Positions 1 through 64,000 of a stretch of 64,000 bases of DNA are shown piece by piece. The translations under genes and the position numbers were made by a program. The notes under the pieces are model-generated. The model was not told the origin of the DNA and did no database searches. It was given only the letters and a program-made list of their open reading frames with translations. The DNA is from Strigamia acuminata (lineage: Eukaryota). Where the stretch lies: NCBI GenBank assembly GCA_949358305.1, contig OX442314.1:5084001-5148000 (forward strand), in the 5' to 3' direction. Each line of letters opens with the position of its first letter. Position 1 is the first letter of the stretch.

Positions 1-7
1 TAAATTT

Positions 8-220
8 CAGCTGATTTACTAGATTATCAAATGATTTTTGTCGGATTTACTAGATTTTTATCTGATTCACTAGACTTTCATCTGATTTACTAGATTTTCA
101 TCTGATTTACTAGATTTTTATTTGATTTACTAGATTTTTATCTGATTTACTAGATTTTGATCTAATTTACTGGATTTTTATCTAATTTACTAGACATTCA
201 TCTAATTTACTAGATTTTCT
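8..220. repeat. 20-bp minisatellite (GATTTACTAGATTTTCATCT-like)
   Basis: About ten degenerate tandem copies visible directly. Confidence 0.9.
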
Positions 221-351
221 CATGATATGTTAGCTGATTTCCTAAACTTTTTCGCGAATTTTTAAATTCGCAACTGCCTTCCTAAATTTTTATTTCAGTT
301 ATTTGAATTTGCAGTGAACTTGTTAAACAATTTGTCCATCGACTGATCACC

Positions 352-423
352 AGCAGAGTGGCGCAGTGGAAGCGTGCTGGGCCCATAACCCAGAGGCCGA
401 TGGATCGAAACCATCCTCTGCTA
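352..423 (+). tRNA. tRNA-iMet: Initiator tRNA-Met (CAT)
   Basis: AGCAGAG/CTCTGCT acceptor stem with A1-U72, GGG/CCC anticodon stem with CAT, eukaryotic initiator T-loop GATCGAAA; T-runs (Pol III terminator) immediately downstream. Confidence 0.97.
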
Positions 424-1069
424 ATTCTGTTTTTTATTTTTTTTTATTTTTATTTTTTTATTTTTTTTTTTATATTATCAAAACAATTCAACAGAGAATT
501 CAAAATGCAATTTTCTCTTCATTATTCTACGACTAATTTACTTTCTATATTCATCAAACAACCCTACACAAGAGCGTAATACCATCAATTGTGGTACGGT
601 GGCGCCACTGTCGAAAACACAAAACGGAAAATAATCGAAAATAACAAAACAATTTATTTAATTAACTAAAACTAATAAAAATGCAAATTCTTTGAAACGT
701 TAATTGAATCTCAGTAAGTCACGCGATTTAACATTACGAATTAAATATTTAAACGTGATTTTGAATTAATAATGCAACAAAATCGAATCACGAACCAGCT
801 ACAATGCACGCAATTTGTCAAGTACCCACCACTTGGCGATCTAGTTAAATTATCTCTTGCTTCTGGTCAATGGAAAAAATCTTTCGCCTTTTACTAAAGA
901 TTTCCGTGGCCGGGAGTATTCAATGAGTCTTTAGACCCAATTTTTTGCGATCTCGTTTTCGGACGGGATCATAAATAATCAAAAATAAGATTTAAGTAAA
1001 AACGAAACTAAAAATGGTTGTTATTTGCTAATAGGGCCTAATTTAATGTCCAACCTAACCTACGGTGCA

Positions 1070-1960
1070 TTTTATTGTTAAAACTGTTTGTTTTATTGCT
1101 AAAACGGTCTGTTATATTATTAAAACGGTCCGTTATATTGCTAAAACGGTTTCTTTTATTGCTAAAACGTTTAAAATGGTTTCTTATATTGCTAAAACGT
1201 TTAAAACGGTTCCTTTTATTGCCAAAACGTTTACAACGGTTTTTAATATTGCTAAAACGTTTAAAATGGTTTCTTATATTGCTAAAACGTTTAAAACGGT
1301 TCCTTTTATTGCCAAAACGTCTACAACGGTTTTTAATATTGCTAAAACGTTTAAAATGGTTTCTTATATTGCTAAAACGTTTAAAACGGTTTATTTTATT
1401 GCTAAAACGTTTAAAACGGTTCTTTATGTTGCTAAAACGTTTAAAACGGTTTCTTTTATTGCTAAAACGTTTTAAACGGTTCTTTTTATTGCTAAAACGT
1501 TTTAAACGGTTCTTTTTATTGCTAAAACGTTTAAAACGGTTCCTTTTATTGCTAAAACGTTTAAAACGGTTCCTTTTCTTGCTAAAACGGTTAATTTATG
1601 CCAAAATGGTCCAAGTCCAAGTTATTGCCAATACAATTTATTTAACTGCCAAAACGGTGCATTTTATTGATAAAACCGGCCATTTTATTGCCAAAATTAT
1701 CAATTCCTTTGCTAAAACGACTCGTTTTAACCTTCAAACCGAAATAAAACGTTTAAAACGGTTCCTTTTATTGCTAAAACGTTTAAAACGGTTCCTTTTC
1801 TTGCTAAAACGGTTAATTTATGCCAAAATGGTCCAAGTTATTGCCAATACGATTCATTTAACTGCCAAAACGATGCATTTTATTGATAAAACCGGCCATT
1901 TTATTGCCAAAATTATCAATTCCTTTGCTAAAACGACTCGTGTTAACCTTCAAACCGAAA
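1070..1960. repeat. 30-bp minisatellite (GCTAAAACGTTTAAAACGGTTTCTTTTATT) with a ~200-bp duplicated tail
   Basis: Tandem units visible; they generate the repetitive ORFs 1065..1475 and 1075..2067. Confidence 0.9.
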
Positions 1961-3891
1961 ACCAGCCAAAAAATCCCAACATTCAACATTTCCCAAGCAA
2001 AATCCCACTTTCAATTCCAACAAACCTTCGCACCAATCCCACCCAAAACAACCAAAAATCAAACTAATATCCCCCCCCGCCCCCCCCCCCACAAAACATA
2101 CGGTCAAACCAAACACACAAAACTTTCCATTTAAAACCAAAGAAAAAACGTTTCGCGTGCATTTTCCGAGTCGTTAATCTCAATATTCGTTTTGTGTACA
2201 TTTTCACCGTTAATTAAATTTCTTATTTAACCGCCAGATTGAGGTAGAGAGTTGAAACAACAATTAAAGCACACATGCTCGGCGCTTTTTCAAACAAAGA
2301 TCGAACGAGGAAACGGGGAAAAAGAGCGAATTAGTCTGGGCAAACGACACATCAAAGCACTTGTGGTAAATCCATGCATTAAATTTCAATTTAATCACCC
2401 AACGAAAATCCCGGCGGCACCAAAAGTGCATCAAGAACGCATGCGCAATTGGATTTAATTGCCGTCCTCTTCATTAAGGCAAAAGTTGAAACGGAAAAAA
2501 AAAATTAAAATTAAAAAATTTTAACTTCGATAATATTTCCCATTGAAATGGGCACCGCAATTACAGCCAAAGGAAATGAAAACACAAGTTTTCCATTTGC
2601 TTTTACTCCGGCGGTTAAACAAATGGCGTCTTTTTGTAAATAAAAATGGAGGAGGAGGGAAAAAAATATAATAAATGGATGCAAAAGTGTTTCTTTTTTG
2701 TTTGCAATTGATTTTAGGTTGAGCAAACTGCATTAGGAAAGTTGTTTTATATTTATTTATTTATATTTTTATTTTTAGAGTCTAGTTTTCGGTTGTTTCT
2801 GCTTGTTGACAGAGGGCGCTAATTACGTGAGAACTCTAGTGTCGAGGCTACGGTAGGCCGCCATGTCTGTTGCTCGGGTTTGGCTGGAAATCTCGTAAGA
2901 AGCAAGATTTTAGACTTTAAAATCCATGAGATGTCGTGAAATCGTAATCGTTTCGGTAATAGTAGCAAACTCGTTGAAGAAATTCGCCTGAAATCGTCAA
3001 ATCGTCAAATTTATAGCAACGGATTAAGTTAGCCATATTTTAATCGACATAACGGGTGTTCGTGAGTTAAACAAACTATAAATAAAGTTGTTAAACCCAC
3101 AAGGAAGGATTCTTCGGTGATGGAATGCAGAGGAATTTATGTTGAAGCCCCCACAATGCAAAACAAGGCTGTATTTGCCAACCATCGCTTTAAAATTCAT
3201 CCAGTATGTCGATTTTAGCCAGCTGTAATGTTCAAAATTAAATGAATTTGTTTAATTTTGCTGATTTTCTTGGTTTTCAGAGACCGGAAGTGACGATGTT
3301 TACATCAAAAGCAAGTGATACTAATAATGAATCAAACGAAATAAAAAGAAGTGCAAACGAGCCAGAACGTAGACATGAAAAGACGAGATTGAAATCGCAC
3401 ATTGTGTAGTGAACTTAAATGAAATAACTTCGTCAATCGCGCGTGACAAATGATGCCAGTTGTCAACGTCTCACGCATCTGATATCGCGTTTGATGCAGA
3501 CCACGTGACCATCTTGGGCCAACGGGAAGTTGAGTTTTGGTAAATTGTTCCCATTGGCTGAGACTTTTCAACATGTGCAATAGAAAAATTAATTCAAAAA
3601 ATTCTGAAAACAATTGAAAGAACTCAACATTTATTTCTTAATTCACGTGCATTTTCCAATACTAACGTCGACGTTTTTTTCAACTTTTTTTAACAACCTC
3701 TGTCCTAGACATTCAAGCACCCATTTTGAAAATATACCAATGATGTTACTAGCGACCTCTCGTATGAAAATGGCAAAGCGAAACTCCCTTGTAAAGCTAA
3801 GCGAGAAAACCGCGCAAGAATGCACGATTTTCAGAATGACACGATAGAAAAAAAACGCACACAAAAACGCACCTTAACGTCGTTTTTTTTC

Positions 3892-4421
3892 CAGTGTTGT
3901 ATCGAACACGAACTAAGATCTAAGAACTAAGAACTAAGATTGCGAACTAGTTCACTTTTACAAGTGAACGCAAAAAACAAACTCAGTTCACTTTTAAGAG
4001 TGAACTTGAACGAAGTTTGCGTTCACCATGTTTGATGATGAAAACGTCGCAAAAAAGTAACTTTTTGCATCGGTTTTAAACGTTTTGATGACGTTTTCAT
4101 CATCAAAACCTTTATTTTGATCACTTTTTTACAACAAAAACGGCAAAAACAGCCGTTTTTGTCATTAAAATCAATGAAAACGACTGCTTTACTAAAAAAA
4201 AAATTTTTTTTCCACCTGCAAATCACTGAACATAAAATAAAAACATTTCAATTTTTTAAAAATAAATTGGAAAAGTGAACTGAACTATTGGTTCAAGTTT
4301 GTGAACTTGAACTTACTTCACGTTGAAAAAAATTGTAGTGAACGTGAACGTGAACTAGTTCACACGGTGATGAACGCGAACTTGAACTAGTTAACGATTT
4401 GGTGAACGAGATACAAAATTG
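3892..4421 (+). mobile_element. Non-autonomous DNA transposon family A (GAACTAGTTCAC-rich, CAGTGTTGTATC termini; hAT-like)
   Basis: Starts CAGTGTTGTATC and ends GATACAAAATTG (diverged from GATACAACACTG); subterminal GTGAAC/GTTCAC repeats; other copies at ~27035-27132, ~30940-31570 and 48383-48497. Confidence 0.7.
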
Positions 4422-4482
4422 CTTTTTACCCACAATTCCTCAGTTCACAGTCTAATATACATTTGCTATCCGCCTATCCCCA

Positions 4483-4917
4483 TCACGGCTCCTTTAACCG
4501 GCATAACCCGCAAGCGTAACTCAAACAAAGTTGAAACCCGAACCGGCAACGAGTCTCCGGTGATGGAACGCCAGAAATTTGTTTCCTCCGCTGATGGTCA
4601 GACGAAGAAAGACCGAGCGAGAGGAGATTTGAGGAGGAATCTCCAAAACTGATTGGCTCTTTCCCTTGCCAGCACAGCTCACGGACTCCGCGGCTTAATC
4701 TGTTCTCGTCTCGAAGCTTGTTCCGCTCCGCTATGTCGGCCGGGGGCCCCCGGAAGAAGCCAAAGTATCGCTTGTCCATTATCATCGCCCTCATCGTTAT
4801 CATCATCATCAGGTTCGTCTTAGCGGGGTCGGGGAGAGGCGGGGGGGGGACGCAATATCGCACGATTGAGTGGGTGCGCACCAACGCTCGGTTGCGTCCA
4901 TCCATCTGCTCCGCCAC
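4483..4917 (-). CDS. Possible exon of an unidentified gene (144-codon open frame)
   Basis: GC-rich island in AT-rich DNA; CATCAG acceptor-like site just upstream; only this minus-strand frame is fully open; no homology recognised. Confidence 0.2.
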   Translation of the reverse strand: MAEQMDGRNRALVRTHSIVRYCVPPPPLPDPAKTNLMMMITMRAMIMDKRYFGFFRGPPADIAERNKLRDENRLSRGVRELCWQGKEPISFGDSSSNLLSLGLSSSDHQRRKQISGVPSPETRCRFGFQLCLSYACGLCRLKEP

Positions 4918-5259
4918 CTGATGGATGAAACTTGCACGGTTCTCTATTGTTGACGTGAATGGCCGATGGATTTCAAATTAATTCATGGCACACCACGTGT
5001 AGTTTCTATCAAATGAAGCAATAAAAGAGGTTATTTATTGGGGGGGAACCCCTGGAGTTGTTTTATTGGGTCGCGTGGCGTGTTGATATGTTTGTGAATG
5101 TTTTGTTGGATGGGGTTTTAATGGGGTTGGGGTGGGAGGTGGTGGGGAATCAGTGGGGTGGGGTTTTTAAATGTTGTTTTAGAGGTGGAGTTTTCATTTT
5201 TTTTTTTTTTTTTTTTTGAGGGAATTTTAGGTGAATGTTTTTGAAAAAAATTTTGGGAG

Positions 5260-6240
5260 GATTTTGGGATTGGTTTTTGGGGGGTTTTGTGGGGGTTTTG
5301 TGGGGGTTTTTGAGGGATTTTGTGGGTTTTTGAGTGTTTTTGAGGGTTTTGGGGTGTTTTTGAATTGAGGAATAATTCAAGTTGGATTTTTTTTATTTGA
5401 TTTTGGATTGTTTAATTTGAAGATAATTTGGGGAAGTTTTGAGAAAAGTTTGACTAATTTTTTTGAGGAATTTTTTGGGAAATTTTTTGGGGAATTTTTT
5501 GGGAAATTTTTTGGGGAATTTTTTGGGAAATTTTTTGGGGAATTTTTTGGGGAATTTGTTGGGAAAATTTGGAGGAATTTTTGGGAAAATTTGGAGGAAT
5601 TTTTGGGAAAATTTGGAGGGATTTTTGGGAAAATTTTGAGGGATTTTTGGGAAAATTTGGAGGGATTTTTGGGGAATTTTTTGGGGAATTTTTTGGGGAA
5701 TTTTTTGGGAAATTTTGAGGAATTTTTGAGAAAAATTTTAGAAATTTTAGGGAAATTTTAGACAAATTTTAGACAAATTTTAGACAGATTTTAGAAAAAT
5801 TTTAGAGAAATTTTGAACAAAATTCATAAATTTTGAACAAAATTCATAAATTTTGACCAAAATTTATAAATTTTGACCAAAATTCATAAATTTTGACCAA
5901 AATTCATAAATTTTGACCAAAATCCATAAATTTTAACCAAAATTTATAAATTTCTCGCAGTATTTCTTAAACGTCTAGCAAATTTAATAAATTTCCAACA
6001 AATTTCACAAATTCCCATCAAATTTTACAAATTTCCATCAAACTCCACAAATTCCCATCAAACTTCACAAATTCCCATCAAATTTCACAAACTCCCATTA
6101 AATTTCATAAAACCAGATAAAATTCAATCAAAATCCCCCAAAAACCCAACAAAATCCCCCCAAAACCCAACAAAAATCCACAAAAACCAACCAAAAACCC
6201 AAAAAACCCATAAAACAAAAAACCACAAAAACCCAAATAA
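5260..6240. repeat. Low-complexity/minisatellite block (GGGAATTTTTTG-type, 20-bp ATAAATTTTGACCAAAATTC, then C/A-rich units)
   Basis: Tandem units visible. Confidence 0.85.
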
Positions 6241-7458
6241 AATCTCCTCCAAAACTCCACCGCAACACTCCAACGACTTAACCCACGATCCCAATCCCAC
6301 ATCACTTATTCAGACCCATTAAAACCAGCCCGACTTTTATCGGTGTCCATTCCGCCTCTCTCATTTGACTCCGCCGAAAACAGGTGTTGGCAAGCACGAA
6401 ATTATCATTCACCGAGCCGCCATTTTTAGCCGCGCACTCGCGACTCCCATTACAAACGCGCCTCGTAAACAATGCACCTCCGACGAGTTTTAATGGTTCA
6501 CTCAGAAAACGCTTACGAGCGGGTGGAGGGGAGGGGACCCCTGCAGGACCAAAACGAGCGACTTTTGCACTCCGCATTAAAATTCACTTGCAATTTATAA
6601 TTCTTTAATCCGTTTTGGCTCGCGCTTTTCTTCGTGTTAATTTGCATTTCTCGAGAAAAAGCCTCAAAAAGTTCAAAAGTTGGACGGCTGCCGTTACAAG
6701 CGTGTTAGATCGGCCTCATTTACCACGCAAACCACGTCTCATTAACACAACAAACAATAATCACACCCACCACCACCACCCATATTGTATTTCCGAACAA
6801 TAAGTCGGAATAAAATCACCATTTCCAGCGAATTCAACATTTTTATTTTTATTTCTGTTTTAGTCACAATTTTTCAATTACATGTATCGAAAAAAGTCGC
6901 GATAACTTGTTCGGTTTAGTCGAAAGAGTTTTTGTTGATGGATCGTTTAAGTTTGCATTAAAGCTTCGTATTTGAACGTTCGTTCTGCGGTTATTTCTCG
7001 TCGACAACCACGTGTACAAAGCAATTTAGTGATACATAATCTAAACAGTATTACTGGAGTGTTTCGCACTCCAATTCTGTACATTCCTTTCATTGTTTAA
7101 TTGTGACGCACGTCATGCAAGTCGCGTTCTCGTGACATTACGAGATCGCGTACAGCGCCACCTGTACTTTTATGCAAATAAAGTCTATTCATGCAGATAT
7201 TCATACAACAACTGCCTCGTGTTCAATTCCATCCAACAATATCCAATTTCATCCGATACAATCCGATTCTACAAACACACCAATTACCGTACTGCCTCGA
7301 ATAAACGCTGGGGCATTCAATAATTTTTTTTGACTCGTCCCACCCGGCTCTTTATCCGAAGCCCGGCGAAGGGTTAAAGCGCTGCTCAAAAGAGTCTTGT
7401 TCGAAGTATCGAAAGAGGGCGCTGATCCCATAAGCGCTGTTGTCTTTATTCGGTAGTC

Positions 7459-7540
7459 TACTTTTTTGTGCCACTACACCAGTGAGACGGCTCGACCAAT
7501 AGGAATTAGGACCACGTTGTATCGGTTTGGATTATATATA
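7459..7540 (+). repeat. Dispersed repeat family F (CTACTTTTTTGTGCCACTACACCAGTGAGACGGCTC)
   Basis: Same motif at ~55876-56058 (+) and inverted at ~27990-28210 and ~29585-29640. Confidence 0.75.
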
Positions 7541-7544
7541 ACTT

Positions 7545-7862
7545 CATTTTAGCGAGCAACATGGGTCTGCAGCTAGTTTTTCTTTTATAGATCGGTGCCT
7601 AACCTAAGTAAAGTAGTCGAGCGACAAAATTGCTACCGAAGAACACGAAGAACGAAAGCCGATAGTCTACAACTTCGTTTTAGCTAGCAGCACAGGTCTG
7701 CAGCTAGTTTTTCTTTTATAGATCGGTGCCTAACCTAAGTAAAATAGTCGAGCGACAAAATTGCTACCGAAAAACACGAAGAACGAAAGCCGATAGTCTA
7801 CAACTTCGTTTTAGCTAGCAGCACAGGTCTGCAGCTAGTTTTTCTTTTATAGATTGGTGCCT
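7545..7862 (+). repeat. 131-bp tandem repeat (x2.4), each unit ending ...CTGCAGCTAG|T (Helitron 3'-end-like)
   Basis: CTGCAGCTAG recurs at 7567, 7698 and 7829; the Helitron interpretation is inference. Confidence 0.7.
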
Positions 7863-8959
7863 GTGTGCGTGATTGGCTGGAGAAAAAATAAAAGAAATGT
7901 AAATTTTATTAGGGCATACTTCAAAACCATATCTCAAATTTATAGTAATGATAAAATATGGAATCGGTGACTTATTGTGGACTCATTGAAAGAGAAGGAA
8001 ATGAAACTAAGGTTCAGTTGCAAAGTAAGTTGCAACGGAAGAGGAACACGAGAAGTTGGCGACGGGCCAAATACTCTCTTGCCACGTTTATGAGGGTGAA
8101 ACTAAACTCGGACTGGTTTATAACCAAACTGAGAACTATCATCAACGTCCGAGTTGCAACCCAACAAATTGTCATGGCAATCATAACTCTATATTCCATT
8201 GTGTGTCTTCCATTTGCCGGCGAGTGCATCACGGGAAAATGGCCTTATTGCACAAATTGTTTTCTATTTTTATATATTTCTATTTTTTTTTGCTCGTTCT
8301 CGAGTGAAGTCGACCTGAAAAACATTTTATTTCGACGATAAATAAAGGAAATTGATCGGACATCTTCGACGGGTTAAACAAAGAGCGACTCCGCGTCGTT
8401 ACCGTAATGGCGAATAAATGAGGAATCGTGCAGGGTTTAACAAAGTAAACAAATCCGAAATCCATTTGCACAAATCCCGCACTTTGCTGTGATTTAATGG
8501 GAAAAATAAAAGACGAGATTTGTTCATTCGTGTCGTTGAATAAATAAAATCACTTAGATTTATTTTTTTTTTAAATTTATTTTTATTTTTATTTGTTTTT
8601 GTTGCGAATTTACATTTGTTTGTGGGTGAACGAACACGTGATCAATCGGTCTAATTACCGATGATTTGTTTCGTCTTATCGCTGTCACAATCGTTCGTGT
8701 CGAGACCTTTCAATTTCAGTGCCACTTCCGTTTTCCCATCTCGAGTGACACGAGAAGAAGAAAATTAATTGTGCTCTTCACCAACCGCCGTCGCCCTCAC
8801 TCGGCGGGTGCTCAAACGTGTTTCCTCTCGAATTAAACCACTTATTCGGCCCCATGTTTATTTCGCCAAAGAAAACTAGCAAAATTTAACGTAAAATTTA
8901 TAGATTTTTTAAAAATCAACTTATTTTTTAATCGATTTATTCAATTTTTTAGACTTTCT

Positions 8960-9045
8960 CGGGTTTTAGCATAACCCAAAACCGATCCCGGGTTTTCCAA
9001 CAACCATGGCGGCAAATTTCGTGCCAACGTGACTCGGCATCACAG
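8960..9045 (+). other. Probable non-coding first exon of the ERG28-like gene (5' boundary approximate)
   Basis: CAG|GTGAGT donor at 9045/9046; intron 9046-9202 has CTAAT branch-like site and TTCCAG acceptor. Confidence 0.55.
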
Positions 9046-9395
9046 GTGAGTTAATATCGCTAAAAATCTCCAAAAATCCCCAAACAAAACCCACAAAACA
9101 TCAAAACGCGAACTAAAATCCCTAAAAATCACAAACAAACCACCCGAATCCCATCCAACCAACCTTTAATCGATAAAACCACCACTAATCGATTAATTCC
9201 AGATGCCACCACCAGGCAAATCCGAGCGCTGCGATCGACTCGGTTTGTTTAATTCGCGGCGCATCGGAGCAGATCGCCACACCAGTACTCGCCTTCGTAG
9301 CTGGCGAAGGCCCGCGCACTCGCGGACTCGCTCTCGATCGATAGCAGCTATACAATGCTGTGAATGCCACGTCGGATGTTTCCGGCGAGCGAAGG

Positions 9396-9543
9396 ATGAA
9401 AGCGCACGGCATGATCTACACCCTGCGTGGCTGGGTGGCCTTCGTGGCCTTCATGGATTTAGGCACGGCCGCGCGCTGCTTTCTCGACGACAATTTCCTC
9501 GGCAGTAAGATGTATTCTTCCGACAACCTGCTGTCGCACACAG
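9396..9543 (+). CDS. ERG28: Ergosterol biosynthesis protein 28-like, first coding exon
   Basis: MKAHGMIYTLRGWVAFVAFMDLGTAARCFLDDNFLGSKMYS resembles the ERG28/C14orf1 N-terminus (LRxW-hydrophobic-G(N/T)...F...FL..K.Y; arthropod form RGW.AFVAFMDLGTA) as recalled; ends at a CAG|GTGAGT phase-1 donor. Confidence 0.8.
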
Positions 9544-10059
9544 GTGAGTCACGTCGCCCTTTTTTCTTTTTACTCTCCTCATCGATTCATTTCTTCTTAT
9601 CGCCGACGAGCAAAACATTTTTCTTTTTCGTTTTTTTTTTTTTAAAAATAATAATGTTTTTTTTTTCGATTAAAAGGGAAAAACCGATAAACCGTTGTCA
9701 ATATGGCGACATTGTCATAAGAAAGGACGATTGGTTTTCGGTTTGTTTAGGCTTTTAATTTGTGTCCGGTGATCGATAGCGGTGGCCTTCGGGATCACGA
9801 ACGACGGAGTAATATCGTGGGTATTTAATTTAATAGGCACATATAAATGGCATATAAATAGGAAAAAGGCGACAATTTTATTGTACGTAATCGTACGTTC
9901 GGGGAGTTTGTCTGCCGGTGAACGTCGGTGATGTAAGGGGTGAAGCCAACGTTTGGAATATCGTAACTTTACGGGGCGTGGGTTACTCTTTTAACATCTT
10001 GCGCTTACATGTGCAGACGTTGACTGGTAGCGAATTGCGTTGAATCAACGGGTGGATTT

Positions 10060-11045
10060 GCGGTCTGTGGGGCCCTTTCGGCCTTTTTTGGGGCCCTAAT
10101 TGAAAAAAAAATCAAAAAATCTCTTTTTTAATGTTTTTTTTTTTACGAAAAAAAATGTTTTTGAATTGAGGACTCTCTTTTTGTAGCCACATGGGGCCCT
10201 GTTCCTGTGAGAACCTATAAATGGGCCTATGGGGCCCTTTCAGCCTTTTTTTGGGACTCTAATCGAAAAAAATAAAAAAAAATGTATAAAAATTATTTTT
10301 CTAAAAAAATAAAAAAAATTATATTGGAATTGGAGACCCCTTCTAGCAGCCACGTGGGGCCCTTTTCCTAATAGAACCTGTAAACGGTCTGTGGGGCCCT
10401 TTCAGCCTTTTTTGGGGCTCTAATTGGTAAAAAAAAATTAAAAAATCTAATTTTAAATGTTTTTCTTTAAAAAAAATTGTTTTTTAATTGGGACCCCCTC
10501 TTGCAGCCACTATGGGGCCCTTTTCCTGATAGAACCTGTAAACGGTTTGTGGGGCCCTTTCAGCCTTTTTTGGGGCCCTAATTGAAAAAAAAAATCAAAA
10601 AATCTCTTTTTTAATGTTTTTTTTTTAGGTTAAAAAATTGTTTTTGAATTGAGGACTCTGTTTTGCAGCCACATGGGGCCCTTTTTCTGTGGGAACCTAT
10701 AAATGGCCTGTGGGGCCCTTTCAGCCTTTTTTTGGGACTCTAATCGAAAAAAATAAAAAAAAATGTATAAAAATTATTTTTCTAAAAAAATAAAAAAAAT
10801 TATATTGGAATTGGGGACCCCTTCTTGCAGCCACGTGGGGCCCTTTTTCTGATAGAACCTGTAAATGGTCTGTGGGGGCCTTTTCAGCCTTGTTTAGGGC
10901 TCTAATTGGTAAAAAAAAAAATAAAAAATCTAATTTTAAATGTTTTTCTTAAGAAAAAAAAATTGTTTTTGAATTGAGGACCCCTTTTGTACCCAAATGG
11001 GGCCCTTTTCCTGTGAGAACCTATAAATGGTTTGTGGGGCCCTTC
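10060..11045. repeat. ~160-bp satellite, 6+ units arranged as a duplicated ~482-bp trimer
   Basis: Unit starts at ~10062, 10222, 10386, 10544, 10704, 10867 and 11029; GGGGCCC motifs alternate with A/T tracts. Confidence 0.9.
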
Positions 11046-11699
11046 CTGAAGAAAAAAAAATTTAGTCAATTTTTTTTTTTAGAAATATTTTCTTAAGAAA
11101 AAAATTTTCAGTGTGGAGTTCTGGGGCCCCCACGAGCCCCACGGGCCCCACGTCAACATGGGGCCCTTCTCCTTCGAGAGTTTTTAAATCCACTCGTGCA
11201 TGCGCTTACTTGGCGCTGATTTCACTTAATGAGTAACATCGTTAAGCCTTTTTTGGGTCCGTTTCGGGTTTTAGCGAAGTCGTGGCAAAGCTGTGATGAA
11301 ATTAGTTCGAAGTTTTCATTGTGGTGATGGAATAATGTAATTATGAGGTTATTTTTTTTGGTTTGATGTGAGTTGAGGTGTTAAAGGTGGGCAGGATTAT
11401 TTCCTTGGTGGATTGGGTGAGTTTGGATGATTAAATTGGGGGTAAACGGGGATCGAGCGGGCGCTTGTAAGTTATTGTTTTGACAGGTGGTGTTCGATAT
11501 ATAGGTTTTTGTAATTAGATAATAATTGGCTTGTGGGTGGTGTTGGGGAAGATGTTGTTGCAATTGAAGTGTAATTTTGGGATTTTAAGGTGTAATTAAA
11601 TTACGATTGAATTTAGTTTCAGTTTTTGTTGGGTTTGTTAATGTTTTTGTGGAAACACGTTTTGTTCTGTGATTGTGGAGGGGACCATGGTACATAAAG

Positions 11700-12290
11700 T
11701 GCATTTTTCATATTATAGTGCATGTTTTTTTTGTCGAAAATGCAATTTTTTCTTCAGAAAATGCATTTTTTTTTACGGAAAATGCATTTTTTTGTTGGAA
11801 ATTTTTTGTTTGTTAAAAGTGCATTTTTTTTTGTCAAAAAATGTATTTTTTCGTCGGAGATTTTTTTTTTGTCGAAAAATGTATTTGTTTATATACAAAT
11901 GCATTATTTCACAAAAAATTCATTATTTTACAAAAAATGCATTATTTCACAAAAAATTCATTATTTTACAAAAAATGCATTATTTCACAAAAAATTCATT
12001 ATTTTACAAAAAATGCATTATTTTACAAAAAATGCATTATTTCACAAAAAATTCATTATTTCACAAAGAATTCATTATTTCACAAAAAATGCATTATTTT
12101 ATCAAACATGCATATTTTAAAATTTTTAACAAAAAATGCATAATTTCACAAAAAATGCATAAAATCACCAAATAATGCATGATTTCACAAAATAATGCAT
12201 GATTTCACAAAAAAATGCATGATTTCACAAAAAAATGCATTATTTTGCAAGAAAATGCATTGTTTTGCATGAAAATGCATTATTTTCAGC
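11700..12290. repeat. 20-bp minisatellite (AAAAAATGCATTATTTCACA)
   Basis: Tandem units visible. Confidence 0.9.
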
Positions 12291-12994
12291 TCTAAATGAA
12301 TTTATTTTTCATAAAAATACAATTTTCTGCCTGATAATGCATTTGTTTGATAATGTCTAAAGACGTTATGTAAGTATAATAATGGGGGCCTCCTGTCGTA
12401 TGCGCTCCGCGTCCCCGAAGCCTTAACCAGCCCTGCTCTCAATGGGTGTTAATCGATATACCCTAGGTGTGGTCTTGATTAATAAATCCCAACCGGGTGG
12501 GACGAAACACACCGAAAGGCACCCGGTTGTTAAAAAATTTGAATCCTACCACTAAGGGGGTGTGCATCCACCCACCGCGCATTATTGGAAACTCACTCGA
12601 AGGAGCCGATAGAGCATTTAACTGTTATTTTGCATTGAAATAAAATCGATACAGTGCAACCTTGCGGTAACAAATCAAGAAAAGTCTCCGAAGCGGTTCC
12701 GCAGCCTTAACGGAGTTTTTTAACCTGGCATTGGTTCTATGTATCTTGATTATTAGGGTTTCCCTGCATGAATTTGTAATTAAATTGCAGAAATGGAGGA
12801 CTTTTTTTTTTTTTTTTTTTTTTTTTGGTTGCACTTGAGATCCAATTTTGCATTTTAATTTCTGCTTTATCATGGGCTTGATTGATTAAACAAAAATGGA
12901 CTTTTATTCGTAGAAAGTGGATGCCAATCACTTGACAAAGCATTCTCAAGTGGAATTTATACACACAAAAGGATTAAGTGGCTATTCCTTTTGG

Positions 12995-13280
12995 CAATTT
13001 TTGCATTTTTGCACATAAAAGTAGATGTTTTGCACATAAAAGTAGATTTTTTGCACATAAAAGTAGATTTTTGCACGTAAAAATACATTTTTTGCACGTA
13101 AAAGTACATTTTTGCACATAAAAATACATTTTTGCACATAAAAATACATTTTTGCAAGTACAATTTTGCACATAAAAGTACAATTTTGCACATAAAAGTA
13201 CATTTTTGCACATAAAAGTACATTTTTGCACATAAAAGTTCATTTTTGCACATAAAAGTACATTTTTGCATGTAAAAAGT
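12995..13280. repeat. 20-bp minisatellite (TTTTTGCACATAAAAGTACA)
   Basis: Tandem units visible. Confidence 0.9.
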
Positions 13281-13706
13281 ACACTTGCTGAGATCCATCT
13301 TAAGTCGATTTAGTCTTTGTGACACTCAGGACCAGCTATGACTCAACATCTTTGACTTAACACCTTTTGGCCTTCTTGCCATGGTGTGATTGGTCGACCA
13401 TTTATGGGACTTTCACTTAAATACCGAATACCGGCGTGCCGGTATAAAGTGAAGCGTGCCGATTGACGGCTCTTTCCAAACTCTGTATGACAGCACTTGT
13501 CAGTAGATGCATCCAAAGAGGTTATTTCAAAGTGTTTGTGTTTTTAGACCACTTTATTTTGCTTGTGATGGTTTCTGGTTACTTTTTCAGTGTAGATGTG
13601 TTTTATACTTGTGTTTACATTTGTGTTTTAGAGTGGTTTTGGTGTGTTTTATAATTATATCAAACGTTCAAGGAAGTGACATCACAAAATGGAAAAACAC
13701 AAACAC

Positions 13707-13921
13707 AGATGGGTTCAATGAAACCTGGAATTGGATCTAGTTCTAGAGCTAGTTCCAGAATTTGGAAATGGCGGTTTGTTTCCATGTGGCAGTCTCGCCA
13801 ACCAGACGTGAATCGACGAGAGTTGGAGTCGATCGTGATTGGTTGGCCGCAAGACCTTTCCTGGCGTTGCGTAGCGTCAGTTTTCTTGCGTTGCGTCTGG
13901 TGTGAACACAAGTGTGAACCT
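13707..13921 (+). repeat. Dispersed repeat family C
   Basis: Inverted near-copy at ~24500-24677 (both translate to the SRQPDVNRREL.SIVIGWPQD pseudo-peptide). Confidence 0.8.
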
Positions 13922-13957
13922 TGCTTAAATGCTTTCAAGAGATTAGACGATAATTAA

Positions 13958-14340
13958 CCTTCCCATAGCCATGGCTGGTTACCACACATGTGTAGCTATG
14001 ATCGGTCATTTCTGCCTTCTTTTCAAAAATCCTTCTGCACATGTGCACAATCACATTTTTCCTGGTGCAATCGCATTTTTCCTGGTAAAAGCACATGTTT
14101 TAGGACTAATTTTAATACGCCACCTAGTGCTAACAGATGGCAAAGCGGTCTACGGCGCTACAGATATTAACTTATCCTAATAATAATTGAAAAAATATTC
14201 ATTTTTAGACATTATAAAATAAGAAAAAAAAGTTTTTGAGGAATAAAAGTTGACCTCCTTAATTAATTTTCAGGAAAAAAATAATTACAGTTATTTTTCC
14301 ACTTCTGTAATTTTTTTGACCCACCATGGCTATGGGAAGG
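13958..14340. mobile_element. piggyBac-like MITE, copy 1
   Basis: TIR CCTTCCCATAGCCATGG...CCATGGCTATGGGAAGG flanked by TTAA on both sides (13954-57, 14341-44). Confidence 0.9.
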
Positions 14341-14944
14341 TTAAAATAGACTTTCAATCATTTGGTATGCAGTGGGAATCTAGGTTCTGTCAATAGAGTG
14401 TGAGTGTTCTGGGAGGGCAATTACGATATGTGAATTAATGATGTATTGGATATGATTGTAGCAATACACCCAATTCTTTTTTTACACGATCTTTTTTCAA
14501 CGAGAAATGAAGCAAAACGAGCTTGGAAAAATGTCTTTAGATGTTCAAAATGTAGGAAATTGGCTTAAATTTCTATAAATTTACACAAATTTTAACAACT
14601 ACCGTCGAAATATCGTGAAAACTTTAATCTTCGGTCCAAATTCCAACATAATTATTCATCCCGGGTTTTTGGTTTTCCACTTACATCGGCATCTTTATAC
14701 CGGCTCGCCAGCATATAAGCTTTGTAGCTGAAATCTCCAAAGGTTGGTAATTTCACCCACACCGGCCGGCATGCTGCTTAAAGCTGTTGATATTTAGTGT
14801 AAACCAATCACATCACCGTTTTTTCCCGGAAAAATGGCGATTTATGCATTTATTTCTGATTTTCGGAAAATAAACATTTATAGCCAATTTCGAATTTTTA
14901 TTGAATAAAAATAATTCCTATGCATTTATCCGGACATTTTAATT

Positions 14945-15038
14945 TTACCATCGTTGCAAGTGTCGGTATCGGCCGATATTCGGTTGCCGATTATCGGAAT
15001 CGGCGATACTGCAAAATATCGATATCAGTAAAAGTCTA
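14945..15038 (-). mobile_element. Fragment of the hAT-like MITE found complete at 61506-61805
   Basis: Reverse-complement match to 61506-61610. Confidence 0.7.
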
Positions 15039-16194
15039 CACAGTTGTACTTTATTTTTCGGTTCGCTCGACATGCGGATAATACGGCAGCCGTGTAAAAT
15101 CCTACGTTCCAATTAATCACCGAAAACAATAAATATTCCTGAAAATACCCAAAAAGTGATTACATCCCACACATAATTAAAATAAACAATAACAAAAAAA
15201 AAACACCTTTCCCCCCCCCCCCCAAAAAAAAAAAATCCATTCCGTTTGCAATTTAATCCAAATTGCATCCCAAATTGAGAAAAACAAGACCTAATGCTCG
15301 CTATATGAACTTGTATTCGGCACCCTTTAAAAAAAAAGAAGAAAAGATCATAAAGAGAGAAGAAAGAGCATCAGATAAGCTGGCAGCGCGCTGGAGAGAA
15401 AGAGCGGGCAACAGAGAGAAGAGAGAGAGAGAGAGAGAAGTCATTAAAAAAGACGCGAACGTTCGTTCCCTTGCTCCCGCACCTCGTGTGTGCACTGCGG
15501 TTGCGCACGAGCGGAGAAGCGCAAGCGAGTCGCACGCCGCTAATGAGGTCCCAGACGACGGCGAGCAAGACTATCTTTTTAGGCCTTGTTTATTACCGGC
15601 TGGATCGGCATGCGTAGATTGAATGAGACGCCCAAATGGTCCGCTACCGATTCCACGCCAAATTTACAGTAGCAACGACGCTTTTTCCAGCAGCTGCTCC
15701 TTCAACTCGCCATTAATGTCTTCTTTGTTCCCAGTCTCGGTAACACCCGCTGCTCGGCTTTTTTTCTTTTTTTTTTTTTTTTCTTTTTTTTTTGCTTCCC
15801 TTCTTTTGGATTGAAAATAAGCTTTGGCTTACACGCTCACAACCGGTGTAGTAATTGCTCTCGGGTTTCTTACAGCTGCTTCTCTGCGAATTTATCATTT
15901 GCTTAGATGTAAGCGTGATATACTTTAGAGGCAGTAAAAAAATGGACGTTTTGCGAGATTAATGGTTCGTGTTATGGGAGAAAAATGTTAAATTTGAGTG
16001 TACGGTGAACGCAGGTGCTCGGAGTGAAGTTGGCAGCGGCCGGAAGCTCGAAGCAAATTTATAAGGTCTGATGAAGAAGGCCGGCAATGGTCGAAAACGT
16101 TTTCGGGTTATACGAACTTTAAATTTGCGGGAACGCACTACACGGTCTAGATGGAACTTGAGCTAGCCTAGCTCAATATAAAGTAGCCTGTTAA

Positions 16195-16595
16195 CCTTCC
16201 CATAGCCAAGCCTAGTTTCCACCATTGCTAGCTAAGGTCGGTCAAATCGGCCTTCTTTTAAAATGCTTCTGCGCATGTGCAGAATCACATTTTTCCTGGT
16301 GCAATCGCATTTTTCCTGGTAAAAGCACATGTTTTAGGACTAATTTTAATACGCCACCTAGTGCAAACAGGTGGCAAAGCAGTGTACGGCGCTCCCATTA
16401 AGGGTGTTTATGTTATAAATATTAAATTATCTTAATAATAATTGAAAAACTATTTGTATTTAGACATTATAAAATAAGAAAAAAAAGTTTTTGAGGAATA
16501 CAAGTTAACCTCATTAATTAATTATCAGAAAAAAAAGAATTACATTGATTTTTCCACTTCTGTAATTTTTTTGACCTACCATGGCTATGGGAAGG
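16195..16595. mobile_element. piggyBac-like MITE, copy 2
   Basis: Same TIRs and internal sequence as copy 1; TTAA at 16191-94 and 16596-99. Confidence 0.9.
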
Positions 16596-17117
16596 TTAAT
16601 GTCATTCGCTCTTTTTTCTCTTTCTAGTCTTAGCAGACGACTATTTTGTGTTTGTGTTTGTAAATTACGATAAGAGATGGCACTTATTTCATAATTATTT
16701 TATGTTACATCACCTGGTGATAGTTTTTATTATTAATAAAAGTTTCCAAGATGGCTGCTTACATCGTGTGTATGTGTGTTTCTCACAACTTAAAAACATC
16801 TCTAGAATTACACCAAAGCGCATTAACATAGCCTGGCTTAAGTTTTTGAGCCAGACAGTTCGCACTAGCACTGTTTTTGAGGCTATTCCAGACACTACTT
16901 AGCAATAAATCCAGGAATAGTTGATGGAAAAAGAATGGCGGACAAACGAGCCACAATGTTGTTGTTAACACATTTTCAAGAGCAGTGCATTGTGGGGACG
17001 TGATTAATGAGACGTCAAAAGCGGTTTGTTACGCGCGTCGGGATTGGTCGGGAGACCGATTGTTGTTTTGTTAGGCCTAATCTCATTCGCGGCTATTTTT
17101 AGACAAAGCTAGTGGTA

Positions 17118-17300
17118 AATTCTCGACGAAATCGAGAAATTGTCGACGAATTCGAGAAAATGTCGACGAATTCGAGAAATTGTCGACGAATTCGAGAAAT
17201 TGTCGACGAATTCGAGAAATTGTCGACGAATTCGAGAAATTGTCGACGAATTCGAGAAATTGTCGACGAATTCGAGAAATTGTCGACGAATTCTAGGAAT
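17118..17300. repeat. 20-bp homogeneous minisatellite (TGTCGACGAATTCGAGAAAT)
   Basis: About nine near-perfect tandem copies with no spacers. Confidence 0.95.
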
Positions 17301-20300
17301 TTTTGATGAATTTGAGAAATTCTTGACAAATTTGGGAAATTTCTCTGGAGCTAAGTCTGCGGATGGGCCGACATGCCGCCAACTATGCCTGTCAGTAGAC
17401 TTGCTCCGGCTGGCACGTGACAATCTGCAAAAGCAGCTGCCGTTTAGGCAGCGGTGGTTTATCCACTAGGCACATTTGGCACATGCCCAGGGCCCCCATA
17501 CCCTCTCCAGAATTCATTTTTAACCGTTACGGGATCATTTTTCCCCGCTTGAAACGCTCCAATTTTCCTCCTAAAGTTTCATTTTTATATCTGTGTGGGT
17601 TTTTTCGCCTTCGCGTGTTTCCCATAACGACTTTTGGCCGTGTTTCCAAAAACCCCCCATTCTATTTTTCAACCGGCCACAAATCGCTTAATTTGTGCTG
17701 CTTTTCCACTCTGGGCTTCAATTAACTTTGTATTTACTCCACCAGTGGCATAAATGGATACAAATGATGATCTAGCGCAAACCATGAAAGTACGAAGTGG
17801 GAAAAAAGCCGTCGGAATGTTCATGCATGAAATAATGGTTTTGTTTACCAGACAAACAAGAAGTAGATTGGGAGAAATTAAATGAATGGGGAAGGAATTA
17901 AGGGGGTGTGAGAAAAAATGCTCAAATTAATAAGCATGTAAATTTTTCAGATGTAATTAGGAGCGCCAATATTCTGTCTAGTGTGGGAACCTTAGCCTGT
18001 TGATTATCAATTATGGCCAGGATTAACCTGGCAGACATTTTTCATGCTTTTTTTTTATTGCCGGGGAGCCTAGGGAGGGGCAAAAAATGATGTTGAAATA
18101 TTTTTTAATTGGAAAACTAATTGTGGAACTAATATGGGGAGAGGGTGTGGGGGGGGGGGAGGGTGTGGGGGGGGAGAATTTATTAAAGTGTTGACTTGTG
18201 GGTTTTCTGCTCTGCTCAATTTGGAGAATGGAGCATGTTGACAGATTTGAATGAAGCCTCAAGAGGATCTTTGTTGCATATTGGAATGATTTGATCAAGA
18301 TTGTAATTGCAGAATTCCAGTTGCATCAAACTGGATAATTTGGAGTTTTAATTAAAGAACAAATTGCAGGGCTTTCTATTAATTATTGCATTAAGAAGTT
18401 GGACAATAGACGCTTCGATTAAGTGACTGCGGATAGATTTTCCGATAATATTGCACAGCATTTCTTGTGTATAGTACTTGGGCTATTGATTGCGTTAACA
18501 TCGGGTGCGTTCAATTCTGGAAGGATAAGTGACTTATTTGACGTTAATGACTATTGGGAAGCTGGGGAGCGACAATCGGCATCTGAGTGTCAGAGTCGAA
18601 ACTATTGAGATAGACGCAGGGCGGATTTAAGAATAGTTTATAATTGTTGCGCTCATTTTTGCGAGAATTAATCGCTTGGACCTGGTGTGGGTACTCGATA
18701 ATGCAGTGATTGTGATTATTGGATCAATGTCGTTTGAATTAAAGCCGTGCGTTGTAATGTTAACGGACTCTTTACTGGAAGTGATGTAGGCAAGTGCTGT
18801 TTCTTGGGTTGCATACAAGATTGGTGGCCATTTTGGAAGAAAAAATGTAGGGAAACTCCAGCTGGACTGCGGTTTAACAGCTTGCGAGAAACAACGGAGT
18901 TTATCATTTAGTTTTCTTCGGCGGCTTAACTACAACTTTTCCAACCCCAGAAAAACAAAAAAAGGTTTCCATGTATCTGCTTTATTTTCTTCTAAAATTA
19001 ACCAAAAAATAACTTATTTTAATTATCTTTGGGTTTCCTAATGTCATGGGTCTTTGAGCACTGCCATTGCATAGGCATACAGGGTGTCGACTTTAAAGGG
19101 TTCCAGGCAAATTACAGAAGCGACTTTCTTTCGCAAACAAACCGTGCTCTACAACTTTATAATTGGAACATTTTGTCGTATGTTCTAGTATTCTCCAGTT
19201 TGGTCACTAGAGCTAATGGTCAAGTCCACTACATTGAAGGATCAACATCTTGCCTTTTATCAATATTTGTTTCCTGAAAGAACGGGCTATCGCGGGTTCA
19301 CTAGAAAAATGTTGCTGGCTTATCTATTCACTCTAGTGGCCACAAATGAAAACAATCATTATTTCATAATCTGACAGCTTGATGTAAGCGACAATTTTTA
19401 TGGGCACGGTGAGACAATTGAGACGATTGATAGAAGAAGTGTACCAAGACATAGATTATCGGTGAAATAAGCTGTCAATAAGTTATTCCAATGCATTTTT
19501 ACTCAATAGCAATCTAGTATTATGGCATTGAAGCAATATCACCAACTTTATCAGTATTTATAAGCTGAAATGTCTAGAAGCATTTCCAACTTGTTGAATA
19601 ATAGATATGTCTTTGGCTTCGTTCGAACGGAGGAATAGAATCCCCACCGAATACTCGACAGTATTAAGCTGACAGAGATGTTTACTAGGCTTTTTTCAGT
19701 ATGGAGTAATCAAATTTTCTGGTTGCACATTTTTTTGTAAATAAAGATATCAACTTTAAAAAGAAAAGATTTTGGTCTGAATTGTTGAAAACTAGAAGAA
19801 ATGTGGGCATATGGTTAAAAAAATATGTTGAAATTATATTGCAATGTATTTTGACGAGAATGTGAGGTATTTGGATTTTATACCATTTTGATATAATAAT
19901 TTTGTCATAGTGTTAAATACTATTACTTGAAGTTCGGTATGTTTATTTTTAGCTGTGTTGTGTGCGTCAGAGATATTGTTTTTTTTCTGCCACAAGTTTA
20001 CATTTTGAATTGAATATTGCATTTTGCATACCGTGTTTTATCGATTAACCCTTAGAAGGACAACAACTGTACCATTTTGGGTACAACAAACACTCTTCTT
20101 GAATAGAAAAACTTTTTTTTGGTTTACTACAATTATCTGAAAATTTCTGACTTTGTTCACACAACAATAATGTTTGTTTCAAAAAAAATTTGGAGTGTTC
20201 TGTACGTTATTTATTTATTTATACACCTTTGAAAATTCTGCCCTTTTTGAAATTTGAGCTTAAATTTAAGTTGGCTTCTCCCAATCTTATAAAAGCACTT

Positions 20301-20421
20301 CCACTTAGTGCTTCCAATTTTTACCATCAGACGCCGTATGGCGCTAGTAGTCCAACACAAGTGATTATGTTATGATTACGGTTCCAATTTAGTTCCAAAT
20401 TCATTCTCACTACTATGTATA

Positions 20422-20672
20422 CAGGGTGGAAGAAAAGTCTGTTCTCCTCAAATATTTTCTGAGCAATTGCGTCTAGGCCAACTTTGATGAAGCGATCGTA
20501 TAGGAAGTTGGGTGAGAGCAATCCAATAATGTCATCAAATTTGACCTTGAAGGCCATTTTAAAGGTCATTCACTTGCTAACTTCTAAACCAATCAGGTTA
20601 GAGAAAAATTTCCAATTACAAAGTTGTAGAGCACCATCAAATTAGTACTATCCAACTTATCTTAGTCATCTT
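20422..20672. mobile_element. Tc1/mariner-type MITE family D, one end missing
   Basis: TA|CAGGGTGGAAGAAAAG terminus; inverted near-copy of 58965-59228. Confidence 0.8.
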
Positions 20673-22199
20673 AAGTTAAATGTTTTCTGTTTTCTGGCTA
20701 CTATTCGCGGGTGGCTACTATTCGCGGGCGACTGTTAATTGGTATAATTCAGTAGTTGCCGCTTGACTTCAAATTATTTTGATTTGATTTTCATTAACCA
20801 AAATGAACCCACGGAGAGAAGTAATCGGGATGAACGGCCGATTGACTCCGGCCGAAAGATTTTTTGAAAGTCAAACAGCATCATTTCCGGTTGACCAAAC
20901 ACACTCGAGCAATTTGTTCTTTTTTTTCAATTCGGAGTCTCAATTGAATTGCATCGGGTTGTAACTTAAATTGCACGTCGGGGAATCGAATGCGATGACA
21001 CGTGATTGAAAACTGAGTGTTTGGTTTTGTTAAATCCCCATTGTTAACGCTTTGCGTCAAATGCCGGCTTAATGAACGCCGCTTGTGCAAAATCTAAAAT
21101 ACTTGCTGAATCACGAGCGACGCGGGTGCACTCAAATTGCAATAAAGTTGTTCACGCGCCCGATCAAGCACGAATCATCGTTTCGACATTTACTACTGTT
21201 GCAGAAAGCCAACTTAATTAGTTCTAGCACGATTAAAACAAGACTTTACATTTGCAAGTATTTCATTGTTCAACAAGTAAAGTAAATATAGAAAAAAAAA
21301 CTGCTTTTGGGTTAAGGCTTTTACCGACAGAGGGCGCAAGCAACGCCGGAAGTTGAAACAATCAAACAATTATGTCAATATTTGTCCCCTCACCAGTTGC
21401 TGCATTGTTGTGATCACATGATCTTGTCACCTGGCCTCATTTTTCCAAAAAAATGCCAACAATGAGTTAACGGCTGTAGTCATGGCGAGCCGCCATTTGT
21501 CTTTTGTCAGTTGGAAGTTGTAATATTGCAACAATGTGTTGACGGGCCAACATTGTTGACAAAACTGGGAAGTCCAAACCATTATAGTTATTTAGGCCTA
21601 TTTTTGATGTAACAATGGCATTTTTAAAGCTGAAATTGTTTAGGAAAGCATTGTTTGGTTGAGGATTGTTTATTTGCAACGGAGGGAAAAATAGTTTATA
21701 GTGTAACAATAATAAGAAAAGCAACAAAGTACCGTGTTTAACAAGCAGAAATCACTTTCTTGCTTTGTTATTGCTTTATTTGACATGTTTGAAAGGATTT
21801 ATTATCCAAATTGTGAGAAAACTCGCATCTTTTGACCATTTTGATGTAGAAATATGCCCAGAATGATGGCTTGGAATGAAGAATGATGAGCCAGGAAGTG
21901 GAGCACAGCAGAATACACAACTCACAATTTAAACTATTTTTTCGTTTTAAACAAGAGAGTTGGAATTAAAAAAATAAAATAAAGTAAAGTAAAAATTAAA
22001 GTTGATTGTTTGGTGTTGGTTGCAGCTTGATTTCTGGCAGTTTAGTGGAAAAATTACTTTTCTGGATAAGTGGTCATGCGAACACCCAAGCATATGACAG
22101 ACAGGTGGTTGCCCAATACACTGTTGGTTCTTGAGATATTGCAATATATAAACTTTGTGATATTGAAATTATAATTTTGTATTTTCAAGTAGCGATAGA

Positions 22200-22960
22200 A
22201 TATCCCAACATCGCAATTTGCAATGTAGATCGTAATAAAATCGCAAAATTTTCAAAGTATTGTAATAAATCGCAAAATTTGCAATGTATTGTAATAAATC
22301 GCAAAATGTGCAATATATTGTAGCAAAATTTGCAATATATTGTAGCAAAATTTGCAATATATTGTAGCAAAATTTGCAATATATTGTAGCAAAATTTGCA
22401 ATATATTGTAGCAAAATTTGCAATATATTGTAGCAAAATTTGCAATATATTGTAGCAAAATTTGCAATATATTGTAGCAAAATTTGCAATATATTGTAGC
22501 AAAATTTGCAATATATTGTAGCAAAATTTGCAATATATTGTAGCAAAATTTGCAATATATTGCAGCAAAATTTGCAATATATTGTAGCAAAATTTGCAAT
22601 ATATTGCAGCAAAATTTGCAATATATTGTAGCAAAATTTGCAATATATTGTAGCAAAATTTGCAATATATTGCAGCAAAATTTGCAATATATTGCAGCAA
22701 AATTTGCAATATATTGCAGCAAAATTTGCAATATATTGTAGCAAAATTTGCCATATATTGTAGCAAAATTTTATTGTAATAAAATCGCAAAATTTGCAAT
22801 TTTTTGTAATAAAATCGCAAAATTTGCAATATATTGTAATAAAATCGCAAAATTTGCAATATATTGTAATAAAATCGCAAAATTTGCAATACATTGTAAT
22901 AAAATTGCAAAATTTGCAAAACATTGTAGCAAAATCGCAAAAATTGCAACATATTTTCAT
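22200..22960. repeat. 22-bp palindromic minisatellite (TGTAGCAAAATTTGCAATATAT) grading into 30-bp units
   Basis: About 20 near-perfect copies; source of the repetitive ORFs 22169-23005. Confidence 0.95.
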
Positions 22961-24399
22961 AAAATTCCAAAATTTTCAAAATTTAGATTTTTTTTACTAA
23001 ACTAAAATACAAACCGACGAGGGGCCCAACAATAGTTCGGAAAGGGCCCACGCGGAACTTAGTTGCGCATGTTTTTGTTTCTCTCACCAATGCCATCTAA
23101 AATCGGTGTATTTTATCCGCTCCACCCTCCAAAGGGCCCCATTTTCTCCTTTTTCATCCAGGCCCATCATCACATAGTAGGCACAGGACCCCGAGAGCCA
23201 TTCCCTAAAAAAAAATATTTTTCAAAAAACCTTTTTCCAAATTTTTTATTTTCGCAAAATAAAGTGTAACAGGCTTCGGCCAACGCAATTCCCGCGAGAA
23301 CTGCGAAAAGCGATAAATCCGTCGCTATCTGGCGCGATTAGATGTTCGAATGCAATGCCGCACTTGATATTGCGCCGTTTAATTTTAACGCAATTTCACA
23401 AATTGAATGAGACAAGAAAACTAGATTAAGAAAAGACGAAGACAAACGGGCGATTTAGCGACTCTGGAATTTGCGAGTTGACGCGGTTGCGGCGAAAGGA
23501 ATTGCGACGATAAAGTCAAAACGGCCAGGCAAGTGCTGGGGAGGAGCCGCCATTCATTCATCCCGAAAAAATATATTTTATTTTTTTTTTATCCTGTCCG
23601 GAATTGAATCAAGCGGAAAAGTGGATGAAGTTCGTTTTCTGCATTTCTACAACGCGATTTTGCGGGATCGCCTGCGCGATTCCTTTGTGCTCGGCGTGAT
23701 GGAGGAGGAGAGAGAGAGAGAAAAAAAAGATGTTACATATCCTTCTCTCCCTCTTCTCCATTTTTCTCAATGCCTTAAGATGGAATGTGGTTGATAGAAT
23801 AAATTCCAATGGAAATTTTTAACGTTTTATATGTTATATATCATGGGCTGAGCCCGGAGGAAAGCGGGTTTGGGATTGTAAATCTCTTTGGGTTCTGAAT
23901 GTGCTTTCAGGAGGTGGTTTTGGAAATAGATTTCGATGGAAAATGGTGTTGTAATCAATAATCAATGGGTTTTTGGCGGAGGTTTTCGCTCGTTTGGTTA
24001 GAAAGTTTGGTTAAGACTGCGGTAAGTGGCGGCGGACCGGGTGGAAAGGTGGAAACACGAGGGAGCGGGTAAAATTCTATGTGTAAGTTGGGCCTGTTTC
24101 CGATTGGTTGAGCCTTTTCACTTGTGTAGTGATACCAAAAATAGATCAAAACAATGGTTGCCATTTTGAAAATTGTTTTGTTTTCTGGAAGAAGCGAGCA
24201 ATAAACTTAATAAACAGGAATGTTGAAATAAACTGACGTAAATGTTTATTTTATGACTTCGAGATACATTTTCTTGGAATATACAAACAACATTACATCA
24301 TTTCAATGATTAAAATCATCAAACAAATTTAAAACCACTCTGAACTATTTTTCCTGGTGGCAGCACAGAGTGAGTTATGAGGCTCAGCCAATCGGAAAT

Positions 24400-24677
24400 A
24401 GGCCCAAGTTACACATGGACAGAGTATAGACACAACGCAAGCCGCTTGCGTCCAAAAATTCTTGACGTTGACGCCAATTCCTGCTGCAAGTCCAAGTTGA
24501 AGTAAGCGACGCAACGCAAGGAAAAGTCTTGCGGCCAACCAATCACGATCGAGTCCAACTCTCGTCGATTCACGTCTGGTTGGCGAGACTTTGCCGCACG
24601 CAAACAGGCTGTCGTTTTTGGATTCTGGAACGAGTTCTAGAACTAGATCCAATTCCAGGTTTCATTGAAACTATCTG
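24400..24677 (-). repeat. Dispersed repeat family C, second copy
   Basis: Reverse-complement similarity to 13707-13921. Confidence 0.75.
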
Positions 24678-25560
24678 ATTGGCCAGATGCAACATCAATT
24701 GTTTCAGCTCAGTTCACACGTGGCCTACAGTGTGAACAGACTCTGCGTTGCATTTGACTAATTTTTCCTTGCTTAAGTTGTCCTGTACTAATGCGAAGAA
24801 GGAGCCATCTGTCGTCGAATTGTTAAAACATTTTGCTGGCTAGTGGCAGACAACTGACAAGGAGACTGAAAGAGTGTGTAATCCACTATTGTTAAAATTG
24901 TTTGTAAATAAAACATTCACATGACCTAAACAATCTATTTTTCTCATATTAAAATGCACCTCTCTCTCACATTGTTACAAACAGTTACAACACACAGGAT
25001 TCCTTACTGTGTGTTGAAACACAAGGGTGAATCGCATTAGAGTCTAACATTTAAATTGTGCTGGATGGGAAGTCCTGTAGTATGTGTGTGCGGAGCAAAG
25101 GAAGGCTTCAGTGATATAATTTTCCATACATAAAAATGGCATTTCAAACTCTGCGTAATGGTTTTAGTTTCAAATAAAAATTTTAATTAGTTACGGAGTA
25201 ATTACATTTTCGAAATCATCAGCTTTCTCTGGCTCACCTTGTGCTTATGTCTTTGCGAAAGTTTTCACCCCCAGATCTACCGTGTTTTCTCAATTATATA
25301 GAGACGCCCTCGTTTTGTAGCCGCCCTCGAATAGTAGCCGCGGCTACTATTTGTAACCGAACAGGAAACGGTTAATGAAACATTCGTTGATGATGATGGT
25401 TACTTAAATAGAAAATTTAAAAAGTAGTAAAATTTTAATAGAAAAAATTTAAATTTTACTGAGAAATATAAAATTGTAATGAAAAAAGTAAAATTTCAAT
25501 CAAAAAATGGGAATTTCAATGGAAAAAAGTGAAATTTTAATGAAAAAATTGAATTACAAG

Positions 25561-25689
25561 TACTGTCACACGGTAAAGCTGTGACGTCAATGTGGCAAAC
25601 GCCATCTACCAATGATTTATTGAACTAAACTAGATCAAAATGCGGGTAGAAGCCAGCCGGTAACGGCACGGCTTTATCGTGTGACAATA
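25561..25689. mobile_element. Small MITE-like inverted-repeat element
   Basis: TACTGTCACACGGTAAAGCTGTG ... CACGGCTTTATCGTGTGACAATA imperfect TIRs. Confidence 0.55.
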
Positions 25690-26207
25690 TTGTTTTATGA
25701 ATTTATCCTTGCATTTAAAAAGAAGTTATAAGATAATTACTTTTCCAAATGATGGCCTCCCATATATCACCATTTTACGCATAAAATTCTTCATTTGCTC
25801 TGTTTCATCACGGCTCTTCTAACGCTCACCGAGAAGATGGCTTATAAAAAACATGGGGGAATTGTCACATGATTATAAGTATGGTTCAGGGTGTTGAATC
25901 AGTTGATGTGAGGTGACAATTGTATTTGGTGGTAAGCTGATAGTCATTGCTACAATTTTGGGCTTGATAGCAGACTTGCCTCTTTAATAATAATAATAAT
26001 ACTGGTGCACATACACAGACCGGGGCGGCTTTAAGTTGCTTTTTGCTTTATGGCTATGATTGCAGACATGATGATGCACTAATGATGGCTATTTGTAACA
26101 AGAGACCGCTGTTTTGATGCACTCTTTTGAACCAGGGAATAAAAATGTCTAGTAAATTGGAAATTCTTGTAAATAAAAAAAAAGGAAATCGGACACTCCA
26201 ACAACAA

Positions 26208-26375
26208 GATTTACACAGATTCACACAGATTCACTCAGATTTTTATAGATTTGTAAAGATTTTTATGGATTTTTACAGATTTATATGGATTTACACAGAT
26301 TTACACAGATTTATATAGATTTATACAGATTTATATAGATTTATACAGATTTATATGGATTTATACAGATTTACA
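26208..26375. repeat. 10-bp minisatellite (GATTTATACA)
   Basis: Tandem units visible. Confidence 0.9.
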
Positions 26376-28213
26376 CATTTGAATTATAAATGAATCAGAT
26401 TGAACTCGTTTTGGTTCCTTCAAGAGAGTTATCACTCAATTTGTTTTATTTTCTCATTTATCTAATCATAGTTATCACATTACGGCTGGAAATGGAAAAT
26501 GTTGTAATATTCATTGAATTTTAATCAAATGCTACTCATTTGTACACATGTGCAGTGGACACACCATCCTTGGATTGTATTAATAATGATAGTGGTTTGG
26601 TCCTTAAGTTGCAATTATCCATTGAAGCTGCATGGATGAAAATGGAAATCAATGGAAAACATCGAATAAAATATCGATAGTTAGTATCAGAACACAAAGC
26701 ATGATGAAAATATCGGTATTCAATAAGAAAAATTTTGCTTCAATGTATTAAGTTGATTTTTCACCTTTAATTTTGTTTTCATTTTTTTTTCTCGACAACT
26801 AACGCGATTTTCTTTCTGAAATTTCATGTATTTTCATTTAACATCATAAAAAACAAAAAAATAATAGATTTAAAAATTCTAAAAAAAAAACTTTTTACAA
26901 AATTACGTTGTTTCCCCACTACTTTTGAATCCAATGTCAATCATTTTTGTCACTCTTTCGACAAATACCGCTTTGCTTAAATTTCTTCATAAACATGAAA
27001 TGCTCAGAGAATAAAATCATTTTCACAAGTTTTTGGAAAAAAATTGTAGTGAACTTGAACGTGAACTAGTTAACACGGTGATGAACGTGAACTTGAACTA
27101 GTTAACGATTTGGTGAACGAGATACAACACTGCTGAACATGTGCAAATTGCAGGGGGTCTAAAAATCCCAAATTTTGCGTTACGTAATTTATGGACGGTC
27201 CCTTTTTGCTCTGTTTCAGTCGAGTGAAATCGAGGAAAACAAAGTCGACCCAATAAAAGCGGGTCGCGCAGCCTGCGCATTGGTGTGCCGTCTTTCCTCT
27301 TAATCCCATTTCTCAGGTTGAGTGGGAAGAGTTAATTTGCCCGGCACCAGATTCCTTTCCACCATCTAAATGTCGTGCACGTGGCGGTTTCGGTGGAACC
27401 TCCTTCGCTTTATTCCTCTTGCGGTTTTGCCACATGGTGTCGCCGTTGCAATCTCTGCAACGGGTGCAATCTTTTGCCTCCACGCATGCGTGAAAAGCAC
27501 TCACTGTGTAAAAGTGCAATTTAATTTGCCAAAAAAGCCTTCAACTTGTCCTCGCCTCGACTTATTCGTCTTATATGTAGCCAGTGCTGGTTTTAGCATC
27601 TGTGAGGCCATAGACAGATGTGGGTAAATGTGAGGTTTGAGGATCCGCAGTTCTGTAAAAAATCATTTTTTACTTATGGTCCTTGGTGTTGGTAAAACGT
27701 GATTTTGATTTTTGTTGAATGAAAATACAAATAAATGAAATACAAATAACTGACTTTCTGATGTTTTTTTGGACCAATAATGAAGAGATCAGTTTCAAAG
27801 TGGGTGTTTAATGTTCACTAAAATATACATAAAATGAATTATTAACTACTTTCAAATTAAAATGAACATACAATTTTCAATAAATTTAATGTTGAATGTA
27901 TTTAAAGTGGTTGGAACAGAGTGGAAACAAAATTTGAAGCTGAGTCCAAAACTTAAGCCGGACTGTACTGACCTGTTAAGATTGGTTCTAAAAGGAGTCT
28001 CTCTGTACTCAAAACCATTGCAATGTGTTCTTGACTCCTATTGGGTGAGCCGTCTCATTGGTGTAGTGGCACAAAAAAGTAGACCATGACACAAGAATTG
28101 TAATCTAACCTTGGACAAGATCCTTGTCCAAGATCTAACTAGGCAAAACAACCAATAAAAAAATAAATCCTAGTTTACCTGCTAAAAGAAATTAACAAAC
28201 TATGTTAACATTA

Positions 28214-28575
28214 AATGTAGCAAAATCTCATAAAATGTAGCAAAATCTCACAAAATCTCATAAAATGTAGCAAAATCTCACAAAATCTCATAAAATGTAG
28301 CAAAATCTCACAAAATCTCATAAAATGTAGCAAAATCTCACAAAATCTCATAAAATGTAGTAAAATCTCACAAAATCTCATAAAATGTAGCAAAATCTCA
28401 CAAAATCTCATAAAATGTAGCAAAATCTCATAAAATGTAGCAAAATCTCACAAAATCTCATAAAATGTAGCAAAATCTCACAAAATCTCATAAAATGTAG
28501 CAAAATCTCATAAAATGTAGCAAAATCTCACAAAATCTCAAAAAATGTAGCAAAATCTCACAAAATATAGCAAAT
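28214..28575. repeat. 10/30-bp minisatellite (CAAAATCTCA-TAAAATGTAG-CAAAATCTCA)
   Basis: Tandem units visible. Confidence 0.95.
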
Positions 28576-30464
28576 TCACGTGCAATCTCGTACCGGTACA
28601 TCTGAAAAACCCACAAAAGTATTGCTGAAGAAATTTGCAATGAGCTTGCTTGGTTTATTTCCATAGTTACTCACAATATTAATAATAAGCAAAACAATTA
28701 CATTACTGTATTCACACTGCTTCTACATTTTCCAACTAATATAATTTTATGAAGTAAGCTTTACATAACAGTACCGGTACATGCAAAAACTCAGCTCGCC
28801 TAAAACCGTTCCTAACTCCACGAAACGGCCGGAGCTGTCGCTGGCTGCAACGGTTGAAAATCACCCGTGACACCTGGCCTGGCACGATGATTGATATTCC
28901 CTTCGGAGGGCGAAAAGGGGTCGCAACGAGGGGCACGTGCTTTTTTACCCACCGCTAGGGAGATGGCGAGCGCGCACCAATCATTGGACGTGTTTTTAAC
29001 TCCCTTTGGCAGTGATGGCAGAGGTGGGGACGCGAACGGCAAGCGGGAGGATGTCAGCTCCAATTGCACCAAATCACGTGTGGGAGTATTTTTTCTTGTT
29101 TGAGTCAACTGGTGGCGGTTGACGGAGTGATTTCAAGCTGCATTGGAAACACCCCATCAATAAAATGAGAGTCAAGTGTAAAGAGCAGGAGAAGGAAAAA
29201 ATGGCAGGTGCGTGTTGCACACCACTCCGGGCTCTGTTTTCAATGCATCTTTAAAGGTTTTTTTTTTCTTCTTTCGTGGTAATGAAATGAGGCTTTGACT
29301 GAGAAAGGCAGAGTGTTTTCGTATAAAAGTAAAGTTGACTTCGGTAACTGAGAAAACGGCAGAAATTCCCTCTGTCTCATTCTAGGATCAATTTTGACCT
29401 CCAAAAGTGTTTTTATTTTTTTTCTCGTATACATACGGGATTTTCATAAAATTCTTTTGTTTACCGACTACTTTCGGATTCAGTCTGATTACTTTTGTCA
29501 TGTTCTTTCGACAAATAACTTCGTTAAGTGACAGCATAGAAATGAAAGTCAGTCTATACTCAAAACCACCCCAACGTTGATCTATTTCACTGGTGTAGTG
29601 GCACAAAAAAGTAGTTCAAAACACCAGAATTGTAATCGAACTCCAGACATTGTGCTCAATTACCAACATTGTCAAAGGTGATGCTTTGACACAGAACTAC
29701 TTTTCCGCGTAGTAGAACACAGTACACAGTTAGACGTAAACCGGCTGAAATAGGTGTCTTCGATATTGGCTTTATAGCTAAATTTGCATATCGGTAGTGT
29801 CATTCGGCACTGTTCGGTTTAAATTGGAGTATGTGATTAGCTTGTAGTGAGTTGTGGCTATCCAGGGGATTAAGGAGCCTGGCAAACATGAAGCATTACC
29901 TGATTTGCAAAAATGAAGTTACCACGATTAAACTTTAAATGATCTATCTGCAATGGCTAGAATTTTACAAGAAATTGTGTTTCAATGGTAGTCGATGACG
30001 AAAACAAACGCTGTGAAACCTGCAATTCGATTTATATCTATTAATAAAAGTCCTAGGCCTTTGGACCTAACAGGTCATCCTCAGGCTGTTAATGTTTGCA
30101 ATTACAGTTGGTAATGGAATGAAGAGGGCTCTTGCACCCTTAAGCAGTCAGTTACACACTTGTGTGAACTGCAACTATTGAAATAATGGAGGCATCAATT
30201 CTTTCACACCAACAAGATTATTGGCAATTCACAAATCTATTCCTTCCTTTGTAATAGTTGCTCGGTTTTAAGAGCCAGGAAAGTTATCCAGTGGATAACA
30301 AAAGACTAAGAGATGCTAAGAACTAGGCTACTGTTAAAGCAAGTGCCAGGAATGTTTTCATTAATCACGAAGAAAAGTAGAAGGTTCGAAGTCAGTAAGG
30401 ACTTGTTTGCAATAAAGAACTGTGGGTATTTGGATTCATCGTTCTTTTTTAAAACGACATATTA

Positions 30465-31625
30465 GGTGCATTCAATATCGATAAGGAGAAGTGACTTCTT
30501 TCACTTATTTGACTTCTCACAACCGGATATGACGACTTTTGTGTCATATTTCTGATAAGTCGTTTTGAAAGAAGTCAAATAAGTGAATAAGTCACTTAAA
30601 TAATGGTGCGCATGCGCATATCGCCTGGTTTCGCCTCGTTTTGGAAATTTTTGGCCGCCATCTTTTCCGATCTAATTTGCTCATCGCAATGTTGCCTAAA
30701 ACAAAAGAAATATGTGCTCTAAAATTCTAAAAACCACATAAACTTCTAATTAACACAAGAAAAAGAGATGCGTGTGGTTTTTAGAATTTTAGAGCACATA
30801 TTTTTTTTGACGAATGTGAGATTGACATTTGCATCTTGGTTGGGCAGCCATTTGCAATACTTGTTCTGAGCATGCTCAGAACTCGTCACAACTGGATAGA
30901 AGTCAAACACTTAAGTAAAATAATAAACGCGTTCAAACATAAGAACTATTAGTTCACGTTCGCGAACTAAGTTTGTCAGTTCGCGAATGAAGACCGCGAA
31001 CTAGTTCACTTTTATAAGTGAACGAAAAAAACGAACAAAGTTTGTTTTTTGAAGCGAACGTGAACGAAGTTTGCGTTCACTTTGTTAAGTTCTTAAAATA
31101 TAAATAAATGATAAATCAGTGATTGTGTTGCAGGGAAGTTCCTAGGGGCTGTTGGTACGTATTACATATTATATTAGTCACTCAATCTGCCAATTTCAAT
31201 TCAATTGAATTTTTTTGATAATTTTTTAATTTCAAATTCAAATTCGAAATTCACAAAATGACATTTCTAGTGGACGTATCATCAACATTTTGAAAATGTT
31301 GATGATTTTGATAGGTCCACTAGACGTTTTATGTGACAGCCAATCAGGGCTGAGTGTTTTTGACAATGTGATTTATTCATTTATTGACTTTATTGTTGTG
31401 TCAATTGAAAAAAATTTTGAAAAGTGAACTGAACTATTGGTTCAAGTTCGCGAACTAGAACTTAGTTCACTTTGAAAAAATTTGTAGTGAACGCGAACTA
31501 GAACTAGTTCACACGGTGATGAACACGAACTTGAACTAGTTCGCGATTTGGTGAACGAGATACAATACTGCTTATTTAATCAACTTAAGGAGAAGTCACT
31601 TCTCCTTATCGATATTGAATGCACC
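30465..31625. mobile_element. TIR element with a nested family-A copy (~30940-31570)
   Basis: GGTGCATTCAATATCGATAAGGAGAAGTGACTTCT ... AGAAGTCACTTCTCCTTATCGATATTGAATGCACC perfect ~35-bp TIRs, TA on both flanks. Confidence 0.8.
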
Positions 31626-31698
31626 TATTGTTACAGGTACAAACCGTTCTGCTTATCGGCCAATCCGTATCGCTCATATTCGATTAATTTGTCCATAA

Positions 31699-31810
31699 GA
31701 AATTTGAAAATTTTCTTGTTGAATGCGGGGTTAAAGCCCAAAGGACAAATGTTTACATGCCTGAGATGAATGGAGTCGCTGAGCGCCTTAATCGCACCTT
31801 ACTTGAGGGC
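31699..31810 (+). pseudogene. Ty1/copia integrase core fragment
   Basis: Translates as KFENFLVECGVKAQRTNVYMPEMNGVAERLNRTLLEG, matching the copia-type P..NGVAER.NRTL motif. Confidence 0.75.
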
Positions 31811-32389
31811 TACTAATTAATCGAATATCAGCAATACGGAACGGCCCATACGTGTAACAATATATTGTTACGCTTATAATATACTGTATAATATATTGTT
31901 AAGCTAATCTGAACTGGCCAAGTATAGCCCACCATTTTTAGTTTGATTAGTGTGTAAAGCTAGAGTGCGCATAAACCAATGATACGTTAAACGAGGGATA
32001 TCTGTATTTTAGTTTGGGGAACTAGCTCAAACATCCATCTTTAACTTAGCTTTTAGTGATTCAAATTTACCTTGACATCTTCCATAGATGTCTTGGCATA
32101 GCCTAATAACAACTCCCACATTTGCCCGTGGGATGACGACTGCACCAAGTTTAACAAACAAACGCTGAATCAATATTGTGGTTGTTGGTAGCGAGCAATT
32201 GTTATCTTTTATCATCTTCTCTTTTCAAATCATTTCCTTTTTAATCTTTTATCTCTCTGTAGGGCACTACCTTTTTCTCAACAAGGGTTTTCAATAACTG
32301 ATTGGTGTGTCCAGTTGTGGCATCCATATAGGCCACTCTTTGAGCTTATGTGCACAGACAAACCCCACAAGATCAATAGTTTTATTTAC

Positions 32390-33373
32390 TGCTGCGATCC
32401 GGGTTTTTATCCACTTAATTTCTAATAAATTAAGCAGAAACCGCAGGTGAATGCTTAACAAGACTTATATCGCGGCCGAAACTTGTCTAGGGTTAAGTTT
32501 ACGAAAATAGGAATAAAAAGACAGTTTATTATGGTAATAAAAATCACACAATTATTTATTCGGTTTAAATTACAATATATATATTAATAATGATTATGAA
32601 TATCACGATATGCAACAAGTCGCAAGAATAAAATGAGCGGGAAACAATGAAACAAAGGAAGGGCTTGCAACGACTGTTGCAAGCTACAAAGCGTCAGAAA
32701 TGGCGCTTAAACAACGAGATGTTGTTGATCGAAGGCAAATGTCTTCGTTCTCGGCAAACTCACGAACGATGGTCGAAGACGATGGTTCTCGTGGGTTTCT
32801 TCTACGGCTCGTGCGACGGCTCGGCGGCGGTGGTTGACGGCTGTAGGCGTCTGGTCCAGGTACGATGGCGATGGTTGCCGTTCGCGCGGCAACGATGGCG
32901 ATGGTTCACTTGGATCAGGAAACTTCTTCTTCTCGATAGCTGGAATTAGCGACGGCTAATTCAAGCTGAATTGCTGGCTTTGTGCTTTGGATGACACAAA
33001 GATAGCAGATGAAACTGAGTTACAACGGTCCTCTATCAATACGTATTGTCGGAGCAAATATCGCAGTGATGTTGAGGTTGTTGTTGTATTTTTCAGAGTC
33101 CCGATTTGAGCCAAGACGCGAGCCCAGCACGCTTCAATATTGCGCAGAAAACCTGCGCACTTAGCTCAAATGGGTGCAACTAGTGGTTATTACACCATAT
33201 TGCACCATAACGGCTAATAACCGTTTTCACCCCGGACAACCTGGGGTGATATGTGCCTAGAGAGGATTTCTCCCCTCGGTCACATGATCTGACTTGGCGT
33301 GTGCCACAGTCAAATTAATTAGAAGATAATTAATTTAATCTTCTAAGTTGGTGAATATTTTGAGATCACCACA
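32390..33373 (-). repeat. 3' LTR (984 bp)
   Basis: Direct repeat of 43796-44779; TG...CA ends; preceded on the minus strand by the PPT. Confidence 0.97.
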
Positions 33374-33388
33374 CATCCCCCCATTTAA
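33374..33388 (-). other. Polypurine tract
   Basis: Minus strand TTAAATGGGGGGATG directly abuts the TG of the 3' LTR. Confidence 0.85.
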
Positions 33389-33425
33389 GACGAATCTTAC
33401 ATGGAGAGAAAATGAACGAACCAAT

Positions 33426-35708
33426 TTATGATTCGTCCATGTTCTGAGTTCGCTCAGGCGTCAACGGGCGCATCATATCCGTGGTGTCGTCCCTCGGGTT
33501 GGACCGCTCGTTAACCGTACACAGGTCGCGACCTGCGTTTGGTCCGGAGACCATTCCAGGGTTGACATGAAGCCAAACCTGGATGATTCTCGCCGAGTTC
33601 GCTCGGTTGAAAAATCCTAGCGCCGCAAACTCTATGGGATCCTCTGGCGCCAATCGTGCTCTCAGGAGTCGATCGTGGAGCACTGATGGTGGGCTTAACA
33701 CCCGGATGTGGTCCTCGAGCCACATAAACACCTGCCTCGACAACTTGTGGTTGTTGCTAAGCAGTGTTCGCGTATCCGGCGTCAAATAGAAGTGCGGATA
33801 CAGGCGCATCAGGGTCTTGAAAGCCGACTCTTTTTTCAGCGGCTTGACCTTCGTCTCCGGCTTGGCTGGCGGCGGCGGCGGCGGACGTGAGTCTTCCGTC
33901 GTGGCATCGTCAAAATGGCACTGCGGGCCCAAGAAAACCAACGCGGGTGCGGAGGTTGACGAGGGTGTGACGCCTCGTCCCGGTGCTCGACCCACACCGG
34001 GGAGCTGACGGGTTTCGACTACCCGTTGAACTCCGGCTGGAGTTTGAGAACTTCCGGCGTTCTCTGGCCAAAATGAACATCCAGCGCCCTCTTGGGCCGA
34101 CTGGAAAACAGCCAGTGACGCAGCTGCTGTGGCGCTTGTAACTGGAAGCGGTGGTCTTCCGGCTATTCGCGCCGTGGCCTTCGCAAAGGACCACTCGGTT
34201 CGCAACCGAACGGCGGCCTCTTCTTCGGTCTCACCGTTTGCTACGACTTGCTTTATTAGCTCGGCTAAGATCGTAGGCGGGTCGAGCCTGAGGTGGTACC
34301 ACAGCTCGACTTTCTTCTCCGACAGGCCCATCGGCGCGGTCCAAAGGTACGTAATGGCCGCTAACGCCTGTCCTGGCGAAGGAAGAACACCAGGGTACAA
34401 CACCCTAGTCATCCCCGGAATTAGCTGACGCTGAAAATCCATCAGGCGGGGATCATCAATGGTATTGATGTCGGAGACTTCTAGCCTTTCAGCTAGTCTC
34501 TGCCAGTCCTTCTGTGACTCGGCGATCTGGGCGCTTTGGTATGCGTCCAGCTTCTGGAGCACTTCCTGCTGCGCTCTAATGGGTTGCTGCTCGTAGCAGG
34601 TCCATTGTGGGCCGAACGACTCACTGAAAAATGGCCGGAGTTGCAGGTTGCTAACTCCAGCCGGCAAGCGGGAAACATAACCTTGTTCGGGCAAGCGGCT
34701 AGCGTGTCCAGGTACAGGCACACTACAGTCGGGAGAAATATCACCGACGACACGTCTCATGGCGTATGGAGTAGCCGGGTTGTCCACTTTGAACGTGGAG
34801 GCGGTTCGGCTACTTCGGGCGGACTTAATTGTGGAGTCCGATTCGAAACTCAGCGAAGACGACGAGCCAAACGACTCTGGTGTCCGTCCTCGTCGCGACT
34901 GCGGGCGTGATGGCTGCGCGTCAGTCGAATATGGGCGTGATCGCCTCTGACGTTCCTCTCGATCGCGGCTTGATTCGCGGAACATCGGTCGGACTGGAAC
35001 CGGCGGAGGGAGTTGCCCCACCCTCAAATCCTCGTCTTGCGGCGGAGGATTGATGGCCGCTGGGGCCGGAATTTCATCTTCTTGATAAAAAGGGAGAGCG
35101 CAACGCGCTTGCTCCTCTGCCTCGTGTTCTCGAGCCAGTTGTCGATTTTCGTCGACGCGAAGCTGCACCGCGGCAGCTCGGAGTGCTTTGGACGGGAAAA
35201 ATCCCGGAAAATCGTTAAAACACCCGGCGAGCGCCAACTGGTGGAGCTCGGTTTGTGTGACGGGAAGTTGTGGGTTCCCGTCACGAACGGATTTGCGATA
35301 CCGTTTAACGACTTCGCGTTGTGTCGTCTTGAGGTTCTTCCTCAAATGGGTTAGAGCACCGTAATTAATTCCGGTACTCTTTAGCGCTCTTCTGCGCTCG
35401 TGACGCTCTCGTGGCGTCACTGGCCACTGGTTGTGCAGCAACTCTGCTGCAAGCGGTCCTGGGGGGCTCTCGTCGAGCGTCCACTCGATTTCGTCGACAC
35501 CGTCCACGTGAAGGCGCTCGATGAATCTTCCTTTTGCACCAAATCCTTGCAGCGCTGATCTGCTGAAGTCGTGGCGCAACTTCCACCAGGTATTGTTTGC
35601 CGTCTTCAGTCTTCTGATTTTTTCGGGCAATGCCGCTCGAAAAATCAGCGGGTGCTGAGTCGGCACGTGATCGGGAAGCGCGAATGGCGTTTCTCGATCC
35701 CTCTCGAT
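33426..35708 (-). CDS. Retrotransposon accessory gene (ORF3), exon 3; protein of unknown function, not env-like
   Basis: 761-codon open frame with no in-frame ATG near its start; preceded by CTAAT branch site, pyrimidine tract and TAG acceptor (35710-35709), phase 0. Confidence 0.85.
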   Translation of the reverse strand: MERDRETPFALPDHVPTQHPLIFRAALPEKIRRLKTANNTWWKLRHDFSRSALQGFGAKGRFIERLHVDGVDEIEWTLDESPPGPLAAELLHNQWPVTPRERHERRRALKSTGINYGALTHLRKNLKTTQREVVKRYRKSVRDGNPQLPVTQTELHQLALAGCFNDFPGFFPSKALRAAAVQLRVDENRQLAREHEAEEQARCALPFYQEDEIPAPAAINPPPQDEDLRVGQLPPPVPVRPMFRESSRDREERQRRSRPYSTDAQPSRPQSRRGRTPESFGSSSSLSFESDSTIKSARSSRTASTFKVDNPATPYAMRRVVGDISPDCSVPVPGHASRLPEQGYVSRLPAGVSNLQLRPFFSESFGPQWTCYEQQPIRAQQEVLQKLDAYQSAQIAESQKDWQRLAERLEVSDINTIDDPRLMDFQRQLIPGMTRVLYPGVLPSPGQALAAITYLWTAPMGLSEKKVELWYHLRLDPPTILAELIKQVVANGETEEEAAVRLRTEWSFAKATARIAGRPPLPVTSATAAASLAVFQSAQEGAGCSFWPENAGSSQTPAGVQRVVETRQLPGVGRAPGRGVTPSSTSAPALVFLGPQCHFDDATTEDSRPPPPPPAKPETKVKPLKKESAFKTLMRLYPHFYLTPDTRTLLSNNHKLSRQVFMWLEDHIRVLSPPSVLHDRLLRARLAPEDPIEFAALGFFNRANSARIIQVWLHVNPGMVSGPNAGRDLCTVNERSNPRDDTTDMMRPLTPERTQNMDES

Positions 35709-35978
35709 CTATATTCGAAGAAAAATAAATAAATTAGTTTATTTAAAAATAAACAAATAATTTCTTATTTGAAATATTTTTTAAGCTTAGCGCTTGTGGC
35801 TGTGAGTCACTAAGGGATGTTGGTTGTCATGGCAACTCCCTTCGCACATGCTTGAAGCACGTGACTTTTATAGCCGCCATTTTTATTTTTTAGCGGCTTG
35901 TGTTTGAAGTCAGGAAAAGTGAAATTACTCAATTTTTCTGACTTAAACACTTGGTAAAAATTTATTCTAATAATTTAC

Positions 35979-36106
35979 CCGTTGTTGAAGCGTCAATTGA
36001 ACGTCTTCATTTGCCCCTTCCATGGGCATTTCTCCGTCCGCCTGGAGTTGGATCGCTTCCTCGTCCATTCTCTTTCGTTTTCCGGTAATTTCGGAAATTC
36101 TTTCGT
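35979..36106 (-). CDS. ORF3 exon 2 (ERISEITGKRKRMDEE...LTLQQR)
   Basis: TTTCTCTTTCAAG acceptor, CGG|GTAAAT donor; phase 1 in and phase 0 out match the neighbouring exons. Confidence 0.7.
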
Positions 36107-36172
36107 CTTGAAAGAGAAATAATACATAAATCTTATGTTTTATCAAATTTTTCATACAGAAAAATTACTTAC

Positions 36173-36221
36173 GATCAGGTTGTCGAACTATTCGGGTCGT
36201 AACGTAGGCGATGCGATGCAT
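36173..36221 (-). CDS. ORF3 exon 1 (MHRIAYVTTRIVRQPD)
   Basis: ATG at 36221, 49 nt open, then a consensus GTAAGT donor at 36172 (phase 1). Confidence 0.6.
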
Positions 36222-36239
36222 ACACTCTCGAAACTTTTG

Positions 36240-36360
36240 AAAAAGTGACTAAGTTCGTTGATTGCAAACACGAACTTGGATTAGAGACGCTTTGTGACGT
36301 CACTAATTATAACGTATGATTAACGTTGTCATTCGAGTGAGTACTACGAATGACGTCACG
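36240..36360 (-). promoter_or_regulatory. Candidate internal promoter for ORF3
   Basis: Two perfect TGACGTCA (CRE) palindromes at 36295-36302 and 36351-36358, and an Inr-like TTAGTC near 36250, between the pol stop and the ORF3 ATG. Confidence 0.4.
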
Positions 36361-36410
36361 AGATTGCTTTCTCGGATCTTTTGGGTAAACCCAAAAGGTG
36401 AAAGACAACA

Positions 36411-39400
36411 CTATGTCTTGGCTCGCGGAACGCGAGATCTCAAGTTGTACTTTGACTTTCGCGAAGTACAATCCAACTTGTTTAGATTGTCATCAGCATC
36501 GTCTCCAATGTCAGATGAGTTATATACTTCATTGTTTGAAATTTTCTCTTTTTCTAAAAACATTTCCTTTTCTAGATTTTCATCAAGAGAAACATTTTCA
36601 AGTCGCTGGTTTATTTCATCGACTTCGTTATTTTTGAGTTTCGATTTTTTACTCGATTCCGTGTTTTCGACAGGAATTTTGGATAATTTAGCATCATCCA
36701 AGGTATTAACAATATTTTTTGTTTTTTGACCCACTTCCTCCCCTTCCAGCCAAATTTCTTGGTTGAAAACGGGAAAGTACGGCATTAATTCAGTGCCGTG
36801 AATAGCTGGATAAATTTTATTATCACTCAGCCGTCGAAGTTGAAAGGCGCCTCCTTGTAACCTTTTGATAATTACATAAGGCCCATTCCTTTTCGGTGAA
36901 ATGCCTGCTGCTATTCCTTTAGCGGCATTTGAGAGAATATGAGACTCTCGCCAGACTAAATCATTTTGTCTGAAGTTGTCGAATTTCTTATCTGATTTTT
37001 CAGCTTCGACACGGCGTCTCAAATCTAAGACGTGAGACATCATATGCTGATACGTCTCTGCAATTATTGTTTCTAATTTCTGAACATATAAATGCGGATT
37101 TTTTGGATCAATGACTAAAATTCCTTCCGGAATTCTTGGATCCCAAGGAATTCTTAATTCTCGGAAAAAATTTAAGAAAGCAGGAGAATAATCTCTGCCT
37201 CTTGTTACAGTTGTTCTCAAACTGAATGCAAATTCGCGTAGATACTCATCCCATTGGTCATGAATATCTAAATAAATCGAAACTAAATATTTAATATCTC
37301 GATTGGTTCTCTCCACAGGATTGCTTTGTGGATGATAAATCGATGTCGGTGTTCGCGACATGTCGAATTTTTTGCAAAATTCTTTATAGACCTGTGATCG
37401 AAATTGTGGTCCATTATCACTTATGATTTGTCTCGGAAATCCGAAAGTCATTGATAAGTGATAAATTGTGTTGGCAACTTTTATTGCCGTTGGATTACAC
37501 ATTGGAAATAATTCGGGCCAATGTGTAGCGACATCTACGATGACGCAAATATGGGTATTGTTTTTTCTGGTTCTTGGTTTGGGACCAGACAAATCCACAC
37601 TGAGGCAGTCAAATGGTCCAAATGGTCCAATTTGAGCGCCTTCAATTTCGGTCTTCGATCTCGGCTTGCATGCCTGACATCCTTGACAATGTTGAATAAA
37701 ACGTGTAATATCACGTTTCATACCTTTCCAGGTATAAACTCTTCGAGTTCGGTACATTGTCCTCGCAATGCCTGGGTGGCCGGACAGTGGATGTCCGTGC
37801 ATCAACCAAATGATTTTATAAATCAATTTTCTTGGCACAACAACTTTAAGTGCCCTACCATCCTCTCCCAATTCATCGGTGGAGGTAGGATGATAATGGA
37901 GTAGCATATCTTCTTCAATGAGATAAGTACTCGCGTGTCTTTCAAAGTTTCTTCTTTGAAGACGAGTTACTATGTAACTTGGATATTGCTTGTTTAGCAA
38001 GTAATTGCGAATATGTTGGCAAAATTCGTCTGCTTTTTGCGCTGCAATAATGTCATCTCTCGTTGGAGGATCACATTCTAATTGCTTCGCAATTTTAGCT
38101 GCAAATGCTTTAATTAAAACATTTGTTGTTGGCAGCTCGAATTTTTTAGCCATCATAGCTCTTAATTCGACGTCAGGGGTTCCTGACGGATCATGCATGT
38201 TAATACAAAAATTAATTAATGCTTGATCGTCGTCATTAACTATTATTGACTTGGGTAATTCGTTCAATTTTCCCATTTGCCAACTTCGGCAAGGAGATGG
38301 ACAATATGATAATAAATCATCATTATCGCCATCGTCTTCTGGTTCGTCAGGTGCGCTGACAGGTGCACGTGACAATGCGTCTGCTATTACATTTAGCGGA
38401 CCTTTGACGTATTGTATTTCGAACGAATACGCCATCAGCTCCATTTGCCAACGAGCTAATCTGCCCGACGGGTCAGATAACGACATCAACCACTTAAGTG
38501 CTTGGTGATCCGTTTGTACAGTGAATGTAGTGTACTCTAAGTATGGGCGAAATTTGCGTAATCCCCATACTACTGCGAGACATTCTAATTCTGTCACAGT
38601 ATAATTCTTTTCAGCGGGTTGCAAGCTTCTGCTTGCATACACGCATGGCATTTCGACTTCTTGGCCATCCACATTTTTCTTTTGTGTAAGGGCTGCACCC
38701 AACCCTTGTTTACTGGCGTCAGTATGAACAATAAATGGCATGTACAAGTCAGGCATCTTCATTGTTTCAGCATTCGTAAGCAGGTCTTTTATTGCGTCGA
38801 ATGCTGCTTGATGATGCAGTTCCCAATCGAACTCCGCATCTTTCTTCAAGAGTGGCCTTAGTGGTTCTGCCACTGTGGCCAAATTCTTGATTAGGCGGTG
38901 AAAGAAATTCACCATGCCTAGAAATCTTTGTAATTCCTTAAGATTGGTAGGAGCAGGAAATTGCGTAATTGCAGCGACTTTTTTAGGGTCTACTGCAAGT
39001 CCTTCTACTCCTACTTTGTAGCCTAGAAAAATTAATTCCTTTCTACAGAGATGCGTCTTGCCAGGGTGCGCATGTAAATTAGCTTCTGCCAATTTTTTAA
39101 ACACTATATCTAAATGTTTAATGTGTTCTTCGAACGATTTGGATACAACAATTATGTCATCCAAATATGCCCATGCAAATTTTCTGTAAACGTCACCCAA
39201 AACTTTTTCCATTAATTCTTGGAAGGTAGTTGGTGCGTTTACTAATCCGAAAGGCATGACTAAAAACATTAGTCTTCCCATTGGGCTCCAGAAGGCAGTT
39301 TTTTCTCTGTCTTCAGGTCGCAATTCTATCTGCCAATATCCCTTGGTCAGATCTATAGTACTGACCCATTCGAATTCTCCGATTTCTCGCAGAATTTCCT

Positions 39401-40664
39401 CAATTGTTGGCATTTGAGGTGGGTTGTACTTAGTATGTGTATTGATGGGGCGAAAATCAATGCACAAGCGTGGGTCGTTTCCTGGTCGCATGACTAGGAC
39501 TGGCCTCATTCCGTAATCGCCTTCAGCTTTGACGACTACGCCTTTGTCAATCATGTCTTGACAAAGTTGTCTGATTATTTCCCTTTTTTGAGGGTTTATG
39601 CTCTTAAAGGGGACACGGATGGGTTTCTCCGTGTCAAGCTCAATTTTGTGCTTAACCAGGTGTGTTTTACCTGGATCTTTAGAAATAATCCTTTTATGTT
39701 TGGATAACATCTTTTCTAATAATTTGGATTGCTCCAAATTTAAGTTAGCTTCTTTGACTAACTTTTGGATGAAATTCTCTTCATCAATTTTGCTTTGAGT
39801 TACACTTGCAGCGTAAGCTTTTGCAAAGGTCACAAATGAGGAATCGGGTTCCTCTATTTTCTCCAAATAACGATCCAGCAACGCTTGTGGAATGTAGGGT
39901 AAATCTGCATCCACAGGTTGCGTGAAATTCCAAGACATCGTCTGTGGATTAGGTTGGATTTTTAATTTATTCATAAAATCGCAACCCAATAGTACCATTG
40001 GATACTTATTTGGTATTACGATGAACGGATGACGTAACGTGCCATGTGTCCATCGAAATGAAAGATGAATGGTTCCATCTGGAGTGACTTCTTCACTTGC
40101 CGTCGTGACTCTGACACCAGGTCCGATAGGTCGTAGATATTTTTCTAGACCTAATTGATTAATAACTGAAGTGGCTAGGAAGCTTTTATTTGCTCCTGAG
40201 TCCAACATTCCGGTTATTACACCTTTTAACGTTTCTAACTTTAACGTCGGAAGGTCTTGGCTGTTTGGTATTCCAGCCACTTTGCACTCAAACTTGCGCA
40301 ATTTATGAGGAATTGTAATTGGAGGCTCCAAAGGCAATTCATCTAATAACTCATTGGTATCAAGAGTTGTAGTTGCAAATAACTTAATGCATTCCTCAAT
40401 TCCAGGTGTCTCTGGAACTGAGCTTGGTCTATCGTCTTTAACTTCGACTTTATCTTGAATATTGGAAGTGTCTTCTTCAGTCGGGGTTTCGCCGACAATC
40501 TCCTTTTTTACATCAAGAGATCCATTTTCTTTTAGTTCAGTTTGACGAATTAATTCATCAATAGCTTCTCCAACATCTTCCATTATCTTCAGATTTTCAT
40601 TCTCTGATTCCGATTTCGGAGGTGACGCAGCGTCCACTAGACCTGATGGATCTGCGTCTACAAG
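36411..40664 (-). CDS. pol: Pol polyprotein (aspartic protease, reverse transcriptase, RNase H, integrase), expressed as Gag-Pol by -1 frameshift
   Basis: LDSGA protease; DLTKGYWQ, MPFGL.NAP..FQ and YLDD RT motifs; TDAS/ELE/TDH RNase H; HHCC zinc finger, VDLSGP/SDNGPQF/VERTNR DDE core and GPY motif. Confidence 0.97.
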   Translation of the reverse strand, partial: LVDADPSGLVDAASPPKSESENENLKIMEDVGEAIDELIRQTELKENGSLDVKKEIVGETPTEEDTSNIQDKVEVKDDRPSSVPETPGIEECIKLFATTTLDTNELLDELPLEPPITIPHKLRKFECKVAGIPNSQDLPTLKLETLKGVITGMLDSGANKSFLATSVINQLGLEKYLRPIGPGVRVTTASEEVTPDGTIHLSFRWTHGTLRHPFIVIPNKYPMVLLGCDFMNKLKIQPNPQTMSWNFTQPVDADLPYIPQALLDRYLEKIEEPDSSFVTFAKAYAASVTQSKIDEENFIQKLVKEANLNLEQSKLLEKMLSKHKRIISKDPGKTHLVKHKIELDTEKPIRVPFKSINPQKREIIRQLCQDMIDKGVVVKAEGDYGMRPVLVMRPGNDPRLCIDFRPINTHTKYNPPQMPTIEEILREIGEFEWVSTIDLTKGYWQIELRPEDREKTAFWSPMGRLMFLVMPFGLVNAPTTFQELMEKVLGDVYRKFAWAYLDDIIVVSKSFEEHIKHLDIVFKKLAEANLHAHPGKTHLCRKELIFLGYKVGVEGLAVDPKKVAAITQFPAPTNLKELQRFLGMVNFFHRLIKNLATVAEPLRPLLKKDAEFDWELHHQAAFDAIKDLLTNAETMKMPDLYMPFIVHTDASKQGLGAALTQKKNVDGQEVEMPCVYASRSLQPAEKNYTVTELECLAVVWGLRKFRPYLEYTTFTVQTDHQALKWLMSLSDPSGRLARWQMELMAYSFEIQYVKGPLNVIADALSRAPVSAPDEPEDDGDNDDLLSYCPSPCRSWQMGKLNELPKSIIVNDDDQALINFCINMHDPSGTPDVELRAMMAKKFELPTTNVLIKAFAAKIAKQLECDPPTRDDIIAAQKADEFCQHIRNYLLNKQYPSYIVTRLQRRNFERHASTYLIEEDMLLHYHPTSTDELGEDGRALKVVVPRKLIYKIIWLMHGHPLSGHPGIARTMYRTRRVYTWKGMKRDITRFIQHCQGCQACKPRSKTEIEGAQIGPFGPFDCLSVDLSGPKPRTRKNNTHICVIVDVATHWPELFPMCNPTAIKVANTIYHLSMTFGFPRQIISDNGPQFRSQVYKEFCKKFDMSRTPTSIYHPQSNPVERTNRDIKYLVSIYLDIHDQWDEYLREFAFSLRTTVTRGRDYSPAFLNFFRELRIPWDPRIPEGILVIDPKNPHLYVQKLETIIAETYQHMMSHVLDLRRRVEAEKSDKKFDNFRQNDLVWRESHILSNAAKGIAAGISPKRNGPYVIIKRLQGGAFQLRRLSDNKIYPAIHGTELMPYFPVFNQEIWLEGEEVGQKTKNIVNTLDDAKLSKIPVENTESSKKSKLKNNEVDEINQRLENVSLDENLEKEMFLEKEKISNNEVYNSSDIGDDADDNLNKLDCTSRKSKYNLRSRVPRAKT

Positions 40665-40670
40665 TTTTTT
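40624..40670 (-). other. -1 programmed ribosomal frameshift signal
   Basis: A AAA AAC heptamer (40670-40664), 5-nt spacer, then a GACGCAG/CTGCGTC plus TCCA/TGGA stem-loop (40658-40624). Confidence 0.85.
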
Positions 40671-43600
40671 CGAAACATGTCAGTTATGATCTTGACTGCT
40701 TTTTCAAACTCAGCTGTTGACACTGGTTTGTCCTTTTTAGAGGAAGGGCAGTCTTTTTGCCAATGCCCTAATTTTTTGCATAAATTGCATGGATCAGTGG
40801 CAGGCGATTTCTTTTTCGTTGCTGCTGGCGAGGCAGAACGAGAACGAGCGTCAGACCGGCGCTCTGGCGACACCGCGGGTGATTTTGAATTCCTTTCGGT
40901 ATTCACCTTTGATGCGTCAAATGAAACATTTTTTGGTTTCATTTTTGGCTTCCATTTGCCTGCAACGGGGTTATTTTTTGCTAACAGCGCCGCTGCTTTG
41001 GCTAATAAAGCCAACGTCTCATCTCCTGCTTCCTCCTCCTCTTCAGCTTCTTCAGCTTCAGACGACGGAGTTTCAGCTCCAGTTATATTTGCATGTAACT
41101 TAGGAACTGAATGAGGATTTTTGACGTCCTTTTTGGAAGATTCTTTTTTCGAACTCTTCTCATCCACTTCGTCTAGAAAGTCTTCGTAACTAGGTGGCTG
41201 CAACAATTTCAAACCATTAAAGGTTTCATTGTTTTGCTCAGCGAGTCTTTTCTCTCGCTTTAAGTACGCTGACCTTTCGGCTTCTGTAAGATAAGCTTTG
41301 TACTTTTCGTCAATGCGCAATTGATTGACTTCCATGAATTCGTTTAACTCGGAGAATTTCCCCGGGTCGGGAGCGTCCGACATCATCAGAATATTTTTAC
41401 TATATTCTGTGAGGCCAGCTCTAAACTGATCATCTGCTGTTGCATCAGTAACAGCATGTGGCATTCTGCCAAGCAGATTCTCTGCTCTTAGCATGTACGA
41501 ATGTAAGCTTTCGCCTTTTCGTTGCTTAAGACATCTCCAGAGCGTCTTGATGTCTTCGCTCGATTCACCAAATTTAAACATAAATTGTTTAACGAAGTCA
41601 TCCCACTTCGTGAAGTCTTTCCTGCGAAACCACTCCTTGACACCGCCAACTAGTATTCTTGGTACTAGATGGGCCAATGCACCTTCACAGCTAAAACTGT
41701 GAACTTTGCCTAGTTCGAATATTTCCAGCAAGAGGTTTGACCCTGCTTGCCAATTTCCATTATAGGCATGTGGGATAACTCGATCCCATCTAATGAACTT
41801 TTCATCTGTTGTTTGATGAGTCCATTTATCAGAAGTAAATTCACTTATTTTTTGCAAAATAATTTTATCCCTTCTGCTTTTTCGCTGTTGTTGAGCATTT
41901 TGCCTCAACAACTGGTCAATCTCATCTTTCGTGTAAAAATCGGGTCTTTGAGTTCTACTACGTGTTCTGTGACGAGATCGCCCTCTCACACTGGGACGTG
42001 AGGAATCTGTATCTGACGCAGATTCATGATTCGGATTTGGCGGCGGATCAGGGTCCGGAGGATCGTCGCCATCTGGCGGACGACGGTCTCCATTTGGTGG
42101 TCCCCTTCCATTTCGATTGCCATTCGAATTGTGGTCACGTGAGTGGCCACCTCCATGTCCATCTGAACTGTCTCCACCTGGTGGGTCACCACCTGGCGGA
42201 TTTCCACGGTATCTCGGCCCATCACGGATGTCGTTGTGACAATCTCGTTTTGGTGAGCCTTCTCGCGGATTATCGTGTGACCGTCCACGATCGTGTGGTT
42301 TCTCACGTTCTTTATTCTTTTTCGCCAGCAATCCAATTAATTGGTCACTATTGCTAAAGAATCTATCCGAATTTTGCGGAACTTTTGGGGAATGATATTC
42401 GGTCGGGTCTGGTTGTCGCTTTCTCTTTTTGCGACTGTGATGACTATTACGGCTTCCACGACTACTGCGTGAGTCATCGCTGTCAGTCCAACTTGATTGT
42501 CGACTGACTTTTGGTTTAGCTGATGTTAAATCAATCAACTCAGGTGATTTGGAAGCACCTTTTTGCAAAACTGGGGCTGGCTTTGCAAAATTATCTTCGC
42601 CGCAAACGTCTTGTACTTTTTGTACGACTACTGCAAAGTTCTCTTGTACCGTCAACAGATCTGCGCGAAGAATTTCGTTTTCACGAGCTTGCGCAGCTAA
42701 GTCGGCACGTAATAACTGCTCTGCAGTACTTTGACTTTTGGCGGCTTGACCAGCATCAATTACGGACTGCTGTCGAGCGAGAAATACTTCGTTTTCTCGT
42801 TGTGCTAATCTCTTAGCTCTTGCTGCTTGCTCTGCAGCATGATTCTCGTAATTTCGAGAAGTGGAGGGAATTACTTCCCTCGCTCGAACTGGGGCGGTTA
42901 GTTCGGCAGTCATTAAATTTGTGTTGGCTTCTCGCAAATTTGCGTTGGCCAATCTCAAATTTTCATTAGCAATTTCTAAATCTTTTTGGGCTTGATTTAG
43001 TTGCTCGAGCCTTTGTTGTTGCTCTTCGTCAGTAATTAGCCAGGAAGCTTTTTCCTGCTCTAATTGTAACAACTTAACATGGTCATTCGCACGTTGTTGT
43101 TTTAGTTCGGCATTTTGCTGATGCATTTCTGCACGCATTCGCTCGAACTCTGCTTGCAAGCTTGTTCTGACGATTTCAACGTCTTTTTGGCTTTGTTTGC
43201 GAACCATAGCTTTGTGGATTTGTTCCACAGTCATTTCGCTAGTGACTTTTACTCCCTCGAGCCTAGCTTGCTCACGGAGTGCGTCCATCATGGTTACACG
43301 CACGGGAGAATGAGAAACTTCCATATTGGAGTTCTCAGAATCTTGTTGTGCTGCACCTTGAACCGGTGATGAATTCAGCGAGTGCTCTGCACTTGATGAT
43401 TGAATTCGTAAATTCAAATCATCGTTTTGCGACTTGGAACGGCCACTTCCAGTTGGATTGTTTAAGTCCAACTGGCCGCTTGGCGGGGATGGCTGTTGTC
43501 GCTCCAACGCTTGCGTGAATTCATTCACGATTAACTGTGCCGAGTTACAGTTAGCTGTTTGATCCATGGCTTCAAACAGTTCTTGTGACTCAGTCACTTC

Positions 43601-43681
43601 TTGATCCACGACTGGTAGATCGATCGCCACTCGTCTCTTCGCCGGCCTTCCTCTCGGTCTCTTCTCTGAAGGAGTCGCCAT
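40658..43681 (-). CDS. gag: Gag polyprotein (1007 aa)
   Basis: ATG ~95 nt after the PBS; coiled-coil-like region, retrotransposon capsid motif (LVGGVKEWF..WDDF..QF...LKQRKGES...Y) and CCHC knuckle CNLCKKLGHWQKDC. Confidence 0.95.
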   Translation of the reverse strand: MATPSEKRPRGRPAKRRVAIDLPVVDQEVTESQELFEAMDQTANCNSAQLIVNEFTQALERQQPSPPSGQLDLNNPTGSGRSKSQNDDLNLRIQSSSAEHSLNSSPVQGAAQQDSENSNMEVSHSPVRVTMMDALREQARLEGVKVTSEMTVEQIHKAMVRKQSQKDVEIVRTSLQAEFERMRAEMHQQNAELKQQRANDHVKLLQLEQEKASWLITDEEQQQRLEQLNQAQKDLEIANENLRLANANLREANTNLMTAELTAPVRAREVIPSTSRNYENHAAEQAARAKRLAQRENEVFLARQQSVIDAGQAAKSQSTAEQLLRADLAAQARENEILRADLLTVQENFAVVVQKVQDVCGEDNFAKPAPVLQKGASKSPELIDLTSAKPKVSRQSSWTDSDDSRSSRGSRNSHHSRKKRKRQPDPTEYHSPKVPQNSDRFFSNSDQLIGLLAKKNKEREKPHDRGRSHDNPREGSPKRDCHNDIRDGPRYRGNPPGGDPPGGDSSDGHGGGHSRDHNSNGNRNGRGPPNGDRRPPDGDDPPDPDPPPNPNHESASDTDSSRPSVRGRSRHRTRSRTQRPDFYTKDEIDQLLRQNAQQQRKSRRDKIILQKISEFTSDKWTHQTTDEKFIRWDRVIPHAYNGNWQAGSNLLLEIFELGKVHSFSCEGALAHLVPRILVGGVKEWFRRKDFTKWDDFVKQFMFKFGESSEDIKTLWRCLKQRKGESLHSYMLRAENLLGRMPHAVTDATADDQFRAGLTEYSKNILMMSDAPDPGKFSELNEFMEVNQLRIDEKYKAYLTEAERSAYLKREKRLAEQNNETFNGLKLLQPPSYEDFLDEVDEKSSKKESSKKDVKNPHSVPKLHANITGAETPSSEAEEAEEEEEAGDETLALLAKAAALLAKNNPVAGKWKPKMKPKNVSFDASKVNTERNSKSPAVSPERRSDARSRSASPAATKKKSPATDPCNLCKKLGHWQKDCPSSKKDKPVSTAEFEKAVKIITDMFRKNL

Positions 43682-43775
43682 TTTTCAAATGAAGACAAAG
43701 AAAGGATAGAGAAGAAAGATAAGCAAGATAAAAATGGCGGGTAAATTTTAAACTATCAAAATTTATACAATGACT

Positions 43776-43793
43776 ATCCCGGACGGGCCCCCA
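43776..43793 (-). other. Primer-binding site, tRNA-Pro type
   Basis: Minus strand TGGGGGCCCGTCCGGGAT, 2 nt from the 5' LTR; one mismatch from the classic Pro PBS TGGGGGCTCGTCCGGGAT. Confidence 0.9.
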
Positions 43794-43795
43794 CG

Positions 43796-44779
43796 TGCTG
43801 CGATCCGGGTTTTTATCCACTTAATTTCTAATAAATTAAGCAGAAACCGCAGGTGAATGCTTAACAAGACTTATATCGCGGCCGAAACTTGTCTAGGGTT
43901 AAGTTTACGAAAATAGGAATAAAAAGACAGTTTATTATGGTAATAAAAATCACACAATTATTTATTCGGTTTAAATTACAATATATATATTAATAATGAT
44001 TATGAATATCACGATATGCAACAAGTCGCAAGAATAAAATGAGCGGGAAACAATGAAACAAAGGAAGGGCTTGCAACGACTGTTGCAAGCTACAAAGCGT
44101 CAGAAATGGCGCTTAAACAACGAGATGTTGTTGATCGAAGGCAAATGTCTTCGTTCTCGGCAAACTCACGAACGATGGTCGAAGACGATGGTTCTCGTGG
44201 GTTTCTTCTACGGCTCGTGCGACGGCTCGGCGGCGGTGGTTGACGGCTGTAGGCGTCTGGTCCAGGTACGATGGCGATGGTTGCCGTTCGCGCGGCAACG
44301 ATGGCGATGGTTCACTTGGATCAGGAAACTTCTTCTTCTCGATAGCTGGAATTAGCGACGGCTAATTCAAGCTGAATTGCTGGCTTTGTGCTTTGGATGA
44401 CACAAAGATAGCAGATGAAACTGAGTTACAACGGTCCTCTATCAATACGTATTGTCGGAGCAAATATCGCAGTGATGTTGAGGTTGTTGTTGTATTTTTC
44501 AGAGTCCCGATTTGAGCCAAGACGCGAGCCCAGCACGCTTCAATATTGCGCAGAAAACCTGCGCACTTAGCTCAAATGGGTGCAACTAGTGGTTATTACA
44601 CCATATTGCACCATAACGGCTAATAACCGTTTTCACCCCGGACAACCTGGGGTGATATGTGCCTAGAGAGGATTTCTCCCCTCGGTCACATGATCTGACT
44701 TGGCGTGTGCCACAGTCAAATTAATTAGAAGATAATTAATTTAATCTTCTAAGTTGGTGAATATTTTGAGATCACCACA
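43796..44779 (-). repeat. 5' LTR (984 bp)
   Basis: Direct repeat of 32390-33373, followed on the minus strand by the PBS. Confidence 0.97.
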
Positions 44780-45245
44780 TTACTTGATTCTCCGGCCGGG
44801 CAAATGATTTTTAACGCTGTATTTCAATGACCCCCCCATTCTAAAGAATTGCTTTACATAGAAAAAGGAGGCGAGCAATAGAACTAAAGGTGATTGGCCA
44901 GTAGAACTAAAAAGTCATATAAAGATAGAGAACTGTGTGTGAGTACACTCATCAACGTGCATCCAGAATACGGTGAATGTTTCTAGGAGCTGTATAATTT
45001 GGAGGTGCTTGCCAGCAAATGATGTTGGTTGATACTTCAAGTTGAGCACTCAGTTCCTGCAGACAAATATTAAGCGTACTTGAGATAGACTTGAAGATTA
45101 ACATTCCGAAAAGATTTTCTACCGGTTCATTCTGCCCAAAGCACAACTAAACTCGATTGAAAGTTATATAAAATTTTATGCAAAATTATATAATGTACGG
45201 TGTATCGGTACTGCGGTACACTTTGGGGTGTTCCGCACCCAACAC

Positions 45246-45442
45246 TGGGCAGGATATTCAACCCACCTTAACCCAATAGAGAATTGGGGATTATTCAAAA
45301 AAGCCATTAGAAAAAAGACCCACACATGAAGGCGGAATTGATCAAATAAGTTATGAGTGAAGTAACAATAGCAACTTGTTTGAAGTTGGTAGAGACCTTA
45401 CATCAAAGTAATAGCTGCAAAAGGAGGTTCTACTTAGTTTAA
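45246..45442 (+). pseudogene. Decayed Tc1/mariner transposase C-terminal fragment
   Basis: WAGYSTHLNPIENWGLFKKAI (cf. WP..SPDLNPIENLW) and KVIAAKGGST, with stops and frameshifts between. Confidence 0.7.
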
Positions 45443-47677
45443 ATGTGATTATTCTAATTTGATGATATGATTTTGGACTATTCTAATATCAAGGCACGTA
45501 TGAACTTATTAGATTGTAGGTTTATGGAATAATAAACCCACTTACTGTGTATTGTGACTACATGCAACAATACACTAAAAAGGTGCATTGAAATAAAGAA
45601 AGTATTGACTGTTTAGACAATAACAATGCTTTATTTAAAAAATAAAAATAAAAAATTGTTAGCGGATCTTGCTAGGAAATGACTTCTTAGCGACTGTCAC
45701 AGCGGCTTAGCAATGGACATGGCGGCGATGGATTACAGTTCGTGCCCAGTATCTTGATGCAAAATTCAGACTGCGCATCACATTCTGCGCTTGCTTTTAA
45801 CATGGCAATAGTAAAGCTTGTTGCACCCAAAGGAAATAAATCATCAATATTTTGGTACTATGTAAATTACTTTTGTTAATGAGTTTATTGTTGTTTATCT
45901 ACTTTATTTTAGCATTATTAGGCCTGATATTAGCCTTGATACTGCTAAATAAGGACTGGAATTAGAAAATCGTCTGCGCTGAATGGGATGCGCAGTATGA
46001 ATTTGGCATCAATGTAATCGTAACAACGGACATGGTTGCTCGAAGTGAATTAATTGTTAGTTGGAGCGCTCTGATGTGATCAGCGCCCACTTTCAATACA
46101 GCAAGCAAGTTATAGGGACGTTTTTCTGATGCGTGAGGAAGCCGCGAGGTAATTTGTTCGCTGACCAATGAGAATTAATGGATTCTTTGGATGGATAGAG
46201 TTTAGTTAACAATCTTCAGTCGGGCATCCAGACTTTTCTGTGTGTATAGACTTGACAGAAAAGCCTACCAGAATCGTCTGGTAGAAGAACATGTGCCAGT
46301 CTGTAACGCCAGACTTTTTGTGGTACTCGCAGCTCTATGCAACAGAAAAGAAATGGTGAATGGCAATGAGAAAGAAACAAGATGGATGCCAATAAAAATT
46401 TTTAAGACTACTTTTGTAGTTAGGATGAATAGGAAACTGCTTACGACGTCAGTACAAAAACCTTTCTTTGTCGAAGCGTTATAAAACTGCTTAAAAATTC
46501 CAAATGGCGTCGGAACAAAGGGTTTAGAAAATAAAAAAAAAACACACATTCCTTATTACGGCTTTACCAAATGCATTCTGAAAAATCTTCGTCGGAAGCA
46601 ATCAGACATTCTAGTTTTTTCTTTTTTTTGGAATTGTATTCCACAAACTGCTGTATGCTGATTGATATTCATTGCAGTTCTCTAGAAACCTGAAAGCCAC
46701 TTTTCTTGCTTGTTACCTGTGGAAGGAATAGTCTTCCCTTTGTCTTTTTTGTTAAAGGGGGACAGTTGGGTTGAAAAGCAGGAATATCTGCTCTTAGGTG
46801 GTAATAATTGCAGAAATTTATGACTCATTGCTTGTGAATGGACATTGTAGCAATTACTGAAAATGGGAAATGGAAGCGAAACCCCAGCGAGTAATTTGTA
46901 TCGGAGAGTGCAAATAATTTGCCGGCTTGATTAGTGCAGCTCGTTAACACCACAGGGCGTGAATCGTGAATTTTAATATTTATTTTATGGTATGTTAATC
47001 AATAAGGAATGGAAAATGGAGGATCAAAAAAAGATGTCAGATGGATATTATTTACTACAATTTATCTCTGGGGACCTCTCAGGATGGTTTGCCACTTTAA
47101 TGATCTGTCAGAAGTTAATTAGGAAACAAAAGATGCACTTAATCACTTTCTTATACTAGTACACACTGAAATTATGAAGTGTAAAGATTTGCGTGGGATT
47201 AAAATGATCAGTTTGTGTGTTTTTATTTGAGAATTGCGCTTTAACCTGGCAAACGTGGGCAATATGCGTGACGCGCGATATTTGAAATCTTCCATTGTTT
47301 TTGGTGATGAAATATGTATTGTTAATGTAGTAAAGACTTGGATTTCATTGAGAACTGTTGTGTTTTCTTGTCTTTCTCTCTGAGGCCCTGGACCCTTAGC
47401 TTTTAGAGCCCCTTATGGGCTAGTTGTATATAAAGAGATAATTATAAGTGTGAGGGAGTGTGTATATTTTTGAGTTGGAAGTATTTCAACAGGCTGGGGT
47501 TTTAAACGGCTGGGAAAAAAGGAATGTTCGCGCGCTGAAAAATTGCATGTTTTTCATGCGCCATCAGAGCGGAAAGAATTCGACAGTTTGATTTTGTGCT
47601 CAAACAAAATTTGCACGCTTGCAGTTGCAGCTCCCTTTCCAACGAACATTCATGAACAGAAATTTAACGTAGTTCAC

Positions 47678-47852
47678 ATGAGAGTTTTGCGAGTTTGTAT
47701 GAGATTTTGCGAGATTACGCGAGATTTTGCGAGATTACGCGAGATTTTGTGGGATTACGCGAGATTTTGTGGGATTACACGAGATTTGGCGAGATTACGC
47801 GAGATTTTGTGGGATTACACGAGATTTGGCGAGATTACTCGAGATTTTGCGA
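47678..47852. repeat. 10/20-bp minisatellite (GAGATTTTGC/GAGATTACGC)
   Basis: Tandem units visible. Confidence 0.9.
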
Positions 47853-47985
47853 GGTTGTAAGTGAATTTTAATTAAATTTAAAATTAAATGTTTTGACATG
47901 TTTTTATACAGAATAATTCAATATTTAAAAAGGAAATGCAAAATCTACTTAGAATTTCTTTTTTGTTTCTGTGACGGTTGCACAG

Positions 47986-48065
47986 TACCTTGGGGAGTGA
48001 GAGTGGACGAACGTCATCCGGACTTAGAGTTGTTTGAGATAGCACCGGTTGCACGACATGTGTAA
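47986..48065 (+). CDS. Possible small exon ((V)PWGVRVDERHPDLELFEIAPVARHV*), phase-compatible with the ERG28-like exon
   Basis: Pyrimidine tract, GTGAC and CACAG acceptor, coding-like composition; no homology recognised. Confidence 0.2.
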
Positions 48066-48382
48066 AGAAAATGAAACAGCGAAACAGTTTTATGGTTTAT
48101 AGCCTTTTATTTAGCTTTATAACTTTATATCGTATTACTCCGCTTCTGCCAGTTGTACAGTCGTGTTCAAGAAAACTGGACCCTCATTCTATGCTAGCAA
48201 TTGAAATTGTGAGTAATTTTGTATTTTGCCACTAGGTGAAACACCAGACATCAACAGGTACTTGTATAATACTTGTATAGCACACTTCTGTTAGCAGATG
48301 ATCTTATGAGTACTAAGCTTTACAAACGAAGTCTGAACGTCAGCAATGAAGTGTACGTTCATCGTTCGTGAGGTTAAATACG

Positions 48383-48497
48383 CAGTGTTGTATCTCGGTC
48401 ACTAAATCGCGAACTAGTTCAAGTTCGCGTTCATCACCGTGTAAACTAGTTCACTAACTTGAACCAATAGTTCAGTTCACTTTTCCAATTTTTTTTC
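48383..48497 (-). mobile_element. Family A terminal fragment
   Basis: CAGTGTTGTATCTCG... is the reverse complement of the family-A 3' end. Confidence 0.7.
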
Positions 48498-49659
48498 TAC
48501 GGAAGCCCGTAGTGGCCAAGGTTAATTTGGGGCCGTTATTGTTTGCGGTAAACGAAAGTTTGCAAGCGAGTTTGATGGAGTGCTCGAGCGTGAGATGACG
48601 TTGCCTTGTAACATTTTGTGGGTGAGTTGATAATATAGCTACGAGCATCCATCATCGAGCTCGTTGCGCGAGCAGGAGGGGGAAGAAGCGACAGCGCCGC
48701 TTTACGGTGAGTGTCGTGACAAGACACTTAAATCTTTTTTGCTTTCGGTTCATCTTCATCTTTTGTATATACGAAATGAAATTGCGAGGTGAGGTTATAA
48801 TGCTTGCATTTTATAGCCACTATGCATTTGAGTTTACGCCGAAATAAACGTCAAGATGAAGCCCGAGATAAAGCGCTCGGTCCCATTCTGCCTTTAGTTT
48901 TACTGCGCACTATTTGCTTCGTTAGTGTCACGTAAAAATGAATTATTCCGAGAGGATTTAATCTCCAATTGTGATTTTTTTTTTTTAATTTTTAAGTAAA
49001 ATGAGAAATTTTATTTGTATTTTTTTTTTTTTTTGGTTTGGTTTTGTTTAGCTTTGCAATTGGTCTCTTGTGGTTTGTTGTTGTTGTTGTTGTTGATGTT
49101 GCGATTTTTTGAGTGTTTTTAGGAGCTTATTTTAAGTTAATGCTTTTTTTTATTTTTTTTTATTTTTTTTATTTTATTTTATTTTATTTTATTTTATTTT
49201 ATTTTATTTTATTATTTTTTATTTTATTTTATATCATTTTATTATTATTTTTTTTTGGGTTGAGATATTATGGGATCTGAAATAAAATTTGAATGAATTG
49301 GATGTTTGGTGGAATGGATCGATGCTGTTTTTCTGTAGAAATATTTTTTTTTTTTAGGTCTGAAATTGTAGTATTGTGGGAATTCAAATTACAAATTGGG
49401 TGTTTCTGGATCTAAAATTGCACCATAGTGCATAAAAATTATTATTTTTATTTGTATTCAGTTCAAAACTACATTTTAAATGCATTTCCAGGGTCTAAAA
49501 ATGCATGATTCTGCATATAATTTGCATTTGGAGCATTATTAAGTCTAGAAAACTTTATTTTAGTCCGTTATAGTCTAAAGATGTTTTTTGGAGTCTAGTA
49601 ATTTTATTTTTTACTATTACTCAGTCTAAAGAGGTGTTTTTCAGTATGTCACTGCATTT

Positions 49660-50025
49660 GTCAGTCTAAAAAAACATTTTTCAGTCAAAAAAAACATTTT
49701 TTAGTCTAAAAAAGCATTTTTTAGTCTAAAAAAGCATTTTTTAGTCTAAAAAAGCATTTTTTAGTCTAAAAAAGCATTTTTTAGTCTAAAAAAGCATTTT
49801 TTAGTCTAAAAAAGCATTTTTTAGTCTAAAAAAGCATTTCTTAGTCTAAAAAAGCATTTTTTAGTCTAAAAAAGCATTTTTTAGTGTAAAAAAAGCATTT
49901 TTCGGTCTAAAAAAGCATTTTTCGGTCTAAAAAAGCATTTTTCGGTCTAAAAAAACATTTTTTGGTCTACAAAAGCATTTTTTGGTCCAAAAAAATTTTT
50001 TTTGGTTTAAAAAAGCATTTTTCAG
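49660..50025. repeat. 20-bp minisatellite (TTAGTCTAAAAAAGCATTTT)
   Basis: Tandem units visible. Confidence 0.95.
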
Positions 50026-50739
50026 ATTAAAAATTCAATCCTGTTAGTCTCGAGTTGAATTTCTTGCCACAAACTTCATATTTCCTTTTAACAAATTCAA
50101 CTTTACTTTCTGAAAAATTGAATACCAAAGTCCAAAAATATTGCTTTTCACTTCGACCAAATTGCAAATTCACTGGCCAAACTCCATCATCTCCCATGTC
50201 CAGAAATTCATTTTTCAGCTCTTCGGAGAATACTAAGTATAAAATAAACGGCAGCAACAAACCAACATGGTTTGAATGCAATATTCCAAACAAGCCAAAA
50301 GAACAGGAATGACGCTCGGATTTTCTATATACGTTAGTTGTTAGTTGTGCGATTGCCGATTGGCGTGATATGCATTTATCCAGTGGCAAATTGAACTGCA
50401 GGTTGTAAGACCGGTTTAATCTGCTTGTATCCTCGAGCAAACTGATTGGCTCCGGGATCGTTACTCTTTCCGTAATGACTGACCAGTTCGATCGACCAAA
50501 AGAGGAAAGAAAGCAATTTACGCGGGCATCAAAAGTATACCCGTTTATTTACCCAATTGATTATTGAATCAACAGTAGAAAATGGGAGAATCCTGTTTGG
50601 GCCGTATGTGCTTTAAAGCCGTGTAATTTTGTATATACGAAGACCGGGATTGTTTGTATTTTTATCAAGAAATCGATAATATAAGAAGTTGAGTAAAATA
50701 GTAATAAAAAAATCATTTTTTTGTAAAAAGTGAAAAAAA

Positions 50740-51370
50740 ATTGATTGAAAAATCGATTAGATTGTTAAAAATCGATTTAAAATTGATTAGATTGTTAAAA
50801 ATGGATTTTTAAATTGTTAAAAATCGGTTTTTAGGTTGTTAAAAATTGAATTTCAGATTGTTAAAAATCAATCAGAAAATTCATTTTTAACAATCTAAAA
50901 ATCGATTTCTAATCACCTAAAAATCGATTTTAATCACCTAAAAATCGATTTTAATCACCTAAAAATCGATTTTTAACAATCAGAAAATCGATTTTCAACA
51001 ATCAGAAAATCGATTTTTAACAATCAGAAAATCTTTTTATAACAATCAGAAAATTGGTTTTTACAATCTAAAAATCGATTTTTTGATTGGTAAAAATCGA
51101 TTTTTAGGTGATTAAAAATTGGATTTTTAGATTGTTAAAAATTGGATTTTTAGATTGTTAAAAATAGATTTTCCAATTGTTAAAAATAGATTTTCCAATT
51201 GTTAAAAATAGATTTTCCAATTGTTAAAAATAGATTTTCCAATTGTTAAAAATAGATTTTCCAATTGTTAAAAATAGATTTTCCAATTGTTAAAAATCGA
51301 TTTTCCAATTGTTAAAAATCGATTTTCTGATTGTTCAAAATCGATTTTCAAATTGTTAAAAATTGTTTTT
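50740..51370. repeat. 21-bp minisatellite (ATTGTTAAAAATCGATTTTCC-like) with an internally inverted block
   Basis: Units run forward, reverse (~50880-51075), then forward again. Confidence 0.85.
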
Positions 51371-51853
51371 TTCAGACTGTTGAAAAATCAATTTCAAGAT
51401 CGATAACAGAATCAATTTCACAATCGATTAAAAAAAATCGAGTTGAACATTGATCGAATACAGATTTCTTGCTTTTCTCCTTTATCTTACTTTTATCTTT
51501 ATTTACCTGGAAACGAGAAATTTTGCGTGATGGAAACCTAGTGTTAGAATAAACAAGAACACAATGTGAGAATGGTTTTAGTGCCTATCTCGGCTCAGAT
51601 AGCAGAGTAATTGCATTGAGAGTATGAGACTGGTTTCAATCTCACTTTAGGGTCGTCGGTGGTCGGTCATTTATAAACATGATGTATGTATACCAAACAG
51701 ATTGGAGAAGCCGAAGAAGGGGTGAAACAGAAATTGGAAAAAGTGTGTTACCGGGTGATGCTCTCATTGCCGGCACCACCCGTGACTATCAAACAGCGAA
51801 AGTTTACCAAGAGGCAGATTACGGGCAAGATGGGCAAGGGGGCCCCACACCTA

Positions 51854-52126
51854 CCGTCTTCCCCCGAAAATAACACCACGATGTTGTATTCGAATACAAC
51901 ACCATGTTAGTTTGTCAAAAAAGTAAAATTGTTATTTACTCTATTAATTTGTATTCATCAATTAATTAACAAAAACAACGATGTACTGTACGTTTTAAAT
52001 ATTTTTATACAAATCTGAATATAACACCATGGGGGTATATTCGAATTTTTCAACAATGTTTCACAAATTACAGTTTTCAAAGAAACTCGAATACAACACC
52101 GTGGTATTTTTTTCGGGGGAAGACGG
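51854..52126. mobile_element. Tc1/mariner-superfamily (pogo/Tc2-like) MITE
   Basis: TA|CCGTCTTCCCCCGAAAA...TTTTCGGGGGAAGACGG|TA with ~40-bp imperfect TIRs. Confidence 0.85.
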
Positions 52127-52707
52127 TAGGCTTAAAGGGCCACTCCCCAGGCCCGTATTTTAAGATACATCCTACTTTTCACAGATAGTATTGTTTGTTG
52201 TTAACAGTAGGCTTCTGTAAGTATTAAGTCTACGCAATTTTCACATTGCGGTTCCACCACAGCTATGGTCCCCTGTGTAAAGGCCTTGATCCGGCTCTGA
52301 GTCAAACTGACCGGTTTCTGGTCACATGCAACACCGTTCCCAAATGACCCGCTTAGTATAAGCCCACCATGCCAGGAGTAGTTGCTGGTTCCAGAAGTCA
52401 CCTTCAGCAAACAATGGTGAAAGTACAAGTGTAATTGTGCAAGAGTTGACTAGGAAAGGGTCAACTTCGGCTGGACAATCAGTCCAAGCAGGACCATCAC
52501 GAGACAAGCGTCTTGAGCCGTCTCCACTCTTGTTTACCATGGTGATGCTTAGGGAATCGGCGGGTTGGGTCTCTGACCCACGCGAACAATGGCAATTTGA
52601 CCATGTGGTCAGCGTCTTGGTCGAAGATGCGTCAGATGGGCATCCATCCACTCTCGCAAGCCACGTTGGTTGTGCCAATGGTCATTTTTGGCTCGTAGCA
52701 GTGTGAA

Positions 52708-52892
52708 AGAAGCGCCTGGCGACAGGAGGCTCTGGACCAATGAAATTACAGACACAAACCAGGAATGACTAATGCATGCTAAACATACGGTGACTAAATA
52801 AGTGCCCAATTCCTCATCGCATTAAAAAATACCAGTTAAGGTGAGGTTTGCAGAGGAAAAGGGGGTCAAGGGGGGCACTGGCCCCCCTTGTG
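52708..52892 (+). repeat. Dispersed repeat family G (inverted partner at ~56070-56253)
   Basis: Reverse-complement similarity, e.g. ACAAACCAGGAATGACTAA / TTAGTCATTCCTGGTTTGT. Confidence 0.8.
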
Positions 52893-54283
52893 AAGAAAAA
52901 ACCCAAGAATATGCGAACAATCAAGAAACAGCATTAGTCACTCCTGGCTGTGGAGCCCCCTGTTGCCAGGCCATGGAGTCCGTATTGTTTTAGTTTTGGG
53001 TCTAGTGATCTTTTTCTGATGCTGGTACTTCGGTGTTTAAACGGCAGCAGATTCAGCTGTACATGCACACAGAAAAGACGCTTAGTGGTATGTTTAAGGT
53101 TTGCTTTTGAGGTTGGATCTTTAATGGAAAGTTATTATTTATTAATAAAAAATGGGATGGAGCAAGTGAGAAGTTAATCAAGAGGTTAAAGAAAACTGTA
53201 GTAACGAGTTAAAGTGGAAGAGGGAACCGTCTGCTTTGTTAAATATGTGTTTAAGCATTAATAAGGTCTTAGCGAAAGTCCTCTTAAATTTTACTCGTTG
53301 TGAATTATTCCTCAGCCGCTTCTAATTCTCGGTTAAAATATTAATTTGGCTAATAATTAAATATTTTCCATTCCGGTCTGCGGTACTTATCCGATAAGAT
53401 GTCTAAATATTGTCTTAGGGTCTTGAGTTGACGCAAGCGCAATGCAAAGCAAAAGTATTTACATTTAACTGTAGCATAGTGCAGTGGCTAACTAACGGTG
53501 AGTAACTTAGGATATGGACCAAATACAGAGGGTAAATACTGAAAAATGAAACACTTTAAAGGTGGACTTGCTAGTGATTAGCACACCACATGTAGAACGA
53601 CGTTCGGAAGAATGTCTGTTATTTAGATGAGGTTGGGGAAGTTGCGATACTTCTGTGTGGATACAACCTTCTTTCCTTGCTTTACTGCTTGCTTCGACAC
53701 AATTTTTATCCAGTCATTGCGTTGCAGCAGGTAGCATTAGTATCCCACAATGCACAGCTGTACCTGTCTTACTTTACCTTTCAAAGACAGCTAAAGTGCT
53801 GTCTAGTTTGAGCCATCAATTTAACTTTAGTGCAGAGAGATTTTTGAGAAGAGTATAATGGGCAGTTAATTTGAAATTGACGGTTTGATTATGCTGGCTA
53901 TACCAAACATTAGAAATGAAAATTGGTTATATTTTTGATGATTTAGAGCACATGGTCTCAAACTTTTTTCTAGCATAAATGACATTTTTGGAACAATTTT
54001 TTTTATTTCTTAAATTTGATTTGAGTTATTATCTTATAATTTTAAACAATGCTTTATTGATGATGATATAAACCTGTAAATAAATTTTCAAGTCAAAATT
54101 TGACTTGCAACTAAGAAACCCGTAGTGGTCTCAAGCTTTTTTCCACCTCTGTATATCCCTGTTTTATTTTGCCGTGTTTTCTGGCTGCTTAAACATACAC
54201 TAAGTAGCAGAAGGCTTATACAGAACGGAGGGTTGTTTTCGTTCTTCTTCGTGCAATGGCAGTTCACCTTTAAACGACAATAT

Positions 54284-54620
54284 GCAGGGTGTGGGAAAAA
54301 GTCTTTATCTTGCCCAATATAATGCAAATGAGCAGAGATATCACAAAATTGCTGATGGGAGAGGGAAGTTGTGGGGACAATCCAATACCTTGTCTGAAAG
54401 TTGACCTTCAAGATCATATACAAGGTCATTCACAGCAAAGTTTTAAATTTGTGGGGATACAGAAAAATTTTCAATTACAAAGTTGTGGAGCATTGTCAAA
54501 TTAGTTAAAAAATTTGACTTTCAAGATCTTTCACAAGGTCATTCACAGCAATGTTTTAAACTAGTAGAGATACAGCAAACTTTTCAATTACAAAGTTGTA
54601 GAGCACTGTCAAATTAGTCC
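54284..54620 (+). mobile_element. Degenerate relative of MITE family D
   Basis: CAGGGTGT..AAAAAGTC start; shares CAATTACAAAGTTGTAGAGCAC..TCAAATTAG with 20600-20650; internal duplication. Confidence 0.55.
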
Positions 54621-55389
54621 AACGGCACGCGCTAAGGACTTTTCTTGCACTCTGCACGAAATTTAAATAAGATAACGGAGTTTCAGCGTGAAACGATAAA
54701 TCACAGCCATATACATCTCCATTTTAAATTTACTCTGGTATTACACTTGTTTTATTTTTTTATTATTTTTTATTACGTCCAGTTTGCAGAGAATTGTGTC
54801 TGCTTAGGCAGCACTTTACCTTAAGACAAGAGCCTAGAGGGAATTGTATGGTGCTTGGGAAATCATACTCTTGCCCTGTCACGACCCCGGTTACACCGAT
54901 AAATTATAAAGTTAATTTGCCTTCTCTATTCGGTGTTGTAAACACATCTTGGCGGCTCTTAAGCAGACAAAAGTTAAAGGCCAAGACAGCAATATGCTAA
55001 TAATTGTATCAGATTCAAATGGCAAAACTTTAATTTTCTAACTTGTTGTTGCAATGTTTACCGTCTCATCTAAATCTTTTATTGCTCGTAGGTCTTTATT
55101 GGAAATTTGATGGGAAAAGACTGGAAAAGCATGTTGACAATGCGCCTGTATTTGATTACTGCAGTCAAGTAATACAATCCATGCATTTTGCTGCAAAGGC
55201 ATTCTTTTTTAGATTGAAAGAAAATGGTTTTTTGGATCAAGAAACCCGAAGCTTGAATGGCAGCCTATCTAAAGCTTTATACAATTGGGCTGTAAAATCG
55301 ATTAATATTTTCTTCTAAGTGTTTTTCAATGTGTTGTTTGTTGGCTTCTAGTCAGTCTCTGGTGTCATCATCTCTCGAGAATAAAAAAA

Positions 55390-55390
<1 letters not shown>

Positions 55391-55444
<54 letters not shown>
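55391..55444. repeat. (ATT)n microsatellite
   Basis: About 18 perfect units. Confidence 0.95.
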
Positions 55445-55446
<2 letters not shown>

Positions 55447-58400
55447 GCTTAAGCGGAGGCGTTAAACGGAAACATCCACCTTCATTTGCCTAGCGGTCTT
55501 TCCGTTATTGAAGGGATCGGGACAGAGTGGGCGGAAGGGTCTTTGTAATGGATGAAGAGGAATGTCAGTGATTTTTTTGTGTGTTGGAGAAGGAGGAGGA
55601 AAAATTGTTTGGTGTTTATTGACTGAGCTGGAGAACGTCTCTTTATTCGTGTTCTCATGGCTACGGCTGTACCCTTTCTTCTTGTGGACAAAAAATTGGG
55701 ATTCGCACTCAATCCACAAAATTCAATTCTAGTTAGAGGTTTAAAACAAGTTTTGTTTATTTTCAATGAATTTCTGTGTAAAATGTGATTAGAATGATGG
55801 ATTTTTTTTAATTGGTAATAAAATGTTGATTTAATTTGCTAAATTTTCTTTTTTTCCTTTTTAATCAATCAAACAATGTTAGCATAGTTTGTTGGTTTTT
55901 TTTGGCAGGTAAACAAAGGTTTAGTTTTTTATTGGTTGTTTTGCCTAGTTGGTTTACAATTCTGGTGTTATGGGCTACTTTTTGTGTCACTACACCAGTG
56001 AGACGGCTCAACTAATAGGAGTTAGGACATCGTTGTGCCGGTTTGGAGTACATACAGATTTTTTTTCTTAACAAGGGGGGCCAGGGCCCTCCCCTTGACC
56101 CCCCCTCCCCCTGTGAACCTCACTTTAACTGTTTTTTTTAATGTGATGGGGAATTGGGCACTTATTTAGTCGCGATATGGTTAGTATGCGTTAGTCATTC
56201 CTGGTTTGTGCCTGTAATTTCATTGATCGGAGCCCCCTGTCGCCAAGTGCTTCTCGTTGGATCGGGTCCTTAAGAAAGTCGTCCTACACATCGCGGCCTA
56301 CATGGCTGAATCCCCAGACGGGCATCCATGTTTGGCGACACGATACAACGACGACTTTCCGATGCGGCATCCGGGTTAAAATGTCGTCTGAGCCCATTCC
56401 ATTTAATATTCCAATCTTCCGGCAAGTAATTCACTTAGCGAATAACAAATCCCGCTTTCTCTTCCATCCCCAAAGCCAGAGGCAGCCATTAATGCCATTC
56501 TTCAATAATCAGATACTAAGCCAACTTCCATGTTATGTATAATTAAAAATCGCCTCCCACAATACCTGCAGTCTGCGAAATCAGAATTTGCTCCGCATAA
56601 CAAGATTATAAACAAGATTAGTTATTAAGCGAAGAGCAGATGACTAATCCCACCTTCATTTTAAGCAATAATGATTAAAAATTCACATCCCTTTTAAGCC
56701 TTAATTAATCCTTTTCTGTCTTTCCTGCACTCTTAAATTATTGATTCCATTGATCCTCCGGTCTCCGAGCGAAGATAAAAGTTTTGTTTCAGTGTCACTA
56801 AGTCTCGGAAGATGGCGGCCATCTTGTGTGATTAAGGTCCATTTGTGCTGGTTATACACCCTATTTTTGGGCCCGAAACGAGTGTTTTGAGTGCAAATAC
56901 CCATCAGGGGTATTTGGGCCGGTTTAGTGGGTCCACCAGGAGGAATCAATTGTTTTGATTGGTTAGTGTGGGAATGGCGCACGTGGCGCCGCCACGCTGC
57001 GTGCGGGCCAAGTTCATTATGCGTGGAGAGGCCATGAATGCAAATGTGTTCTTGGTTGGTGGCAATCGATAGGAAATTCCCCTTCTTGGTCTCGAGATGG
57101 CGAATTAAATGAGCAGAAGGAGGGGGAGAACAAAGCCATTATGCATAATGTCAATAATTTTGGCGAATAAAAAAAAAAATGTTTTAGTTTCTTGAAACAA
57201 ACACCAGCTGGCGTCTGTAACGGTTCGATTACAAAATTGAGTTTAGGACGGTGTTTGGCGACTTTTTTTTTTTTTAAAGTGCTTCCATGTTGGTTGTATG
57301 TGGTGAGCTTGCTTTATTAATTTTTTTTTTTGGAATTAATTTTTTTTTTTTTTTGAATTGAAATTTGTTGAATAAATGTGGGTGGTTTTTTGTTTTAAAA
57401 TGTAGAGTAAATTATTAATTATATGAAGAAATTAAAATGAATTGTTCTCTCTTTCTTTTTTTTTCTTTTTTTTTATTTTTGTATGAATATTGGGATGAAA
57501 AATGGAGATTTAAAAGTGGTATTATTGTTTTTTTTTCTTTTCTTTTTTTAGTGGGGATAAATTTAATTAAAAATAATGAAGGAGCAGTTGGGATTTATTA
57601 ATTTAGAATATTATGGGTTTAGGATAACTCATTGCAGTTGTGCAGATGCATTGTGGGCTTTATTGGGAAACATTTCTCACAAGAAGGGGATCTTAATTTG
57701 ATGCAAATGCATTGTTGTTGAGTGCAGCCAAAATAATTTGAAAATTAAATTAAATTTACTAGATGGAAAGAGAAAAATAAACATGAAAAATCTCTTCGTG
57801 TAACACCTGGGGCCCCTGGGGGGGTCAGTTTCATTAAAATCCCCATATGAAAAGATGTACAATGTGGTGATCAGGGCTGGGCCGGTGATGCAAATGCTTC
57901 CCAAATTCACCGATTATCTGTAAATCCGTATCTTAAACCTTTTAAAAAGTACAAAATGAAAGTCCTTCCCGGTCAAATTTAAGGTCACCATTGAATAGCC
58001 CATCATCGACTTCCTATTCGACCACATCAATAGAATTGATATATCTTCAGTCATTTTCAAGAAAAAAAGGTGTTTCCAGACTTTTGACTCGCCCTATATA
58101 GTCGCACTGTATTCTGGGATGACAACAAGTAACAAACATGTAGTTGGCAAGCTTGACCCAAAAGGAAGTGACAACACAGCGGTCGTGTCCCCCACGGCTG
58201 CAAAATCTTGCCGTCTTGCGGTCAGGTGCACCAACAGACCCATAGCATCTAGATATTGGATCTGTAGGCGACACATACACTTTAAATGATTGAAACAATA
58301 CAACATGATAAAAGGTGATCTATCAGACAGGCGGTTGCCCGATACAGGGAAAATAGCACATGGGACCAATGACCAAGGCTGGCCTTAGCAATTGCGGGGC

Positions 58401-58692
58401 CAAATTTGGACCATTTTAGTGGGACCTTCTGGGAATGTGGTAATGGAAACTTTTCATCACTGTCCATAAATCACTTTTAACATAACTGAGCACAAAATAT
58501 TGGGCTCTTATTGCTGGGCCAGATTGGGTGCAATTGGTTCAAGTGCCAGAAGAAAGTGGTCTTTTTAGACAGGTTGGTTAATGATAAAATCAATGGTGGA
58601 GATTTATCATCCATACAGCTTGTGTGTTGTTGCAGATTTGTCAGCTGCAGTACTTGTCAGTTAAGAGCTTTAAGTTTGTGGTTTGGTAGGAG

Positions 58693-58765
58693 TGCTTGGT
58701 AGCGTAGTTGGTAATGCACATGACCGGCAATCAGCAGAGCTGTGGTTCGATTCCCAGTCATCGAT
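58693..58765 (+). mobile_element. tRNA-derived SINE head or tRNA pseudogene
   Basis: A-box TAGCGTAGTTGG (58700-11) and B-box GGTTCGATTCC (58744-54) at tRNA spacing, but no intact cloverleaf. Confidence 0.45.
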
Positions 58766-58964
58766 TCCTCAGCATCACAGCTGTTTGTCTTATTTCTGGC
58801 ATGCATTTGATCAATAATAGTCTGATATTACATATTAAATTGTTGTGTTAGTATCGAGGTGACCACAGTTCAGATAAGTTTTAAACCAGCGCTTTTTAAT
58901 CCTTGCGGGCGCGAGATAGGTTTGCCGAGAGTGCAAGGCCCCTTCATTAAAAATGTTTAATATA

Positions 58965-59228
58965 CAGGGTGGAAGAAAAGGTGACCAAGATAAGTTGGAT
59001 AGTACTAATTTGATGGTGCTCTACAACTTTGTAATTGAAAATTTTTCTCTAATCTGATTGGTTTAGAAGTTAGCAAGTAAATGACCTTGAAAATGGCCTT
59101 CAAGGTCAAATTTGATGACATCATTGGATTGCTTTCACCCAACTTCCTATATGATCGCTTTATCAAAGTTGGCCTAGATGCAATTGCTCAGGAAATATTT
59201 GAGGGAAACAGACTTTTCTTCCACCCTG
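58965..59228. mobile_element. Tc1/mariner-type MITE family D, complete
   Basis: TA|CAGGGTGGAAGAAAAG...CTTTTCTTCCACCCTG|TA. Confidence 0.9.
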
Positions 59229-61505
59229 TAAACAGTCTAAACTATTTATAACTGCTGCAGAGGTTAGGAAATATGCTTACAAACTGTATAATTTGCACCC
59301 GGTATCTTGATGTCAAAATCAAAGTGAAAAATTCCGGTTTTTGTGTTATCGTGTGCAAAAAATGGAATTTAGTGTTTGAATTTTGCGAAACGACACCGGG
59401 TGCAGACTAGTCGATTTTGTTTTCAACAAGTTTTGAGGAAGTTAAGCAGCATTTGGTTTGGTAAGTACTTGGATAGTGGTCCTAAGCCTTGCGGATTTTT
59501 ACAGCGAGAACATCTGCTGTCCACATAACCGGGTTGGCTGTGGTTTTCCCAGTTGGCGATGCAAATGCAAAGTTTGGACCATTCAAAATTCTCCTCTTCT
59601 GCAGCTTTTGGCTGTGTTAAGTTGCAGAAATAGTGCTAGAATATTCCACTACTTGTGAGGGATAAGACATAAAAAGGAGTCACAAATTAGCCATGCACCA
59701 AAGGGCAGAAAACTGATTGTCTGGAAGTACTTTTGTCAGGGCATAAAAAGTCAAATAGATTCTTCCCTCAGGCAAATGATGTCAACAGGAAAAGCTGCCA
59801 GGATTCAGTTTTTTTTTCTTGGGAGGCATTACCTGCTACAGAATGAACCAAGCACTGGGGAGTTTAATTTAAGTGTAGCTGAACTAGGGCCATTAATTTG
59901 GAGCACTTATCAAGACAGCTAAGAGAAAAGAGGTTCCATAATTCATCTATGCAGAAATCAAGTTAAAATTTTCAAGAGATAATCTAAACAAACCTTTATG
60001 AGGATGTACTTCGCTGAGTGAGCTTAACTCACAAGAGTTCAAGCTGCCTGGAGATTAACTATAATGAGTGCTAGCTGAAGGGCTGAGTCATTGCTTTAGG
60101 AAAAGTCCACATTTTAGGAAATTAATTGATAGAGAGTTAGGTGTTGCACTTAATATGTACTTGCACATGTGTAGAATTGCAATTAGTCAGCAGCTGATGA
60201 AGTGGCACAGCAACATCTATTTAGTCAGCAGTTAGTGAAGTGGGACAACAACATCTATCAGTGTTGCTCATAAAAGCTAAACACCTTAATGCCTACATAA
60301 AGTTTTTAATTTATTAATGAAGTACTATCCATAAAGAGGAGGGTTTGTTTTTTGTTTATTTATAAAGTAGAAACAACATTCAAACAAGTTTTCACAAAAA
60401 AAACAGTGGTGGTTTTAAGGGTTGGTGGGCTAGGGCCCCAAAGACCCCTAATTTTCTTTCCCATGGGGTTTCTAGGTCCCAAAAGACCTCATGTTTGTTT
60501 AAATGAAAAACAGTCATCAGGATTTATCGACAATAATCAACTAATCACAATAATCGCTCATTTAATGAAAGTTCGTGTGGCAACCCTTCGCACGTGAAAT
60601 TTCAGAGTAGAATTGAAGTCTACTTTTTCGCTTCGCTTGGAAAGTTTGCACCTGTTGGCCAATGACAGACGAGATAACGTATGTCGTCACCAACTTCACA
60701 ATTGATTCTCGCACAATCTCGTTTGAAACGAGACTTCACTTCATCACTTCTCTTTGCCTCATTGAGAACATGAGAAGCAAATTTTTTCATGTGAATTTTT
60801 GGGCGCCACCATTTCGCGTGCTAAATTTTGCAACAATGTAAACGAGCCATTACACTTCACATTTGCTGAGGGCCTTGCCGATTCTAAAACCCTAAAATTC
60901 TAAGGCCCCTAAAATCTGACACCCTAGGTACGTGCTTAGTGTGCCTATGCCAAAACGCACCACTGAAATCTGTTTATTCTAGATCTAGACATTACGCTCC
61001 GGTTTCAAAGTTGTCGAAAAGCCGGGATGATCGTTGGCGGTTTCTTAGGTTTCTCTTCTTCCAAGAAATGTCTTTAATGACTGACAGCAGAATATATTGT
61101 TGCACACTTACACTCAATTGTAATCAACTTTAAGGACCATAGAAATGTAAGTGCACAAACGTTGGCAACATCTCATCTTCAATAGGCCATTTTCATGCGA
61201 GATTTTATGAGACTTTCGCTCTTTCAGCCTGCTTTTTATGCCATTGATGTGAGGAAACCTAACAATAAAAATTTGCTTCTATTTTCCATTGTTAGCTGGT
61301 GGGAGCTATTGTAATGAGAAATTGCAGGGAATAATTGTTGAAATGTCAGATCTAACAAAGATAGGCAATTAGCTATTAAATATCCAAGTGGCTACGCTCA
61401 TGTCCGACATAAAACACATTATTTTTATGACCCGCTGTGATTGGTTGAGAGATGCATTGAGATACATTGATGAAAATACTCGGTCCAGCCTAAGTTTATA
61501 AAAAT

Positions 61506-61805
61506 TAGACTTTGACCGATATCGATATTTTGCAATATCGCCGAAACCGATAATCGGCAACCGAATATCGGCCGATACCGATACCTGCGCTGATATTAAA
61601 ATTAAAATGTCCGACCCCTCCCTACCCTCCAAAATAAAAAAAATTAAATTAAATTGCGTTTCTAAAACGTTTTAGTCTAAAACGATACATTTTAGAAACG
61701 TGGCAATATCAGTATCGGCCACGCAAAAAATATCGGAACCGATATCAATGAATACCAAAATATCGGCCGATAGCCGATACCGATACCGGTGTCGGTCAAA
61801 GTCTA
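61506..61805. mobile_element. hAT-like MITE (300 bp)
   Basis: TIR TAGACTTTGACCGA...TCGGTCAAAGTCTA, 8-bp TSD ATAAAAAT on both sides, subterminal CCGATA repeats. Confidence 0.9.
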
Positions 61806-62762
61806 ATAAAAATTAATAAGGTTAGGTTTGGGGGGGCATAGACCCCTCTTGACCCCTCCCCCATAGCATAGTGGGTTGACTTTTGATTTTGTGACCAAAG
61901 GCTTGTTGCGACAATCAAATGTTGAGGAAACATGATGAGGAGTGAATTATGCAGTAAGAGACTTTGGCATCTAATAAAGTAAGCAGTAAAGTTGGAAACA
62001 AACTAGGCCTGCTTTAAAATGCAAACAAGAGATGTCATGTGCAGCTAGTCCCTATTAAAAAGGTTTGCCTTACATAATTTGTAAGATGGTAATTGGGCTG
62101 TCTCAGTGTTCGATGCAAGGAGTCGGTAACCTAATGAGACAAGCAGATTGAATAAAAGATTTCCTAATGTAACTCAAGACTGTTGGCACGAAAAAACAAG
62201 TCTTGCTCGTTAACATGTTTAGCTCTTCTGTCGTCCTGTCACAGTGAGTGGGAGAATGTGAAATTGAATATAAATGCTAATATTAATATGTTATTTACTT
62301 GTGTATTGGTTTAAATCCGGGATTTTCTCTGCTGGAAATCTGAGCACAAAGTTTTCTGCATTTGTTTATTCATTGGGTGTTTACGTTAGATTAAAGTGGA
62401 CAACTGTTTGCTTTTGTTTTATATATTTTGTTGCTGAATACATTGCTATTCATTATTGAATAGCATTCCATCTCATCTAAACAAACAAGACCATGCCAAC
62501 AGGCAGGCATTGTTATTGTTGTTTTAAAGGTTTTTTTAAAAGAATTTTTTATTGGATTTCACAAATTGTATTTACATTGTTGTCATTTGAATAAGGTTGA
62601 AGAGATGTAGCACGGAAAAACCTGTGATGGGGACAATCATTTAAGACCAACAGCTGAGAATTTCAATAACTGTGTCTCAAGTTCCGGATAGTTAAAAACC
62701 ATTAAACATAGAATCCATTTGTCAGACTCCAAAAAGGTGAAGAATCACTGATTTAGTACTTA

Positions 62763-63370
62763 GTGGTGTCTTCGATTTACACCATGGTGTTTTCGATTAC
62801 ACTGCGGTGTCTTCGATTTACACTGCGGTATTTCGATTTACAACGCGGTGTCTTCGATTTACACTGCGGTGTCTGTTGGAATAATTTGTAGTTCCTCAAG
62901 TTAATTCCATATTAGTCATTTTATCTCTGTTACTTATAAGTTTCCTTAGTTATTTGTTACTTATAAGTTTCCTTAGTTATTTGTTACTTATAAGTTTCCA
63001 TAGTTATTTGTTACCTATAAGTATCTGTATTTTGCTTTTCCTCTATTTTGCCACCAGATGGCAACTATGTATTGTTTACTTTTATGTATCCATGCATGAT
63101 GCACAATGCAATAAATTGTGGCTTCCAGTTTGCTTTTAATTCCTCAGACATCTATTGAGTTTCACAACAATTTATTCTACGGTGTCTTCGATTTACACTG
63201 CGGTGTCTTCGATTTACATCGCGGTGTCTTCGATTTACACCGCGGTGTCTTTGATTTACACCGCGGTGTCTTCGATTTACACCGCGGTGTCTTCGATTTA
63301 CACCGCGGTGTCTTTGATTTACACTGCGGAGTCTTCGATTTACACCGCGGTGTCTTCGATTTACACTGTG
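62763..63370. repeat. 21-bp minisatellite (CGGTGTCTTCGATTTACACCG) interrupted by a solo LTR
   Basis: Units at 62763-62873 and 63182-63370. Confidence 0.9.
62874..63181 (+). mobile_element. Solo LTR (copia/BEL-like)
   Basis: Starts TGTTGGAATAATTTGT and ends ACAATTTATTCTAC(G) (inverted ends, terminal CA altered); GTGTC 5-bp TSD; TATAA then AATAAA inside. Confidence 0.6.
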
Positions 63371-64000
63371 GCAACGGAATGGTAAAAAGTTGCAATCTCA
63401 ATGCTTATGCAGAAGCAGGAGCATATAACAAGGCACCACAGGCGTAGGGTTTGTTACACTTCTGTGTGAGACAGTTTACTGATTGTTTGAGCTCAATTTA
63501 CAACATCCATGGTCCTAAAGGCAGAATACTTGTTGGCCAAATTAGGCCATCTATAAGGAACACCCTATGGGACGTGCTTAATGAAAGAACCGGTCTAGCA
63601 TTTGAATCTGGAACTGGGAAGTCCAATGCAAACAGCGGCAGTTTTAGAGATAGACCAACCAAAATTTTGCCTAGGGCTTTGTGCTTTTAGGAGCCCCCTG
63701 GGATGCCAAATTTTATTTCAATGAAAATGAGGGTTTTTTTTTACAGTTGGGAGGGACCTCACATTTGCCCACATTTGCCTAGGGTCTCCCAGATGCTAAA
63801 ACCACCACTGATTGAAAATTCAGTTAGAGGCGAGTTGTAGATGTTCCTGCCATAGAAACAGCGTTTTAAATCGGACAAGAGCGAGGTCATCCGAGTACCG
63901 GCCAGAACTCCTCTGTTCAAATTGGAGCATTTGATGAGCTTGATAGACCTTTAAGGGCGAGTCCACACAGCGGTCTAGCCAGCGAGGGTGCACGGCACCC

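Follow-up and report, generated by a model that had tools for sequence, protein, structure and literature searches.

A probably twice-spliced orphan gene in the env position of an intact Ty3/Gypsy retrotransposon of Strigamia acuminata

What kind of gene occupies the env position of a Gypsy retrotransposon in Strigamia acuminata, and how might sense introns within it persist through reverse transcription? The element in question lies on the minus strand of the 64,000-nt stretch analysed here (contig OX442314.1), referred to below as the window (Table 1). It is an intact Ty3/Gypsy LTR retrotransposon, with paired TG..CA LTRs, primer-binding site, polypurine tract, target-site duplication, and gag followed by a pol gene of PR-RT-RH-IN order. 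It was likely inserted recently, and the heptamer in the gag/pol overlap is, by its sequence, a likely -1 frameshift slippery site. A search of viral contigs with pol as its sole query found no relative. Across copies, exon 3 of the env-position gene is covered about as deeply as pol in two public runs of one study, the kind of run not being on record (summed depth 36-44k against 25-45k in X1, and 110-153k against 130-216k in X2), and the region is covered in many copies of the element. One contig (486 nt, depth ~6000) runs unspliced from the promoter through exon 1 and intron 1 to exon 2, with 1 difference, and no intron-loss joint occurs among the 15 joints listed (of 37) across copies.

Table 1. 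Features of the element and its env-position gene, in window coordinates.
Feature	Position	Strand	Remarks
Target-site duplication, upstream copy	44780..44783	-	4 nt; from sequence
5′ LTR	43796..44779	-	984 nt, TG...CA; 100% identity with 3′ LTR
Primer-binding site	43776..43793	-	starts 2 nt past 5′ LTR
gag	40658..43681	-	~1007 aa; Retrotrans_gag and CCHC knuckle
Putative -1 frameshift slippery heptamer	40664..40670	-	within 22-nt gag/pol overlap; inferred from sequence
pol	36411..40679	-	1422 codons; PR-RT-RNase H-IN order
Putative internal promoter and short 5′ UTR	36222..36410	-	from motifs
Predicted exon 1	36173..36221	-	49 nt; ATG in weak context
Predicted intron 1	36107..36172	-	66 nt; phase 1; GTAAGT..AG
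Predicted exon 2	35979..36106	-	128 nt; GKRKR motif; in-frame ATGs follow at 36068, 36029 and 36023
Predicted intron 2	35709..35978	-	270 nt; phase 0; GTAAAT..AG
Exon 3	33426..35708	-	2283 nt; 760 open codons; orphan
Polypurine tract	33376..33386	-	ends 2 nt ahead of 3′ LTR
3′ LTR	32390..33373	-	
Target-site duplication, downstream copy	32386..32389	-	4 nt

As a matter of sequence, the three-exon join put forward in the original prediction stands: the exons add up to 2460 nt and encode 819 aa with zero internal stops, and the gene is probably spliced twice. The frame of exon 3 far exceeds the longest frames of 2000 resamples (mean 184 codons, maximum 411), and the frame needed for the join is the sole open frame of exon 2. 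By a crude consensus score, composed once the sites were already known, the two donors rank 3 and 9 among the 599 GT of the element and the two acceptors 4 and 1 among its 844 AG. Two of the three runs of at least 85% AT (40-nt windows) in the 10.4-kb internal region sit inside the introns. The earlier description of AT-rich GT-AG introns with matching phases holds for the phases and for intron 1 (80% AT), but intron 2 (70%) is AT-rich at its ends only, its core of ~130 nt having 40-50% GC. This core is rich in hairpins and carries YY1-, TATA-, E-box-, X-box- and AP-1-like motifs at 35883-35803. The spliced exons had also been thought to supply an ATG lacking in the long frame. The stretch from the pol stop to donor 1 does contain 2 ATGs, both in phase, with only that at 36221 free of a following stop, yet exon 3 has an in-frame ATG of its own at codon 242. 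The exon 2 ATG at 36068 lies in a more favourable start context than that at 36221; translation from it would drop the GKRKR motif.

To judge from its motifs, an internal promoter after pol likely drives the accessory gene. Upstream of exon 1 lie two perfect TGACGTCA palindromes, at 36358 and 36302, with 0.003 expected per 189 nt, although the motif was noticed first and tested afterwards, and an initiator-like TTAGTC at 36252.

The env-position gene is probably under purifying selection. Of 229 substitutions, 40 are listed; exon 3 accounts for 8 of these 40, with 7 at third positions and 5 of the 8 silent (P 0.025-0.053), compared with 10/15 in pol and 11/14 in gag; with eight listed sites the exon 3 signal is borderline. 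None of the 12 listed indels (22 in all) affects coding DNA, and one of them is a 2-nt deletion in intron 2 at 35719.

The gene is not env. Its 819-aa product reaches a best 19-aa hydropathy of 1.0 (-0.46 for the N-terminus), so that the hydropathy scan detects neither signal peptide nor membrane span, and exon 3 matches no env family in Pfam, which confirms the earlier claim. The predicted product has 1 N-glycosylation sequon, 7 scattered Cys and a single RxRR, the last inside a disordered linker. Also as claimed, the gene is richer in GC and CpG than pol (exon 3: GC 0.57, GC3 0.60, CpG o/e 1.18; pol: 0.40, 0.34 and 0.96). Exon 2 carries an acidic stretch, and exon 3 three predicted helical regions with Pro/Ser/Arg-rich linkers between them. 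The NLS-like GKRKR and the Arg-rich motifs are present as described, but are of low information.

Nor does the protein have a detectable homologue or fold, in line with the absence of a recognisable domain noted at the outset; the gene is an orphan. The exon 3 part of the product, used as the database query, found no match in Pfam, whole or by domain (best E 0.05), none in a set of 5.8 billion sequences covered at lengths 418-1330, and no homologue, host ones included, among 1.84 billion representatives. PDB sequences and metagenome contigs gave no match, the ESM Atlas was blank for the whole of exon 3 and for residues 622-732, and 84 fetched loci contained nothing significant (best E 0.39). 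No similarity to the element's own Gag and Pol was seen. Single-sequence structure models were of poor quality, with a mean pLDDT of 41 and of 49; Foldseek with these low-confidence models returned no match at E<=0.001, and the best VIA-align Z of 6.8 covered 43 residues of a common helix pair. A CARD/death fold, considered for the C-terminal region, found no support in the Pfam, PDB, model, Foldseek and ESM Atlas results, and an internal repeat fell short of significance.

Spliced regulators of genomic-RNA export have long been viewed as a trait of complex retroviruses, among which foamy viruses express Tas/Bet from an internal promoter. The likely internal promoter described here is comparable, although foamy viruses belong to the Retroviridae and no sequence similarity to Tas/Bet was detected. 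The gene is placed like errantivirus env, between pol and the polypurine tract, but differs in its lack of signal peptide, membrane span and env family match; the Gag of the present element also has a CCHC knuckle, which errantivirus Gag, to our knowledge, lacks. Whether such a module is undescribed had been left undecided; the concept is already known from CERV of the Caenorhabditis elegans Gypsy element Cer1 (PMC10309623), from the internal promoter of Tor elements (PMC4402516) and from reviewed non-env ORFs that replace env (PMC6431247), as far as the cited parts of these sources go. As described there, CERV is a five-exon nuclear protein of 517 aa required for genomic-RNA export, with an NLS-like basic motif and no homologues beyond its own lineage, and Cer1 genomic RNA keeps usable splice sites, as proposed for the present element; the likeness is that of a multi-exon accessory protein (here from predicted exons) in an invertebrate Gypsy element. 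CERV differs in having exons shared with gag, a Cys loop (M domain), a G-protein-like domain and a demonstrated function, whereas the proposed exons of the present gene all lie after pol (other splice forms may exist), its Cys are scattered and its function is predicted only. The 5.8-billion set and the 1.84 billion representatives gave 0 matches to exon 3, but these sets may not include CERV, and the structure models are of low confidence. HIV Rev comes from a spliced message of an accessory gene close to the 3′ LTR (PMC10309623, in part), as predicted here, but belongs to the Retroviridae and has no detected sequence similarity. In Tor3b/Tor4b of Oikopleura, the cited part of PMC4402516 describes a third ORF with an internal promoter situated in or after pol, comparable to that suggested here by motifs; the product there is a transmembrane Env from unspliced mRNA, whereas the present one is predicted to be soluble and its gene to have two introns. 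Bdelloid rotifer LTR elements also carry a non-env ORF3 in place of env, treated as a spliced unit of its own, and the cited portions of these accounts (PMC5408684; PMC6431247) mention no introns within that ORF, in contrast to the two predicted here; the extra ORFs of rotifer elements include GDSL lipase and DEDDy exonuclease (PMC6431247), whereas the present one is an orphan. The sORF1/sORF2 proteins of the insect MDG1 group are accessory and non-env too, but are given in the part cited as ~70-110 aa, upstream of gag and unspliced (PMC11952523). In a literature search, CERV was the sole case found in print of a spliced export regulator in an invertebrate Gypsy element; the present family may be listed in repeat databases such as Repbase, Dfam and GyDB.

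By analogy, the explanation we favour, tentatively and at somewhat less than even weight, is that the product is a CERV/Rev-like helper that would let unspliced genomic RNA reach the cytoplasm. The gene would have a promoter of its own downstream of pol and be spliced twice, and the short message, exported normally, would be made first; the soluble, Arg-rich product may then bind full-length RNA and so permit gag-pol translation and packaging. We infer that introns survive into new copies only where packaged RNA has escaped splicing at strong sites, so that the element needs a bypass of nuclear retention. Several points run counter to the export reading: no homologue, domain or fold tied to RNA binding or export was found, the basic motifs are of low information, and the proposed gene has no exon in common with gag, unlike CERV. 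Many simple retroviruses, moreover, are described as exporting unspliced RNA by a cis element, with no protein (PMC10309623, in part).

Hairpins in the introns reach folding z-scores of -6.8 and -5.9, and the promoter/intron region averages -3.05. Means for gag and pol are -2.3 and -2.65, and single windows there reach -7.1 and -6.5, respectively. With folding equally strong in gag and pol, the intron hairpins are not special, they were rejected as a specific response element, and no such element was identified. Rfam gave no meaningful match. The element RNA as a whole is structured.

The element forms a clade with P0044, L017, L018 and L066 (UFBoot 100; FastTree 0.986; in the IQ-TREE run 47 rows were picked, 4 were removed for short matches, and a plant element served as root). 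In each of the 3 sisters whose DNA extends beyond pol, pol is followed by an orphan ORF in sense orientation, and an AG rich in pyrimidines or AT precedes its ATG by 1-5 nt. The env-slot ORFs of the clade show no sequence relatedness to one another, and a common function is not required. All three sister ORFs are basic: that of L018 is rich in RGG, and those of L017 and L066 carry KRK/RKR clusters. Two copies of L066 (80% identical) both retain a TATA box, a GTGAGT donor and an 87/86-nt intron; the intron core is 61% identical and the flanking exon 89%, and the ORF has a dN of 0.09 and a dS of 0.75 (96 codons, two copies). A search with this ORF returned its own entry alone, and as no LTR boundaries were detected for L066, the ORF could sit within a long LTR. 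New here are the likely internal promoter, the unrelated sister ORFs behind acceptor-like sites, and the kept intron of L066. We regard as rather improbable, though worth stating, a wider reading in which an undescribed Gypsy lineage has an env slot that acts as a swappable, spliced and sometimes self-promoted cassette, repeatedly refilled with unrelated orphan RNA-binding regulators, the present product protecting its own two introns in genomic RNA. Were this true, Rev-like proteins would have been invented repeatedly and independently.

The main rival to the export helper, which we consider rather unlikely, likewise assumes a real, spliced gene but makes its product a Tas-like LTR transactivator or an anti-silencing factor, roles known from Tas and VANC. 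This product would be the first one made, from an internal promoter that responds to signals, and would afterwards activate or protect the full-length transcript, a scheme that would suit the twin motifs ahead of exon 1, the motif cluster in intron 2, the acidic stretch, the basic segments and the several helical regions; complex retroviruses also drive accessory genes from an internal promoter, according to the cited part of PMC4402516. The palindromes sit in hairpins, however, and may reflect RNA structure, Pfam detected no DNA-binding or chromatin domain in exon 3, and this reading does not itself account for introns persisting in genomic RNA. Less probable still is capture of a host gene that brought along its promoter and introns, serving another use (cell survival, germline access or particle trafficking) or carried as a weakly selected passenger, with splicing escaped via cis structure alone. 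The unrelated sister ORFs would fit repeated capture. The structured RNA of the whole element also speaks for this reading, as does GC3, which in exon 3 departs from pol and gag (0.34-0.38) towards a host Erg28 exon (148 nt, GC3 0.80, with an AT-rich intron), that comparison being with one short exon. The same contrast is seen in L066 (0.62 in the ORF, 0.48 in pol). Against capture, it is absent in L017 (0.29 and 0.31), and the 1.84 billion representatives include no host homologue.

The internal promoter could be dispensed with if a message from the 5′ LTR, which contains TCAGTT (44424), resembling an initiator, and GTGAGT (44169), resembling a donor, were spliced in the manner of env from 44169 to the acceptor before exon 2, translation then starting at 36068 (~790 aa, without GKRKR) and exon 1 being unused or minor. 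The rank of this donor (7 of 599), the better context of that ATG, the GTAAGT just past the primer-binding site and the acceptor-like site at the pol stop in L017, and the similar production of Tor3a env (PMC4402516, in part) all speak for this route. It offers no account, however, of the strong donor at 36172 (rank 3), of the AT-rich intron of 66 nt, of the ATG at 36221, which is in phase and free of stops, or of the motif pair, and we hold it to be distinctly improbable. We give very little credence to chance introns, with exon 3 translated alone from codon 242 or a decaying insert: there is a TATA-like motif in intron 2 besides the internal ATG, but 241 open codons precede that ATG, the splice sites are top-ranking with matching phases, and within the gene the listed indels touch only the intron.

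A two-intron orphan gene in an intact, multi-copy element, together with differing genes in its sisters, makes two questions testable, namely how LTR elements retain sense introns through reverse transcription and how frequently accessory regulators arise anew. Two further candidates for accessory genes were rejected, the downstream ORFs of L027 being a second tandem gag-pol and that of L030 a transposase. As to affiliation, Osvaldo has a tRNA-Lys primer-binding site; that of the present element may be of the tRNA-Pro type. The 984-nt LTR and 4-nt target-site duplication agree, at the lower edge of the range, with the traits given for the Osvaldo lineage in the part of the source cited, LTRs of ~1-2.1 kb and duplications of mostly 4 nt (PMC3286476).

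The gene under study is housed in a complete Gypsy element whose LTRs (984 nt each, mutual identity 100%, TG start, CA end) are flanked by a 4-nt duplication, and whose primer-binding site and polypurine tract each lie 2 nt off an LTR. The primer type appears to resemble tRNA-Pro; look-ups in the supplements of PMC13524379 did not confirm this assignment. The pol gene overlaps gag by 22 nt and is in the -1 frame relative to it; Gag, of approximately 1007 aa, is coiled-coil-like over its long N-terminal half, and a spacer rich in Gly, Pro, Arg and Ser precedes its capsid-like region. Element sequence is present in two public runs from one study, of unrecorded kind and possibly derived from the source sample itself. 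Both runs also contain a contig omitting the entire element (empty insertion site 32385^44780) which, together with the identical LTRs, suggests that the element probably inserted recently and is polymorphic at this site. Depth of single contigs over the element is in the thousands, compared to ~75-290 at one-off joints, and this suggests tens to ~100 copies, although contig depth is not equal to copy number.

Features of the window, and ORFs following pol in related elements (positions in the respective locus)
Feature	Position	Strand	Remarks
Gypsy element	44779-32390	minus	complete
gag	43681-40658	minus	Retrotrans_gag region, CCHC knuckle
pol	40679-36411	minus	PR-RT-RNase H-IN order
Exon 1	36221-36173	minus	49 nt, predicted
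Exon 2	36106-35979	minus	128 nt, predicted
Exon 3	35708-33426	minus	2283 nt, predicted
Intron 2 core	35803-35883		motif cluster
tRNA-Met gene	352-423	plus	ARAGORN
Erg28-like coding exon	9396-9543	plus	followed by GTGAGT donor
Minisatellite arrays (examples)	22169-22881, 28149-28596, 49548-50109		periods 10-30 nt
L017 ORF	5775-6563		262 aa, past pol and ahead of a clear polypurine tract; GTAAGT right after PBS
L018 ORF	~5020 to contig end		RGG-rich start, cut at 54 aa
L066 ORF			304 aa; preceded by TATA box, short exon, 87/86-nt GT-AG intron
L066 copies	382-1524, 9438-9967		two copies

The original prediction of a three-exon join encoding 819 aa was borne out at sequence level: the joined exons are stop-free, the phases fit, and the two introns (66 and 270 nt) are both GT-AG and AT-rich (80% and 70%, respectively). 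A crude consensus score, devised with the sites already known, puts their donors at ranks 3 and 9 among 599 and their acceptors at ranks 4 and 1 among 844. The 760-codon frame of exon 3 far exceeds chance (longest frames in 2000 resamples: mean 184, maximum 411), and the frame needed in exon 2 is the sole open one. The start codon attributed to exon 1 is the single stop-free upstream ATG and has the correct phase, but exon 3 offers an in-frame ATG at codon 242 and exon 2 one of its own, in better context and situated past the GKRKR motif. The predicted protein has neither signal peptide nor membrane span, in keeping with the view that it is not env, at least at the sequence level. The gene is very probably real and spliced in some form.

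Examination of other copies for selection, proposed along with the gene, gave a partly positive answer. Among the best-supported 40 of 229 substitutions, 8 fall in exon 3, 7 of them at third positions and 5 silent, for an expected silent share of 25-29% (P 0.025-0.053); silent changes make up 10/15 in pol and 11/14 in gag. The antisense frame with the same third positions also scores 5/8 silent, but is itself not a long open frame. None of the 12 indels listed, out of 22, lies in coding DNA, which represents 78.5% of the element; one of them removes 2 nt from the intron 2 pyrimidine tract. Low-depth deletions strike exon 3, gag and pol equally, the pattern expected of decayed copies; one takes out exons 1-2, although its ends lack GT-AG, and no intron-loss joint is found among the 15 of 37 joints listed. 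The comparison favours a gene that would be functional and present in most copies, although the exon-3 statistics alone are borderline.

Strong splice sites kept in many reverse-transcribed copies imply that packaged RNA escapes splicing. Among tested precedents the simplest is that of CERV, the accessory protein of Cer1, which is made from spliced RNA and licenses unspliced RNA for export; we tentatively adopt such an export helper here, inferring every functional step. A transactivator or anti-silencer appears rather unlikely, and a captured gene whose role is a different or a weak one more unlikely still. An env-like leader splice joining the 5' LTR to exon 2 would yield a shorter protein, and the donor-like site at 44169 does rank 7 on the same scale that places the predicted donors at 3 and 9; we regard this route as improbable, and introns that are not used at all as very improbable given such splice sites.

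Themes related to a CERV-like helper are known. The parts covered of the papers cited here describe CERV as a nuclear protein of 517 aa and five exons that is required for genomic-RNA export and, unlike the window's gene, shares exons with gag (PMC10309623). They also describe an env driven without splicing by a promoter in or after pol in Tor3b/4b (PMC4402516), non-env ORFs replacing env in rotifers and plants (PMC5408684; PMC6431247), and short, upstream, unspliced accessory ORFs of MDG1-group elements (PMC11952523). The Osvaldo lineage matches the window's element in LTR length and duplication size, but probably not in primer (PMC3286476), and the parts covered of PMC13524379 hold no comparable gene. 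The literature searched, with few subscription papers and without repeat databases, contained no report of a Gypsy element whose pol is followed by a gene other than env with two introns and a promoter of its own. The gene may be undescribed as such, yet the concept has precedents in CERV, Tor3b/4b and the rotifer and plant ORFs; on sequence evidence, it is a real feature and a variant on known accessory-gene themes.

An alignment query yielded 84 loci; identity to the closest pol relatives, measured in RT/RNase H, is only ~45%. The window's element groups with L017, L018, L066 and P0044 (FastTree 0.986; UFBoot 100 for RT/RH + IN in 44 rows, 4 picked rows being dropped). All three sisters with DNA (all but P0044) carry a sense ORF after pol, an orphan in each case, with its ATG 1-5 nt past an acceptor-like AG and without resemblance to the window's protein. 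In L066, TATA box, donor and acceptor are all kept between the two copies (80% identical), with 61% identity in the intron core vs 89% in the preceding exon. As judged from dN of 0.09 and dS of 0.75 over 96 codons of these copies, the L066 ORF is under purifying selection; since LTR edges were not found, it might sit inside a long LTR. Its N-terminus is Cys/His-rich. The boldest reading, that the lineage repeatedly refilled its env slot with unrelated Rev-like regulators, seems rather unlikely. Of 12 loci that have RT before IN and 900 nt or more after pol, 7 hold a downstream ORF of at least 150 aa; two are accounted for (tandem pol, transposase), and five lack an explanation, namely L017 and the sense ORFs of four more distant Gypsy loci (L007, L041, L045, L074). 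A filled non-env slot after pol is not rare, because such unexplained ORFs (5/12 loci, L017 included) also occur outside the clade.

Two perfect TGACGTCA palindromes within the 189 nt separating the pol stop and the ATG (expected 0.003, the pair having been spotted first and then tested), an initiator-like TTAGTC 31 nt upstream of the ATG and a cluster of additional motifs in intron 2 suggest a putative internal promoter between pol and the ATG. The intron 2 core, a possible candidate for an intronic enhancer, has YY1-, TATA-, E-box-, X-box- and AP-1-like motifs packed in hairpins, and its X-box-like palindrome is the sole pattern match across the window; these motif names, like that of the initiator, are our presumptive assignments in this element. 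Intron regions fold strongly (z of -6.8 and -5.9 relative to shuffles), and gag and pol do so equally, all above host flanks: mean z by main element region is -1.9 to -3.05 (120-nt windows over the full element), 46/71 pol windows lie below z -2, and the flank mean is -0.84 (103 windows). Intron hairpins were therefore rejected as markers of a response element. The element RNA looks like one with genome-wide ordered structure, ORF interiors included, and hairpins may explain part of the palindromic motifs.

No homologue of exon 3 came up in Pfam, in either of two very large protein sets, or among the sequences of the ESM Atlas, the PDB and metagenome contigs, and fold searches with its single-sequence structure models, of low confidence, returned no meaningful match. 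The models suggest three helical regions with Pro/Ser/Arg-rich linkers between them. The higher GC content reported for exon 3 relative to pol holds at third positions (GC3 0.60 vs 0.34; gag 0.38). This departure from pol and gag, towards the value of a host exon (0.80; one exon of 148 nt), hints at a separate origin of exon 3. The comparator belongs to a host Erg28-like gene; the window flanks also contain a tRNA-Met gene, many minisatellite arrays and dispersed inverted repeats.
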